Shown here piece after piece: positions 1 through 64,000 of a DNA stretch of 64,000 nucleotides; within the stretch, counting starts at the first letter, position 1, and the number at the start of each line of letters is the position of its first letter. A program made the translations under genes and the position numbers. The stretch comes from Syncephalis fuscata S228 (taxonomy: Eukaryota; Fungi; Zoopagomycota), in assembly GCA_025786725.1 (NCBI GenBank), contig JAHLTZ010000004.1, positions 434,001-498,000 of the forward strand, read 5' to 3'. Below the pieces are notes generated by a model that saw only the letters and a list, made by a program, of their open reading frames with translations, was not told the origin of the DNA and ran no database searches.

Positions 1-1330
1 TAGGGAATTTTAAAAATGTATTGTTTTTAAATAATTAATAAAAACTTTAGTCTACTTGCGATATCTTTTTATTCATACATTTCGTTATCGTATTGTATGT
101 CACAAGTAACTGCAATGGTCTAACTGCATTTTTTAATTACCGCAATGTCTTCTAAACTATTTGATGGAATCATATTTACCAACATCAAAGAACTGAGGAT
201 TGCAATTGACGAGTTGAGACTTGTTGACAATTGTAAATGATGTTCCTACATTCTCAAATATAAACCAAAAGATGTACAAATAAGAGCATTAAGTACATAT
301 TTCATTGTTTAATATACACTAACGATTGTAATAGCTAATAGATGTTATATTTTTTATTACAAAACTGGCCTTCTTTTGATCCAACAAAAAAGAATGCCAT
401 TGTTACGACACCAGTAATGAAATGATGTAACATTTATCAAATAACCAAAGGAGGAAAAGTAATAGTAGTAGTAGCTTAAATTAACATATTTATAACAAAA
501 TTTGTCATTGTATAAATCCTGATAACAAGTTAAAATAAGTTGTATTGTAAAAGCATCTTTATTATTACTTGAGTAACAATATTATGTATTTATAATGTTG
601 TTGAATAATAAGAGCTAAAAAGCTAAAAAAATTGATGGAAAAAGTTAATTACAATAAATATGAAATGCAGTTACAGAAATGATTTTATTACTAAATATCT
701 TTTTTGATTAAAAATTGAAAACTGGGGCGTTTTTTAAATTCCCCTTAAAACTAATATCAGTTCAAAATACGTAACACCAATATAAGGATGGAACTAAAGC
801 ATTAAACATGGGACTTGGAAGAAATTGAATAAAGCAGTCTTTAGCACTATAATATGATTGAATCATAATTTGCATAATTATATTCAATTAGCATGCGTAA
901 AGCTGTATTATGACCAGTTTGGCTTTTTAAAAATGATACTTTGCACAACGACATGAAAGATAAATATTTGATTTGATACAAAAAATCAGAATTGTATTAG
1001 CATGCGACAAGTAATCGACCAATTGCATTCTGATGTCATCCTTTAGTACTTGTATTTTCAAGGTGCTTTTTGTAAATAGTAGCAGGGTACGTTGACTCCA
1101 TCAAACTTTGTTTTAGAAGGATGTACAGAATAATAGCTTTACTCGTTAATGATGTAACAATTTCAGTATATAAGCAATAGCTTTTAATGTTAAATCTCAA
1201 TATTCATTAAGTTAGCACCATCTATTTCAGCGTTCACATCTCTACAACATTATCGAGTAAGCGCAGGTCCTTCTCGTTTTAACACGTCGCTTTACTTTGT
1301 TTGATCAAATAGCATATTTACTGTTTCAAT

Positions 1331-2137
1331 ATGAAATCATCTGTTTTTGCTATCGTCGCTATTGCCATTATCGCATTGACCAGATTGAAGCTACTCCTGT
1401 TTATTCCAATGGCAATGTGGGCAATTATGGAGGTCGTTCCAATAACTATGGTGGCAATAGCAACGATAGTGCAAGATATAATAATAACAATCCCAGGAGA
1501 GCTGCATACAGAGGTGCCACTCAAGGCCGTCGTGGATCCAGTGCCGGAAATGCACACAGATCTAATGGCGTAGCTTTGTATGGTCAAAGAAAGGGAGCAA
1601 ATTATAACAAGCGTGTTCAAGGTGAATACAGCACTGAAGTCCTTTAGAATATAATAAACAACAGGAGCAGGATATGGAGCAGGATATGAGCAGGATATGA
1701 AGCAGGAACATCTACTACCACTGATACAAATCAAACTCAGGTGCCACTACTACAGGGGAAATAGCAACAGGAACAGAAATGGCCACTTCGACCAATACAA
1801 ATCAATATTCTAGCTCTAATATTAATGAAGAGACGGGAACAGAACGGGAACAGGAACAGAAATGACCACCTCGACCAATACAAATCAATATTCTAGCTCT
1901 AATACTAATAAAGCAACAGGAACAGGAACAAGCAGTGGCACGAATGGTGGTTATTATTTCTCTGGAGATACTAAGGAAGAGGTAGGAACAGGAGCAAATG
2001 TAGGATCAGATATTTCAAATACGCTCCGTACTGTAAATGGTCATGTTGGTCGCTCTGAAAGTAAATTCGGCGTAAAAACTAGAAATTATAGCGGCTATCA
2101 CCACCCAAGTCAGCTTACTCTTAATGATTTAATATAA
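1331..2137 (+). CDS. Secreted Asn/Gly/Thr-rich low-complexity protein, frameshifted in this sequence (errors or pseudogene)
   Basis: Signal peptide MKSSVFAIVAIAIIALT joins QIEATPVYSNGNVGNYGG if one C is restored at ~1380. It continues with GAGY-type repeats (1663-1700) and a duplicated ~60-bp unit (1771 and 1854). A probable 5'UTR intron GTAAG...TAG lies at 1257-1312. Confidence 0.6.
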
Positions 2138-2877
2138 GCTTTATTTTATGCTTTATTATCTAATTGTTAACTAAGCACTAAGTTAATAAGACCAGTTTAT
2201 TCATAATGTGCATAAATAAAGCTGCATTTTTATTTTCAATTACAAACAATATTTATTTTAAAATCATATTTAATAATGTAAATTGTCACCATCAAAACTG
2301 CTGACATATCAACACTATTATTATTATGTCATACTAAGTAAGCAACTAATATATGAACCAGTATATTTTTATTGCCCAAATAAATATTAATTATATCTAA
2401 TTGATAATATAAATATTTTATTGTTTCAGTGCACTATCATACTTAGGCGCAGTGACTATAACGGTAAATACAAGTGCCCTTTAGCAAAGTTATCGGTAAT
2501 ACTTGGCACTTGTATAGCATAAACTTCGGTGTTACACAATGTAGCTATTGGCATGGCAGAAACCAGATAGACATAATTTTACCTATTACTAAGTGTGTTG
2601 ATGATGTATTCTCACAAAGGCTATTTTAAATACACCATGTACAAAGGTGCTAGCGTCGGAGATTCACATGTACACGCTTTAAGCTGACAATCTTTGAACC
2701 CCGACAAACTATTTTTGGGCAGCATGTTTTTACAATATCGCTCAAAGGCGTGTGCTCATGTCTATTGCATACTGTTTCATTTAATTCTTGTCCCATTTCA
2801 GCACTTCACGTTTTGCACTATTTGATTCTTTTTTGTATTTTGCTTTAAATATCAGTATTGCAATTTTATATTCAAGC

Positions 2878-4234
2878 ATGTCTCTGGAAGTATTGGGCGT
2901 AAAAGGCCCGCACGAGCCAAAATCTTTAGGTGTGGCACGTTTGGTGTCCATGGTCGTATTGGTACTTGCGTTTTTCACTTATTGTATCATTCAACTGTAT
3001 TCGCTTATCCATTTTACAATTATCTTGCGTGACAAAGAGCTAAATGGCGAGCTTTATCCACCAGCCATTCTTATGGAGTGTCGCCAAAAAGAATTCTCTC
3101 AGTCCAAGGTCGAACTTCAGGGTGTCTACAGCGACAAAACAGGCACACAAGTCAGATTTGAGCTGCCTAAGTGGCTTGGCCCAGCAGAGTATGGCACCAG
3201 TATTATAAGCGGCACATCGTCAAACCAAGCGGCATTTGTCAATGCAAATGTTAATAAAACAGCTTGGCAGGTCCGACCGCTGTTTAATGTCCAATTTCGC
3301 TCAATGAATCTGCCCGGAGATCCTAATAACATCCACGAACTGTGGATATTAATTACTGTGCCGGCAAGTTCACGTCAGTTTTTTACAGGCACTAATGTCA
3401 CGGCTGTACCTGGAGTGGACGTCAGATTGTTTCCGCCGAATGTGACTGGTCCAGGCAGCTTGGATAGCTCGTTGAATGAAACAAAGCCGCTGAATATCTA
3501 CGCAAACGGTTGGGTGGCACCATTACAGGCTACTTCTCTCGGTCTTTACAGATATTCTACAAAGAGACCCGCCGTACAGATTTAAAGTCTAATACAAATT
3601 CTGTTCTCAATCCTTATGGTGCCAGCTATGTTTTGCCTAGCGATGTGCAGGCCGATTTTCTTATTCGCGTTCTCTCCTCAAATACTCCTTCAACTGATAC
3701 GGGTATGCTAGGCAGCTTTTCTATCGATGCACAAGAGGCGGTTCGTAGCTTTACTTGGCTCGATTTTCTGAGTGGTGTTGGTGGCGCGTTCACGTTGTGT
3801 AGCGGCATCTACGCTTTTCTTTTTGGAATTGGTCGATTAAGACCATGGGGTGTTATCCAACAATTCCATTCAAGAAAACTTATACTTTCGGGAATAAAAG
3901 ATGATGTGATATGCGTGCGCAATGAAAGGGAACGCTGAAGCGCATGGAGAATTCGTCCTCGAATCAGGATACACAAAAAGCAGATGTTGCCATGATGGAA
4001 ACAAACCAGCTGGCGATGCAACAACGAGGCGAACATCATAAATCTGATATAAATTCAGCTTTGGGGTCTGGTCGGATGGAGAATGCTACTCGTGATCAGT
4101 TAGTCCAGCGTATACACTATTTGGAGGAACGAACCAAGGAGCTTGAAGGCTTTCAAGATCGCATAGAGACGTTCTATACCTCAAATGATTTATTCTACAA
4201 GCGATCAAATATGCAAGCATCAGCATCACAATAA
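2878..4234 (+). CDS. Two-TM membrane protein with large extracellular loop and C-terminal coiled coil (DEG/ENaC/PAC-like topology); two apparent 1-bp frameshifts (~3540, ~3925)
   Basis: ORFs 2788-3585, 3510-3938 and 3944-4234 join into one ~450-aa protein: TM1 LVSMVVLVLAFFTYCIIQLY, YPPAILMEC, TM2 FTWLDFLSGVGGAFTLCSGIYAFLFG, LRPWGVIQ, coiled coil LVQRIHYLEERTKELE. Confidence 0.75.
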
Positions 4235-4684
4235 ATAGCTCTGTTTTATTATGCATTTGTAGTAATACACTGCGAATATATGTATTTGTTGATACCAAGA
4301 TTAATAATAGACATTACACATGTACAATATTACGTTTCTATACTATAAACTTTTTATTGCTAAAAATTATTGTATCTGGTATTTTGTCGTTTAATAAAAT
4401 ACCATATTATACTTTCTAATTCAAAATATGCATTTTAGTCAATTGACAAAAAATAGCTAAACATTAATATGTCAATGTAGCTAGTCTTCTCAATGTTATA
4501 TGCTTAATCTGATTGCTTGTTGCCTTATTTTAACTGCGTTTAATGTGGACAAAAAGAATTTACGCATTCACGGATAATTTATTATAATATTACATTTGTG
4601 TTTTATAAATTAACGGTAGTTCCTATCGCAGATGTGATAAGCAACATTAAATATTCTACTGTTGTTAATAGGCCAAGCACTAAC

Positions 4685-6616
4685 TTAACTATGTGCGCTA
4701 GTCGTGCTGTAATATGTAGCATTCTTAACTATCGTTTGTGTATCTGGATCAATGTTTGACGACATAAGTGCGCTGTTACAAGGCGTATGTCTAATTTGCA
4801 TATTTTGTACCCAGGTTGTAGTATCACTCTTGTTGTTCACGTTAATTGCTGCTTTGTAGTTATGCCGACTATCAGACTTTGGACGCAAATCAATAATGAA
4901 AAGAAGCACACTAATACGTATAATACACGAAATTTTAAAAAGAACCACACGAGCAAGTTCTGCCGCAACACCAAAACGCCAAGCACTTGTATTTTCCATA
5001 ATATTTGAAGTGAACATCATCAAAAATCCCAATGAAAATATTGCACATATTTTTGTCACCTAGAATGGCAGTGGTAAATATTGATGCTTTTCTATTTTGT
5101 TTGGTAATTTGCTTCCATGATACTTACTAATAACAACGCATGTTTCGCACTACTATTTGTCAATAGATTGTCCTGTTTTAGCCAAAATATTATACCTAAA
5201 GACAAACAGTTTAGTACGATAGTATTTAAAACGGGTATTGTATTGTTACCGTAATACATGAATGTAATGACAATGATGATTTGAATTGCTGACGTAAATC
5301 GAGCACAAGCTATTCTCATTATGCTCTGACCAACAAATGGCGGGGTGAATTCACAAATAAAATATAATATTCGCTCAATAATCATCGTTACAGACGAAAA
5401 AATAATAACGTAGCGAAGCAGTTGTAAATATCGACTATCATTTACGCTAATTGCAATTGAGTGCCTATTCATTATTATTATTATTATTATTATTAGTATT
5501 AGTAATAGTAAGTTTTAATCAAGTCAGTGGCATTTCTTTCCACAGTATATAACATACCAGAAAAACAGTAGCGTGTAAAACCCAATGTATATAAAAATGC
5601 TTTGAAAAAATCTTATCCATTCGTAAGCCAAGCTATTTAGTTTGAGTGTGAATGCGGACGTGAATACTAAACACATACAACTAGACGTTTAGTGTGCTAT
5701 TAACACTATTAATTACGAGTCTACTTACGTATTGCAGCACACAGCGCAGAAACATAAATTATAATGTGATATCTTGTAATAATTCTCTTTGTTTTGATCA
5801 GGTGGTAGAGAATTACAAAATTATAAAGCACAATACTTATAAATATTGCCATTGCGCAATATATAAATGCTCGATAGCCAGTTGATAAAAAAACATCATT
5901 CCAAGGTCCAGGCTCTATAGATACACATTTTATATATTAGCTAGTGTGCAAATATGATATCCAATATCAAAGTAAATTAATTACCTTCTTCGACTGTTAC
6001 AATGACTGTCGTGCTTAGCTCATTGTTTGCATCTAAAACGGTCCGATAGTTATCATATGGGAGCAATGCGATATTGATTGGTGAAGTGCCCTCGTAAAAA
6101 TAAAACCCGAATCTTTTATGACTTAAGCTTTGATGCGAACCAAAGCCAATACCTGGTTTTATATGTGCATGTATAGTATTGTGTCGATCGAGAATCCGCT
6201 TGTAGCATTTAAATACTGATTAAGTGCAGAAACTGCGAATCCTGCCTATTATAATAATAGTTAGAATATACTATCGCAATACTAATGATGACTATTTACA
6301 TGGGTAACTGTTTTACAGCCGCGATACTTTGCTTTCTTTGCATCAATAGCAATAATCACACTTGTGATGTTGTCAGATGTTACGCTATTCAATGCAGATC
6401 GAGCTGTATCAAGGATAGATGGCAATATTTCGCATGCTGCATTTTCATTAAACACAGCATCTACCAAGATGCCACGAGTTGTATACGGCGCAACTTCAAC
6501 CTCAAATAAATCCAATGTGGGATATTGGAGTGTCTGATTGCCTACACGAAACGTGGCCGTACCAAGGACGGACACGGCAAAGCAAACAGTAATATAAGCG
6601 TCTCTATAATCTTCAT
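4685..6616 (-). CDS. Orphan PA-like-ectodomain 7TM receptor, copy R1 (multi-exon, with homopolymer frameshifts)
   Basis: Exons are homologous to R2: FAVSVLGTATFRVGNQTLQYPTLDLFEVEV, EPGPWNDVF, HSIAISV, FMYYG, VTKICAIFSLG. Intron positions are the same. ATG at 6616 needs one T restored to join the frame. Confidence 0.75.
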
Positions 6617-6944
6617 CAGTATGTGAGAATACGGAATACAAGATAATTTGAGCAACAAATATAAAATAAGCAAACAAAAAATCACCTGAACCATACATGA
6701 GTTTCGATGCTGTTATGCTAGATCTGATGAAAATATAGCTTCTTCCTTGTAAATGTAAAGAACCTGTTTTGTCACCTATTATATTGCGCATGATACTGGT
6801 AAGGTGATGGCAATAAAAAAAGAGGCAACGCATGCGACAAAGTAACAAGTATTGGCTGCCAATCATGTTATATGAATATTTATTTTGTATAGTATTAATA
6901 AAACCTGAATAGATATCAGTATTTGGTTTTAACACTGTCCGGAC

Positions 6945-8077
6945 AGGTACTATTTTACACGAGCAGTAATATCTGGATTGCCACAAATTTGAAACAATTG
7001 TTGGGATCTTTTTAGTCCCATTCCTGTTGCTGCACTCCCACCTAGCATTTGAATTCTGCAAGTTTATATCCTACCCCGTCTATCTTATCATTATCTGTAA
7101 TAAGCGAGTTACCAACAGTGCTATAACTGACCCCATCTTTTTGTGCACCGTGTTGTTTTCTATGCTCTTGCTGTTACGCCATAACTTTGGTTAAATATGT
7201 CTGACTAAAAGGGGCTTGCACATGAAATAAAGGCAATACACAAAACAGCCTTGTTGCCCCTAGCGCATTGTTAACTAATATGCTAGCCAATGTTAATGGT
7301 AAACGTGATATAATGTTACGTGTATCTCGATACGGCTGTTTTCGTTGACCGTGCGGTGTACTTGGCATCCAATCCATACTATCAGCCTCAGCATCACTAT
7401 CTCGTGGCGTCAAAGCGGCAGGAGGCAGGGAGATAGCTGCTCTATTGCGTTTAACTGCACGGGATTTTTTCCCTTTCTTTTTATTATCAACAGCAACTGT
7501 AGATTGGCGCGAACGACCTATTCGAGGCGTGCCTAGTGTTAGATTCTGAAGCATCGTGCCCAGCGATGTTGTATACTGGGTATCTGCACATAATGTATCC
7601 TCATCATCATCGCTAAATACAAGTGCATTTGTATCTCTTCGTCGCTCTCTAATAGTTCGCTTAGGCGAGCTAGGTGGTGTCGAAAAAGGCGATATCGCAT
7701 TGTCACTCTCTCCACTCATGGGCTGTTCTGTACGCATAGATTTGTTTTCAGTTCGCTTCTGAGAATATGTATATATTGGTTAGATATATCCGATTTACAC
7801 TACAATTACTTACCGGCAATGGCCGTAATTGAATGCGACGAACTTTTGTTGTGGGATTTTTGCACAAACTAATTAATCTTGGTGCTACTGGCGTATAGAT
7901 CCAAGATAGTGCAATAAACTAAATATTTGTATTAAGTACAATGCTGCAACAAGTGTATTTTTATATATTTACCATAGTAGATAATAAAATAAAACTATAT
8001 CGTAATAAATATCCTTGATTGGATATTAAAAATTCATCAGACAGTTTAATCAATGTTAGCCTCATAGCACATAGAAA
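6945..8077 (-). pseudogene. Duplicated 3' fragment of Ima1 (no 5' half; premature stop; lost splice donor)
   Basis: Inverted copy of ~40495-41635. CAA>TAA stop at 7174-7176 and GT>AT donor change at ~7083. Confidence 0.9.
7304..8077. repeat. Left arm of a near-identical ~0.77-kb inverted repeat (partner 40495-41269)
   Basis: ORFs 7174-7737(-) and 40836-41639(+) match at all but one of the first ~145 aa, and the introns also match. Confidence 0.95.
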
Positions 8078-8169
8078 GTCTTACTATATCTAAGTATTGG
8101 TGTTACTTTTAGGCTAAAGCACTGAATACGGGTATGCCTATTATTTTTAAAGAAACAACACAATACCCA

Positions 8170-8800
8170 TAGTAAACCATTTTACGCAATCCATTGTAAT
8201 GATTTAAATAGTTGACGAGTTGATTGGATTAAATTGTGTTTAAATATCATTACAATAAATAATGAAATGTATACATTATCATTTTATAATAGAATAGAAT
8301 TAAATGTACAGAACATTGTATCAGTAATATATTAACATTTAAATAACAATGTACATACTATTTGATTTCATTGAAATTGAGCCGATATTGTTGTTTTGAT
8401 CATGTTAGAATATTGATCGAATATGAATAGAAGCCATATGATTGCAATTCCATGTCATTCCGCATTTGTTGTTGTTGCATCTACGTACAATGGATTTTGC
8501 ATCTGAATGGTCTGTTCTATTTTCTAATATTCTACTGTTGCATTTTGGGCATATTTGTGATGTAGATCAATATAATATAATTATTATAAAAGTTGTTTAT
8601 TAAACAGCCATTTTCTATAGTCAATCTGACTAAATAAATGGCATTTGAACAATTATATTATAATGACAATGTATATATTAAAACAATAATAAATATAACT
8701 AATTAATTACATTATTGTATTGAAATTACACATAAATTAATTAATGTTGGATGCAATATTATACATTTATAGTAATGAATGGGTGTTTAATTGTGTCTAA
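8170..8800. repeat. Diverged direct copy of the non-coding segment 45750-46378
   Basis: Shared strings such as ttgatcgaatatgaatagaagccatat, ttattaaacagcca and aattaattaatgttggatgcaat...gtgtttaattgtgtctaa occur in the same order. Confidence 0.85.
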
Positions 8801-8939
8801 AAGTGAAGGAAATGAAATGAGTAAATAAAAAAAGCTAAAAATTGCTGTAACTATACGTAATGTTAAATAATTTATTAGTACACTTATGCATCCAGTGTCA
8901 AAGATAAAGCTGACATCTTTACTTAAATGAACTGCACAT

Positions 8940-9020
8940 TTATTGTTCTACTAAACATGAAACTGAATGGTGAGTGACATTAAATATCAAACTATAATGC
9001 TTTAGATACTTTAAAACAAC
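8940..9020 (-). repeat. Short dispersed repeat, copy 1 (others at 20595-20670 and 25330-25442)
   Basis: Reverse complement aaagcattatagtttgatatttaatgtcactcaccatt matches aaagcattataatttgatatttaatgtcactcaccatc at ~25350. Confidence 0.75.
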
Positions 9021-11652
9021 CATTCTCAGTAGTAAAAACTGATTGACGGTTTATTAAAGTATGGATCTTTTTGCCCAGTTTGAAGCTAGGGACTCAAAGT
9101 ACAGTAGCTCCTTTTCTTTAATAAATCACTATTACGCATAGTCTAAAGATAGCCGTTTTATTACAATCTATTTTTAATAAATATGCTAAAATTAGTTGTT
9201 ATCAGCTACTATATACAAAAATACTATAAATACTTTACAATTAGTAATACAAAATTAATTCCCGCTGCCCAATTTAGCTCAAATGAATAGATAAGTAACG
9301 ATGACAATGGGCTTCGTTTGAAGGTTGCACAACGGAACGGTAAGACAAAGAGTCTTCTGCATCGCTGTCGATCACAGACAAGTCTAGACTATCAGCGTGC
9401 CTTGTATTATTCAAATTACATCTTTCTAAGAGTTTTAAAAGCAAGTTTTAAGCGTGTCTGTCTAAACAATCAAGACTCTTATATACTGGATATAATGCTC
9501 TAAAGCACTTCAATGCAATAAACCTACACGCACATGCATTAAATCTGGCCATTTGCCAGATATTTACATTATATGAATAAACGAAACATTGCGTGCATCA
9601 TTCAATAAGTTTATTCGCAATTATTTTGTCATAATGGGCAAAGAACCTACAAATTCATCATTAACAGCTAGTAATTAGCCTTTGGTCAAGTCTGGTTACT
9701 AAAAACAATGGTGTGCTTTGCGTGTCCCTCAATTTATATGCATGTATATGTCCGCATGCTAATGTGCATGACAGTATCTCTGGTTAATCTATTTTCCAAT
9801 CTATTGACAACCCAAGGTTATCCATTCTTGTGACATCACTTACCAGCATGATTAGTCAAGGCACGTGAATGGGATTATTGCCGTGCCTACAGCGATACTA
9901 ACCTTGAATGTAGGCCGTGCTAATCCATATACCTGCATTATAGTAGCAATTCTAGTTTCTCATAACTGTTAGCGACCATAATGTTCAGGGTGTTCCTAGA
10001 AACACGTAAAAGTTGACAACAGAACCTGCTACGACATCTAAATAGCCCATAACTACTTTATGTACTTGTTCGTAACATTTACATGCGTGGATATTCTCGA
10101 TCGCGTCATTATAGCACTTTTGTGGAATGAACTGAAACGAAACATTGCAATGGTGGATCCCCTTACCACCACGGTCAAGTTTGGTTCGTTTTTGTCGCCT
10201 TTACCATTAGCGATGGACACAACTTGTCGCTACCGTTTGCCTGGTACAAAGGCAACACTTCCCATCGTTAGTCTATCGCGTTAGTTAGGCCATTGTAGAT
10301 GGGCGCACCTGGTGAATACGGACAAACTAACACTTTTGGCATAAACTCGTTTGTCCCACCATGCCTCTTGCTCCTGACCTCCTCTCTAGTACTTTTCTCC
10401 GCGTGATATTTCTTTACCACGGCTGCTGCTTCCGACTCGTGCTTTGCTCTTCAGCCCAGCGGCCGACTTGCTCCTGCCGACCTGCCTATCCGCTTGCCTG
10501 GCTGCCTATTCACTCGCTTTCTATCTATCTCCACTAATATCCATGCATCGTTGGTGTGAGCGCTACTTTTACCTTTCTACGGTCTAGAGCACACAAATAG
10601 TAATAATCATAATAAAAACAATAATATTACTAATTAATTATTAATTAATTAACACTGTTATTAAGCTTAATGTTCATATGCCACTATACTTCAACACTCA
10701 AAACTTGTACACTATCCTTTCGGGATTATTATTTATTCCATTTTAGTCAACACGGGTTTAATGCATCATTTCAGACTTTTCCATGTCGAGATGGGAGTCA
10801 TTGGTGATGTGGCGTATCAGGCGGGATAAGCAGATGTTGGTGCCTCCATACCGCCGCACTAATGTCCATACGTCTAAAACTACAAGCATACGCACATACA
10901 GATATACACACATATACACACGCTTTACCACGCGTGGATTCTCGCACACATGTATAGCCTGAGTTGAGGCAGAATTTCTTGTTTCTGATTTTGTGTCTCC
11001 ATACGTTTAGTTGCAGGCGCCATCCCTTATTGTATATCCTGTCTCATTATCGCTACTACCAACAACATTTGCTTGTTCATTGAGACCTCATCAACGCTAC
11101 GACCTCTTTCGTTTTCACCATCACCTTACTATCTACTATTACTATTATTTTTACGTTCTTTGTTACAATTCTTAAACTAGTGAACCGCCATTCAATCCCG
11201 GCCGGCCTTTAAACACTCATACTTACTCATCCGTGTTTGTTTTTAGTGCAGTGTCCAACGGTAAGTATTACAACTGTTGGCTTGAAACAAAAGCCTGTTG
11301 CACACCAGCACACCAATGATTATGCCTGCATAGCGCTGACCTTTCCCCTTGTTCATTTCTGTATATTTTGCTATTTGTTTTTCTAGCTGGCACGCGGGAT
11401 TGCTGTATAGTCAAAAATATAATAAGATATACAAAGTCTTTACTCCGACTGCCGTGTTTGTGTGCCGTGCGGTAATTTGCTAATATACAGTCATCCGCTT
11501 TAGCGTCACCTTGACGCTGTGCACACTTGCCGCTTCTTTTTTGTCACCGTGGAGAAAAGATCATGTACTGATATAAACACAACACAAGTATCTATTGAAA
11601 ATAATAACTATCATTCTGTGTATTGAATCGATCCATTATCATCATCATCATC

Positions 11653-13493
11653 ATGGGTAATACATCGTCAAAAAGCCCAAATACTCGTCGGAGTAAAATG
11701 ATCCAGTCGGCACCTGGAAGTTTTGTAGGTGTGCAACGTGGTGCTGCTCGTGCCCGTACCTTGGGACTACATTTAGGTGAAGTCCGCGAACAATCCGGCG
11801 ACACCATGCTTTCGCCTGGGTACTGGCAACGACCGGGACGCAGTCTTAGCCATCGGTCTTCCGAAGAAGCCGATGCCCGTTCTAACTATGCTTACTCGGT
11901 TAAAAACAACGAGAAGATGAACGAGGCGGCCAATGCGGCTCAGTTATCTGACAAAGAAAACGAAATGGAATTTGGACCTAGTGACACGCCATCGTGTAAA
12001 ACACCACGTGAAACGTCCATCACCCTATTCCATTCGCAGCCCAAGACCAAGCAGCAGGACATAAAGCCTGCATCGCCGACAGCGCCGACGGCTCTTCGAT
12101 CTTCGCACCCTGCGGATATTGAAGACTATTTGGATCCATTTTACGACGAGCCGCTTATTTCACCGGGTGCCCTTTCCGTCGATAGTAAAAGATACCGATT
12201 GAGTGTTGCCACCACTACAGCATCCGATCCAAACGCATTCCGCCGCACCTTATCTGGCATGTCAACCATGTCAGGCACGACTGCATCGCCTACCGTATCA
12301 CGGGGCCAAACCAGCACACTTGGTGGCTATTATTCCGCCGAACAAAGCTTTATTAGTACATGTAGTAATATTTATCCTGCAGCATTTTCGGATTATGCTG
12401 CAGAAGAAGTTAATATCTGGGTAGATGAGCGTCGGTACCAAAACTCACCGAATGCCCCCTATCCTATGCCAAACGACGAGCAAGAGTGCAAACGGTAGGT
12501 AGTACTTATCAAATACATGGCCATAACTGACATTTAATGATCATTAGTCTTGAACAAGTACACGTTCTTATTCGAGGTGTACTTAAACAGAATTACATCG
12601 CTCCATTGGATGAGCCTAAACAAGTGTTAGATGTTGGCTGTGGTACCGGTATTTGGATGTTGGTAAGTTTACTAATTGATTTTAATGATTAATAGAAACT
12701 GTGCTGATTTATTGGCTTTAATCACTTATAGGAAATGGCCGAAGAGTTTCCAGACTGTGAATTCACCGGCATTGACATCTCTAACGTCCTACGAACCGAT
12801 ACGCTGCCTGCAAACTGCATCTTTAAACTAGGCAATGCACTAGAACGTAAGTAATCGATTTGAGCGATAAACAGTGTTATTTATTATAAATAACAATCAA
12901 TATTTTTATTATTGCTATTATTACTTTTATTACTTTTACTACTATTGCTTAAATGTACTAATTTACATCATTGTATAGGCTTACGATTCAAAGACAACTC
13001 ATTTGATTATGTACATCAATTGCAGTTTGGCCTTGGTGTCCCTAAACGCCATTGGCCACGTCTTTGCCGAGAATACAAACGCATCCTACGTCCTGACGGT
13101 TGGATGGAGTTTGCCGAAACAGATGGACGCTACTTCCGTACCGGTCCAGCGGGTAATTTAATTAATAACTGGCTAAAAGAAATGTATGCGGCACGCGGTG
13201 TCGAGCCACGTCGCTGTTGCCTATTACCGGAGATTCTAGCCGATGCTGGGTTTCCGGTAGTACTGCGTCGTATCTATTCGTTCCCTCTTGGTCAATGGGG
13301 CAAGCGACTTGGGCAGTCAGCACTAGTGGATGCACAAGTAACACTGCAATCATTGTGGCCAAGAATCCGCGAAGTAGAAACACAACTTACCAAAGAGGAA
13401 TTCGATCAAGCAGTCATGGTTGACTGGCCATCCGAGGTAGACGAACACAAAACTTACTTTAATTTACGTGTCTACTGGTGTCAAAAAGACTAA
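11653..13493 (+). CDS. Class I SAM-dependent methyltransferase, LaeA-like, with a long disordered N-terminus
   Basis: Spliced exons give [58 protein letters not shown] and RILRPDGWMEFAE. Starts MGNTSS. Three coding introns (first at 12495-12547). Confidence 0.9.
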
Positions 13494-14454
13494 TACAATT
13501 GTTATTATTACTACTACTGCACCCATAAGAATAAGAATAGCTTAAGAATAACAACAACGCCGTAGTAGTAACAGTAATAACACTAATCTACTACTACTAC
13601 TAATAATAATAATAATAACACTTAATCGACACACTAATAATCGTCTCATGTCCTACCTTCTTCTTCGTCATTCCTCTTTGTGTTACGGTTTGTCGTTATC
13701 TACCCGCTTTGCATTCCTTTCTTTTGCCTACAACCTAATATTATTCCTTTCTTCAAAATTTTTTGATCTATCCTTCTTGCTCACTTGAGCAATTACTAGA
13801 CAGATTGATAATGGTGCTACAGTGGAGCCATCTTCTCCAGTTCCACTGTGTGCTATTTCGTCGGTTTAGTACTTTTATTTACCTACAGGCACTCTTGTTT
13901 TTTTACCTTTAACATTTATTATCTGCGCAAGAGTTTCCCGTTCAAGCGTGTGTAACCAGCTTTTGTGTACTCATGTTGAACGCTTGTTAGTTACCTACGA
14001 GAATACAGCCCGCATCATTTATGCACGCTAGGTATCTGGATTCGTCTTGTACATCTTTCTAGCTTTATTATTTTATTGTAAAGAAACACTATATCTATCC
14101 TAACGACTTTTACATCAGTTAAATATTTATTTGATTTACCAACCTTCAACACTATTGTTGTGTAAAGTGTAATGACCAATTAGTGATTATTATAAATGTT
14201 AAATATTAAAATTAATACTAAATATTCAAATTAATGTTATTACACACACAGCGTGATCAAGTGAGGAAAGATATCATATTTTACTTTTTTTTGTTTTTTA
14301 TTCTTTTTTTCCAAGTACACACTTTAACTTATATACTCGGGATCGAGTGTTATTTACTTTTTATTATTGATTAGGCAATTTATACGACAATAACCGGCCA
14401 GTTCTACTATCTCCGGCTTATGCTGTAGTGCTTATTCGCTATATCTCGGGGATA

Positions 14455-17018
14455 ATGACACCTACTCTGACGAAATCTGTGGCAAGTCATGCCACGTCGG
14501 AAGAACAGTCTAAGCATGATGCTCTAGCTTCTGTTGAAGGCTTGGGTGAATTGGTACCTGAACTATCTGCACCAATTCAAAACTTCTTGACAGCCATTGT
14601 ACCGCAGCCAGAACGCTTTCTTGGCCCGGCTGCTGTGCCGCTACTCAAAAAAGCGACTGATAATACAGTAACACCTAAAAGACGTCAGTCTAAACCGGCA
14701 GCTCCTATTAAAGCTGAATATACTTTACCTGAAGAGTGTTTGCAAGTAACCAGCGGTATTTTTAATCATGCTTGTCAATTGGATCCAAAACCCGAATTAT
14801 TTGGACCAATATCTCATCTTACTACCGAAGGACTAGATCATGAACAAATCTGGCAGTGTATGCAACTAAGAAATGAACCACTATTGGATTGGGCAAAAGA
14901 TAGACTAAAATCATTAAAAAATGCACTGGATAGTTTGGATGCTGGAGAGGAACAAGAGGAGGAAGAGGAAGAGGAAGAGGAGGAAGAGGAGGAGGAAGAT
15001 GATGAAAGCGACAATGATGATGACGATGATGATGATGATGATGACTTGGATCAATATAAAAGTGATGCCAGTCATGAAATGAAATTATTGTCTGAAGAGG
15101 AAAGCGATGAAAATGATTCAGATTTATTAAGGTAATTGGTCTATTAATTTAATAGAAATGTCAATTAATACAATAATGATTAAAGCGATGGTGATGATAT
15201 GAGAGAACGTTCAAGCAAATTGAAGTCAAAGAAATCATCCAATCAGCCTCGTTTTGTTGGTGACAGTGATGATGATGACGAGTCAGATCACGATGATGAA
15301 TTTGCTGAGGCAGAAGGACTTAATGATGAATTCTTTTCACTTAAAGAAATGAATGAATTTGCCGATGATGCTGAAGATGCCGAATGGCGAGCTATTGAAA
15401 AGGAAGAACGTGGCGATGCTTCTGGAGATGACGAAGAAAACGAAGAAAGCGATTTTGACTACTTCCAAGGTTAGTAGTAATATATAATAGTATCAATAGA
15501 TAGCTTATATAATACTGTGTAGATCCTGATGAAATGGAAAGTGACGAAGAAGGAGATGAAGAAGAAGAGGATATTGAAGCTAGTGGTAAGTAGTTTATTG
15601 GCGTATTAGTAAAAGGCTAATAACATGATTAGAAATCAAATATGATGATTTTTTTTACCACCAAAAAACATAGAATAACGAGGAGAAGAATAAGAAAAAG
15701 GTTCAATTTAAACCGACAGATGATGATGAGATGGAAGAAGATGACGAAGATGAAAGCGAAGAAGAGACTGGCGATAATAATAAAATGAGCAGTACTCGTA
15801 ATCTATTTGCCGATGATGATGACGAAGATGGTCAAGGTAAATAGCTGCTATTTATATTATGTTATGGCTAATCATACTGTTATTTATGATTTAATAATAA
15901 AGATGGCAAATCAGCCTTTGAAAAACAACAAGAAAGGCTAAAGGAAAAGATCCAAGAGCTTGAAGATGAAAGCATTGCCAAAAAGAGTGGGCCTTGTTGG
16001 GCGAGGTAAGAATTGCTTACAAAGCTTTAAGCTGTACTAATTAAAGACTCAATATACTAGGCAACTAGCAAGGACCGTCCATTAAACAGCTTGCTAGAAG
16101 AAGATTTAGAGTTTGAACATGCCGGCAAAGTAAGTGCTTTATATTTGATTACATCATAAGCTATAACGTTTATTAGGCAGTGCCAGTAATCACTGAAGAA
16201 ATCACCGCGACCATTGAAGATATGATTAAGCAGCGTATCATTGATGTAAGTGGAATTAAATATATCATCAATTATTCAATTGACTAACTAATAATTAACT
16301 AATTAATTATTATATAATAATAGAATCGATTTGATGATGTGATCCGAAAGAAAGATCCAAAGGCAACACCATTCCGTCCTTCACAGCAATTTGAATTCAA
16401 TGATGAAAAGAGCAAACAGTCATTGGCACAAATTTATGAGGATGAATATGTTAAGGCAACGTCAGATGAACCAGTCACTGATGTCAAGGATGAAGCGCTA
16501 CAAAAGGAACATACAGAGATTGATGGCATGTGGCGATATGTATGCTCGCAACTGGATGCATTGTCGAACCAGCACTTTGTTCCTAAGCAGGTATGTTTAA
16601 CACGTATATCAGTTAGATTTAAAGATATTAACTTGTTTTATTGTTACTGCAATGTTTACATAATAGCCCAAGACAGAAATTAAGGTGGTTGCTGATGTGG
16701 CCGCTATTTCTATGGAAGAGGCTACACCGGTTACAGCTAATGATGCATCACTGCTAGCACCAGAGGAAATATACGAAAAGAAACGAGGAGAAGTTAAGGT
16801 AAGCCAAGCATGGATAATTATAGTAGCATCTACTAATGATTGGTGTAATATAGGGAGTAACCGAATTGGATCAAGCAGAGCGTAAACGTTTACGTAATCG
16901 TAAAAAGCGATTGCATAAATTACGACATGGCGACAAGAAAGAGGATGATACGTCTAGCATTGCAAAGCACGACAAAAGTAAAACGTCAAAATTTGAAAAG
17001 ACGACGACCAAACATTAG
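14455..17018 (+). CDS. MPP10: U3 snoRNP protein Mpp10 (multi-exon)
   Basis: DHEQIWQ, acidic tracts, GLNDEFFSLKEMNEF, RPLNSLLEEDLEFE, SKQSLAQIYEDEY, LDALSNQHFVPK, AISMEEATP, LLAPEEIY. Confidence 0.92.
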
Positions 17019-20000
17019 AAGTAAAGATGATTTATTAATAATATCGTAGTAATGCTACCGCAAATAAATAAAACTGTGATAACGGAAAACTATTATACAA
17101 GTGATAAAACAATGTTTATTTAATTTGTGCATAATGAATTTGTACTTGTAAAAATAGATAGATAAAGTTTAGTTACGTCGATTGTAATTGTAATCTAGTT
17201 ACTTAATTATTAATAAACTTTTTAATTAAATGAGTTATGACACTAATCTCAAAACAAATGGACAATAGTAATGAAACCATTATTATAATATCATATCGTT
17301 TCAATAAACACAACATACAATTTATTGATTAAAATTGATGGAGCTACTGTACTTTGACCCCCACATTTTTATGTACTCATTTCACCGCCTTTTTCTTCTC
17401 GCTATCTTATTGTTTTATATTTTGTTTTACTTTTGTTTCAGTGCTATATTATGCAATAATGCTGAATATAACAATATAAATAACATGCGTATTTAAACAT
17501 CAATAAAAACATTATTCAATCTCTAGTCTTTATTTCTTTTATTTACATCAACACCTGCTCATGTAACCTCAACGGCATGGCATATCTTCTGGTTACAACT
17601 GTCACCACAAAATTTTCCTGGTGAAGACATTCAACCTATCATTATTGCATATGATAGAGGCCATTTGCTTTATTAATGGTCGACAAATAATCTGCACCTA
17701 TCAAATTGATACCAAGAATGCTCAAGATAATGGTAAACATCAAAAATGCTAGTCGTTCTACCTTTTTAGCACCATAGACGAGTATCTTAGATTACAAATA
17801 TGCCCAAATGCAACAGTAGAAGATTGGAGAATAGAATAGACCATTTAGATGCAAAGAAACCACACTGTAAGTAGTAACAACAATAACAACTGCGGAACGA
17901 TATGGAATTGCAATCAATGGCTTTTATTAATATTTGATCAAACTTTCTACCTATGACCAACAACAACAATGATCGGCCTCGTGAGTTGCAAAGTAGTTAA
18001 ATAAGCATTATAGCTATGTTTGCTGTGCATAACAGCATGACTTTTATTGAAACGAATTTTGCTTTGAAGACTCCATATGTGGGAGTCAAAGTACAATCCA
18101 ACCAAAATCATTTCGGTTGAATATATATAATTATTAATTTCCGCCACTGCCATTTCATTTATTAACTAACACATTTAACAAACATTCAACAATAATCTTA
18201 ATTAACACTTGACTGGATAAAAACTCAAACAATATATCTCCCTTTATTTAGAAAACCATGTTAAGTGATGGCACTAATTACAGTGTATTTTATACTGTAA
18301 CTGATCCTTGTGCCGATGATGGCAAATGTAATCCGAATAACCTATTGACTCGGCACCAATGTTTGAATAACTATATTAAATATTTGTTAGTATTATTTAA
18401 TAGTAATAAAACATCTACATCTAGTTGATCGTTGTTCATATATAATTCATAGCGTACATGTAGCATGGTTCTTTTGTTGTTTAAATATTATTATTATTTG
18501 TTATACAGTATTATAAATAAATGCAAAGTTGTTAAAAGTTGTTTATCACGATGATTGGCTAATATAGAAACTATGCGTTCATTTGAAGTATGGATAATGC
18601 TGCGACTTGAACATAAGTAATAGTTATTAGAAACACATAGCTTTATATTGGCTTCTTATCAATATAATAATACGGTTTAATAAACGGTAGATATGCAGCA
18701 ATAAGCATTACTAAATTACTACTTCACGCAATTGTAGCTAGTGCGTAAAGCTAAGCGTATAAACACCATCGCATATTAGGATTAAAAAACGGACATTGCT
18801 ATATATTGCTGCATCATCAAATAATTACAAAATAAAACAATCTTTGCCACGTTGTAACCAACTGCAGAAATATTATTTATCATCGGATTGCTAGATTACA
18901 CATTATCCAGTATTTCTATTTTGCATCAATTCGGTAATGCTTTTTGTAAATGATATTTAGACTAACACTATAGCAATTCCTTTAACAATATCTCAAGTAA
19001 ACAGTGCGCAGAAGCAATATCCAACTTACTAAATACTATTATTGAACACCTTAAACACCACATGTTTTTGCATTGCGCCAGTATACAGTCTCTATTTTGC
19101 TACAAAAACACCACTTTTACACTGGCTAGTTAAAATAATTAACTAGTGTGGCAATTTTTAATTAATTGTGCCACCATATTAGCATTATTTTCAGACACTA
19201 GTGGATACGCCCACTTCTCCAAAACATTTTTGTCATTCCGCACACAATTAAATCAATCGATCCACACAAATTTATTACTGTATTAGTTAAATAAAAATGA
19301 CTATTTTTCTTTAAAAATATGGTCTATAACATAATTCACCGATTGAGTTTCAATGCTACTAAATAGAAATAAAATACACGTTGTTATATTACATTACAAA
19401 GCCCGTTAAAGCTATGAAGTAAAAACAGGAATAAACACGTAACCATATCGACTGCAAAGGCCAACATGAAAACCAGTATGATGTGGCACATGCATGCTTA
19501 GCCAAGTGACTATACAAAATACCGATATGTGTAATAGTTTACTATGCAATTTATGACCAAAGCTATCGTATCGGTAAACAAAAAATATTACAACAAATGT
19601 AACGTTAAAATATTTGTAAAATAAAATCTCTATTTTAATTTTATTTTACTAATAATATTTCTGTAATAATGAGTAGTTTTTTGGGGGGAAAGTAAAATGA
19701 CTTTATTCTTAATGTATTTACTATTAATATGTTTTATGATGTACCGACATGTTGGGTAGATTGACCTTTATTATTTACACTTCATTTATTAATGAATTAA
19801 ACTCGGCTGTTTATAAATATTGACTGACAGGCTCACATTTCACAATCTACGTCATCACAATGTCCTTTCTCTTTCTTTGCACTTGACAGTATATATCCAT
19901 TACATATACTTGTACACTCTATGTATGTTAACTAGATAGTGTTAGTATTTGACTGACTACTAGTCAAGTACAAACACTATTTATATTACTATCTTGCATT

Positions 20001-20594
20001 ACTCTTTTGTAATTTTACTCTTTTTACAAATTATTTCCATTACTTTGATAATTGGTATTATTAATTTCTTTAATATAATAAGTGCATTTCTAGCTTGTTT
20101 TTATGTTATGCTGCCGAAGTAACTGTATACTTTGCTTTTACTACAGATAGCAATTACACATCATCTGCAGCAGCTTTGCAATTTCAACAGTGACAGTGCA
20201 ATCTGTTACTACCGAAACTGTACAAGCTATCACTAAGATGATCTGCAGTGGCAATCTATGAAAAACTAAGATATATGGTAATTCCGGCAGCATATAGCCA
20301 CAACAGTCATCATGTATAAATATTGCATGCATACAATAGCAAAACTATAGGAAGCACTACTGGTATAGCTGCTGAAAAAGTACTCAGTGCTAGTACAGTA
20401 GTACTAAATGCCATTACTACTACTACTGTCTATGCATAGCTGCCAGCATAATGACTGTGGTGGCTATATTCGATGCTATTTTTTTATCAATAGAATAGCA
20501 TATAATAGTATGATTATACAATGATGAATAATATGGATGAATAGAGAATATATGCATACTGGATAATCAATCTATGATGATGAGTATTTTAAAC

Positions 20595-20670
20595 TTTGAT
20601 GTTACTCACCATCCATCATCGTGTTCAATAAAAAAGATGTTTAATTTAAATGTATGAATATTATTAAATT
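20595..20670 (+). repeat. Short dispersed repeat, copy 2
   Basis: actcaccatccatcat...tttaatttaaatgtatgaatattattaaat is shared with 25378-25440. Confidence 0.75.
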
Positions 20671-20965
20671 GTTTTATTATTGTCGATTATTTGGATTTGT
20701 GCTGATAGTTTAAGCTGGAAAAGTAGTCAAATTCTAATAACTTATACAGTAGATTTTATACAACAAAATATAATGATTAAAAGTAAGCTGCACTCATTGT
20801 TGAATAATAAAATACTGGTGCTGTGATAGTAGATTACAACATACTACAAACAAATGATGTTTCAATGTTTTATTTAAACGAAGCTATTTTGTATTAAACA
20901 CTAGATTGCAAATTCAGTGTTTAGCGATGGTATACCATTAGTCAGAGCTAGTGTCAGTGCTGGTA

Positions 20966-21853
20966 TCAGTGGAACCAGTGTGTTGGCGTTGCCGCTACTC
21001 TTGCCGTAAAACCTGCATCTAAAGCCGCGCCATAGTTGCCTCCAACTCGACGAGGCTTACCACCACCTAAACCGCCGCTGCCGCCTAAACCGACACTGCC
21101 GCCTAAACCACCGTTGCCGCCTAAACCGACACTGCCGCCTAAACCACCGTTGCCGCTTAAACCACTACTGCTGCCTAAACCACCGCTGCCGCCTAAACCG
21201 ACACTGCCACCTAAACCACCGCTGCCGCCTAAACCAACACTGCCACCTAAACTACCGTTGCCACCTAAACCGACAATGCCGCCTAAACCGACAATGCCGC
21301 CTAAACCAACACTGCCACCTAAACCACCGTTGCCGCCTAAACCACCATTGCCGCCTAAACCGACACTGCCGTAGCCGCTAGTGCTGCCGTTACCACCGTA
21401 GCCGCCATTACCACCACTGCCGCCACTGCCGCCTGAACCGACACTGCCACCGCTACCACCGTTGCCTCCACTGCTGCTGTTACCGCCATTGCCGCCATCG
21501 CCACCGCTGCCGCCATTGCCTCCACTGCTGCTGTTACCGCCGTTACCGCCGTTACCGCCGTTGCCGCCATTACCACCGTTGCCGCCACTGCTGCTGTTAC
21601 CACCATTGCCGCCATTACCACCGTTGCCACCGTTGCCGCCATTGTCACTTCCAGTAGAGCCGGTTGGCGTTGATGGAGTCTTTGAGCCGCCAGATGATCC
21701 AGGAGTAGTTGATCCGGTGCTGTAGCTGGTGTCGACAGGACCAACGCTATATGAAGTGGAGTCGGCTGTGTAAGTTTGAGGGGCAGCGTCGACATTGGTT
21801 AATGCGATAGCAGCGGCAGCAGCAAGGACAGCGAAATAGATATAGGACTTCAT
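20966..21853 (-). CDS. Secreted glycine-rich repeat protein (295 aa, intronless)
   Basis: Signal peptide [23 protein letters not shown], a Ser/Thr linker, a (GGN)n block and a (GLGGxx)n block. Confidence 0.9.
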
Positions 21854-22109
21854 GTTGAATTCTTAGATATATAACTTGTTTAAATAAAATAAACTAAAAT
21901 GTTGTAAATATGAGAAGTGCCTGCGCTTGCTCGGTGCTATTGTTGTGTAAGTACGAAAGTTGTTAAGTAGACTGAATCTGTTGAGTGTGGTGATAATTTA
22001 ATTTCGACACCAAATAGAAGCTGCTTTATATACCAAGTTACTATATCGTTGCACGTTGAAAACATGATGTCGGGTATGATGCTGAAACAATACTTTGCAG
22101 ACAACTGTG

Positions 22110-22315
22110 TACATTCGTACAGTGACTGTTGCCATGCAATGTTACAAAAATGGTATGAAAAACTAGATTTGTTTTGAAATTCCAGCGGAGTTTAGTCAAT
22201 TGAATCATATGATTGCAGGTTACAATTTACATTCAGGCAGTGACTGCTGTTATGTAATGCTGCAAAAATGGCATTGTAAACAAGATTTATTTCAAACTCT
22301 TACAGCGGAGTTATC
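22110..22315. repeat. Degenerate tandem duplication (~118-bp period) upstream of the Gly-rich gene
   Basis: acattcgtacagtgactgttgc...caaaaatgg...cagcggagtt (22111) versus acattcaggcagtgactgctgt...caaaaatgg...cagcggagtt (22229). Confidence 0.7.
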
Positions 22316-22544
22316 AACCGAACCATGCGATTGGTTTCAACTTGGTACAGCTCCATCCATGAAACATGATATAATTGCCCTCAAACCAATAAACAGGTAG
22401 AGTTCTTTCATCTTTGTATACATTATTGACACAGGTGCATAGGACAGAGTATTCTTTTTATTATTGTATTGCAATGTTCAATCAATTCTCAAACTAATTA
22501 ATAATTTGGCTAGATTATATCCCCCAAAACAAGTAATACAGCAA

Positions 22545-24941
22545 TTACAAGTCTGCAAGAGCAGATTGCAATCCGTCCAAAATGCTAACGACACCGTATG
22601 CCCCGGCATCAACTTCATTCACGTGCTCCAAATTTCCTACATATGTAGCGCGGCCCAATTTTGGCTGCATCGTTATAGTTGCATCCATGCCTTGACGAGC
22701 TGCATCAACTGCCTTAGATAGTGTTGCTCCTTGGTCAAACTCTTCGACAAATGGTATCAACGCGTCTAACATTGTACGATCGCCTTTTCTAGCAGCTGTA
22801 TAGCGCTGGAGTTGTTGCAAAGCCACCTTTTGTATTTATCTGTGTTAGCATACTAGACATGGCCACATTGGCTGCCGTCAATACTTACACTAGCTGCTGA
22901 TTGCCATGATTTTTTATCAGATGTAGTAGATGATGCAAAATATGTTGCCAGCGCATTGAAATATATACTAAATAAAGTTATGGGCAATGGTATGTTTGAT
23001 TAAAACTTTTATACAACGCAATAATTCTAGTTACCAATACAGTGCCCCTGATGTGCCACCCATTGAATCCTCGAGTATATCGGCAATGCCAATGGCAAGT
23101 TTATCCAAAGGAGCAAGGGACAGAGTACTGGCATCAAGTGCCGATAGGATGGCTGATCAATGCAACGGTTAATATGCGTTATTAATGAATTTAAACCTAC
23201 CATTGGCGCCACTTTTCAATGTATGACCACAGTCGCCGTCTCCTGTAATTGTATCCAAACGGGTGATCTCTGGTTCCGCGTTGATAACAGATTCGCATGC
23301 TTTTCGAATGACCTTTGCAATTAGCGGATTATCTCCAACTTTTTCACGATTATTAAACTACCGATGCACATATCTGCATTCTTACCGTTGTTATCGACAA
23401 CCTTTGTATTTTTGGAACTATCAGTAAAGCTGTACAGCACGTTTTTGTTATATCCAGCTGCGTGCAGCCAGCCAGTGGCATGATTAGGAGCATCCAAAAG
23501 GCCAAGTAGCTGCGCTTCGCTATTTGAATCTCCCAGCCGGAATAAGGTGATTGAGACTCCAGGTGTATTAAGTGCCGTTATTATAGGCCCACTATAAATT
23601 CTTTTTACCGACAATCCTTTTTGTTCTAACTAAAATTCAATAAAGCGTACACTGCTGCTTTAACTATCAGCTGCTGCTTACCAGCCAGTTCCACAACATC
23701 GTTGGTAAAAGCAGATAACTCTAGTACCGAAGTGCCTCCCAAGTTATTAACAAGCACTACAACACTATCCTTATTTTCTTTAGACCACGATACAAATGCA
23801 CGGTCAGAATCAGTTTCCTCGGTTGCCGTCACCATTGCCAGCATACGCTAGGCAAGTTAGCGCGATGGAAGTAAAGGGATTACTTCGCAGCCAGGTTCAC
23901 CGTGAATACCTTTAATTGCAATCAGTACTAATGACCGTCTTACTTTTATCTAACAGCACATACCCATACCAAGCTCGATTTCATTTGGCTTTAGCTTTCT
24001 TGCGTTTGAGTTGTCGGCACCCGGAACATAACACGGCTCTAGAGCAACTCCTACCGTGCTTAAATTAGATATAACATTTTTTGCTGTAGCTAGGATGGTG
24101 TCTAACAGTTCACTACATAGCAAAATATAAATTATTGAAACATATTGCAGCTAAAAACACTGACCCGCGAGCAGCAAGCGCACCAACAATCTTATGGACC
24201 ACTATCGCACCTGCAAGTCCTCGTCTTCCTACCAGGCCGCCCTTTGCCTTGCCAACGGCACAATCGTCGCCCACTACTACCATTTCAACACGAATGCCTT
24301 CGGCGACAGCACGCTCACGTGCTAGACCAAAATTTAACACATCTCCTGTGTAGTTCTTTACCACTAGCAGCGTGCCATGAGGCGATTGGCACAGACGAAT
24401 AGCCGCTAATATTTGTCGCGGAGAAGGGGATGCAAATAGATTACCACTAACTGCAGCACTTAGCATGCCATTGCCAACATAGCCTATAGCTGTTGGTTCA
24501 TGACCCGCGCCACCTAAAATGATTGTGATATCAGTTACAGTTGTCTTTGGCGCAACGCAGTTTAAAACACAAATTATATCACTTACCGCCGGAAATAACC
24601 GTACTTGTTTTTCGCGTACAGAATCAATATCTCGACAAATAACAACTAATGTTTTATCAGTGATGCATTTGTGATTATCAATAGAATCATTGATTCTTAC
24701 TTTTGTGCTGTTTCACAAGTTGTAAGTGCGGATGAGCTAAAACATAACCATGAATGGCCTCATCAACTAGCTACTTATTGCTTAATACATTGATGCGTGC
24801 GTTTGCCATTGTTTAAATCTACCTTTTCCCGTTCGTTAATGATATGCTTTTGAGAAGCAGCTGTATATACACAATATAAACATCAGTATAGACAACATCA
24901 TGTTATACATCAAGCATACCTTTGCTATCTACTGATGCCAT
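22545..24941 (-). CDS. DAK1: Dihydroxyacetone kinase (Dak1 + Dak2 domains, multi-exon)
   Basis: [80 protein letters not shown]. Confidence 0.95.
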
Positions 24942-25329
24942 AATAATCAGAATAGATGTATTTCTAACAAGGATACTTTTTAAATAAAACAACGACAGAA
25001 GTGCTGAAAAAGATTTAAAAGGCAAAAGGCGTTGGGTATCGGTCTTATACGGTGCAATTGTTACACGAAACAACAGCAAGCACATACACGTCATACTAGT
25101 TATTGCACCCTGTTTGCGTGTTTCAATATATTTAACCAATTTCTTTATTCGTTAGTGTATGAAGAACAAAACGTTCCATAGCTCAAATAAACCGTCGGTC
25201 AGTTTTTAATACTGAAAAGTGAATCAATCAGTCTTAATTAATTTGCACTATTCTCAATATTAAAATAGATATTAAATAGTATTTCTGTTACTTACAATAA
25301 AATATAATAAATAAATGTTAATCCATATT

Positions 25330-25442
25330 ATTGTTGCTGTAAAGTATTCAAAGCATTATAATTTGATATTTAATGTCACTCACCATCCATCATGTTCAAT
25401 GGAAAGAATATTTAATTTAAATGTATGAATATTATTAAATGT
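25330..25442 (+). repeat. Short dispersed repeat, copy 3 (longest overlap with both other copies)
   Basis: Matches 8940-9020 inverted and 20595-20670 direct. Confidence 0.75.
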
Positions 25443-25830
25443 AGTCATTTGGCCACCAAATTACATTAAATTAGTAATAGTTTAAGCAATAATATTTATT
25501 ATTACCCAGTGCTATACTCAATAAAACAAATATGTAGTTTATTTACGCAAATGCTATTAAATTTAATCATTTAACCATTAAATCATACTAAATGGGTAAC
25601 AAGTTAATGTTAAAAATGAATAAATAACATGGTACATATTGGTTCAATAAATAAAACGAGTGATACAAGCCAAAGTTTATAAATGATAAAGCTAACGTCA
25701 AATGAATAATAATATAATCAGCATCTTTGTCAAAAAGAATTTAGAGTAACTATTAAAGATAATGATAATGTGATTGCAAAACAAACATGAAAGCTGTGCT
25801 ATAAATAAGCATCAAAGAAATACGCAAATG

Positions 25831-26702
25831 TTACAAAGTTTGTAATTCCATTACAGAAACTGAGTCATCGAACAAGCAAGCACCATCATCGTCTTCGTCG
25901 TTGTCATCATTGTCACCATCTTCGCTATAACTGTTGCTATCATCATTCTTGTGATCGATACCATTATCATGTTTATGGCTATCGTTGTGTTGCTGTTTAG
26001 AATTATTTCCATTGGTTTGATACTGATTAATTTTAGTGGTTATTGGCGATGACTTTGATGCCAGTGTTATAAATGGCATCCATAGTAGGCCGCGTGCCAT
26101 CATACCAAACCAGCCATTCGAATGATGATACTTGCGTGCTAGCTGTTTTTGTTGCAGTTGTTTGTCTCGATCAGTGTTGGGCACAGTATCATTATCTTTT
26201 GACGATGGTATAGGCTCATTGAGTGCCATGGCCGTTTGTACGTAGGGCAGTATCGACTCGATTGATTCGTTAGCCGGTGTCAGTAGACCGCTGACATTGC
26301 TTTGTCCATCTGTGTCTTCTGTATCACAGGATGATAGACTTAGATCACCTGTCTCTTCTTCTGTCTCCTTTGGCTTGTCGAAAATGCAGATGGACATTGG
26401 CACTTCAATTGTAGCGGCATCTGCATCGGAATTGTTATGTCGTCTGTATTGTTAGAAATACAAATATAGTTCATTAGATGGACTATTATTATCAAACATA
26501 CTATGATAACACAGTATACTAACCGAAAATGCCAAGTGTTATGTAATGGCTTTGAGTTGGAAAACTTCTTTGGTGTGGTTGAAGTAACACTACTGCTATA
26601 GCTACTGGTATCCCAGTGCTCTGGTGCATCAGTATACGTACCCCAGTCTACCAACGACCGGTGCTGAGACTGAGATATTGTGGTGGCTTTAGCCGAGTAC
26701 AT
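25831..26702 (-). CDS. Hypothetical low-complexity protein (2 exons; intron ~26444-26523)
   Basis: ORFs 26340-26702 and 25831-26403 join in frame through GTTTAG...TACAG. Acidic C-terminus, no recognised domain. Confidence 0.6.
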
Positions 26703-27776
26703 GGTACCGTAGGTGGAAAGTGCAAGCTACAAAATGATGGTGTGTTAATTTAATGGCAATAATGGTCGAGCAAATCAAATAATGAACAAGCAACTGTAAA
26801 GTTTGATATGTAAATGGACGTGGACGTGGACGTATGTGCGTGCGTGCGTGAGAAAGAGTACGGAAAATCAAGGGATAGTCTGTTCTTTTCAGCCTTGTAG
26901 TTAACAGAAGAAGGCTTGAAAACCAATCCAATCGCGCAGATATCCGGTATCTTACCGTATCGCGGACAAGCAGCGCGTTAATGTTTTTAAACGAAGCAAA
27001 TAAAATGATTGAATTCAGCAAATAAGCACTTATGATTAATGGTTTGCAATATTGTCTAATAGTAGTCGTTGATATTAATTGTTAGCAATAGTGGATGTTG
27101 ATATGTAGTGAGTGACCAAGACAAGCGGAAAGCAATATCTTGGCCACGGGGCAAAAAGCGCTTACCTATACGTAAGAAGCAAGCGGCAAAACGAATTGAT
27201 ATACGAAAGAAAGCTATTAGGTTAAGATGAAAAAATTGGCCTTTAGACAGTAAGAATAAAATGGGCCTTTATGAATGCAGATGGACATGTCCGCTAGATG
27301 TAGCGACAGAGACAGCCGCGTGATCATTGCACATCAAATACATCCTAATCAATCTAACAGGTAGTAACACTACTGACAAGCGTGTAACTACGACCATCAT
27401 TGTTAGTTAAAACAAGCATTTACATTTGTACGCACATTGACTATATAAATAAACGTCATTATTATTTAAAAGATACATTAATAGATCCTTATACGGACCG
27501 AACAAAGGCAATTAATGGCTTAAAAAAGCAAGAGAGTGCATGGTGTTAGAGTGTGTCATAGAGGAGGGCAACAGGCGAATAGCCAAAGAATGTACGTATG
27601 TTGATAGGTTGTCGCGTTGTATTGTGTGTGTGTGTTGTTTTTTATCTAAGCACAGAAGAAGAAAGGAAAATGAAGTGACAAATGCGTGCAGATGATTAAA
27701 GGCGAGAACTGCAGCAATAGCAGCAGCAATAGCAGCGGTAGCAGCAGTGTGACGATGGGTGTGCAGCAGTTCTTGT

Positions 27777-30255
27777 TTAGTCAAGACGTCCAACGAGCTC
27801 GGCATGCAAGTTATTCTGGTTATAATCAAGTGTCATTTCGTAGCCACCAACACGCACCACAATATTGGCTTTAATGTCGACAAATAGCTTGCCACCCAGT
27901 ACGGCAAACGCAGCCTTGATTGTGTCCCAGTTAAGGGCAAAACCAACAGTGATGGGCGGTGATTTGGAGACAGCCTTGGGTGCTAGCATAATTGGATTGG
28001 ACGATAAATCTTGGTTAAGATCACCTAGCGATGCACCTTTATAGAACATTTTAACGTTCATACGGATTACGGCAATGGGTGCATCAAGTGGATTAAACAT
28101 ATCAACCTGTCCTTTAGCCTTACGTGTAAAGACCGTAGCAAAGTCAATAGCAACGCGCGTTGCTCGAATCATAGTAACGCCGTGCATAGCTGGCATTTTG
28201 GTTTTCATACGAATAGCCCCAAGTGCTTGTTGAAGTGATGCAATGTTGGTTGATTGGGCGTATCCAGAAATACCAATGTCGTTTTCAACACCAGCCACAT
28301 AGTCGCTCATCATGCGTTGGCCAGCCGCGCGTGCCGCTGCAGTTTGTGGCATGAAATAGACGGTGCTATGGACAACATTCTCTTTTGGCTTAAGACGCAT
28401 ATCGGGTATCTTTACTCGGCCAATAAGCTGACCAGAGAAGTAGAGTTGGAAAAAGACATCACCGCACGACATTGATAAATCCGCTGGATTGCCAATCGTC
28501 ACGGTAAGTTGAATTTCAAGATATTCAGCCGTGCCGCCTTTAACGATGATTTCGTTAACGGTAATAGGAATGGTGGCAAGGCCTTCAAACCCTTTAATTG
28601 AGATGGATTCGTCGAATTTAACACCTCGAATGGTAAGATCGCCAATAGCGGTACCAACAATGGCGACGGCATTACCGCGCATATTCATTGATTTGCCAGG
28701 ACCCATAGTCAAATCATGAACAAATTGGCTAAATTGTGCATGCTGACTACTAATAACACTCATGGGCACACCGTTAATGCCAGTTTTCATAATGCCACTG
28801 GCAGATGTGCCTGATGCATCGGTCAATGGTACATTCATCGTGGCCATTTCCACGCCACCCTCAATAACCGTCACATCCTGCGAGATCTTTTTCATCTCAA
28901 TAGGAAATCCAAATGGCATTTTGAAACGAGCCAGAACATTGGGTGCAGATGTACGCGGCGACCATGCTTCAGCTGCGGTAAATCCATACCCATAGGGCCA
29001 AGTTCAAGACTTTGAATAAATTTCATGCTACTAGTTCCATCAAATACAATATCGAGTGTTGTGCCTGCAAAGCCACGCTGAAGCCAGCTAATTGGCTTCG
29101 ACTGTGCATTGGGACGTACTTCAACGCCGACGACTTTAGTTTTTGATGGTTTGCCCGTGATATAGTTACTTAACATGCCACTAAGATTATCACGATCCTC
29201 AGCACGTGGTTGTGGCAATAGTCGACCTTGCATGGCCATTTGGTTTGTACCTGGTGTGACTTTAACACCTGTCACATTGGCTGATACAATACGTAGGTCA
29301 TTGTAGAAGATGTCGAATGTTAAATCGCCCAAGTCAATACCAAATGGCGATGGATTATCCATTGAAGCATCGGCGTTCATAGCAATACCGCCAAGCGCAT
29401 GGTTGGATGGCAAGTCGAAAGATTTTAATTTAACATTAGGGAAATTCTGCATGCCTAAATACTGTGTTAATCTACTGTAGTACAATACCGAATTGTTGGG
29501 TTCATCAATTACTCACCTTTAAGCGTAATGTCTTTTTCCAATTTAATGCCGTCGAGTGTAATTCCCATGGCACGAGCACGCGCTTCACCTTTAATTGACC
29601 AGGTGAATTCGGATTTGCGCATCATGACTTTGGCAAAATCACCAAAACCTTCCTTGTTGGTAACTTCAAAAGTAAGAGAAGAATCGATGGTAGCACCCAC
29701 ACCGGCTTTAGTAACTAGCGGGTCCATGGCCATACGACCCAGCTCAACTCCTTCGTAATAAAGCCGAACCTTGTCCTTGATTTCAATCTGAGCGTCAAAT
29801 GGACCAGTGTCCGTTACCATACCGGCCATCTGCATGGTAAAATAGTCTTCCTGTGGATTGGTAATATTGGCCGAGGTGATGGACATTTTGGCTGCACTAA
29901 CGGCCGCCTGCGCAATGGCCGGCACAATAACGAAAATTAACACTGGAATAAAGATGGCCATAAATATAAGCGTGATGAGACAGCAAATGCACAGACACAT
30001 TCGACGGCGTGTTTTGAAAAAGCCTTGTACGCCCTTCTTTTTCTGCACATCTGTACCATCACGATCGACGTTGTATTCCGAGTTTGCATATTCTGATCGT
30101 ACAGTGCGATTAGCAGCATAAGGGTCGTATTCATAGCCAGTCAAATCGTAATGGTTTCCATTATTATAGGCTGGCGATGGTTGTCGGATTTCTGTCATAT
30201 CGTGCCGAATAGCATGTGCAGCAGCAAAATTGCGTTCATTATTTGCTGTAGCCAT
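27777..30255 (-). CDS. Tag1-like / DUF3712 (LEA_2-type beta-repeat) single-pass membrane protein
   Basis: Cys-rich TM (RRRMCLCICCLITLIFMAIFIPVLIFVIVPAIAQAAV), TGPFDA, NPSPFGIDLGDL, FKMPFGFPI, NPLDAPI. One intron (~29460-29517) and a 1-bp frameshift at ~28980. Confidence 0.8.
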
Positions 30256-31708
30256 GATTTGCAATTAATGGCACTAATAAAGTAAAATGGAGAATAGAAA
30301 TAGTCGTAAGTGTTCTAGCGTACTAATAAGACAGCAAGAATTAAAGGGTAGCTTGAAGGAGGACAGAATAATGCGTACAAATGTTCATTAACTTTGTGCG
30401 CGATACTAATATTAATTAAAAAGACACTGGCGTAAAGTAAAAAAAAAGTCCTAGTAACTACTATTGTTGTTATTTACCAAGGCTAAATATAAACGATGTT
30501 TTTTTAAAAAATATTACTACCGACTACCACGTTATCGTAAATTCAATCGTACCTGGGTCGCGTTAGAAATTCGTAAAAAGAATAAGTCGTTGCAGTATTA
30601 AAATTAATAAAAGTTGTAGGATTTTTAACCGAAGGATGTAACAATTGAGTGACTGAAGCACAGCTACACAAAAGGCAAGGAATAGGCGGAGTGATGAATA
30701 GGCAGAAACAGAAGCACAAGCGGCAAGCGGAAGACGGAACGGAGCACTGGGGCCAAACAAGCCGGTTATTCAACTATTGGGCCTTTAATTTGACGATTCT
30801 AAAGTAAAAGAAATTTTGTAAATGCTGTTGCTAAGAGAAAGAGAATGCACAGAAGCAAAAGCTTGACTTTATTGTTTCGATATCAACGGTCATTTTACTA
30901 AATTAAAAAGCCAGCAAATCGGAGCTGGAAATGTATACTTTTATGCCGATTGGAAAAAAGCATCAACTATTTAGTAACGCGTTTTTGACATCCATATTAG
31001 TTTGAAGACCACGTGGATTAAGCTCTGAATGGTCAATAAGTATGATGGTGATAATATATGAATAGGCGACAGTTTTTCTTATTTGAAGAAATGACGGGTT
31101 CAGCAACATCAGGTGATGTTTACAAGGAAGAGAAATTCAACCAATGGCAAATAACGCTGCCGTTCTATTTGAATGCGGCTACACCACCTCTAATAAAACG
31201 TAACATTTAACTGAAATATTAGTGGCTTTATTATTGTTATTCGCACAAGACTGTTTATGGCTTGAGTTGTAGAATTTGTACATTCGACTATTGTACAAAA
31301 GCTACATGCCATCCATTATTGCAGCAGACGATAAGCACTATTTAATTATGAATTTATTAGCGTGCTATATAAATAGCTACTCGTATTTAATGATAATTAA
31401 TCGTTATTTTTAAATTACATATAAATATCAATAGAGCAAATTAAGAGTTGTAAATTTATACAAATGGTACTTTATGATGCAATGTACAACATCACTCGAT
31501 TAATGTGATGGTGATAAACTGTATAATTTTATTCACTATTTAATTTTATGTTAAAACTATCGAACCATGCTGACAAATGCAGCTAATTGCCTATCTACGT
31601 CATATCCAACAAGGAAAATATCAGGGAATAGCTTAGTAACCAACTGCTTACTTTTTTCTTGTATCGACTACTGTGATTGCGCTAACTCCACGCTGCTTTA
31701 TTCATACG

Positions 31709-33022
31709 ATGACTTCGTTAACGGCCACTGAGACGTATCAAACGCTTGTGCTAGAAACGGGCAATTTGATGCATACGAATGTAGCCGGTATTCTTAATAG
31801 TGCCTTTAAGCGATCACACGAAGAGGTAGCTTCATAATTGTTGTTTGACGTTTGAAACGACCTAGCTAAACAGGTTGCACACCATAGGTTTTGGCCGCTT
31901 TACGCGACACATTAGACATTGTGACCAAGACGAAGAGCATTACGTCGGCTAGTCCAGCCAATTTTGACGGCACTACACATACGCTAACTGTTGCACATCC
32001 AATATCCGCGCTTAACAACAGCGACGACGACGACAACACTACTCGTTATGCCAACACGGACGACAAGAATGATCTTGATCTAGTTGGTAAGGAGCACGAG
32101 TTACTTTGTTTGCTATTCACTATACATTCTAATGCCTACTATACAATAGCCAAACTGTTTTTATTTCCACAAGACGAAACGTCAGTCACGCTGGCGAGTG
32201 AACAAGTGGCTGCTGCTTTGCAATTGCTTAAAAAGCGTACACACCTCGAAAGTGTTGGCAGCTTTACGGTGGCATTCACTGGATTCAAGCTGGACGATGA
32301 CAACGAAGAGGATGAAGAAGTGGAGATGCAGTCTCAAGATGATCACTGGCCAGATATGACTTATTATCATGATATCTGGAAGGTAATTACAAGTTGAAAT
32401 ATCAATAATAAGAATATTTATTTATCATAATTGATATTATAATTATAATAATTAGGCATTAGAAGATGAATATAGCCGTGGAGTAATTAAAGCATTAGGC
32501 GTCTCTGAATTTACTGAAAAACGATTAGAGAAATTCCTTCCAGTAGTTAAGGTGTGTAGTTGCTAAACAATACCAAATTATTATAACAAAACTTATAATT
32601 TATCATTACAGACACCGCCCACTAGTAATCAAGTTAATTTAGCGGATTGTTGTGTCATGCCTCGCGCTCTTATTGCTTACTGTCGTGAACGTGGTATTGA
32701 ATTGGTCACACATAGTGATTCTGTTGGTAAGTTTATTAATATTTATAGTAATGTCACTTGCCAATTGCATTATATTTAGATATGTTTTCTACTAAAGAAT
32801 TGAAACAATTATTAAAACAATTTCCCTCTATTGATGGACACGAACCATCGGCTGACAAGTCTATTTCAGTACGCTGGCTACTTAAATTCTCGGTTATGGT
32901 AAAGTCTCGTGGTGTTCTTTGCGACAAAGGGTATGTGCACATAAATCAATCGTTTATAACACTGTATCGCTTATACATTTCATTCTGTAATTAGGTACAT
33001 TGTATTTGCCACTTGTAACTAA
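31709..33022 (+). CDS. GCLM: Glutamate-cysteine ligase modifier (regulatory) subunit, aldo-keto reductase fold
   Basis: LVLETGN, IAKLFL, IWKALE...IKALGVSEF, NQVNLADCCVMPRALIAYC, ELVTHSD, RWLLKFSVMVKSRGVLCDKGY. Confidence 0.88.
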
Positions 33023-33105
33023 TCCCTTTTTTTAACTGATGCAAAGCAATTCATTCTTTTATGTATCTTTTTGTGTCACAAGATCGAGTAAAAAAATATT
33101 GCCAT

Positions 33106-34425
33106 TTAAGCCTCATCATCTGACGACGCTTCGTCGCCCGATACTTCCGCATTCTCTCGTTCGACGCGTGCCATCAATTCGGCCAATTCGAGATCGTCTG
33201 TCTCGCTGACTGCCTTTGGCTTCATCTTTACGTTCAAAGCGCCCTTGGCAGCTACAATATTTTCTTGCACCTTAACAATAGCTTGTTCTAATAGTTCAAT
33301 GCCTGCTTTCTTATCCAATGACGTGGTCAACATGACATAAAGTGGTGGGGCTACCAATTTGACCTAGTATTGAGCGTATTAGTATTAAGTGGCATTGTTC
33401 TATTCATCGGTATACCTTGACATCTCCATTTTCATTTGAGCATTTCTCAGCTTCTTTTAGTGCACGCTTAATAGCATCGATACCTTCATAACCAAAACAT
33501 GTTACTTCAACATCTACCAGAATATGATTAGTTATATTTCAATCATTAATATACCACTCTTATACATATATATATATAAATATAAATTTATAGTTGCTTA
33601 TTATTTACCTGCACGAATCTTGACTGGTTGTGGTGTAAGACGACGACGAATACTGGCCAATAGTTCAGTACGTACTTCATCAGTCATTTCCAATCCTTCA
33701 AGAACTGTATCTGGATCACTAAATAGTAATAATGGTAATAAATAATAGCAATAAATAATAGTAATAAATATAAATAAACTATACTAATGTTTTAGTTATT
33801 ATACAACTTACTTGATTACCATCTTAAATGCATCATAAGCATGTCCATACTTGCGATAAAGGGGCCAGCCAATTGATTTGTACAGATCTTCCAATGGCAT
33901 ATCCAACTTTTCAGCAATATAACGCAAAATACTATGCACCTATACATCATACATCAAATCCATTCATGGTTATTACTAATATTACTATTATTATACAGCT
34001 CTACTTACCGCCTTTGATTTGTTATATTTCTCTTCGCACTTGATAATATCCTCTGGCGCAACACGACGCTTTGAAAGATCAATATAACCTATAATATAAA
34101 TAAATAACGCAATAAACATGACAAAGTTTAGTTTAACAAGTACACAAGTGCCGTTTATTAAGCATATAGATTACTTACCCTTCTCCTTGTCTACACGCAA
34201 TACGACAACAACTTCATTACGGCCAATACGAATCAGCTTCTGAATACTACGAATACGTCTACGGGACAGCTCTGACAGCAAGATCATGCCATCGGCGTTA
34301 TCATACTCAAGTAGATGAACATTGGCACCCATTTCGGCAATATCGCGCACATTGACCATAACAACATCTTCCACTTCAGGGAAGCGGTTCTCGTAGAAGC
34401 GACAACGGAACTTTGGATTCGACAT
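33106..34425 (-). CDS. SUI2: Translation initiation factor eIF2 alpha (multi-exon)
   Basis: [31 protein letters not shown] (regulatory Ser site), VAPPLYV. Confidence 0.97.
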
Positions 34426-35445
34426 GTTGTTGTTGTTATGTGTGTGTAGACTGGTCGAGTTTCAACAGATCGGAAAGGATCAAACAGCAACTACACTGTA
34501 GACAAAAAAACAGATACTTTAACACCTACAACGATGTCGGCACTGGCGCGTGCAAGAGAAAAGATAGTTTGAGTGGTAATGAATCAATGGTTGGCTGATT
34601 GGCTGGTTAATTTAAAACTATTATAATTAAAACTGGCACATTAAACATGGATCCATATGACGGCTAATTAATATTTTGAAATTCGGTGATATCATATTTA
34701 AAATTATCACAGTCCTTTCATCGATCATGAAAACAAACGCACACGCACAGATATATTAATTGGAAGGAGAAGAAGTAGTAGGAGCGTAAAAGGTAGTAAA
34801 AGGTAAAAGAGCAAGAGATAGAAACGAATAAGGCGGTAGTAGTAGTAGTAGTAGTAGTAGTGGGGAGAGAAAGAGTAGAGTGTGGATGAAGGGAAAGTAA
34901 GGAAATCAAGCTTGAAAATAGTAGCGATAGCAGTGATAGTAACAGAGTAAGTATAGAAGAAGGCAGAGACACAACTTGTACTTGCAGACTGTACGCTTGT
35001 ACATGCCCAACTACATACGCACAAATAAAAAGAAAGAAAGAAATGACAAGGTTTACACCTTTAGGATAAACAACAAACGCACATGCACATAGATAATAAT
35101 TAAATTCCAATATACTAAAAATAATGCTAACGATACCAATACTTCTGTGACACTACTAATAGCAATGCCAATGGTCAAAAGTACACATCATTATAATGAT
35201 CTTTATCGCTACTAAGTAATAAATAGCGACGGCGACGACAACAGCCGAATTAAATTGAACTAATAAAAACGATACTATGGGCACAGTAAAATGTCGATTA
35301 CTATCCTAGGCAATGTCTGACTATGTGTCTACATCATAGGGACGAGTAATTACCATCACCACCATCGCAACTATCATCGTTGTTAATGATGATAATCATA
35401 TTAGCAAGCATAACAACAATAACAATAACAACAGCAACAACAGTT

Positions 35446-36748
35446 TTACAAAAGACCACATTGGCGCAAATTAGTCTGGATAATAATATCGTTGACGGCG
35501 GCCATTACAAACTTGATCTGATTAGTGTCGGTAGCACATGTAAAGTGCGTGTAAATCTGTTTCGAGTCTGATTGATTCAAGGCTACAAATCGATTCAAAA
35601 TGTAGTCACAAGCAGCATCGTAGTTCTCGCCGCCATCAAAATCGGGGAAGAAGTGGCGCATAGGCGAGATGGGCAGCTTAAAGCGGAACAAGTCGATTTT
35701 GTTCAAGAAAAGAATGATACTTGTTTGTACAAACCAACGAGAGTTGCAGATGGAATCAAACAGCGTTAGCGCTTCTTGCATTCGATTGACCGTCTCATCT
35801 TCAACAAGCACCTGATCGTACTCGCTAATGGCCACGAGAAACACGATGGCTGTAACATTCTCGAAGCAATGGATCCACTTTTTACGTTCTGATCGTTGAC
35901 CACCAACATCGAGCATTCGGTAGGTGAGTTCGCCGATATGGAAGACTGTCTCAGTAATACCGGTCGTTTTGACACGAGAGCGTAGTACATCTTGATCCGA
36001 AGGAAGATAGTCAGGTTGTGCAATACGATCGATCGATTCAAAGTAGCTAAATAGAATCAATGGTTATTAGTACGTATTAACATTGTACACCATCTATACT
36101 ATGGATATATCATGTTTGGCACTTACTATTTGGCCGAGTCGTTAAGTTGATATTCGCGCGATCGATGGAAACACTCTTGTACGCCTTGATCCAGCCATAG
36201 CGAACGAATGGCCACCGCTACCTCGTTAGGCAGCATATCGGCCTCAATTTGCGATGGCAAGTCGAGAATAACTGCACTGTGGATCTTATTATTATGGTTA
36301 CTTAGGGGAATGCCCATATTGTGCATGGCCTCCAGGATGACTCGCATCGACTGGACGGTGTTTGAGAAAATAATTTCTTTAAACGATTCACGTTCTTCCA
36401 GACTGTAGCCACCATCGTGAATCAATTTCATTTGTTTAAGAATGGTTGATTTTCCCGATTCACCAGCACCTAATCAATCAATAAAATGTGATTAATATAC
36501 TATTGTTATCGTTGTTGTTATTATTGTTATTGTTGTTATTATTAAGATTATTGAATTTATTTATTTAGGATCGATGCAACATTATCCCATCTTAACCTTT
36601 TAATTTTAATTGTTTATAAACAACACTTACCCAGCAATAGCATTTTAACTTCATTGCGCTGTTGGATCTTGTCGCGGCGAATCTGGTTTTCAATCTCCTC
36701 GTTACGTCGCTTGGACTCTAGTTCTTCTTTGGAGACACAGCAACCCAT
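35446..36748 (-). CDS. Heterotrimeric G-protein alpha subunit, fungal group I (Gi-like)
   Basis: [56 protein letters not shown]-terminus NLRQCGLL. Confidence 0.97.
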
Positions 36749-37457
36749 GATGATTAAATGTAGCAGTTGTACTGTTTAGAATAATAAATAATAAAATATT
36801 AGTCGATTACTATAAAAATAGCAGTAAAAATAATAGTAGAAATAAGATATAAAGATAAATGGTGTACAAGTCGTAAAAAGGAGCACACCGGTTTTATCAA
36901 ATTGTGTGGACGAATGAATGCTTAATAAAATGAAAGGCCGACTTTGACACAAAGAACACCGCCCATTGTATATGCTATATAATCCATAATAAAGAGCTCG
37001 ATAATGTCTCTGTCCATCAGATATGCTACCACCAATGATAGATACAAATGATATTAACGTACAAAATAGCCTCATTATCATTAAACTTAATAAAATGCAT
37101 ATAGCAGAGTAATATTCACGGATACAGTGGCTATAGTAATAGCTGGGTGCCATAACAGCCACACGATTCCAGATACAGTACATCCCATCTGTTTATAATA
37201 TCCATTCTACTTACCAGGTGTCAAACAGCAACAAGAGCGTATATAGGTTTAAGTGTGTAGGAAGAAAGCTAATAAGGGATCAGAACGAGATGATGAGGCG
37301 TTGTCGTTGTACACGCGTATGAATAAATACTACTCGGACGTCAAGAGATGAGTGACAGAGATAGTTGAGGTAGTGGCGGTGTTGGCACACAAGTTAGCCG
37401 TACCGTAATAGCAACAATAAAACTGACGAGGTAAGAAGAAAACTGTGTTAATGTGGA

Positions 37458-37490
37458 TAGTAGTAGTAGTAGTAGTAGTAGTAATAGTAG
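37458..37490. repeat. (TAG)n microsatellite upstream of the G-alpha gene; a similar tract lies at 34837-34861
   Basis: tagtagtagtag run read directly. Confidence 0.8.
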
Positions 37491-39191
37491 TAAATAGTAG
37501 TAAGTAGTAGTGGCAATAGTTTAGGTGGAGAAAGAAAAAGGTAAGATAATAAAACGAAATAGGACAGACAGACAACAGACACACAAACATACGCACACAC
37601 ACGCACAGCAGTTATGTAAGGACGTGCACACGCAAACCAAAGAAAAGAAAGAGCAAAAGGCGGCAATAGTTGAGAATGTGTGCGGATGTAAATGGGCGTG
37701 TATGGCTAAATCAATCGTATAAGAGAGAGAAAGAGAGAGAGAGAAAGGCAGTAAATCAAAATACGAATGAAAGAGCGATAACAAGATTTAAGTGGGGATA
37801 CAGAGGCCGACAACGGGCATAGAGAGTGTGAGTGAGAACGAATGAAGAAAAGGTAGGCTGTAGTTAAAGGGGGGAATTCAAAAGGGTTGCCGAAAAAAGA
37901 AGGGCATTCATCTTTGACGCTTTCTATTTCTTCACTCAGCTCATGTGTGTGTGTACTGCATGCGGGGAAGTAAAAAGGGTCGGAAAGGGATATTATTATA
38001 GTATAGTCATAAGTTAATTAAGTTTTGTATTATATTTTATTATATTGATAATACGATGATCGGTAAACAGTAGGTAGAATAGTATATAGTATACTGCAAA
38101 GTTTAAATCCTGGGCAAAGTATGTTTCATAATGTTTTCATGTGTATAATAAGCCTAGTCGATAAATTAAACATGGGTCTATTAATGGGAATTGAGGCCAT
38201 TTGCGGAGTCGTCACTCCGAAGTACGTGTGTTCAACATTATCCATCTTTATCTCTATCTACTTCTCTTTTTCTCTTTCTGTGTGTATGTAGGTGTATGTA
38301 TATGCATGTGGATGTCTATGTGTGTGTAGGTGTATGTGGATATAATAATAACTAAAAGGCTATCCAATTTGGCAATCCATGCCACATGTAATGGATATTG
38401 GGTGTATGTCTACAATCATGGAAAGTAGAAATAGAAGCGACATGGATCGACGTGTAACACACTATAGGATAGTCAGACGAGTAGAAATAAACAGAATGAT
38501 GGCTGGTTGTTTAGTCACTTGCATTCAGGGTCGGCCTTAGCTTTTTCTACTGCTTTTCTTTTCTTGCTTTAATGAATAATAGGCGAACCAAAGTAATACA
38601 CAACATATAAGCGTACATGTGCAAGTACTGGAGCAAGATAAAAGGGCAATATGTATCAGTAATTTAAAAAAGGATAATTGAGGTGTGTTTACGAGGCAAA
38701 GTACAAGAATTAATATGTTATACTAATAGATTCAGTAATGATAAATCAGCGTACACATTTTAATATCTATTAACTAAGATTTATAATAATAATAATAAAA
38801 TACGATAATACGATTAATATAATGCACGATTAACCTTCTTAAAAAATGAAAAGTATTTAATAAATTCTAATTATATTTTATATCGTAATTTTGATTTGAT
38901 CGATTACAGACTGGACTTTGTTTTTATATTTTTATACTCTATTTTTTTGCGATTCTTAATTGATTGTTCTCGTTTTCACCATCATCTTTGGTTTGTTTAA
39001 GGTTTATACGTGGTTTATTGTTGTTGCGTATCTATCTAGTAAGATATTGGTTTGAATGAGCTATTCTACAACGGTATAGCATTGGTAAGCTTGTCATTAC
39101 AAGTAGATTGTACCAACGCGCATTTATTATTGCCTTAACTCAGTAGCGACTATTCAATGTTGAAAAGGACGCTTCAAAACCACTAGACAAT

Positions 39192-41643
39192 ATGCTATTG
39201 GGCACCTCACCTATTCTAGTAGTTTTCGCCTCTATTCTACTATCATGGCTACTATTTGTGGTATATAGCCGAGTAAAGAGCGGAGCATATACGCGTGGCA
39301 AAGTTGTTCGATGCTTTTACTGCCATCAAAAGACACGGCTACCACTTGCCCAGACAGCATCAATTGGCGCAGATTTAAGTTTGAGAAAGAATACAAAACA
39401 TAAAATGGAAACGCCATATGATTGGCATTGTCAATATTGTCAAAATAGAAATTTACGTGATTCTGTAAGTAGGATGTGGTTTATGATGGTACAATAATGT
39501 TTATAATATGAACTTTGATAGCAAGGAGAACTTGTCGATCAAGTGCCAGCAATGTTTAGCGAATTATCAAATCCAATTTCTCAATGGAAAAGTAATATCT
39601 AGATGCAAATCATTATGAAAACTAATGGCTATTTATCGTTTATTTTTAGATAATACGCAATTTGTGGAGACTCGACGACGACGTAGATGTCAAGGACTAA
39701 GCGATACAGAACTTTTAAGTGATGATGAGGAACTTAATATACCATTTTGCAATGGCTGCCTATCAAATCATAATATGGTATTACAGCTATTGGCTACATA
39801 TAAACCGGATGAATCGGTAAATAGACACGGTATTTGTTATAAATGTATAACTAATGAATATTGTAAACTAATAATAGAATCCGAATTTTAAAGACTACGA
39901 TACAGCTATAGAAATGTATCGAATTAAGGTGGAAGAGCGGTATCCATCTTTATGTAAGGAATGTGCACCTAGAGTTGAAAACAGAATTGCTCAAACAAAT
40001 GCTCGAGTAAGAGCACGCTACTTTGGCGAATCACTTTTACGTTCGAAAAAAACGCCTTTCGTTAATAATCTGCCACTTTTTCGATGGTGGAAAGTGCTAA
40101 TTTGGCTATCAATATTTGTTGTTGAGTGGATTTCTCGAGGTCTAATGTTTTATATGTGTTGGTCGGGACACGTCAGTTTATTGCGTAAGTTTTGTTTTTT
40201 ACTTGCACAATAAGACTTACGTATAACGAATATTTAGTTTTACCACCTATAACTATAATAGGCATTACCGATAATATAGCAAAATTGCCGCTTATTAAAT
40301 ACACAACTATAGAAGAGAATGGTATTTATTTGATTTTAAGTATGGCTTGTTGCACTGTGCTATGGGATCCAACATGGCTTCGTCGAGTATATAAGCGACA
40401 GCGAAAATATCCACGTAGACTAGCCTATTATCGAGTAGGTAGCATATCTCTTTCCAATATTATTACTAATGTTAATATTTAGCTATGTCAAGCATTTCTA
40501 TGTGCTATGAGGCTAACATTGATTAAACTGTCTGATGAATTTTTAATATCCAATCAAGGATATTTATTACGATATAGTTTTATTTTATTATCTACTATGG
40601 TAAATATATAAAAATACACTTGTTGCAGCATTGTACTTAATACAAATATTTAGTTTATTGCACTATCTTGGATCTATACGCCAGTAGCACCAAGATTAAT
40701 TAGTTTGTGCAAAAATCCCACAACAAAAGTTCGTCGCATTCAATTACGGCCATTGCCGGTAAGTAATTGTAGTGTAAATCTGTATATATCTAACCAATAT
40801 ATACATATTCTCAGAAGCGAACTGGAAACAAATCTATGCGTACAGAACAGCCCATGAGTGGAGAGAGTGACAATGCGATATCGCCTTTTTCGACACCACC
40901 TAGCTCGTCTAAGCGAACTATTAGAGAGCGACGAAGAGATACAAATGCACTTGTATTTAGCGATGATGATGAGGATACATTATGTGCAGATACCCAGTAT
41001 ACAACATCGCTGGGCACGATGCTTCAGAATCTAACACTAGGCACGCCTCGAATAGGTCGTTCGCGCCAATCTACAGTTGCTGTTGATAATAAAAAGAAAG
41101 GGAAAAAATCCCGTGCAGTTAAACGCAATAGAGCAGCTATCTCCCTGCCTCCTGCCGCTTTGACGCCACGAGATAGTGATGCTGAGGCTGATAGTATGGA
41201 TTGGATGCCAAGTACACCGCACGGTCAACGAAAACAGCCGTATCGAGATACACGTAACATTATATCACGCCCGCCACCAACATCAGCCGATATACCAATG
41301 AGTGGCTCTATAGGAGCAACAGGATTGTTTCGTGTACCGCCTTCATTCCATAACCAAAATCCTTTTGGCCAGACTTATTTGACAGATGTTATGGCACAAC
41401 AACAAGAGCATAGAAAACGACACGGTACGCAAGAAGATGGTAATAGCTATAACACTGTTGGTAATTCGCTTATTACAAACAATGATAAGGTAGGTGGCAG
41501 TAGAATGTGGACTTGTAAACTTCAAATGCTAATAATGCATATAATTATAGGAAACGGGACTGGAAAAGTTATTTCAGCAATCGTTTCAAATTCGCGACAG
41601 TACAAGCATTACTGCCCGTGTAAAACAATGGTTTTCTAGCTAA
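39192..41643 (+). CDS. IMA1: Inner nuclear membrane protein Ima1 / TMEM201 family (multi-exon)
   Basis: Four CxxC motifs (CFYC, CQYC, CNGC, CKEC), EERYPSLC, TM helices, last exon ETGLEKLFQQSFQI. The start codon is uncertain. Confidence 0.88.
40495..41269. repeat. Right arm of the ~0.77-kb inverted repeat (inside Ima1)
   Basis: Reverse complement of 7304-8077 with only a few substitutions. Confidence 0.95.
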
Positions 41644-41951
41644 TATCAGAATTGAATGCATTATTTATCCAAGTTTATTATTAATGTACAAAATAAATAC
41701 TTATACAGCAAATTGATCTCCACCACTTGCTACTTTGTCGCATGCTATACCCCCTGTTTCTATTTGTATCACAATTACTAGTTATGTGCATTATATAGGG
41801 ACATCAAAACAAGTTCAATAGCTATGGAAAAAAGCCATGCTTTTATCGAGCCCACCATGCAACTGACAAAAGCATTATATATATTAAATGGTCTTGTTCA
41901 GTTATGCTGTATTTTCCATCTAATTCATTTTATACTGCATAATTATATACA

Positions 41952-43808
41952 ATGTTTAATAGCATGGTAACGCTTTTAATACTGCTATCCTTTGCCGTGT
42001 CCGTCTTTGGAACAGCTACATTTCATGTAGGCAATCGAACATTCCAATATCATACACAAGATTTGCTTGAAGTTGAAGTTACACCGTATACAACTCATGG
42101 TGTTTTAGTGAATGCCGTGTTTAGCAAGAATGCATCATGTGAGATATTGCCATCTGTTCTTGATACAGCTCGATCTGCATTGAGTAGCGTAAAATCCGAC
42201 AACATCACAAGTGTGATTATTGCTATTGATGAAAAGAAGGCAAAGTACCATGACTGTAAAACAGCTACTCATGTAAATAGTCATCATTAGTATTGCGATA
42301 GTATATTCTAACTATTATTATGAATAGGCAGGATTCGCAGTTTCTGCACTTAATCAGTATTTAAATGCTACAAGCGGATTCTCGATCGACACGATACTAT
42401 ACATGCCACATATAAAACCAGGTATTGGCTTTGGTTCGTATCAAAGCTTAAATTATAAAAAAAAGAAGTTTAGTTTTTACGAAGGTGCTTCGCCAGTTAA
42501 TATCGCATTGCTGCCGTATGATAAATATACGATTATTGTGGATGCAAGCAGTAAACTGAAAGTAACGACCATTGTAACAGTTGAAGAAGGTAATTGGTTT
42601 AGTTTGATATTGGCAATTATATTTCACGCATTAGCTAATGTATAGACTATATATTTATAGAGCCAGGACCCTGGAATGATGTTTTTTTATCAGCTGGCTA
42701 TCAAGCGTTTATAAATTGTACACTGATTGTAGTTATGAGCATCATACTATACAGCTTTGTAATTCTGTACAGCTTGATCAAAGCAAAAATAACTATTACT
42801 AAGCAACACATTTTTATCTATGTTTCTGCACTGTGTGCTGCAGTATGTAAGGCAAACTCGTTACTATTAATATGAATAGCATGCTAAACAGTTTTTCTGT
42901 GCGTTTAGTATTTGTATCTGGACTAACACTTAGACAAAGCAGTGTAGCTTATAAATGGATACTATTTTTTCAAGGAGTTTTTTTATACATTGGGTTTTAT
43001 ATATTAATATTGCTATGGTATGTTATTTAATGAAGCAAAGTTTACTATTGTTATATCTAAAAACTTGCTAATAATAATGAATAGGCACTCAATTGCAATT
43101 GGCGTGCAAAAAAGTCGATATTTACAACTGCTTCGATATGCTATTATTATTTCCCTTATAAATACGATTATAAATCGAATATTGTATATTATTTGTGAAT
43201 TTATTCCATTATCTACAGCGCAGGGTATAATGCAAATAATTAGTGGTCGTTTTGTATTGTTTTCTCAATCTATCATTATCATTGCATTCGTTTATTACGG
43301 TAATACTATAATACGATTTCTAAATAATATAATTCTAAACTTTGGTGCTTAGGTATAATGTTCTGGTTAAAACAAGGCGATTTACTAGCAAATAGTGCTG
43401 CAAAGCATGTACTGTTATTAGTAAGTATAGTAATTATACTAGTATGAAAGTATAAAGTCGCAATACTTACCAATAGCATATTAGGTAACAAGGTTATGTG
43501 CAATATTTTCATTGGGATATTTGATGATATTTATTGCAAATATGATGAAAAATGCAAAAGTTTGGAACTACAGTGTTGAGGCTGAATTTGCTCGTGTGAT
43601 TCTTCTCGAAATCTCGTATGCTGTGCGTATCAGTGTGCTTCTTTTTGTTATTGGTCTACGTTCAAAGTCTGATGGCCAGTGTAAAGATCTAGCGACAATT
43701 AATGTAGACAACAGAGATAATACTACAACATTGGTACAAAGTACGTATAATAATTACGACTTTCATGCTTGCGCGATCATGTCATCAAACATCCAACCAG
43801 ATGGATGA
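41952..43808 (+). CDS. Orphan PA-like-ectodomain 7TM receptor, copy R2 (7 exons)
   Basis: Signal peptide MFNSMVTLLILLSFAVSVFG, ~170-aa ectodomain with 2 Cys, EPGPWNDVFLS, and seven hydrophobic segments after splicing at GT-AG introns. Confidence 0.85.
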
Positions 43809-44666
43809 CTGGTATTCAAAGATAGTACATGCTATAACACGACTACCATATCTAATTAAATTAGTACATGGTTTGTCAGTAATGGAAAATCACTTGATGC
43901 TGTTTATTACGTTGACAATAGCCATTATCTTTAATTATAAAACACAAATGTAATATACTATCAACAAACTATTTCTAAACACATAGATTTTTTCTGCATA
44001 AATAGAATAAAATATATAAAAACAAGTAATTCAGTAACTGAAAAATGCAGGAATATGACATGTTTATACAAAGTATACAACAGACGTGGACAGATGTGCG
44101 ATAGGCAGCTCAATGATTGATCTAAACTGTAGAAACCATGCTATAAACACTAATTACTATACTGAAATAAATGTACAATAACCGATCGGCATTATACTTA
44201 TTTATTCATTGCGCATGTTGCAAATGGTAAATATCAAAGGTTTACGAATAAAGTAGTACTACCAGTAAATAGCTTTTATACATTAATGTCATGCGCGACA
44301 TGTCCATATATTATTGCCTAAGCCGTTGTTGATTACAAAATGCATGTTTATTATCAGCGATTTAAAGTAACAAATATGAATTTAATAGTTTGCTGAGCTG
44401 GACGATGCTAATCAGCATGTTTGAAGTGTCTTTATGATATAAACTGATATAAACATACCAAATACATATATTACTATTTGTACTACTAATGGATTTGTAT
44501 AAACAGCATAGTACACACACACATCGACACGCCATACATGAATACTGCACAGGCTGTTTGTCCAACTAATATTATCAATATGAATGGTTATTGCTAACAA
44601 TATTGCACAACATTAAATAGTACGTTAATAATTACACAGCACATGTCAATTATTATTTGTTTAATT
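43574..44666. repeat. Left arm of a ~1.09-kb near-perfect inverted repeat (partner 46650-47748)
   Basis: Identical translations on opposite strands (43765-43953 + and 47369-47557 -). Arms differ by a (GT)n length and a few SNPs. Confidence 0.97.
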
Positions 44667-44701
44667 GTTAAATACTAATTGTTGCCATACAATATAGTTA
44701 A

Positions 44702-45546
44702 TTAAATCTTGCCTAAACGTTTACGAAGAGCACGTGTTCGCTTTCTCAGCTTTCTTCGCTTATGCTTGTTCATTTTCAATTTACGTTTACGTTTAATACT
44801 TGTAGCATAAAGTGGAGCAGGTTTTTGGTTTTGTGTTGGTAGTGGTTGTTGCTGTTGTTGAGTAATCTTGCTACCTTCTTTTAAAAATCCATTGGCAAGC
44901 AACTGACTGTTGACGATACCACTACCTTCAGCATCTCCCTCTAAGCCGTGCTGTGCCCAATAATGCGGATCGGCTGCTGGTGAAAGCACACGTGCTACAG
45001 CTGGTGCGGTCGATGGACGTACCAATTTTGGCGGATGAAAGGGTAGAAAATAGTGAAATTTTTCTGCTAACGCTTCCATTGCTAATTGAGCATTAATATA
45101 TTAATATTAGCAATAAGTTTCCTGTGTTTAACAAATATTTAACGTGTTAACTCACCATTATCCTCGGCTTTGCTTTGTTTGCGTCCTGTGGTCGTCCACT
45201 CTATCGTGATTGCCTCGTCATCTTCAGTCATAAAAATAGAGCGGGGTCTTGATGATGGCTGGTACGAAAGTAGTGGTCGGTGTAGCGCGTAGAAACGATC
45301 TTGCGCCACCGTCTTCGACTCAGCTGCCGATGCCTGTAAGGAATCACCCAAGTGTGAGGGTGCAGGGGGCGGATAGGCTGCTTGCAATGAATTACTCACA
45401 TAGTAGGTTCGTTGCTGCTGGTGAGATCGAGCTGGCTGCATCGCCACGCTGGACAAGGACGACAATGGCTGAAAGCAGCGAGTACAGCCACTGCTCACCC
45501 AACGACGGGTCTGCCCGTTTAGTGAGTGCGCAAGTGACATGGTCAT
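44702..45546 (-). CDS. COX24: Mitochondrial small-subunit protein mS38 / Cox24 family (DUF1713), 2 exons
   Basis: C-terminal TSIKRKRKLKMNKHKRRKLRKRTR, FYALHRPL, presequence-like N-terminus. Confidence 0.85.
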
Positions 45547-45749
45547 CGAAGAAGAACTTGCAGCACTCACGCTTTCGTGCACGCGCACTCAAATACAAGA
45601 ATCGATGTGGAGGAGAAATAAGCGTTCAGTAATCAACAGACCGGTAAGAGCCGGTAATAAGGAAGGAAAATGTATTATTATAAAACTTTTTTGTTATAAT
45701 TTTCATTATTATATTTTTGGTTAAAGTTTACTTTGAGTCTCCCCAGGCA

Positions 45750-46378
45750 GTAAAACTTTTTACGCAATTGATTGTAATGATTTAAATAACTGATTTGTGT
45801 TTAAATCATCGTTTATAATAAATATTAAAGCAATATTATTGTTTATTATCATTTCCATAAAATATAATTGATTAAATGTAACAAAACATCGTATCAGTAA
45901 TAATATTAAACATTTAAATAAACAATGTAACATACTATTTGATTTCATTGAAACATTTAAGGTTGATCATTATTATTGCTGGCTATGTGTAGAAAGATTG
46001 ATCGAATATGAATAGAAGCCATATAATTGCAACTCCGTGTTATTCCGCATTTGCTGTTATTGCATTATAATAATGATCTTTTCTATTTTCTAATATTCCA
46101 CTATTGCATTTTGGGCATATTGTGCTGTAAGATCAATATTAATATAATTATTATAAGTGTTGTTTATTAAACAGCCACTTTCTCTATAGCCAATCCGACT
46201 AAATAAATGACATTTTGAACAATTAATATCATAATGACAATATATATGTATATTAAAACAATAATAAAGATAACTAATTAATTACATTATTATACTAATA
46301 ATTACACATGAATTAATTAATGTTGGATGCAATGTTATACATGTTATAGTAATGGATAGGTGTTTAATTGTGTCTAAG
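45750..46378. repeat. Non-coding segment also present at 8170-8800
   Basis: Colinear shared strings (see 8170-8800). Confidence 0.85.
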
Positions 46379-46649
46379 TATTAAAAAAATGTAAATGTTA
46401 AAATGCAATAGCTCCATGTTTTTAATCCTTTTTTATGTTATCATACATTTTTGCTGTTGTATCTTTTGTTATTACATTCTATATTAATACTAGTGATTTT
46501 ATTGTTAGTATTAGCTGGATTGCATTGTATTATGTATAAAATTGTTTAGTGTCAAATTATGTATTTACGCCATTATATAATAAAAAGTAAAAAAATACTA
46601 TAAACCATTATAAATTGACAGTGCTTAAGCAATGCCTACTAAAATAATT

Positions 46650-47748
46650 AATTAAACAAATAATAATTGACATGTGCTGTGTAATTATTAACGTACTATT
46701 TAATGTTGTGCAATATTGTTAGCAATAACCATTCATATTGTTAATATTAGTTGGACAAACAGCCTGTGCAGTATTCATGTATGGCGTGTCGATGTGTGTG
46801 TGTGTGTGTGCTATGCTGTTTATACAAATCCATTAGTAGTACAAATAGTAATATATGTATTTGGTATGTTTATATCAGTTTATATCATAAAGACACTTCA
46901 AACATGCTGATTAGCATCGTCCAGCTCAGCAAACTATTAAATTCATATTTGTTACTTTAAATCGCTGATAATAAACATGCATTTTGTAATCAACAACGGC
47001 TTAGGCAATAATATATGGACGTGTCGCGCATGACATTAATGTATAAAAGCTATTTACTGGTAGTACTACTTTATTCGTAAACCTTTGATATTTACCATTT
47101 GCAACATGCGCAATGAATAAATAAGTATAATGCCGATCGGTTATTGTACATTTATTTCAGTATAGTAATTAGTGTTTATAGCATGGTTTCTACAGTTTAG
47201 ATCAATCATTGAGCTGCCTATCGCACATCTGTCCACGTCTGTTGTATACTTTGTATAAACATGTCATATTCCTGCATTTTTCAGTTACTGAATTACTTGT
47301 TTTTATATATTTTATTCTATTTATGCAGAAAAAATCTATGTGTTTAGAAATAGTTTGTTGATAGTATATTACATTTGTGTTTTATAATTAAAGATAATGG
47401 CTATTGTCAACGTAATAAATAGCATCAAGTGATTTTCCATTACTGACAAACCATGTACTAATTTAATTAGATATGGTAGTCGTGTTATAGCATGTACTAT
47501 CTTTGAATACCAGTCATCCATCTGGTTGGATGTTTGATGACATGATCGCGCAAGCATGAAAGTCGTAATTATTATACGTACTTTGTACCAATGTTGTAGT
47601 ATTATCTCTGTTGTCTACATTAATTGTCGCTAGATCTTTACACTGGCCATCAGACTTTGAACGTAGACCAATAACAAAAAGAAGCACACTGATACGCACA
47701 GCATACGAGATTTCGAGAAGAATCACACGAGCAAATTCAGCCTCAACA
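46650..47748. repeat. Right arm of the ~1.09-kb inverted repeat
   Basis: Reverse complement of 43574-44666. Confidence 0.97.
47514..47748 (-). pseudogene. Truncated 3' fragment (TM7 and tail) of receptor R2
   Basis: VEAEFARVILLEISYAVRISVLLF...QPDG is identical to R2. There are no upstream exons, and the thiolase stop is 60 bp away. Confidence 0.9.
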
Positions 47749-47808
47749 TCATATTGCAAATATCAATAGTATAAATGAATTTATTTGCAATTGGCTGCTA
47801 TTGATTCA

Positions 47809-49549
47809 TTAAAGGTGGGCAGTCAAATAGTTGCTATGACCTGAGACAATCACTTGATCAAAGTCATCCTTAGTAATAGAATGACACTCAATTGCTGGAT
47901 TGTAACCAAAACGTTTACGAGGATCAACGGCTGCCGTCTTGCCCTTTTCCGTCTTTAGTCCACAGTGATGGTAAAGACCGATGACTACAGCACCGCCTAA
48001 TCCGATGTTATGCTGCAAAGCTACTTGTAGATTTGGTACTTGGCGATCGCCGCACCATCCACGTAATTGCCACACTAGTTCAGCACACTGTGCCAGTCCA
48101 GTGGCTCCTAGTGGGTGGCCTAGTATTTACAGATGTATTAGCTATTGCACACGACTAGTGATCCAATTCATGACGCAACATACCCTTTGAAATAAGACCA
48201 CCCGACGGATTTACTACGCATTTGCCACCAAATGTATTATTATTTTGATCGACCATCAAATGTGCTTGTCCTGGCGCGCATAATCCTAAAGCATCATAGG
48301 TAATTAACTAAACAGAGTGCAAGATAAACAAGGTTATAAAAATAAAAAACAAATATATTTATTTCAAGTCTTACCTCGTTGGCCGAGAAACAATCGTGTA
48401 GTTCTACCACGCCCACTTGCGATGGCGATATGCCTGTTTGCTTATAAACTTGTTCAGCAGCACATCGTGTCATATCGGCACCGGCCAATTCAATAGCACT
48501 TCCTTTAAGTGCCTTTGGAGAATCGGTTGCCATCGTCTGGCCGGCCAACTCAACAGCTTGTGCTTCAAGGCGATGCTCGCGTACAAATGCTTCCGATACA
48601 AGGATAGCCGCGGCACTGCCATCAGACGTAGGGCAGCATTGCAGCATGGTAAGTGGTCCGTGTACAGTACGTGATTTTTTCACCTGATCAAGTGTGTAAA
48701 TGTCGCGGAATTGAGAATAAGGATTGTTGGCACTGAATGTTATTATTAATAAACTATTCTATATCTGTTGCTGCAGAACACTCACCTATGTCGATGGTTC
48801 TTCTCGCCAATCTTCGCCATATGTTCTGGTGTTGCGCCGTATTTCTCGCAGTACTCTATACCGGCGTTACCGAATATCTGGGCTGGTGGCGGGCCTTTGC
48901 TAAATCCACGCGTTTCAGCCATAATCCCAAAGTTCCAATCTATCGACAAAAAATTAAATTATTGTAAGCGCACAGCTTACAATCAATGGTACATCTTTTT
49001 TTGTTACCTAAAGGTGCAGTACGGTCGTTAAACTTTGACGATAAAGATCCTAAACAGCATATCCAACATATTTAATTTATTTTACGTTAATTATAAAACA
49101 TTTTTGTTTACCTGGATCCATCTTCTCAAATCCTAGTGCCAAAACACAATCAGCAGCACCTAGCTCTATTTGCTGACGAGCCATATAGAGGGCGGTACTG
49201 CCCGTACTGCAGTTATTATTTACATTAACAATAGGAATTTGTGTTTGGCCAAACTGATAAAGTGCACGCTGGCCACAAGTACTATCGCCGTAACAGTAAC
49301 CTACGTAGGCCGACTCTACTGCATTGTATTTGATATTAGCATCAATCAATGCCTTGGTAACTGCTTCGCGTGCCATATCTACAGAAACACACGGAAAAGC
49401 GGTATTAGTGTGTTAATAGTTGGTCAAGTGTTCGTGAACAGCCATATAGATACCTGGGTAGTCAAAATTGTCTCGACGTCCCGGCTTTCAAACTTGGTCA
49501 TGCCCACACCAACCACGTACACTTTGTTATGAAGGCGTTGTTTAGTCAT
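47809..49549 (-). CDS. SCPx-type peroxisomal thiolase (non-specific lipid-transfer protein thiolase), multi-exon
   Basis: [68 protein letters not shown]1-like C-terminal AHL. Confidence 0.93.
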
Positions 49550-50570
49550 AGTAAACTAAAGCTTTGAATTATATAGCTTAAAGGAAATAGAGAATAGAAT
49601 TGACAGTAATGGAGTTAAGAATGTTGGTGGTAATAAAGCAGCTGTAGAAAGGCGGGGTAGTTTAATACAAGTGACCGGCAACTCAAATTGCCGATGCGCG
49701 AGCATGTATTGCCTAGTACAAATACAACGTATTTACTATTATTGTCACGATTAGCTGACATATCTATCGGAGTAGCGGGTTTTCCGCGATCTTTTGTGGC
49801 AATTGTTGTTATTATTCGTCTACCTTAAATAAAAACTATAGACAAGTAAATTAAGTCAAAAAAGCAGCTAATAAATATAAATGTAGTAGACATATTTCGA
49901 GTGCATATTACAAAAGTAATTATTGTAAATACTCAATTTAAACACTCAATAATGGCATATTAGTTATAATTCGAATGATTCTACAAGTTACACTGATACA
50001 ATACACTATATTTAATTACTGGTTTATTACAATTTACTTATGATTGTATCAAAAGACTATGTTGATTCAAGAAGAAAATAAAACGTTGAATTAGTCCATA
50101 GTTTTGCAAGTTGTTAACAGCAAACGATGTTGCCGAGTATTGAGGAATATATATATAATGTAATGATAATTCGCTACTATTAACACTTCTATTAATTGAC
50201 TTTCTCTTTCATTAGTCTCGTGCGATGTTGTCTGTAATCCGTAAGTAATAGCGTACATTTGTAACAAACAGTAGAGAGGGGAGGATAGAAAGAAGATTGG
50301 TGGTTAGTAACCATCTCTATTGTGTTATTATCTTTTAATCATTACAACACCACATACACAATTGCAAGCACTACAGAATTATTTTCCATAAACACCTTGT
50401 GTGTACATATAGGAAATGCTTACTTCCAGAAAAGACATGCATACTATATAGTTCTATGAAAAGACGGACTACGTACATATAATAATAATCACGACAGTTG
50501 CTACTACTCTTCTTCTACTATTACTACGACACTACTATTGCTAATATTACTCCTATTACTACTACAAAGA

Positions 50571-52132
50571 CTAAAAGTTGAGTTCTCGAAGATTATCCGT
50601 AAGAATAATATCCTTGACACTATTCATGATGTTGCTAATATGTTTGGTATCGGTGGCGTGTGTGAAATGCGAATACACTGTCTTGTCGGGACTACGGTTA
50701 AGTGCTTCAAAACGTCGCTTAAAGAACACACTAGTTTGTGAAGGATCGTGGTCGTTGCCTATAGTATTAAAATGTTGCAATAACAAAAATACACATGATG
50801 ATTAGTAAGACTGTTAAAATGCCCTTTTATCTATTAGTATTATGTACAATACACACCTTTAAAGTCAGGGAAGTATTGACTAACCGGGCTGTAATGAATT
50901 TTCTTTTTAAACAAATCGACCTTATTCAAGAAAAGAATCACCGAGGTGTGTACAAACCATTGCGAATTACAAATCGAGTCAAATAACATGAGAGCTTCAT
51001 GCATTTGGTTCTATAGTATTATTGATCATTAGTATCAAATTAAAAATAAGATGGCTCATGATGGTCACTTACCGTGTCACGATCTTCAACCAGTACTTGG
51101 TCATATCCACTAATGGCTGCCAAAAACAAAAGAGCTGTCACATCCTCAAAGCAATGAATCCACTTTTTACGTTCAGATCGTTGACCACCCACGTCAAACA
51201 TACTATAATTGCATGTTTAGTAGGGAATGTTGGTTAATTGTTCATTATTTTACTTACCGGTATGTAAGCGCTCCCACATTAAACAGTGTTTCTGTAATAC
51301 CGGTTGTTTTGACACGACAACGTAAAATATCTTGATCGGTTGGAATGTATCCAGGTGCAAATAATCGATCGAGATCATTAAAAAAACTGTTGTAATAAAA
51401 TAATCAAGTATTATTATTATTATTACAATTATTATTAATCTATGTTAAAAACTTACTATTCTGCTGAATCGTTGATAGCACATTCATTAGCTTGAATGAG
51501 ACAGGCTCGTACATTGGCATCGGACCACAAAGAACGTAATGCTACTTGATAATCATGCGGATATGGTTCATTGCGTCTAATGACAGGCACTTGCGAAAAT
51601 AATGACAAATAGCTCTGTCCCTCCATGACAAATACATCGATCAGCTTTCATAATAACTATTATCCCATTATAACTGCTTTTAAACTAATATTAAGCCAGT
51701 TTATCACCACCACCACCACCACATCATCATCATCATCAAGTTTGCTTAAATACACACCATGTTACTAGAATCAGAAAACTGTATTTTCCCTTGCTCCATG
51801 GCTTCCAATAGCAATCGCATACTGTGTAAAAGATTGGTAAAAATGACAATTCGATGTGATTCCCGTTCTAAATCCGTAAATCCTTTGGCATGAATCAAGC
51901 GCATCTGTTTCAAAATGGTTGATTTACCCGATTCACCCGCACCTAAATAAATAAATAAATATTGGTTTATTGGTTTATTGATTAAATGAATATTAATAAA
52001 CAATCATTCACTATATCACTCACCGAGTAATAAAAGTTTCACTTGTGTTTTACTTTTCTTGGCATCCTCACGAATTTGTCGATCAATTTGACGAGAGTGT
52101 CGCTCCTCCGGCGATGCCAGACAGTTCCCCAT
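50571..52132 (-). CDS. Heterotrimeric G-protein alpha subunit, probably fungal group II
   Basis: [56 protein letters not shown]-terminus NLRELNF (no CGL). Confidence 0.95.
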
Positions 52133-54504
52133 ATCGATGATCTCAACAACAGTGCGTTAGCTGTTCGCTAATAACACCGGCAATAGTGATGATAAGAGTG
52201 ATAGGCGTACGTTCGACGTAAACAGAACGAACTAGTCGAAATGCTATGCTGGTTGCCTATGCCAAGAGGGCCTTTACTAACTAGAATCGAGTATAAACAA
52301 AGATGGCAATAGATTAGGAAAGGACTGTATATATTAATACTAGATGACCATTACACAGGGCAATGGAGGCTAGTAAGACGTGGTTTGCTGATTACAAATA
52401 GCTATACAAATAAAGCCAATAGGAACAAAGAGGAATGACAGACAGTGGTGTAAAGGAAAGTAAAGTGGCGAAGAAAGAGAGAGAGAGAGTAGTGGAGAGG
52501 GATAAACAAGTAGAGTAGTGAAGAGTGTGAGTGAAGAGTGAAGAGAGGCAGAAAAGGGTGAAATAAGGTCTGTAGAGTGGTCTATACTGGTCAGAGCAGC
52601 GATTAGAGACACATGTGCCAATCAAACAATTAGAGTAGATTAATACAATAAAGAGAAATTAATATAAAATGTGTACCTAAGAGCCAACTTATGAATAGTA
52701 AAAGCTATGGACAACAGATACGCTCATCCATCCCTACACCTTTGTACATAGGCACATCTAACACATACAGCAGATACAGCCTACAATACAGTAATATCTG
52801 TTTGTTCGCTGCTGTCTACTGATCGATGTTCTGGCCAGAGGCGACCATCTGATTGGTTACGCGTGTATTTCATCAACCACGCGCTACGCCTTTAATGTAT
52901 TTCGGTGCCAACATGTGTATTGTTGTCATTGTGATTATCGGGTGTACACGTATAAATGATGTGTTACCATTGCTATGAGTGCTGTATACCAAATTATAAA
53001 CGATAGCAATCATAGTTATAATAGCTATGGTGGCAATAATAATATGTATAACATGAAACGATATACCTGGTACCATTAAACAACGGATTGGCACGTGCAT
53101 ACTAGCCACTCGAAGTCATTCTATAGGCCACATCTTACAAATGCAATGCATTACTCACACTTACCTATTTGTTTGTTAATAACCGTTAAGCAACTGTGAC
53201 TATTTTTATAGCGAATCTCGACGATAAAAGAATAGCGGATTGTGGTTCAAAAAGTACAACGTTGAAAGGAGTGCCGCTATTATACTACAGCTACTACAAC
53301 TACTACAATGATTAAAAGATTCAACGCAAAACTGAAGGCGTTAGCGGTAGTATCGTCGCAAGTAGTCAATAATAAAAGTGACAAGGAATCACAGTAATAG
53401 CAAGATACGAATAAGAATAGAGGAGAGAGAGGAGAGAAGCGTGCGTGGCTGTAGAAGCAACGACAAATAAAACGTTTGCAATTGCAGTAGCCACCACTCT
53501 GTCCAGAAAAGAATAGGACTCTGCTAGACGATGAAGGCAATGACCAACTGGACTATAGTGTCGCAAATAGCTATAGGTGTCGTCGTAACAGAGTTGGCAA
53601 CAATAGAATAGTAGTAATAATAGTGTAATAATAGTAGTAAATAGCAGCAGCGATGGCAACAGAGGACAAGAGGCGACAGCTGACACAGAAAAAACCGTAG
53701 AAAGAAAGGCGAGACAAACGAGTAAACGAGTGGCCGGCTGTAAGACTTTGACCAAACTCCGTTCTCTAAAGCGTTTATGGCTACACAAACTAATCCAGAT
53801 ATGCAGAGTGCCGTGTTTCACTCTCGATACGGCATCGATTCATACATTAACAATAGTTTCCCAAGTTGTAATCAGTATTTTCTTCTTTAAATGACTTTTA
53901 TTCCTCCACACGTTCTTCTTCCGACCACGTGGCTACCGTTAAACGGTAAAAGGTTGAAACTAAGTTTATAATGGTTGGCTGAATAACGTAGCTCTCACCT
54001 AAGCGCGGTCACAGCGAGTGCCGAGTGGATGCAGCATGACCTCAAGGCGATGCATTGTAGTCACGGCCATCGCGGTGATGGCATCCAGAAGAAATTAATG
54101 GCGTACAAGTACAACTTGTGACCGTCTAGTAATTAATGAAAATTCAATTACGGCGAAAAAGGAAAACAGCATTTGGCATTGGCAAAAATAGTATTTGTCG
54201 GACATGTAAACAATAAAAACAAGCCAAAAAGGCAATACTTTATTTAGATGGCATCGCGCAGTGCCTCGGACAATTAATGCCGTTTTTCCAATAATATGTG
54301 TTAATGAAAATGATCTGTTCTTATAGGCTTTTTAATTGCATCATCGGCATTAATAAATAGTCTTTTACGTATTTGTTATCACACTCTTTTCGATCGTTTA
54401 TTAATAGTAGGCACTGGACGATACTACACGTGCGAATAGATGTAATAGGAAGAGAAGGGAGGGAGGAAGACGAAGAACATGGGATGACCTATCCTAGTAA
54501 ACAA

Positions 54505-56428
54505 TTATGGATGACCACTGGCGTGGCTAGTGTTGTTGTAGTTATAGAATCTTCCACCATCGGCTCTGGTTGGTGAGGCAGTGGCTGGTGTTGGCATATG
54601 TCCCGACATCACGGCACTGTCGCCCGAGAAGCAAGAATGAGAGCTTTTTGGTGATAGTGCCGTGTGTTTCCTATTAGCACCTGTGCCCGTTTTATTGCTG
54701 CTATCTTTAGGAGTGCCAGAACTTGGACCAAGATCGAGGATAAAGAGAAGAACAATAATGCGTATGGTGTAGCTTAGACGATTGAGAACAATACGAAATA
54801 CTTCGCCACCAACGCTATAGTAACATATGTTTACCACTTCGAGCATGGTCGCGTAAATACAAGTAAATAGCCAAAGAAGCATATTATACAAATATTTGTT
54901 ACCTAAGGTAAGTTATTACACATTAGTATTAATAATGGAATGGAGAGGTAGCAGATGTCTTACTTTAGCCAATGCATCCTGCGTTGATCGGCTAACAATT
55001 GATTTTCGCTGACGGAACCAGAAAATAATGCCTATTAATTGTGATTAAATCACCAATGTTTAAAGTAATTCATTGTTTTAACTTACCATAGTAGGTGAAT
55101 AGGGCCAATACAACATTTGGATGGTAACTACCATAATGGTAATAATTATATAGACATTGGTTCCTGATATAAAGTTGGAGACAAATCCAAAGAGAATAAA
55201 CAAAAAGAATTTGACCATGGCCATAGTGAATGAGCCAATAATGATGTATTTAACAACCTTGAGATAATGGACATTTTGCACACCTTTTACAATAGAGTGC
55301 CTATATAATTGCACAATTTTGGCATAATGTTAGTGCGGTATTGGTTGGTAAAAGAATAGCATACCACAATAAAAGTAACAGATGAAATGCAATATTTGTA
55401 AAAAACTCTAGTACATTGTCTATCCAAATATATGATGGCGTGGCTATTGGTAGTAGTATCTCGCTCATAAAACTAGTAAATAGCATTAGATACAAGCTTG
55501 TTCTACAACTTTTGTTAGACTTACGTATAGAGGAAAGGAACGCAAATGCAAATATCAATGTTCGATACTTTGACATATATCTGCCTGCTCTTATCATCTT
55601 CGTCAGTACGAATATACTACGTAGTAAGAAAAACAGGTTAAGTGCAAATAAAATGTAGATTTGGGCCTTGTAGGTCGGGGATAACATGGAGTCATTCCAT
55701 ATGCCTTGTTCTGCAAAGGTAGTTGGTCAGCGCTTACGTGATCTCAAAGCAATATACTCATAATGATAGCCTACCTTCTCTTATACTAATGGTCATTGCC
55801 GCGTTGTTTGTGTTTTTCTTACGAACGTCAGCATAATCTATTGCGCGCATAAGAGCCATAGGGATGGGCGATTGGCCGCTCGGAAACCAAAATCCGAATG
55901 TAACATAATCGGCACCATAAACACTGCCATCAACGGGCCCTCCCATATTTGCAAGGAGATAGAGCACATTTTCTATCGATACGCCTTTAATAGTTCCCGT
56001 TGATTTTTTGAATTTATAAACCGAGATACCCGGCTAAAACAGTTACATAGTATGTTATCATTTAGAAACAGTTAAACAGTAAGGCTTACATGTACAACGG
56101 TGTGGCATCCGAAAATGGATGCTTGGACAGCATCAACTACAATGGTTAGATTGACCACACCATTTGGATTTGCCGATTGATCAATGATGCTTTTAGCAGT
56201 GTCTATCATTTGTGTTGTAAGTTCGCAGTCGCCATCTTTTTTAAAGGTGGCGTTCACGGCAAGTCCAGTGATAGAGTAAAAGTCGCTGCGGAATTCAAAT
56301 AAATCCTGTGTCGGATAAGTATAGTTTTTACCGCTCACTTGGAAAGTGGCTTCTGATGCTACCAGTTGCGTGTAACAAAGCAAAAGTGTGAGCAGTCCCG
56401 CCGTAAATAAAGTGATCCAGGCTGCCAT
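54505..56428 (-). CDS. Orphan PA-like-ectodomain 7TM receptor, copy R3 (most divergent)
   Basis: Signal peptide, ATFQVSGKNYTYPTQDLFE, SPIPMALM, EQGIWND, FHLLLLLW|HSI. Same exon layout as R2. Confidence 0.82.
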
Positions 56429-56963
56429 GGTGCTTGTTAATATGCAAATAGGTGTGTTTGTTTATTGTTTGTTTGTTTGTTTGTGTATATATATATTAAC
56501 AAATATAAGCAAGTATTATTAACGATATTATAGATGAATAATAGAAGGAACTGTAAAGAGAACGAAGAATGCAACCGCCCATGTCGCAATGGTTCGTTAT
56601 CGTTGGAGCTATCATGTGGTTGGTCCATTAAGTGCACAATGGTCCAGAAACTTGTTTTAAATCGGTGCACTGCGTGTGCCTGAAATCATTGCACACCCAC
56701 CGTATACGACACCATTTATGTCAAGGAGAGGTGGGTGAGCACTGCAGTGCGCATGCTATGCACTATGCAGCCGTAGAATAATGATATAGCCTGAGTTTCA
56801 TGCGTCACAAGCTCTACCATTAATCAAGACAAGTGGGAAAATAGCTATGGTTATTCAAAAAAACAGGCTAATTCAAATAGAGCCGTCGCGCCCACATGTA
56901 AACACTTTCTGGCATAAATTACTGCTTTATTATTTATTTGACTTGTGATTGGTTATTACGATA

Positions 56964-58730
56964 TTAATCCTTGCTTTCTATCATGGTTTGTGAACTTATG
57001 GATTGCTTTGCTATTGTAGAAGATCGACAGATAAAGCCAAATACAAAAAGGAGGGCCACGCTGCGTATTACAGTTCCGAGATTATTTAATATAAGCATTA
57101 TAAGTTGAAGAGTTGGATTATTTGTTTTCATGTTGGCAAGAGCCAGTACAACTGCAATGAAAACAAGAGTAACTCCAACTGCGCATAAAATACAGATTCT
57201 TATCACCTATTCGGATTCACACGAGGTAGTCAGCGGATGAGAAGCGTATGGCGCTTTGTTATTTTCAACCTACCAAGTCTAAGGCATTTTTTGCAGTTTT
57301 GTTTGTAGTAAAATTTGATTTTTTAAACCAGAAAAAAATGTCTAGATGCGTAATAAATCAGCTTTAATGCCACTATATTGAATGTTTACGACTTACTATA
57401 TCCAGCAAATGTTAGAACTGCAATAGCCTGACATACTATTATGCTGATGACGTTTATATTGTACGTCAAAAGTCTCCAATCACTAGGCACAATATCGCTA
57501 ACCAAGCTTCCAAAAGCAATAATAGTGTTAAATAAAAGTGAGATCCATAAAAAATATTTAAATATTACAAGAATTAAGGTTTTTTTTAACTTTATCATAA
57601 GGGAGTGCCTGTTAATAGACAATTAAAGCTTAGCTTTAAGTGTGTGTTTTGGATAATTAATATATATTATATGGCTTACCATAAAAAGAAAAGAAGATGA
57701 AATGAAATGACACCGAAAAAGTTTCGAGTAATAGTCAACCAGATAAACGTTACAGATGTTTGCTTCATTGGAAGACTTATAACAGTGACTTTTATATGTT
57801 TTTTTGTTAGTTTCATCATATAATTAGCATTAGATATTCTTACTTATAGTGCTAGCAAGTCCAAACAAATATATAATCATGTGTTGGTTTAAATCAAATT
57901 GTCGTCTTTTGATAAGCCCGTATACAATTACATAGGTATACAATACAGAGACTATAGTCGCGGCCATTAAACAATATATAAACGCTTCATAGGCTTTTGA
58001 TAAAAAAATGTCATTCCAAGGTCCAAATTCTATAGAAAACATAATAATGCACCTGATTAATAAATGGACACATCTATTTAATTTTGTTGCTTTATTACCT
58101 TCATTAACCGTTGCAATAATTGCTGTGTTTAATTTTTTGCTGATACCAACAGCTTTTTGATAGTCGCTTCTTGATAATAGTGCAATATTAATTGATGAAT
58201 CACTTTGAGCGAATTCTAGATAAAATGTATAATATGGTAGAGACGTGTAGGCACCGAAATTAGGGCCGGGTTCTTGGTAGATCACATATAACATAGTGTC
58301 GATTGAAAAGCTATTTTTAGCGTTCATGTGCCGTCTAAGCTTCCCAATTGCAGTTGACGTCTAATTAGAATGTTAATAAAAATACCGCTATAATACGATA
58401 ATCGTCACCTACATAACCAATTGTTTCGCATCCACATTTGGTTGCTTCATCTTCGTCAACAACAATAATTACACTTGTGATGTTGTCCAATTTTACACTA
58501 TCCAATGCAGAACGAGCTGTATCAAGAACAGATGGCAATATTTCACATGATGCATTCATATTAAACACAGCATCTACTAAAACACCATGAGTTGTATACG
58601 GTGTAACCTCAACTTCGAACAAATCTTGTGTGTGATATTGAAATGTTTGATTGCCCACACGAACCACCGCAGCGCTAAAAACCAATGGGATGCAACATAA
58701 CAATAAAACGAACACTTTTACAACCAGCAT
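56964..58730 (-). CDS. Orphan PA-like-ectodomain 7TM receptor, copy R4
   Basis: MLVVKVFVLLLCCIPLVFS, VGNQTFQYHTQDLFEVEV, EFGPWNDIFLS, FHLLFFLW|HSL. Short C-terminal tail. Confidence 0.82.
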
Positions 58731-59357
58731 GTTTGCACAGGTCAATGTATTCGTTATATATAGTAGTGATAGTGTTAAGAAAACGTTTGTATATTTGAGA
58801 AGACAACAATGAAGATCGGCGGAGTTAATGTCAGTTCTAAACATTAAATCGACGCCCAACGTTTTATAAAGCATAGGATTAGTCCTTGTTGGCTATTCTA
58901 GTTGGTTTCAGGTTGCATAAAAGTCGCCTATACTCGAACTTCAATTGTATTCTTGGCATTCGGTATTTTTAGCTCATGTGATTGGTTTGATTATTTAATT
59001 CCATTGTCACCTATTAGAAGAATCATAAATTAGAACAATTCAATTAATTCAGACTTTACCATCTTAATACATTTTTTGTTGCTTTTACGGTCCAAATATC
59101 CATTTGGATTAATTATCACACATCTGTCTATATATACTTTATGTCTTGTGTAAACTCATGTTATATTTGTACATTTTTCAGTTACTGAATACTTGTTTTT
59201 ATATATTTTATTCTATTTATGCAGAAAAATCTACGTGTTTGGAAATAGTTTGTTGATAGTATATTACATTTGTGTTTTATAATTAAATATAATTGCTATT
59301 GTCGACATAATAAACAGCATCAAGTGATTTTTCATTACTGACAAACCATGTACTAAT

Positions 59358-61283
59358 TTAATTAGATATGGTAGTCGTGTTATAGCATATACTATCTTCG
59401 AGTACCGGTTGTACATCTGGTTGGATGTTTGACGACATGATCGCGCAAGCATGAAAAGCGCGATTATTACATATACTTTGTACTAATGTTGCAGTATTTT
59501 TTTTGTTGTTCGCTTCAATTGCCACTTTATCTTTACAGTAACCATCAGATTTTGGACGTAAATCGATAACAAAAAGAAGCACACTAATACGCACAACATA
59601 CGAGATTTTGAGAAGAACCACGCGAAAAACTTCGGCCTCAACACTATAGTTCCAGACTTTTAGATGATACAGCATATTTGCGGTAAATGCCATCAAATAT
59701 CCCAATGAAAATATTGCACATAACCTTGTTACCTAATATGCTATTGGTAAGTATTGCAACTTTATACTTTGATACTAGTATAATTACTTATACTTACTAA
59801 TAACAGTGCATGCTTTGCAGTACTATTTGCTAGTAAATCGCCTTGTTTTAACCAGAACATTATACCTAAGCACAAAGTTTAGAATTATATTATTTAGAAA
59901 TCGTATTATAGTATTACCGTAATAAACGAATGCAATGATAATATAAATTGAGATGGTGCCAAAAGAAGAGTAATGACCATATGTACTGTATCGTATACCA
60001 CAGATGCTGGAATAAATCCATAAATAGCAGATAGCACTTGATCGATAATCATAATCACAAACGAGATAATAATGCCGTAATGAAGGAAAAGTAAGTATTG
60101 GCCGTTTTTCACATTGATTGCAATTGAGTGCCTATTCATTATTATTAGTAGTAGTATTAGTATTAGTAAATTTTAATAGAGTTAGTACTATTTTTTTGTT
60201 AAAATGCACAACATACCATAGCAAAAGTAGCAAGTAGAATCCGACGGACATGAAAAATCCTTGAATAGCACTTATGCATTGGTATTTCAAACTATTTATT
60301 TTGAACGGGAATCCAATGACACACGCTAACATAGAACCAATTGATTAGTATTTTGTTAATATTAAATTGGAAAACTGTCTTACATATTGCAGCACATAGC
60401 GCAGAAATATACATCACAATATGTTGCTTAGAAATAACTCTTTTTGTTTTGATCAAGCGGTATAATACTGCAAAGTTGCATAATATAACAACTATAAGTG
60501 CAGTCAGCGTGCAATATATAAATGCTCGATAGTCAGCCGATAAAAAAACATCATTCCAAGGTCCAGGCTCTATGGATACACAGTTTATACATTAGCTAGT
60601 CTGCAGAATATGATAGCAATATCAAAGTAAAGCAATCACCTTCTTCGACAGTTACAATGACTGTTGTGCTTAAGTCATTGCTTGCATCTACGACAGTTTT
60701 ATAATCATCACATAGTAGTAGTGCAACGTTGACTGGCAGAGTGCCTTCGTAAAAGTAAGATCCCGTTCTTTTATACTTTAAGCTGTGATATGCGCCAAAA
60801 CCAGGTCCTGGTTTTGTATGAGGTATGTAAAGTGCCGTGTCAATCGAGAAGTCACTTGTATCATTTAAATGTTGCTTAAGATTAGAGATTGCAACACCCA
60901 CCTAATAATAATAATAACGATTAAAACATGCTGTTGCAATCACTACACTGATGGCTTACGTGAATAATTGTTGCACATCCGCATTCTTTTGCTTTCATCA
61001 GATCAATAACAATAGTGACGCTTGTAATGTTGTCGGATTCTACGCTATTTAATACAGATCGAGCTTTATCAAGAACAGATGTTGATATTTCGCATAATGC
61101 ATTTTCATTAAATACGGTATTAATTAGAACGCCACGAGTTGTATACGGTGCAGCTTCAACTTCAAACAAATCTTGTGTGTGATATTGAAATGTTTGATTA
61201 CCCACGCGAAACATGGCCATACCAGAGACGGACACAACAAAAAACAGCAGCGTTAAAAGTGTTATTATGCTATTCATCATCAT
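59358..61283 (-). CDS. Orphan PA-like-ectodomain 7TM receptor, copy R5 (1-bp frameshift ~59940, probably an error)
   Basis: MMMNSIITLLTLLFFVVSVSG, EPGPWNDVFLS, GFYLLLLLW|HSIA, FVYYG, VTRLCAIFSLGY. Confidence 0.82.
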
Positions 61284-61584
61284 ATAGAAACATGCAGTAC
61301 AAAAATGAATTAAACGAAAAATAGTAGAATGAACGGATAAACGATTATTTAAATTACAGAAAAGTTTCAGTGCTGTTACACTAAACTTGATAAAAGCAAG
61401 ACTTGCTCCTTGTAACTGTAGAGAACCTGTTTTGTCACTCATGAATGGCGCACGTAAGACCAGTAAGGTATACAACTGGAAACAGGGGTGTTAAATTTAG
61501 CAAAGTAGCAAAAATAATGTCCAATTACATTTATAAACGTTTCTATCAAGCAGTAATAATGAATTTGAAGTATTTGATATAAAT

Positions 61585-61680
61585 GCTAACCAAAACCAGT
61601 ATTTTGCACGTACGACAATGGTTGAATTCAAACAGATTTGAAACGAATGTTTGGATAACTTTTCAGTTCTGTTTTTGCAA
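61585..61680 (-). pseudogene. Decayed relic of the Ima1 last exon upstream of R5
   Basis: Translates as NRTEKLSKHSFQICLNSTIVVRAKYWF versus Ima1 TGLEKLFQQSFQIRDSTSITARVKQWF. Confidence 0.75.
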
Positions 61681-62446
61681 CTGTGTGTACTATTAGCGCT
61701 TAAGTTTTTCGGCGTATCAAACATCTCTACAGTAGCAATATATGTAAAACAAATCTCAGCTTTTAAGGCATTTAAAATAGCTACATTATAAAACTAAACG
61801 TGTTTAATTGATATATTGAAGTTAATAAATTGAAGTATAGCCATATGTTAATGAATCATTTATATTAAACGATTTCTAATACAAATTTGAAATATCATAT
61901 CAATTCTTTATTAAATAAATTGATTTACAGAGAGATTTATCAAGCAGCTGTAATATACAAAGCAGCTAAATCTTAGTATTTTACCAACAAATGATCAACA
62001 ATGTAATTGCTTCGTGCCTACAGTACTTGTTGTCTGAACTATTGTAAAATCACAAACGTGTAATATTTGATAAAACAATCTATCGCCGATAAGCATTGCT
62101 ATATATAGACTAAACATCGTAAACTACTATATGCAAATGCAACAAAAATCCAGCAAACATGTTTACAAAAGCAGATTTGGTATGTGCAACTCTGATCGTT
62201 ATACTTGTGAAACTGGAATACCAGGAATGACCGTTTTTATACCACGTTTATACCAATTATTTGAGTATTGCGTGTATTTGTTTCAAGTACAGATGCTATG
62301 GATGTCCGATTGGTTTCTGTGTGATAATCTATACTATAAAACAAGCAGCATTGCTACCATAGCGAATAGATACTACAACACATTTTACTTTCCAATTGAT
62401 TTACTCAGATCAGCAACGATATCTCTGCTATTACCATAACGTAAAC

Positions 62447-62667
62447 ATGCAGGCCTTTAACGTTATCGCCACCGTCTTGCCGTGGTCGCATGCATTTCAA
62501 GTAGCCAGGCTAAGCCAGCCATCTTGAATGGTCTAGCTTCACCCACCTTAAGTCTTATATCTCCAGGCGAACCATGCACTCCTAAAGGTGTCAAATGCAC
62601 TGCTGGCTACACTTGCACTGCGGACCCCAAGCAATCCAGACACTGGACATGCCAAGAGACAAAATAA
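62447..62667 (+). CDS. Small secreted 4-Cys protein (~73 aa; 1-bp frameshift ~62476)
   Basis: MQAFNVIATV(L)AVVACISSSQA signal peptide after restoring one C. Mature part has C-x6-C-x5-C-x11-C (CTPKGVKCTAGYTC...WTC). Confidence 0.65.
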
Positions 62668-62898
62668 CAACCACCGATCAAAACGAATAGAGAGCACACT
62701 CTAATAAAGTCTTACTTTTTGATTCTAAATTCTACAAAGTCAATCATTATTCATATACATGTATAACAGTTATAATGACAGTCAATATATTGTCGTGTAT
62801 TGTGGAATTAAATCATAGCCAATTCATCAACAACGTAGTGCTTAATTCTTTTATAAACTAGGGAAATAAATCAAATCTATGACCCAAAGATCATGAGA

Positions 62899-64000
62899 TT
62901 AGACGAGTGTGTGCACTGCCTCTGCAATGCTAATCTGTGCCTGCGCCATATTAGCCAAATAGGTGGTCATTAGCTGGTCTTGCAAATGATCATTGAATGC
63001 AGACTCAAATCCAGCCTCGTCAATCTTGGGCACCGAAGCAACAGCATCCATAATACGACGACCTGTCGTAGAGTCAGCCGAGACAGTACCGGCCTATATA
63101 GCCATGATGCCAATATTAGTACATATTACAGGTAATTACTGGGTAAATAATAATTATTGTCCGTACTACACTTACATTCACAGCATCAACATAGGCTGTA
63201 GTGCGATCTACCAATGCCAACACCTTACGAATGGCACGTTCCAAGTTTTCCAAATCAGTGCCCAATGGAGCCGAACGATCTTCTTTGCCACGAGCCAATG
63301 CCAACAAGTCCACTAGTCAACGTATAATTCGTCAATTATTAACGCTGTATTAATTAAAATAATTAAAATAATACTTACAACCACTGCGCTCGGCATCGTT
63401 GGCACGTACTTCACACTGGGTTGGTGTCAATAAAGAACGCTCAGCCTTTTGGGCCAATCCGACTGGTGCACTAAAGTACGCATTAATATTTCATTGTTAT
63501 AACTATCGTTCTTATACAACAATTGTTATAAATTAGCTATTTTACCTAACGAATGCCTTTAAGCCTAGACGATCGGTCGATAGACGTGTATCGAGCAACA
63601 GATGGACAGATGGTAGCTGGGTACACTCGGCCGCATACAACTCTTGTATTTCGGCTGCCTTACTTAATAGCTCATTGCCTGTAGCATACCTAACAAGTCA
63701 ATTAGTGCCGTGAACCTTTCCATATGGCTATATGCCAAATTATAACACACCAGCCAATAACGACTTCCTTCTGGTTAACACGCTGGTGCAGTTCAAACAT
63801 CGAGCGGTGGTAATCCATATCCAATGACAACTAGACACGGGCATTAGACACCACATATTTGACAATACTCGTTTAACTATTAGCTAGTTTACCTTTTTGG
63901 AATTGCTGTCGTATGGCACTGAGAACGCGTTACGTATCTCGATAACACGTCCATCATCTGATCGGACACCTAGCAGAGTGCCAACTACTTGTCGCTGATT
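62899..64000 (-). CDS. EIF3F: Translation initiation factor eIF3 subunit F (MPN domain), 5'-truncated by the window edge
   Basis: VVGTLLGVRSDDG..IEIRNAFSVP, LDMDYHRSMFELHQRVN.KEVVIGWYATG, SFNDHLQDQLMTTYLAN. Confidence 0.88.

Follow-up and report, generated by a model that had tools for sequence, protein, structure and literature searches.

A Zoopagales-restricted family of putative receptor-like seven-helix proteins with a PA-like ectodomain, with members near both G-alpha genes of Syncephalis fuscata

Introduction

In VSR1/RMR, GRAIL/RNF128 and RNF43/ZNRF3, peptides or proteins are bound as ligands by the protease-associated (PA) domain. It also occurs in intramembrane proteases of the SPPL2 type, which have nine transmembrane (TM) helices and carry YD and GxGD motifs. 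Large ectodomains followed by a seven-transmembrane (7TM) body are found in several classes of G-protein-coupled receptors (GPCRs) and in GOST proteins. Other 7TM proteins are PalH, which lacks an ectodomain and signals via an arrestin-like partner, and the THH1/TOM1/TOM3 and GPR137 proteins, which to our knowledge are endomembrane proteins without a PA ectodomain. Neither TOM1/GPR137 proteins nor PalH are known to use G proteins. Obligate mycoparasites of early-diverging fungi have to find and recognise hosts, and for the Zoopagales no receptor has been named.

We have analysed a window of 64,000 nucleotides from Syncephalis fuscata (contig C306, 434-498 kb) which contains five paralogous genes, R1-R5, and two genes for G-alpha subunits. 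The five genes belong to a family of membrane proteins that is restricted to Zoopagales and that we read, with a probability of roughly 65%, as receptor-like sensors. The combination of a PA fold with a GPCR-type 7TM bundle was found neither in Pfam nor in the PDB, and a literature search for Syncephalis GPCRs, or for a PA domain together with seven transmembrane helices, gave nothing relevant, so that we consider the family to be undescribed.

Results

Gene structure and protein architecture

All five paralogues lie where the preliminary description of this DNA had placed them (Table 1). As a search for ORFs with minimum introns had given ambiguous gene models, a protein-guided spliced aligner was used, and this resulted in seven exons and six introns of 48-100 nt for each of the five genes. 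The spliced proteins were used for hydropathy analysis, identities and the phylogenetic tree, while exon references or database proteins were used in the searches.

Each of the proteins consists of a signal peptide, an ectodomain of ca. 175 aa with two Cys residues, a linker with the motif E-x-G-[PI]-W-N-D, and seven TM helices. The two Cys residues and the linker are common to the whole family, as are two motifs at helix ends, LLLLW (TM3, cytoplasmic end) and YYG (TM5). Hydropathy analysis shows the signal peptide and seven hydrophobic segments, with 3-4 N-glycosylation sequons and the two conserved Cys residues in the ectodomain. The signal peptide, the sequons and the positively charged inside loops agree with an orientation in which the N-terminus is outside and the C-terminus inside.

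Table 1. Annotated features of the window. The parts of the protein listed for the R2 exons apply to the corresponding exons of R1-R5.
Feature	Position	Strand	Description
R1	4685..6616	-	paralogue, exon structure as in R2-R5
Ima1 fragment	7174..7737		duplicated fragment of the Ima1 3′ end, flanking R1
G-alpha1	35446..36748	-	353 aa (P0069); canonical fungal group-I (GpaA/FadA, Gi-like); C-terminus CGLL
Ima1	39192..41639	+	sole gene between G-alpha1 and R2
R2	41952..43808	+	clean 7-exon ORF, 494 aa; adjoins Ima1 and G-alpha1
R2 exon e1	41952..42272	+	signal peptide and N-terminal half of ectodomain
R2 exon e2	42328..42589	+	C-terminal half of ectodomain
R2 exon e3	42661..42846	+	linker and TM1-2
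R2 exon e4	42909..43017	+	TM3
R2 exon e5	43085..43299	+	TM4-5
R2 exon e6	43353..43420	+	intracellular loop 3
R2 exon e7	43485..43808	+	TM6-7 and tail
Inverted repeat, left arm	43574..44666		1.09-kb repeat bracketing Cox24
Inverted repeat, right arm	46650..47748		contains the R2 exon e7 duplicate
R2 exon e7 duplicate	47463..47753	-	inverted duplicate of the 3′ part of R2 exon e7
G-alpha2	50571..52132	-	intact 7-exon gene, 350 aa; MGxC N-terminus, all G-box motifs
R3	54505..56428	-	7 exons; 2.4 kb upstream of G-alpha2, co-oriented
R4	56964..58730	-	clean 7-exon ORF, 465 aa
R5	59358..61283	-	7-exon ORF, 511 aa after adding the RNA-supported base at 59942

Transcription and assembly errors

R3 is represented by an RNA contig of 1841 nt in which all six introns have been removed. 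Three introns of R5 are confirmed by RNA contig joints (partly spliced), while the only RNA contig for R4 (56989-57373) is unspliced. As assembled, R3 looks frameshifted at two sites and R5 at one. In the RNA contigs, an additional G follows positions 54852 and 55114 (R3) and 59942 (R5), within 1-7 nt of the sites that had been predicted beforehand, and upon addition of these three bases the family reading frame is restored in both genes. The apparent frameshifts of R3 and R5 are thus 1-nt deletions in the assembly. As a consequence, the public gene models are wrong or truncated; that of R3 (P0001, KAI9598390.1) skips TM6 and keeps a 51-nt intron. The public model of R2 (P0006) is truncated to the ectodomain and that of R1 (P0014) spans only the TM part. 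R1 can be called an intact gene only tentatively: one nucleotide is missing near 6169 (C where R2 has CC), and the expected start lacks an ATG.

The apparent frameshifts in R1, R3 and R5 and the truncated or odd public models could be taken to indicate that the copies in the window belong to a dispersed repeat family, are decaying into pseudogenes and have no functional interest. However, spliced RNA contigs supply the missing base at all three sites in R3 and R5, the corrected ORFs fit the family consensus from end to end, and R2 and R4 have open reading frames without correction. We therefore reject pseudogene status for R3 and R5, and consider decay of the window copies in general to be extremely improbable.

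The ectodomain resembles a PA domain

Structures were predicted for P0013, an annotated paralogue from another contig, rather than for a gene of the window. Its AlphaFold2 model (pLDDT 85.9, pTM 0.81) consists of an alpha/beta ectodomain (residues 25-195) and seven helices (207-440). In Foldseek comparisons with the PDB, the ectodomain matched PA domains best. These belong to at least five families of unrelated proteins, namely GRAIL, VSR1, RNF43/ZNRF3, transferrin receptor (TfR) and PaAP (entries 3icu, 4tjv, 7f2i, 4c9v), with a probability of 1.0, E values from 1.6e-3 to 4e-2, and TM-scores by target of 0.5-0.63. All ESM-feature neighbours of the ectodomain belong to PF02225, with scores of 0.82-0.83, which count as leads only, as do all such scores under 0.9. 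A sequence match to PF02225 was found neither in 36 homologues nor in the exons from the window. The proposal of a PA-like ectodomain, made in the preliminary description, is thus borne out by the structural matches.

The membrane part is a generic seven-helix bundle

A model of the TM part of P0013 alone (pLDDT 93.4) again has seven helices, not fewer. The TM bundle superposes on class A GPCRs with Z scores of 15-17.3 over 223-251 residues, and classes C and F also match. Structural matches in the Atlas are LGR4, Frizzled, PRRT3/4, DUF6534 and PalH (TM 0.63-0.75). The GPCR-type bundle with seven helices, as proposed before, is therefore found in the models and in their structural matches. However, microbial rhodopsins score nearly as high (Z 14.8-15.4) and the list of matches is flat, so that the fold indicates a generic 7TM bundle and not a function.

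Neither the single exons nor the 36 full-length homologues gave a Pfam match at threshold, and none of the PDB sequences was matched significantly in a profile search. The GPCR families of Pfam (7tm_1/2/3, Frizzled, Dicty_CAR, STE2/3, Git3 and others) did not match any of the 36 homologues at E values up to 1. Two homologues show sub-threshold similarity to other 7TM families. P0041 aligns to PF06454 with 18.1 bits (cut-off 25 bits; E 0.0019; profile positions 6-228 of 273), while the other 35 homologues have no match to this profile. P0043 aligns to PalH (PF08733) with 22.1 bits, below the cut-off of 34.1 bits, and is the sole match among the 36. The ESM-feature neighbours of the TM part are PRRT3, THH1/TOM1, GPR137_N and a cluster partly carrying PA; with scores of 0.81-0.83, these are likewise leads. 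The TOM1/GPR137-like character that had been proposed for the TM region is thus weakly supported by P0041 and the ESM lead.

Distribution and phylogeny of the family

Among 1.84 billion proteins, only 65 representatives of this rare family were found, and all of those that can be traced to a named organism are from Syncephalis, Thamnocephalis or Piptocephalis. The matches among the 8000 best candidates of a word-indexed search based on the family alignment were S. fuscata paralogues and a single metagenome protein. About 35 loci of the family exist in the S. fuscata genome, as opposed to hundreds of scattered copies, and 11 of these loci are on the contig of the window. With this number of loci and no Pfam match at threshold, the view that this is an expanded orphan family has been substantiated.

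In the phylogenetic tree, R3 and P0194 from S. plumigaleata are orthologues (SH-aLRT 100%) which share 38% identity. This pair is sister to a clade with only S. fuscata proteins, which contains R2, R4, R5 and probably also R1 and further copies nearby. R3 is the founder copy of the group in the window. R4 is similar to R2 in the ectodomain (57% identity), while its TM body is diverged (32%).

Linkage to the G-alpha genes

The S. fuscata assembly contains only two G-alpha loci and both are in the window. A third candidate (C212:298.9 kb) proved to be an Arf GTPase. G-alpha1 is 85-90% identical across fungi. The C-terminus of G-alpha2 (...RELNF) is devoid of the Cys at position -4. R5, R4 and R3 form a tandem array upstream of G-alpha2, with which they share the minus-strand orientation, while R2 is one gene away from G-alpha1. 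The physical linkage to both G-alpha genes, already pointed out in the preliminary description, is thereby confirmed. Both are within 2.4-5.2 kb of family members, and ca. 0.9-1.5% of the S. fuscata genome is as close to a family locus.

Gene order was compared with relatives. In S. plumigaleata, it is eIF2alpha-Galpha1-Ima1-R3 orthologue-Galpha2-thiolase-Cox24, so that here, too, the R3 orthologue is directly upstream of G-alpha2. However, synteny between the two species extends over the complete block of seven genes, and the conserved position of R3 thus need not be selected. The G-alpha2 orthologue of both S. plumigaleata and Thamnocephalis has the same position as in the window, and the conserved backbone is eIF2alpha-Galpha1-Ima1-(R3)-Galpha2, with Ima1 as part of it. 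This G-alpha backbone is devoid of a family member in Thamnocephalis, and the family clusters of Thamnocephalis and Piptocephalis are not near G-alpha genes. As R3 is old while R2, R4 and R5 fall in a sister clade peculiar to S. fuscata, the linkage reflects one old event followed by local duplication and not five events. Local spread of the clade sister to R3 explains the cluster around the G-alpha genes.

Discussion

Weighing of alternative functions

One reading, in line with the preliminary description, takes the proteins for true GPCRs with the neighbouring G-alpha2 and/or G-alpha1 as transducers. R3 followed by G-alpha2 would then be a conserved receptor-transducer cassette for the sensing of Mucorales hosts. 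We consider this doubtful. The fold is GPCR-like, R3 is transcribed, the only two G-alpha genes are close to family members although only a small part of the genome is, and the co-oriented arrangement of R3 and G-alpha2 has been kept in S. plumigaleata while the R3 orthologues diverged to 38% identity. However, the linkage goes back to one founder event and was judged after the fact, the synteny takes in the complete block and not R3 and G-alpha2 alone, and linkage is not seen in Thamnocephalis or Piptocephalis. In addition, GPCR families of Pfam do not match, what faint leads the sequences give are to TOM1/GPR137 and PalH, 7TM proteins for which no use of G proteins is known, and the genome encodes other candidate GPCRs (ca. 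10 class-C-like, 3-4 cAMP-receptor-like) which could serve the two G-alphas. A co-fold of the P0013 TM domain with G-alpha1 had a score of 0.01, at which the tool gives no verdict either way. G-protein coupling as such, irrespective of a cassette, appears possible rather than probable.

These same leads allow the tentative interpretation that a 7TM protein from the TOM1/THH1/GPR137, PRRT3 or PalH neighbourhood, which does not use G proteins, has been supplemented with a PA domain. It might act as a sensor of the endomembrane or plasma membrane via arrestin-like or Rag/TOR-type partners, or as a scaffold. The alignments of P0041 to PF06454 and of P0043 to PalH are long and in register, the ESM features of the TM part are nearest to PRRT3, THH1/TOM1 and GPR137_N, and PRRT3/4 (TM 0.73) and PalH (0.63) are among the structural matches; but both Pfam signals are below the curated cut-offs and concern one of 36 members each, the ESM scores are under 0.9, and solved GPCRs score structurally as well or better. 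A function in cargo sorting or trafficking, with the PA domain binding C-terminal sorting peptides as in VSR/RMR and with a 7TM part likened to the GOST proteins GPR107 and TMEM87 for anchoring and routing, is considered very unlikely. In its favour, the VSR1 PA domain ranks high among the structures matched by the ectodomain (4tjv and 7f2i, with TM-scores by target of 0.60-0.63), and some homologues have the UniRef label "Lung seven transmembrane receptor-domain-containing". Yet the ectodomain is an alpha/beta PA fold and not a GOLD beta-sandwich, and about 35 fast-diverging copies would not be expected for a housekeeping sorter. GOST membership, as suggested by the UniRef names, is rejected, since PF06814 (GOST_TM) matches none of the 36 homologues, while the same profile finds the one canonical GOST gene of the genome at a separate locus. 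An SPPL2-type intramembrane protease with a PA domain was also rejected, because there are seven helices instead of nine and Peptidase_A22B does not match any of the 36 homologues.

A proposal for function

According to our preferred reading as receptor-like sensors, each protein has a cleaved signal peptide, an N-glycosylated PA ectodomain with two Cys residues, a conserved E-x-G-P-W-N-D hinge and a GPCR-type bundle of seven helices, and is inserted with the N-terminus outside and the tail in the cytosol. The PA domain, a peptide- or protein-binding module in VSR, RMR and RNF43/ZNRF3, may capture an external ligand, presumably at the cell surface. The 7TM bundle could relay the signal to a cytosolic partner via the conserved ends of TM3 (LLLLW) and TM5 (YYG) and via loop 3. 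Tandem duplication in a birth-and-death process has enlarged the family to ca. 35 loci in S. fuscata, and the R3 lineage has resided at the only two G-alpha genes of the genome since before the split of S. fuscata and S. plumigaleata.

As far as the matches can be traced, the family occurs only in mycoparasitic Zoopagales, and its oldest local member, R3, is found at the only two G-alpha genes. It thus provides a concrete and testable set of candidate host-sensing receptors in the mycoparasite S. fuscata, and with only two G-alphas in the genome, coupling is unusually tractable to test. The 1-nt deletions of the public assembly corrupt the gene models of this family. As a speculation which we consider unlikely in its entirety, the proteins might constitute a new class of fungal GPCRs for host recognition by zoopagalean mycoparasites, with a PA domain that reads peptides or surface proteins of the host, R3 and G-alpha2 as a linked cassette, and an expansion in S. 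fuscata that diversified ligand specificity.

Comparison with known systems

The family combines features of several known systems. With VSR1/RMR, GRAIL/RNF128 and RNF43/ZNRF3, it shares an alpha/beta PA module at the N-terminus, which is lumenal or extracellular and preceded by a signal peptide. However, those proteins are single-pass and have EGF repeats or a RING finger, whereas in the R1-R5 family the PA fold is joined to a bundle of seven helices. The succession of ectodomain, hinge and 7TM part, and the orientation with an external N-terminus and an internal C-terminus, resemble class C Venus-flytrap receptors, LGR4-6 and Frizzled/Smoothened, and the TM bundle superposes on such large-ectodomain GPCRs at Z scores of ca. 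15-17 and TM 0.5-0.7. The ectodomain has a different fold, though, sequence similarity and class motifs are absent, and G-protein coupling is only putative. GOST proteins (GPR107/108, TMEM87 and yeast Ptm1) are also similar in having an ectodomain and a 7TM body. To PalH/Rim21 (PF08733), a fungal 7TM sensor of pH, the likeness consists of the weak P0043 match and the structural match in the Atlas. The resemblance to THH1/TOM1/TOM3 and GPR137 (PF06454, PF27607) concerns the 7TM bundle, with P0041 aligned across TM1-TM6, as well as the ESM neighbours, and was also indicated by the motifs noted in the preliminary description.

Gene structures and assembly errors

Syncephalis fuscata is a zoopagalean that is parasitic on other fungi, and its public assembly comprises 29.4 Mb in 371 contigs. 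The window corresponds to positions 434001-498000 of contig C306; it is AT-rich and its spliceosomal introns are short. ORF lists and three-frame translations confirmed the five paralogues (R1-R5) which the preliminary description had proposed as a family with a PA-like ectodomain and seven transmembrane (TM) helices. The exon structure said to be shared by them was recovered in all five genes (seven exons, six introns) with a purpose-written protein-guided spliced aligner, for which annotated paralogues served as guides. While R2 and R4 have open ORFs in the assembly as given, the spliced alignment requires two frame changes in R3 and one each in R5 and R1.

Positions of the features discussed. 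Frame changes are those needed in the spliced alignment; extra bases are those found in RNA contigs behind the position given.
Feature	Position	Strand	Frame change near	Extra base behind	Public model
R1	4685-6616	-	6169		P0014, TM part only
Copy of Ima1 3′ part	7174-7737
G-alpha1	35446-36748	-			P0069
Ima1	39192-41639	+
Ima1 3′ part	40836-41400
R2	41952-43808	+			P0006, ectodomain only
Inverted repeat, left arm	43574-44666
Inverted repeat, right arm	46650-47748
G-alpha2	50571-52132	-
R3	54505-56428	-	55121, 54850	55114, 54852	P0001 (KAI9598390.1), wrong
R4	56964-58730	-
R5	59358-61283	-	59943	59942
G-alpha pair, window	35446-52132
G-alpha pair, Thamnocephalis	L002 1-11281
G-alpha pair, S. plumigaleata	L005 2851-16469
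Family member, P. tieghemiana	L007 12283-13989
Dicty_CAR-like loci	C212:164-180 kb; C104:0.5-1.2 kb

Transcript evidence was taken from spliced contigs of one public run. For R3, a 1841-nt RNA contig has all six predicted introns spliced out, including a 51-nt in-frame intron that is kept in the public model. Three introns of R5 are removed in RNA contigs, while the sole RNA contig of R4 is unspliced. The RNA contigs carry one additional base at each of two sites in R3 and at one site in R5. Adding these bases restores a continuous family frame in R3 (515 aa) and in R5 (511 aa). The frameshifts of R3 and R5 are thus assembly errors, namely 1-nt deletions in coding exons, and both are intact, transcribed genes. 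The gap in R1 is of the same kind, with C where R2 has CC, and is possibly a further 1-nt deletion in the assembly.

The effect on annotation is evident from the database protein KAI9598390.1, which is identical to R3 exons and has no TM6: gene predictors bypassed the 1-nt deletions and produced wrong proteins. Other genes in the public S. fuscata assembly may carry similar damage.

Predicted fold of the family

The fold was predicted, from a 36-sequence alignment, for the annotated paralogue P0013 from another contig rather than for the window genes themselves. In the model (pLDDT 85.9, pTM 0.81), a signal helix precedes an alpha/beta ectodomain (25-195), which is joined through a short hinge helix at the GPWN motif to seven long helices (207-440), as many as initially described. 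The resemblance of the ectodomain to a PA fold was also upheld, as its best Foldseek matches are PA domains (TM-scores by target 0.5-0.63). They come from unrelated proteins: GRAIL (3icu), VSR1 (4tjv, 7f2i), RNF43/ZNRF3, the transferrin receptor and the PaAP aminopeptidase. All ESM-feature neighbours of the ectodomain are PF02225 clusters, with scores (0.82-0.83) that serve as a lead only. An external N-terminus is in keeping with the hydropathy, with three to four N-glycosylation sequons and two conserved cysteines in the ectodomain, and with the basic loops on the cytosolic side.

When folded on its own, the TM part reached a pLDDT of 93.4. In an exhaustive structural alignment, the bundle matched many class A GPCRs (Z 15-17.3, rmsd 3.5-4.5 Å over 223-251 residues), followed by class C receptors and microbial rhodopsins (Z about 15). 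Nearly all Foldseek matches of the TM-only model are GPCRs of classes A, C and F, and an Atlas search returned DUF6534, LGR4, PRRT3/4, Frizzled and PalH (TM 0.63-0.75). These matches characterize the modelled bundle as one of generic GPCR type that is not assignable to a specific class.

Sequence comparisons give leads below the respective cut-offs. One Thamnocephalis homologue aligns to THH1/TOM1 (PF06454) over TM1-TM6 with 18.1 bits (cut-off 25) and a second homologue to PalH with 22.1 bits (cut-off 34.1). The nearest ESM features of the TM part (scores 0.81-0.83) belong to PRRT3, TOM1, GPR137_N and an Endomyxa cluster with PA in some members. The TM region may be TOM1/GPR137-like, as the preliminary description suggested. 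In UniRef, "Lung seven transmembrane receptor" appears as a name for some homologues, which was rejected because PF06814 matches no family member; this profile does find one canonical gene elsewhere in the S. fuscata genome.

Family size and distribution

With R2 exon 1 as query, 39 matches at about 35 loci were found in the S. fuscata genome, and 26 with the TM4-5 exon. Eleven family loci lie on the contig that contains the window, seven of them within 440-560 kb. Exon pieces were combined into a profile, which retrieved only 65 representatives at E <= 1e-3 among 1.84 billion cluster representatives. Twenty-nine of them were traced: 24 belong to S. fuscata, S. plumigaleata, S. pseudoplumigaleata, Thamnocephalis sphaerospora or Piptocephalis, and five to metagenome or read-assembly contigs. 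One of these five shares a cluster with a protein of P. tieghemiana. The family has undergone rapid birth-and-death expansion. None of 36 homologues reached a Pfam gathering score, and a profile search of PDB sequences gave no significant match.

The P. tieghemiana member consists of one continuous ORF, unlike the genes of Syncephalis and Thamnocephalis with their 6-7 exons. Its annotated 979-aa product resembles a fusion with an upstream gene.

Linkage to the G-alpha genes and history of the locus

Searches of the assembly with PF00503 and the G-alpha1 exon gave two G-alpha loci and no more, both inside the window; a weak third match was rejected as an Arf GTPase. G-alpha1 (353 aa, C-terminus CGLL) is of the highly conserved group-I GpaA/FadA type. 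G-alpha2 is intact (350 aa, 7 exons, C-terminus RELNF) with all G boxes present. Since sequence within 3 kb of family loci makes up only about 0.9% of the genome, and that within 6 kb about 1.5%, the adjacency of the G-alpha genes to family members is unlikely to be due to chance (roughly the 1-2% level, in a post hoc judgement).

The corresponding genes of S. plumigaleata are arranged as eIF2alpha, G-alpha1, Ima1, P0194, G-alpha2, thiolase, Cox24. P0194 is orthologous to R3 (overall identity 38%, SH-aLRT support 100%) and, like R3, is directly upstream of and co-oriented with G-alpha2, so that the linkage holds at genus level. Compared to this order, the R3/G-alpha2/thiolase block is inverted in S. 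fuscata, with R2 on the side of Ima1, and with R3 followed by R4 and R5. A 1.09-kb inverted repeat (99-100% identical) is found at the inversion breakpoint; it brackets Cox24/mS38, and its left arm begins within the last exon of R2.

Thamnocephalis has the same backbone of G-alpha1, Ima1, a 205-aa gene and G-alpha2, in which a family member was not detectable; four tandem family genes are on a different contig, adjoining ATR and ANTH genes. In P. tieghemiana, the detected family gene and the G-alpha1 locus are not close together. In a quick tree, R2, R4 and R5 form an S. fuscata-only clade (100% support), which is sister (92% support) to R3 and P0194. We conclude that the two G-alpha genes are old neighbours, that one family lineage came to be placed between them in the ancestor of Syncephalis, and that local duplication then gave rise to the surrounding cluster in S. 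fuscata. The claimed physical linkage stands in that both G-alpha genes are near family members, but the five adjacencies represent one event.

The G-alpha pair with Ima1 in between occurs in three zoopagalean genomes, and we know of no earlier description of this conserved pair. Next to R1, the 3′ part of Ima1 recurs in near-identical form, so that R1 and its flank have the appearance of an inverted segmental duplication of the junction between Ima1 and R2. Between R2 and R5, identity is about 61-64% in ectodomain and TM body alike. R4 and R2 share 57% in the ectodomain but only 32% in the TM body, which suggests a mosaic origin of R4 or gene conversion of its ectodomain exons.

Possible function

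We consider a receptor-like PA-7TM family probable (0.65 to 0.85, according to the extent of function implied): the PA domain would have a receptor role and the 7TM bundle would signal. Any use of G proteins would be a further step, and coupling to them appears rather doubtful. The family is not needed to account for the G-alpha genes, as the genome has other candidate GPCRs, about 10 scattered 7tm_3-like (class-C-like) loci and 3-4 Dicty_CAR-like (cAMP-receptor-like) ones. Three of the latter lie within 16 kb on one contig (C212).

For the PA-7TM architecture, searches found neither a model in Pfam nor a solved structure in the PDB, and no paper in the literature. The family is a new variation on 7TM receptors that carry a ligand-binding ectodomain.

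Follow-up and report, generated by a model that had tools for sequence, protein, structure and literature searches.

Probable recurrent interlocus gene conversion among clustered paralogues of an orphan receptor family in Syncephalis fuscata

The receptor gene R2 of Syncephalis fuscata, a zoopagomycete that lives as a parasite of other fungi, is a mosaic which carries a patch nearly identical to one linked paralogue, R1, towards its 5' end and a second patch nearly identical to another, R5, towards its 3' end. We read this pattern, with a probability of roughly 85%, as the product of recurrent interlocus gene conversion among the clustered R1, R2 and R5 paralogues. A first-pass annotation of this DNA had proposed such a patchwise exchange with R2 as the mosaic, and the proposal is supported by tracts that are specific to particular gene pairs, include introns, and have sharp borders with diverged flanks on both sides. 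R2 is neither the only mosaic nor, it appears, the recipient in every case: a tract shared by R1 and R5, a further tract upstream of R2 and several other paralogues indicate that mosaicism is a property of the whole cluster, with R1 and R5 being mosaics too.

The window, i.e., the whole 64-kb stretch of DNA that was analysed, contains five members of the receptor family and one fragment, the latter being an inverted and truncated copy of the 3' end of R2. R2 lies on the forward strand (41952-43808), with R1 (4742-6593), the very diverged R3 (54595-56392), R4 (57003-58682) and R5 (59415-61280) all on the reverse strand. R1, R2 and R5 are spaced 17-54 kb apart on a single 919-kb contig, and R2 is inverted with respect to R1 and R5, at a distance of 17-37 kb from them. 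The exon model of R2 was derived from frame analysis, GT/AG borders and frame-joining introns of 53-71 nt. It comprises 494 codons in seven exons, each defined by its reading frame and GT/AG borders (E1, 41952-42272; E2, 42328-42589; E3, 42661-42846; E4, 42909-43017; E5, 43085-43299; E6, 43353-43420; E7, 43485-43808, all on the forward strand), and its splice junctions are those found in the NCBI models of the paralogues P0014 and P0001. The predicted product consists of a signal peptide, an ectodomain of ~190 aa and seven transmembrane (TM) helices, and the seven-exon layout is kept in R1, R2 and R5.

A search of the assembly (29.4 Mb in 371 contigs) for paralogues recovered at least 21 loci of the R2 type, at 70-77% nucleotide identity, along with many more diverged loci. 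Outside the tracts described below, R1, R2 and R5 are 65-78% identical to each other in nucleotide sequence, and the paralogue background has a median dS of 0.6-1.0 and a per-exon dN/dS of 0.2-0.6. Judged from their sequences, the three genes diverged from one another long ago, within a receptor family that is specific to the lineage. Within the databases searched, it is an orphan family, not described before and confined to Syncephalis: a profile built on exon 7 of 13 paralogues matched no more than 13 proteins in a set of 1.84 billion cluster representatives, and word searches returned relatives only from S. fuscata, S. pseudoplumigaleata and S. plumigaleata. Further, the exons of R2 taken singly matched no Pfam family, and a profile search against PDB sequences found no relative. 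The name Lung_7-TM_R/GOST, which UniRef attaches to P0018, was considered for the family and set aside, as no Pfam family is found at E<=5 for P0018, P0014, P0015, P0013 or P0005, the annotated paralogue proteins that served for the full-length searches.

The suggestion that these receptors combine a PA-like ectodomain with a seven-transmembrane body is weakly borne out by the structure that AlphaFold predicts, with moderate confidence, for P0013, a complete member of the family (14-row alignment, pLDDT 63, pTM 0.51). The ectodomain of this model is an alpha/beta domain, and its top Foldseek matches are PA domains (E 1e-3 to 1e-2, TM 0.4-0.5), including those of ZNRF3/RNF43 and GRAIL and the apical domain of the transferrin receptor. 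The seven-helix bundle aligns with class A GPCRs at Z 15-17 over ~245 residues with an rmsd of 4-5 Å, slightly above the noise level of ~13-14 for helical bundles (VIA-align). P0013 is ~25% identical to the R2 subfamily, for which this fold is assumed. Look-alikes in a protein atlas are unnamed clusters from Zoopagomycota and Endomyxa, one of which has a PA domain in 10% of its members. The model hence offers weak support for receptors with a PA-like ectodomain and a GPCR-like seven-transmembrane body.

Identities along the three genes were taken from a three-way alignment of R1, R2 and R5 and from an alignment of 21 paralogues. The R1-like patch of R2, tract A (42144-42451, forward strand; codons ~65-149), aligns with R1 positions 6123-6428 on the reverse strand. 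It is made up of a core (42270-42451), comprising intron 1 and the first 124 nt of exon 2, and a shoulder (42144-42269) that is ~90% identical to R1. The core is 98.9% identical to R1 6302-6123 (two substitutions in 180 positions and two 1-bp indels), as opposed to 71.4% between R2 and R5 and 71% between R1 and R5; over the extended tract the corresponding values are 95.1% for R2-R1 and 73% for R2-R5. Intron 1 on its own is 98% identical between R2 and R1 as against 60% between R2 and R5, with a family median of 64%. These values confirm that intron 1 and the following exon of R2 are almost base-identical to R1 in the region of ~6125-6299, which was correctly placed on the reverse-strand gene, and that intron 1 of R5 is clearly different. 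The R1 copy of the tract lacks a single base at two places where R2 has one, and one of these deletions shifts the frame of exon 2. In the tree of this segment R2 forms a clade with R1 (support 100/99, path length 0.054).

The R5-like patch, tract C (43275-43526, forward strand; codons ~357-401), runs from the final 25 nt of E5 through intron 5, E6 and intron 6 into E7, of which it takes in the first 42 nt, and its counterpart in R5 is 59691-59942 on the reverse strand. The two copies are 98.0% identical (five substitutions in 251 positions and two indels), in agreement with the near-identity claimed for introns 5 and 6 and the exon between them at R5 ~59695-59940, a placement that proved right for this reverse-strand gene; R2 and R1 are only 75.0% identical here. 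Intron 5 is 96% identical between R2 and R5 versus 72% between R2 and R1, and intron 6 is 95% versus 57% identical, the latter value bearing out the earlier remark that intron 6 of R1 differs. Synonymous divergence follows the introns, in that across E6 and the beginning of E7 the pS is 0 for R2-R5 and 0.2-0.75 for R2-R1. The segment tree unites R2 with R5 (support 100/99, path length 0.054). The left border of the tract is sharp, the preceding stretch being ~62% identical, and a 1-bp deletion in R5 is located exactly at this border (R2 position 43274).

The stretch 43280-43525 is R5-like as annotated, but the R5 affinity is not confined to it. The affinity continues on the forward strand through segments D and E (43527-44103), which cover the rest of exon 7, the premature stop of R2 (43806-43808) and the 3' flank. 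In segment D (43527-43780) R2 and R5 are 80% identical and form a clade with support 100/97 and a path length of 0.23, and in segment E (43781-44000) they are 93% identical, with the same support and a path length of 0.11. Homology between R2 and R5 stops at ~44103, corresponding to position 59114 on the R5 side. The R5-like part of R2 (43275 to ~44103) hence spans ~830 bp at three depths of identity, i.e., 98%, 80% and 93%, a pattern suggestive of one long and early transfer on which later ones were superimposed.

Between the two patches, the TM exons E4 and E5 are 58-72% identical in all three pairs, as expected from the earlier description of the intervening exons as more diverged among all three genes. 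Identity profiles along R2 thus display alternating near-identical partners set in flanks of 62-78% identity, and outside the tracts no single paralogue is consistently the closest to R2. Within tracts A and C, the second-best match to R2 among ~20 genomic paralogues reaches 75-84%. Uniform divergence along the alignment is rejected by four kinds of test. First, in permutations of the variable sites, none of 2000 replicates attained the observed fragment for either pair (z=33-34 for R2-R1, z=30-30.5 for R2-R5). Second, a 3SEQ-like walk over 537 informative sites gave a maximum descent of 151, with 20,000 shuffles yielding a mean of 61 and a maximum of 90 (p<5e-5). In 42250-42449, 56 sites favour R1 as the partner of R2 and three favour R5; in 43250-43549, the count is 68 for R5 and six for R1. 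Third, binomial tails at background divergence are about 6e-22 (1e-22) and 2e-24 (1e-24). Fourth, in maximum-likelihood trees of successive segments the sister of R2 switches along the gene: R2 groups with L004/L009 in the upstream part of E1 (81/96), with R1 in tract A, with L005 in the middle segment (96/93) and with R5 in tract C. For the middle segment, the AU test rules against a clade of R2 and R5 (p-AU 0.0004).

The presence of whole introns within the tracts could be taken to mean that these stretches are conserved as a functional element, such as an intronic RNA or a regulatory module, under selection. However, the similarity is confined to particular pairs: in other pairs these introns are 57-72% identical, and their family-median identities are 61-70%, as compared with 95-98% in the tract pairs, and the partners of R2 alternate along a single gene. 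Additionally, no Rfam match was found at E<=1 in 40000-48000. We therefore accord a conserved functional element next to no likelihood. Selection on the protein fares no better, since near-identity that extends across the introns cannot be explained by purifying selection on the encoded product.

A more mundane possibility is that reads of one paralogue were used in building or correcting the consensus of another during assembly or polishing. The assembly does contain haplotigs and visible 1-bp indel errors, and one such indel coincides with the left border of tract C. Between the two members of a haplotig pair there are 6-8 single-base indels per 1.5-1.8 kb, and the family members have a strong excess of 1-bp deletions, which accounts for the truncated NCBI models of the family; the frameshifts that truncate many of these models are probably assembly errors. 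Three 1-bp frameshifts, in E1 and E2 of R1 and in E5 of R5 (the last exactly where tract C begins), may be either assembly errors or real lesions. Noise of this kind is typical of long reads, and hence each 2-kb gene was presumably spanned, together with its unique flanks, by single reads. Moreover, genes that are 65-78% identical outside the tracts are too different for reads to cross-map, and the partner patches are not identical but differ by 2-5 substitutions each. The tracts also occur almost only between linked genes, a relationship to which an aligner is blind, and their four distinct levels of divergence (0.4-20%) resemble a history rather than an error. On balance, an artefact of assembly or polishing is very improbable.

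Gene conversion between linked copies, on the other hand, is in keeping with the distribution of tracts in the wider family. Among 19 non-redundant paralogues, tracts with z>8 were detected in 12 of 171 pairs. Ten of these 12 pairs lie on the same contig, out of 31 such pairs, at distances of 3-186 kb and in both direct and inverted orientation (Fisher p=5e-7 for the association of tracts with linkage across the 19 paralogues). Both remaining pairs include L015, a gene located where contig C77 ends; it corresponds to a 5'-L019/3'-L014 fusion of two adjacent genes of C328 and is a probable haplotig. Such confinement to linked genes would be expected of ectopic repair within a chromosome.

Two further tracts in the window fit the same process outside the R2 coding region or without R2. 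The tract shared by R1 (5856-6035, reverse strand; equivalent to R2 42539-42719) and R5 (60511-60690, reverse strand) spans intron 2 together with the adjoining ends of E2 and E3. It is 90.5% identical between R1 and R5 and is not shared by R2; when the same-contig paralogues L004 and L009 are compared with R1 and R5 over this stretch, identities are 90-98%. The other, tract U (40495-41269, forward strand), takes up 775 bp of the 3' exon of an Ima1-like gene upstream of R2, and its counterpart beside R1 (7304-8077, reverse strand) lies inside a fossil of an Ima1 3' end. It is 99.5% identical to this decayed copy (three substitutions and one 1-bp indel), with both borders sharp and with flanks of 50-80% identity. 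The ORF at 40836-41639 is intact on the R2 side, as opposed to four in-frame stops on the R1 side, and the ORFs upstream of the tract U exon have a weak Pfam Ima1_N match below the gathering threshold. RIP-like mutation was considered for the Ima1 fossil and rejected, its changes being symmetric (49 C>T plus G>A versus 41 T>C plus A>G).

The form of the tracts narrows the range of processes that could have generated them. Tracts A and C are internal, with diverged sequence on both sides, and lack insertions, junction scars and changes in copy number. Crossover chimeras and retro-copies do not fit, given that both partners are full-length genes, the introns were overwritten as well, and the patches are bounded on each side. 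The tract copies, which differ by 2-5 substitutions per tract, are near-identical yet not identical, a state that fits copy-and-paste followed by slight divergence.

Replication-based template switching, whether by MMBIR or by fork switching between inverted repeats, deserves consideration in this context. R2 is inverted relative to both of its partners at 17-37 kb, and the low homology of the flanks makes microhomology-driven switching conceivable. Further, a 1.09-kb inverted repeat is present close by: its left arm (43574-44666) comprises the 3' part of R2 exon 7 and downstream DNA, and its right arm (46650-47748, reverse strand) is the above-mentioned truncated inverted copy of the same region, situated 2 kb from the R2 3' end. 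The arms differ by four substitutions and a (CA)3 indel, and both ends of the repeat are sharp. Nevertheless, the tracts in the family are found in direct as well as inverted pairs, and the patches replace homologous sequence precisely, without insertions, scars or copy-number changes, in line with homologous repair. Template switching as the source of the patches is quite improbable.

Under gene conversion, stretches of a few hundred base pairs would have been copied non-reciprocally and repeatedly from locus to locus. The likely route would be homologous repair, by synthesis-dependent strand annealing or repair of heteroduplex, with the better-conserved exon blocks possibly serving as anchors. 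Every event would overwrite exons together with introns and leave a patch of 98-99.5% identity in a background of 65-78%. At least four events of different age can be proposed for R2, namely tract U (0.4% diverged), the core of tract A (1.1%), tract C (2%) and the older and longer R5-type 3' segment D/E (7-20%). The net outcome would be that pairs of genes are partly homogenised and that each gene acquires new combinations of exons. The repair mechanism, the anchoring in conserved blocks and the direction of transfer are all inferred from the pattern of the tracts. With respect to anchoring, a block in the 87th-99th percentile of conservation is found within 20 bp of five out of the eight tract ends tested, the right end of tract A and the left border of the R1-R5 tract not being beside such blocks, so the association is suggestive; a search for internal repeats at the tract borders turned up none that was convincing. 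Flanks of 65-78% identity are below the level usually deemed permissive for homologous repair, and conversion across them is less usual than that between near-identical duplicates, which might make the case potentially notable to the specialist. The younger tracts (0.4-2% divergence) have diverged to about the same extent as probable haplotig pairs, which differ by 0.4-0.8% in substitutions.

The direction of transfer appears to differ between tracts. For tract U, the intact ORF at the R2 locus and the fossil beside R1 make the R2 locus the likely donor to the R1 side. In segment E, the sequence shared by R2 and R5 groups with L004 (support 90/95), and its grouping with L005 is rejected (p-AU 0.0013). 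In the unconverted middle segment L004 is the relative of R5 and L005 that of R2, and R2 was therefore likely the recipient of segment E from the R5 lineage. For tract C we lean towards transfer from R2 to R5, the shared sequence grouping with L005, the relative of R2 (70/85; p=0.33 for the alternative). In the case of tract A, third-party similarity profiles and AU tests favour neither direction. Taken together, the directions for tract U and segment E imply that R2 has acted as both donor and recipient.

The process itself is textbook, and it is the example that is new for the family and for the phylum; to our knowledge, there are almost no molecular-evolution data for Zoopagomycota. If our reading is correct, the cluster documents, with firm statistical backing, repeated interlocus gene conversion in an orphan receptor family of a mycoparasite, and conversion between paralogues with flanks of ~70% identity is unusual. 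A practical consequence is that trees and orthology calls for this family will mislead unless made segment by segment, and those for other clustered families in the genome are probably misleading in the same way.

In structural terms, the receptors may be compared to PA-domain receptors and seven-transmembrane proteins of the GPCR fold, with which, judging by the P0013 model, they may share a PA-like ectodomain and a seven-helix bundle that can be aligned with GPCRs. They differ in that their full-length members have neither a Pfam family nor a sequence relative in the PDB, and in that the comparison relies on a model with a pLDDT of 63.

In terms of their mosaic structure, the genes recall cassette systems such as the trypanosome VSG genes, the Pneumocystis msg genes and the chicken immunoglobulin pseudo-V genes. 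As in these, mosaics are built from patches of paralogues, and sequence is exchanged with copies that look broken, as do R1 and the adjacent Ima1 fossil. Unlike these, the tracts here are few and evolutionary in age, the transfers apparently went both ways, and neither an expression site nor a dedicated silent donor array nor a bias in direction emerged. A programmed cassette mechanism was accordingly set aside, as transfers appear to have occurred in both directions and the tracts also link genes that are apparently intact. A looser version of this idea, in which the cluster would serve as a diversification device with conserved exon anchors and variable cassettes shuffled between paralogues whose divergence would otherwise prevent recombination, is unlikely. 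Were it true, the cassettes would be segments of the ectodomain and the region from TM5 through loop 3 to TM6, and they would supply a host-sensing mycoparasite with a combinatorial repertoire of PA-7TM receptors, analogous to the diversification of NLR or antigen-gene clusters; such a repertoire might still be segregating among strains, as the ages of the tracts approximate allelic divergence.

The closest parallels are families in which interlocus conversion occurs between clustered copies, examples of which are known among olfactory and other chemoreceptor genes, plant NLR clusters, the MHC, and duplicated genes of Drosophila and Caenorhabditis. Interlocus (also ectopic or non-allelic) conversion in multigene families is dealt with in PMC3924818, PMC3966223 and PMC2588116, the first of which describes short tracts and non-reciprocal transfer. 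The present case departs from these families in that its partners are unusually diverged outside the tracts (65-78% nucleotide identity, dS 0.6-1.0), and in that it concerns an orphan family confined to Syncephalis. It shares with them short and non-reciprocal transfers that carry introns along and end at sharp borders, phylogenies that are incongruent from segment to segment, a preference for linked copies, and genes that are mosaics of their neighbours.

A tract both longer and younger than the two found within the seven-helix receptor paralogue R2 (tract A, R1-like, 42144-42451, and tract C, R5-like, 43275-43526) lies outside the receptor coding regions, where a 775-bp stretch is 99.5% identical between positions 40495-41269 and 7304-8077. 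Upstream of R2 stands an Ima1-like gene whose 3' exon holds the first site, and the second site belongs to the decayed fossil of that gene beside the paralogue R1; the direction of transfer can be inferred to run from the gene to the fossil. Immediately beyond the tract, the same exon (41270-41640) and the fossil (7303-6930) differ by 90 transitions and 22 transversions, a transition-rich divergence in which the two directions of transition are nevertheless symmetric (C>T plus G>A, 49; T>C plus A>G, 41), and the comparison of these two segments reveals no RIP-like signature. Further along, on the far flank of R1, positions 8171-8819 match 45749-46397, within the spacer of the inverted repeat that includes the 3' end of R2, and positions 8381-8564 match a third site (17977-17788), in both cases at 80-82% identity; these repeats could stem from a dispersed element or form one more part of the duplication unit.

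Exchange within the receptor family might also extend to other paralogues. Exon 1 of R4 (58452-58663) is 88% identical to that of R2 and 78-85% identical to those of other family members, while the remainder of R4 retains only about 26-43% protein identity, so that exon 1 has the look of an older acquisition by transfer in a diverged member of the subfamily. Additionally, the stretch comprising the end of exon 2, intron 2 and the start of exon 3 (R1, 5856-6035; R5, 60511-60690; R2 equivalent, 42534-42727) shows 90-98% identity among R1, R5 and two further loci on the same contig (L004 and L009), but not in R2, and is a possible conversion hotspot. Separately, introns 1 and 4 of R2 share a near-identical 17-nt 3' motif that continues into the exon (42314-42330 and 43071-43087), which suggests a common 3' splice-region signature.

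The 3' end of R2 is itself part of a 1.09-kb inverted repeat with sharp limits at both ends, whose arms (left, 43574-44666; right, 46650-47748) are separated by a (CA)3 indel and 4 substitutions. On the right, the arm consists of a copy of R2 exon 7, truncated so as to begin at about codon 400, together with downstream DNA; the left arm contains the premature TGA of R2 (43806-43808). In the part alignable with R5, the sole difference between the arms is at 43902.

Across the receptor family, frame-breaking 1-bp deletions are in strong excess, as in R1 exon 1 (about 6590), R1 exon 2 (about 6165), R5 exon 5 (about 59943) and the family loci L006/L016 and L018/L020. Haplotig pairs likewise differ mostly by 1-bp indels, and the deletions are likely long-read consensus errors. 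As a consequence, the family is represented at NCBI by many truncated models; for example, the recorded R2 product (P0001) has 128 aa, and that of R1 (P0003) begins in TM1.

Finally, L015, a receptor-family gene lying at one end of contig C77 (G000:C77:9-1989), matches L019 at 98.8% across its 5' half and L014 at 98.5% across its 3' half, the latter two being neighbours on contig C328 (G000:C328:384340-389031). It is probably a haplotig with an unequal-crossover fusion or deletion allele.
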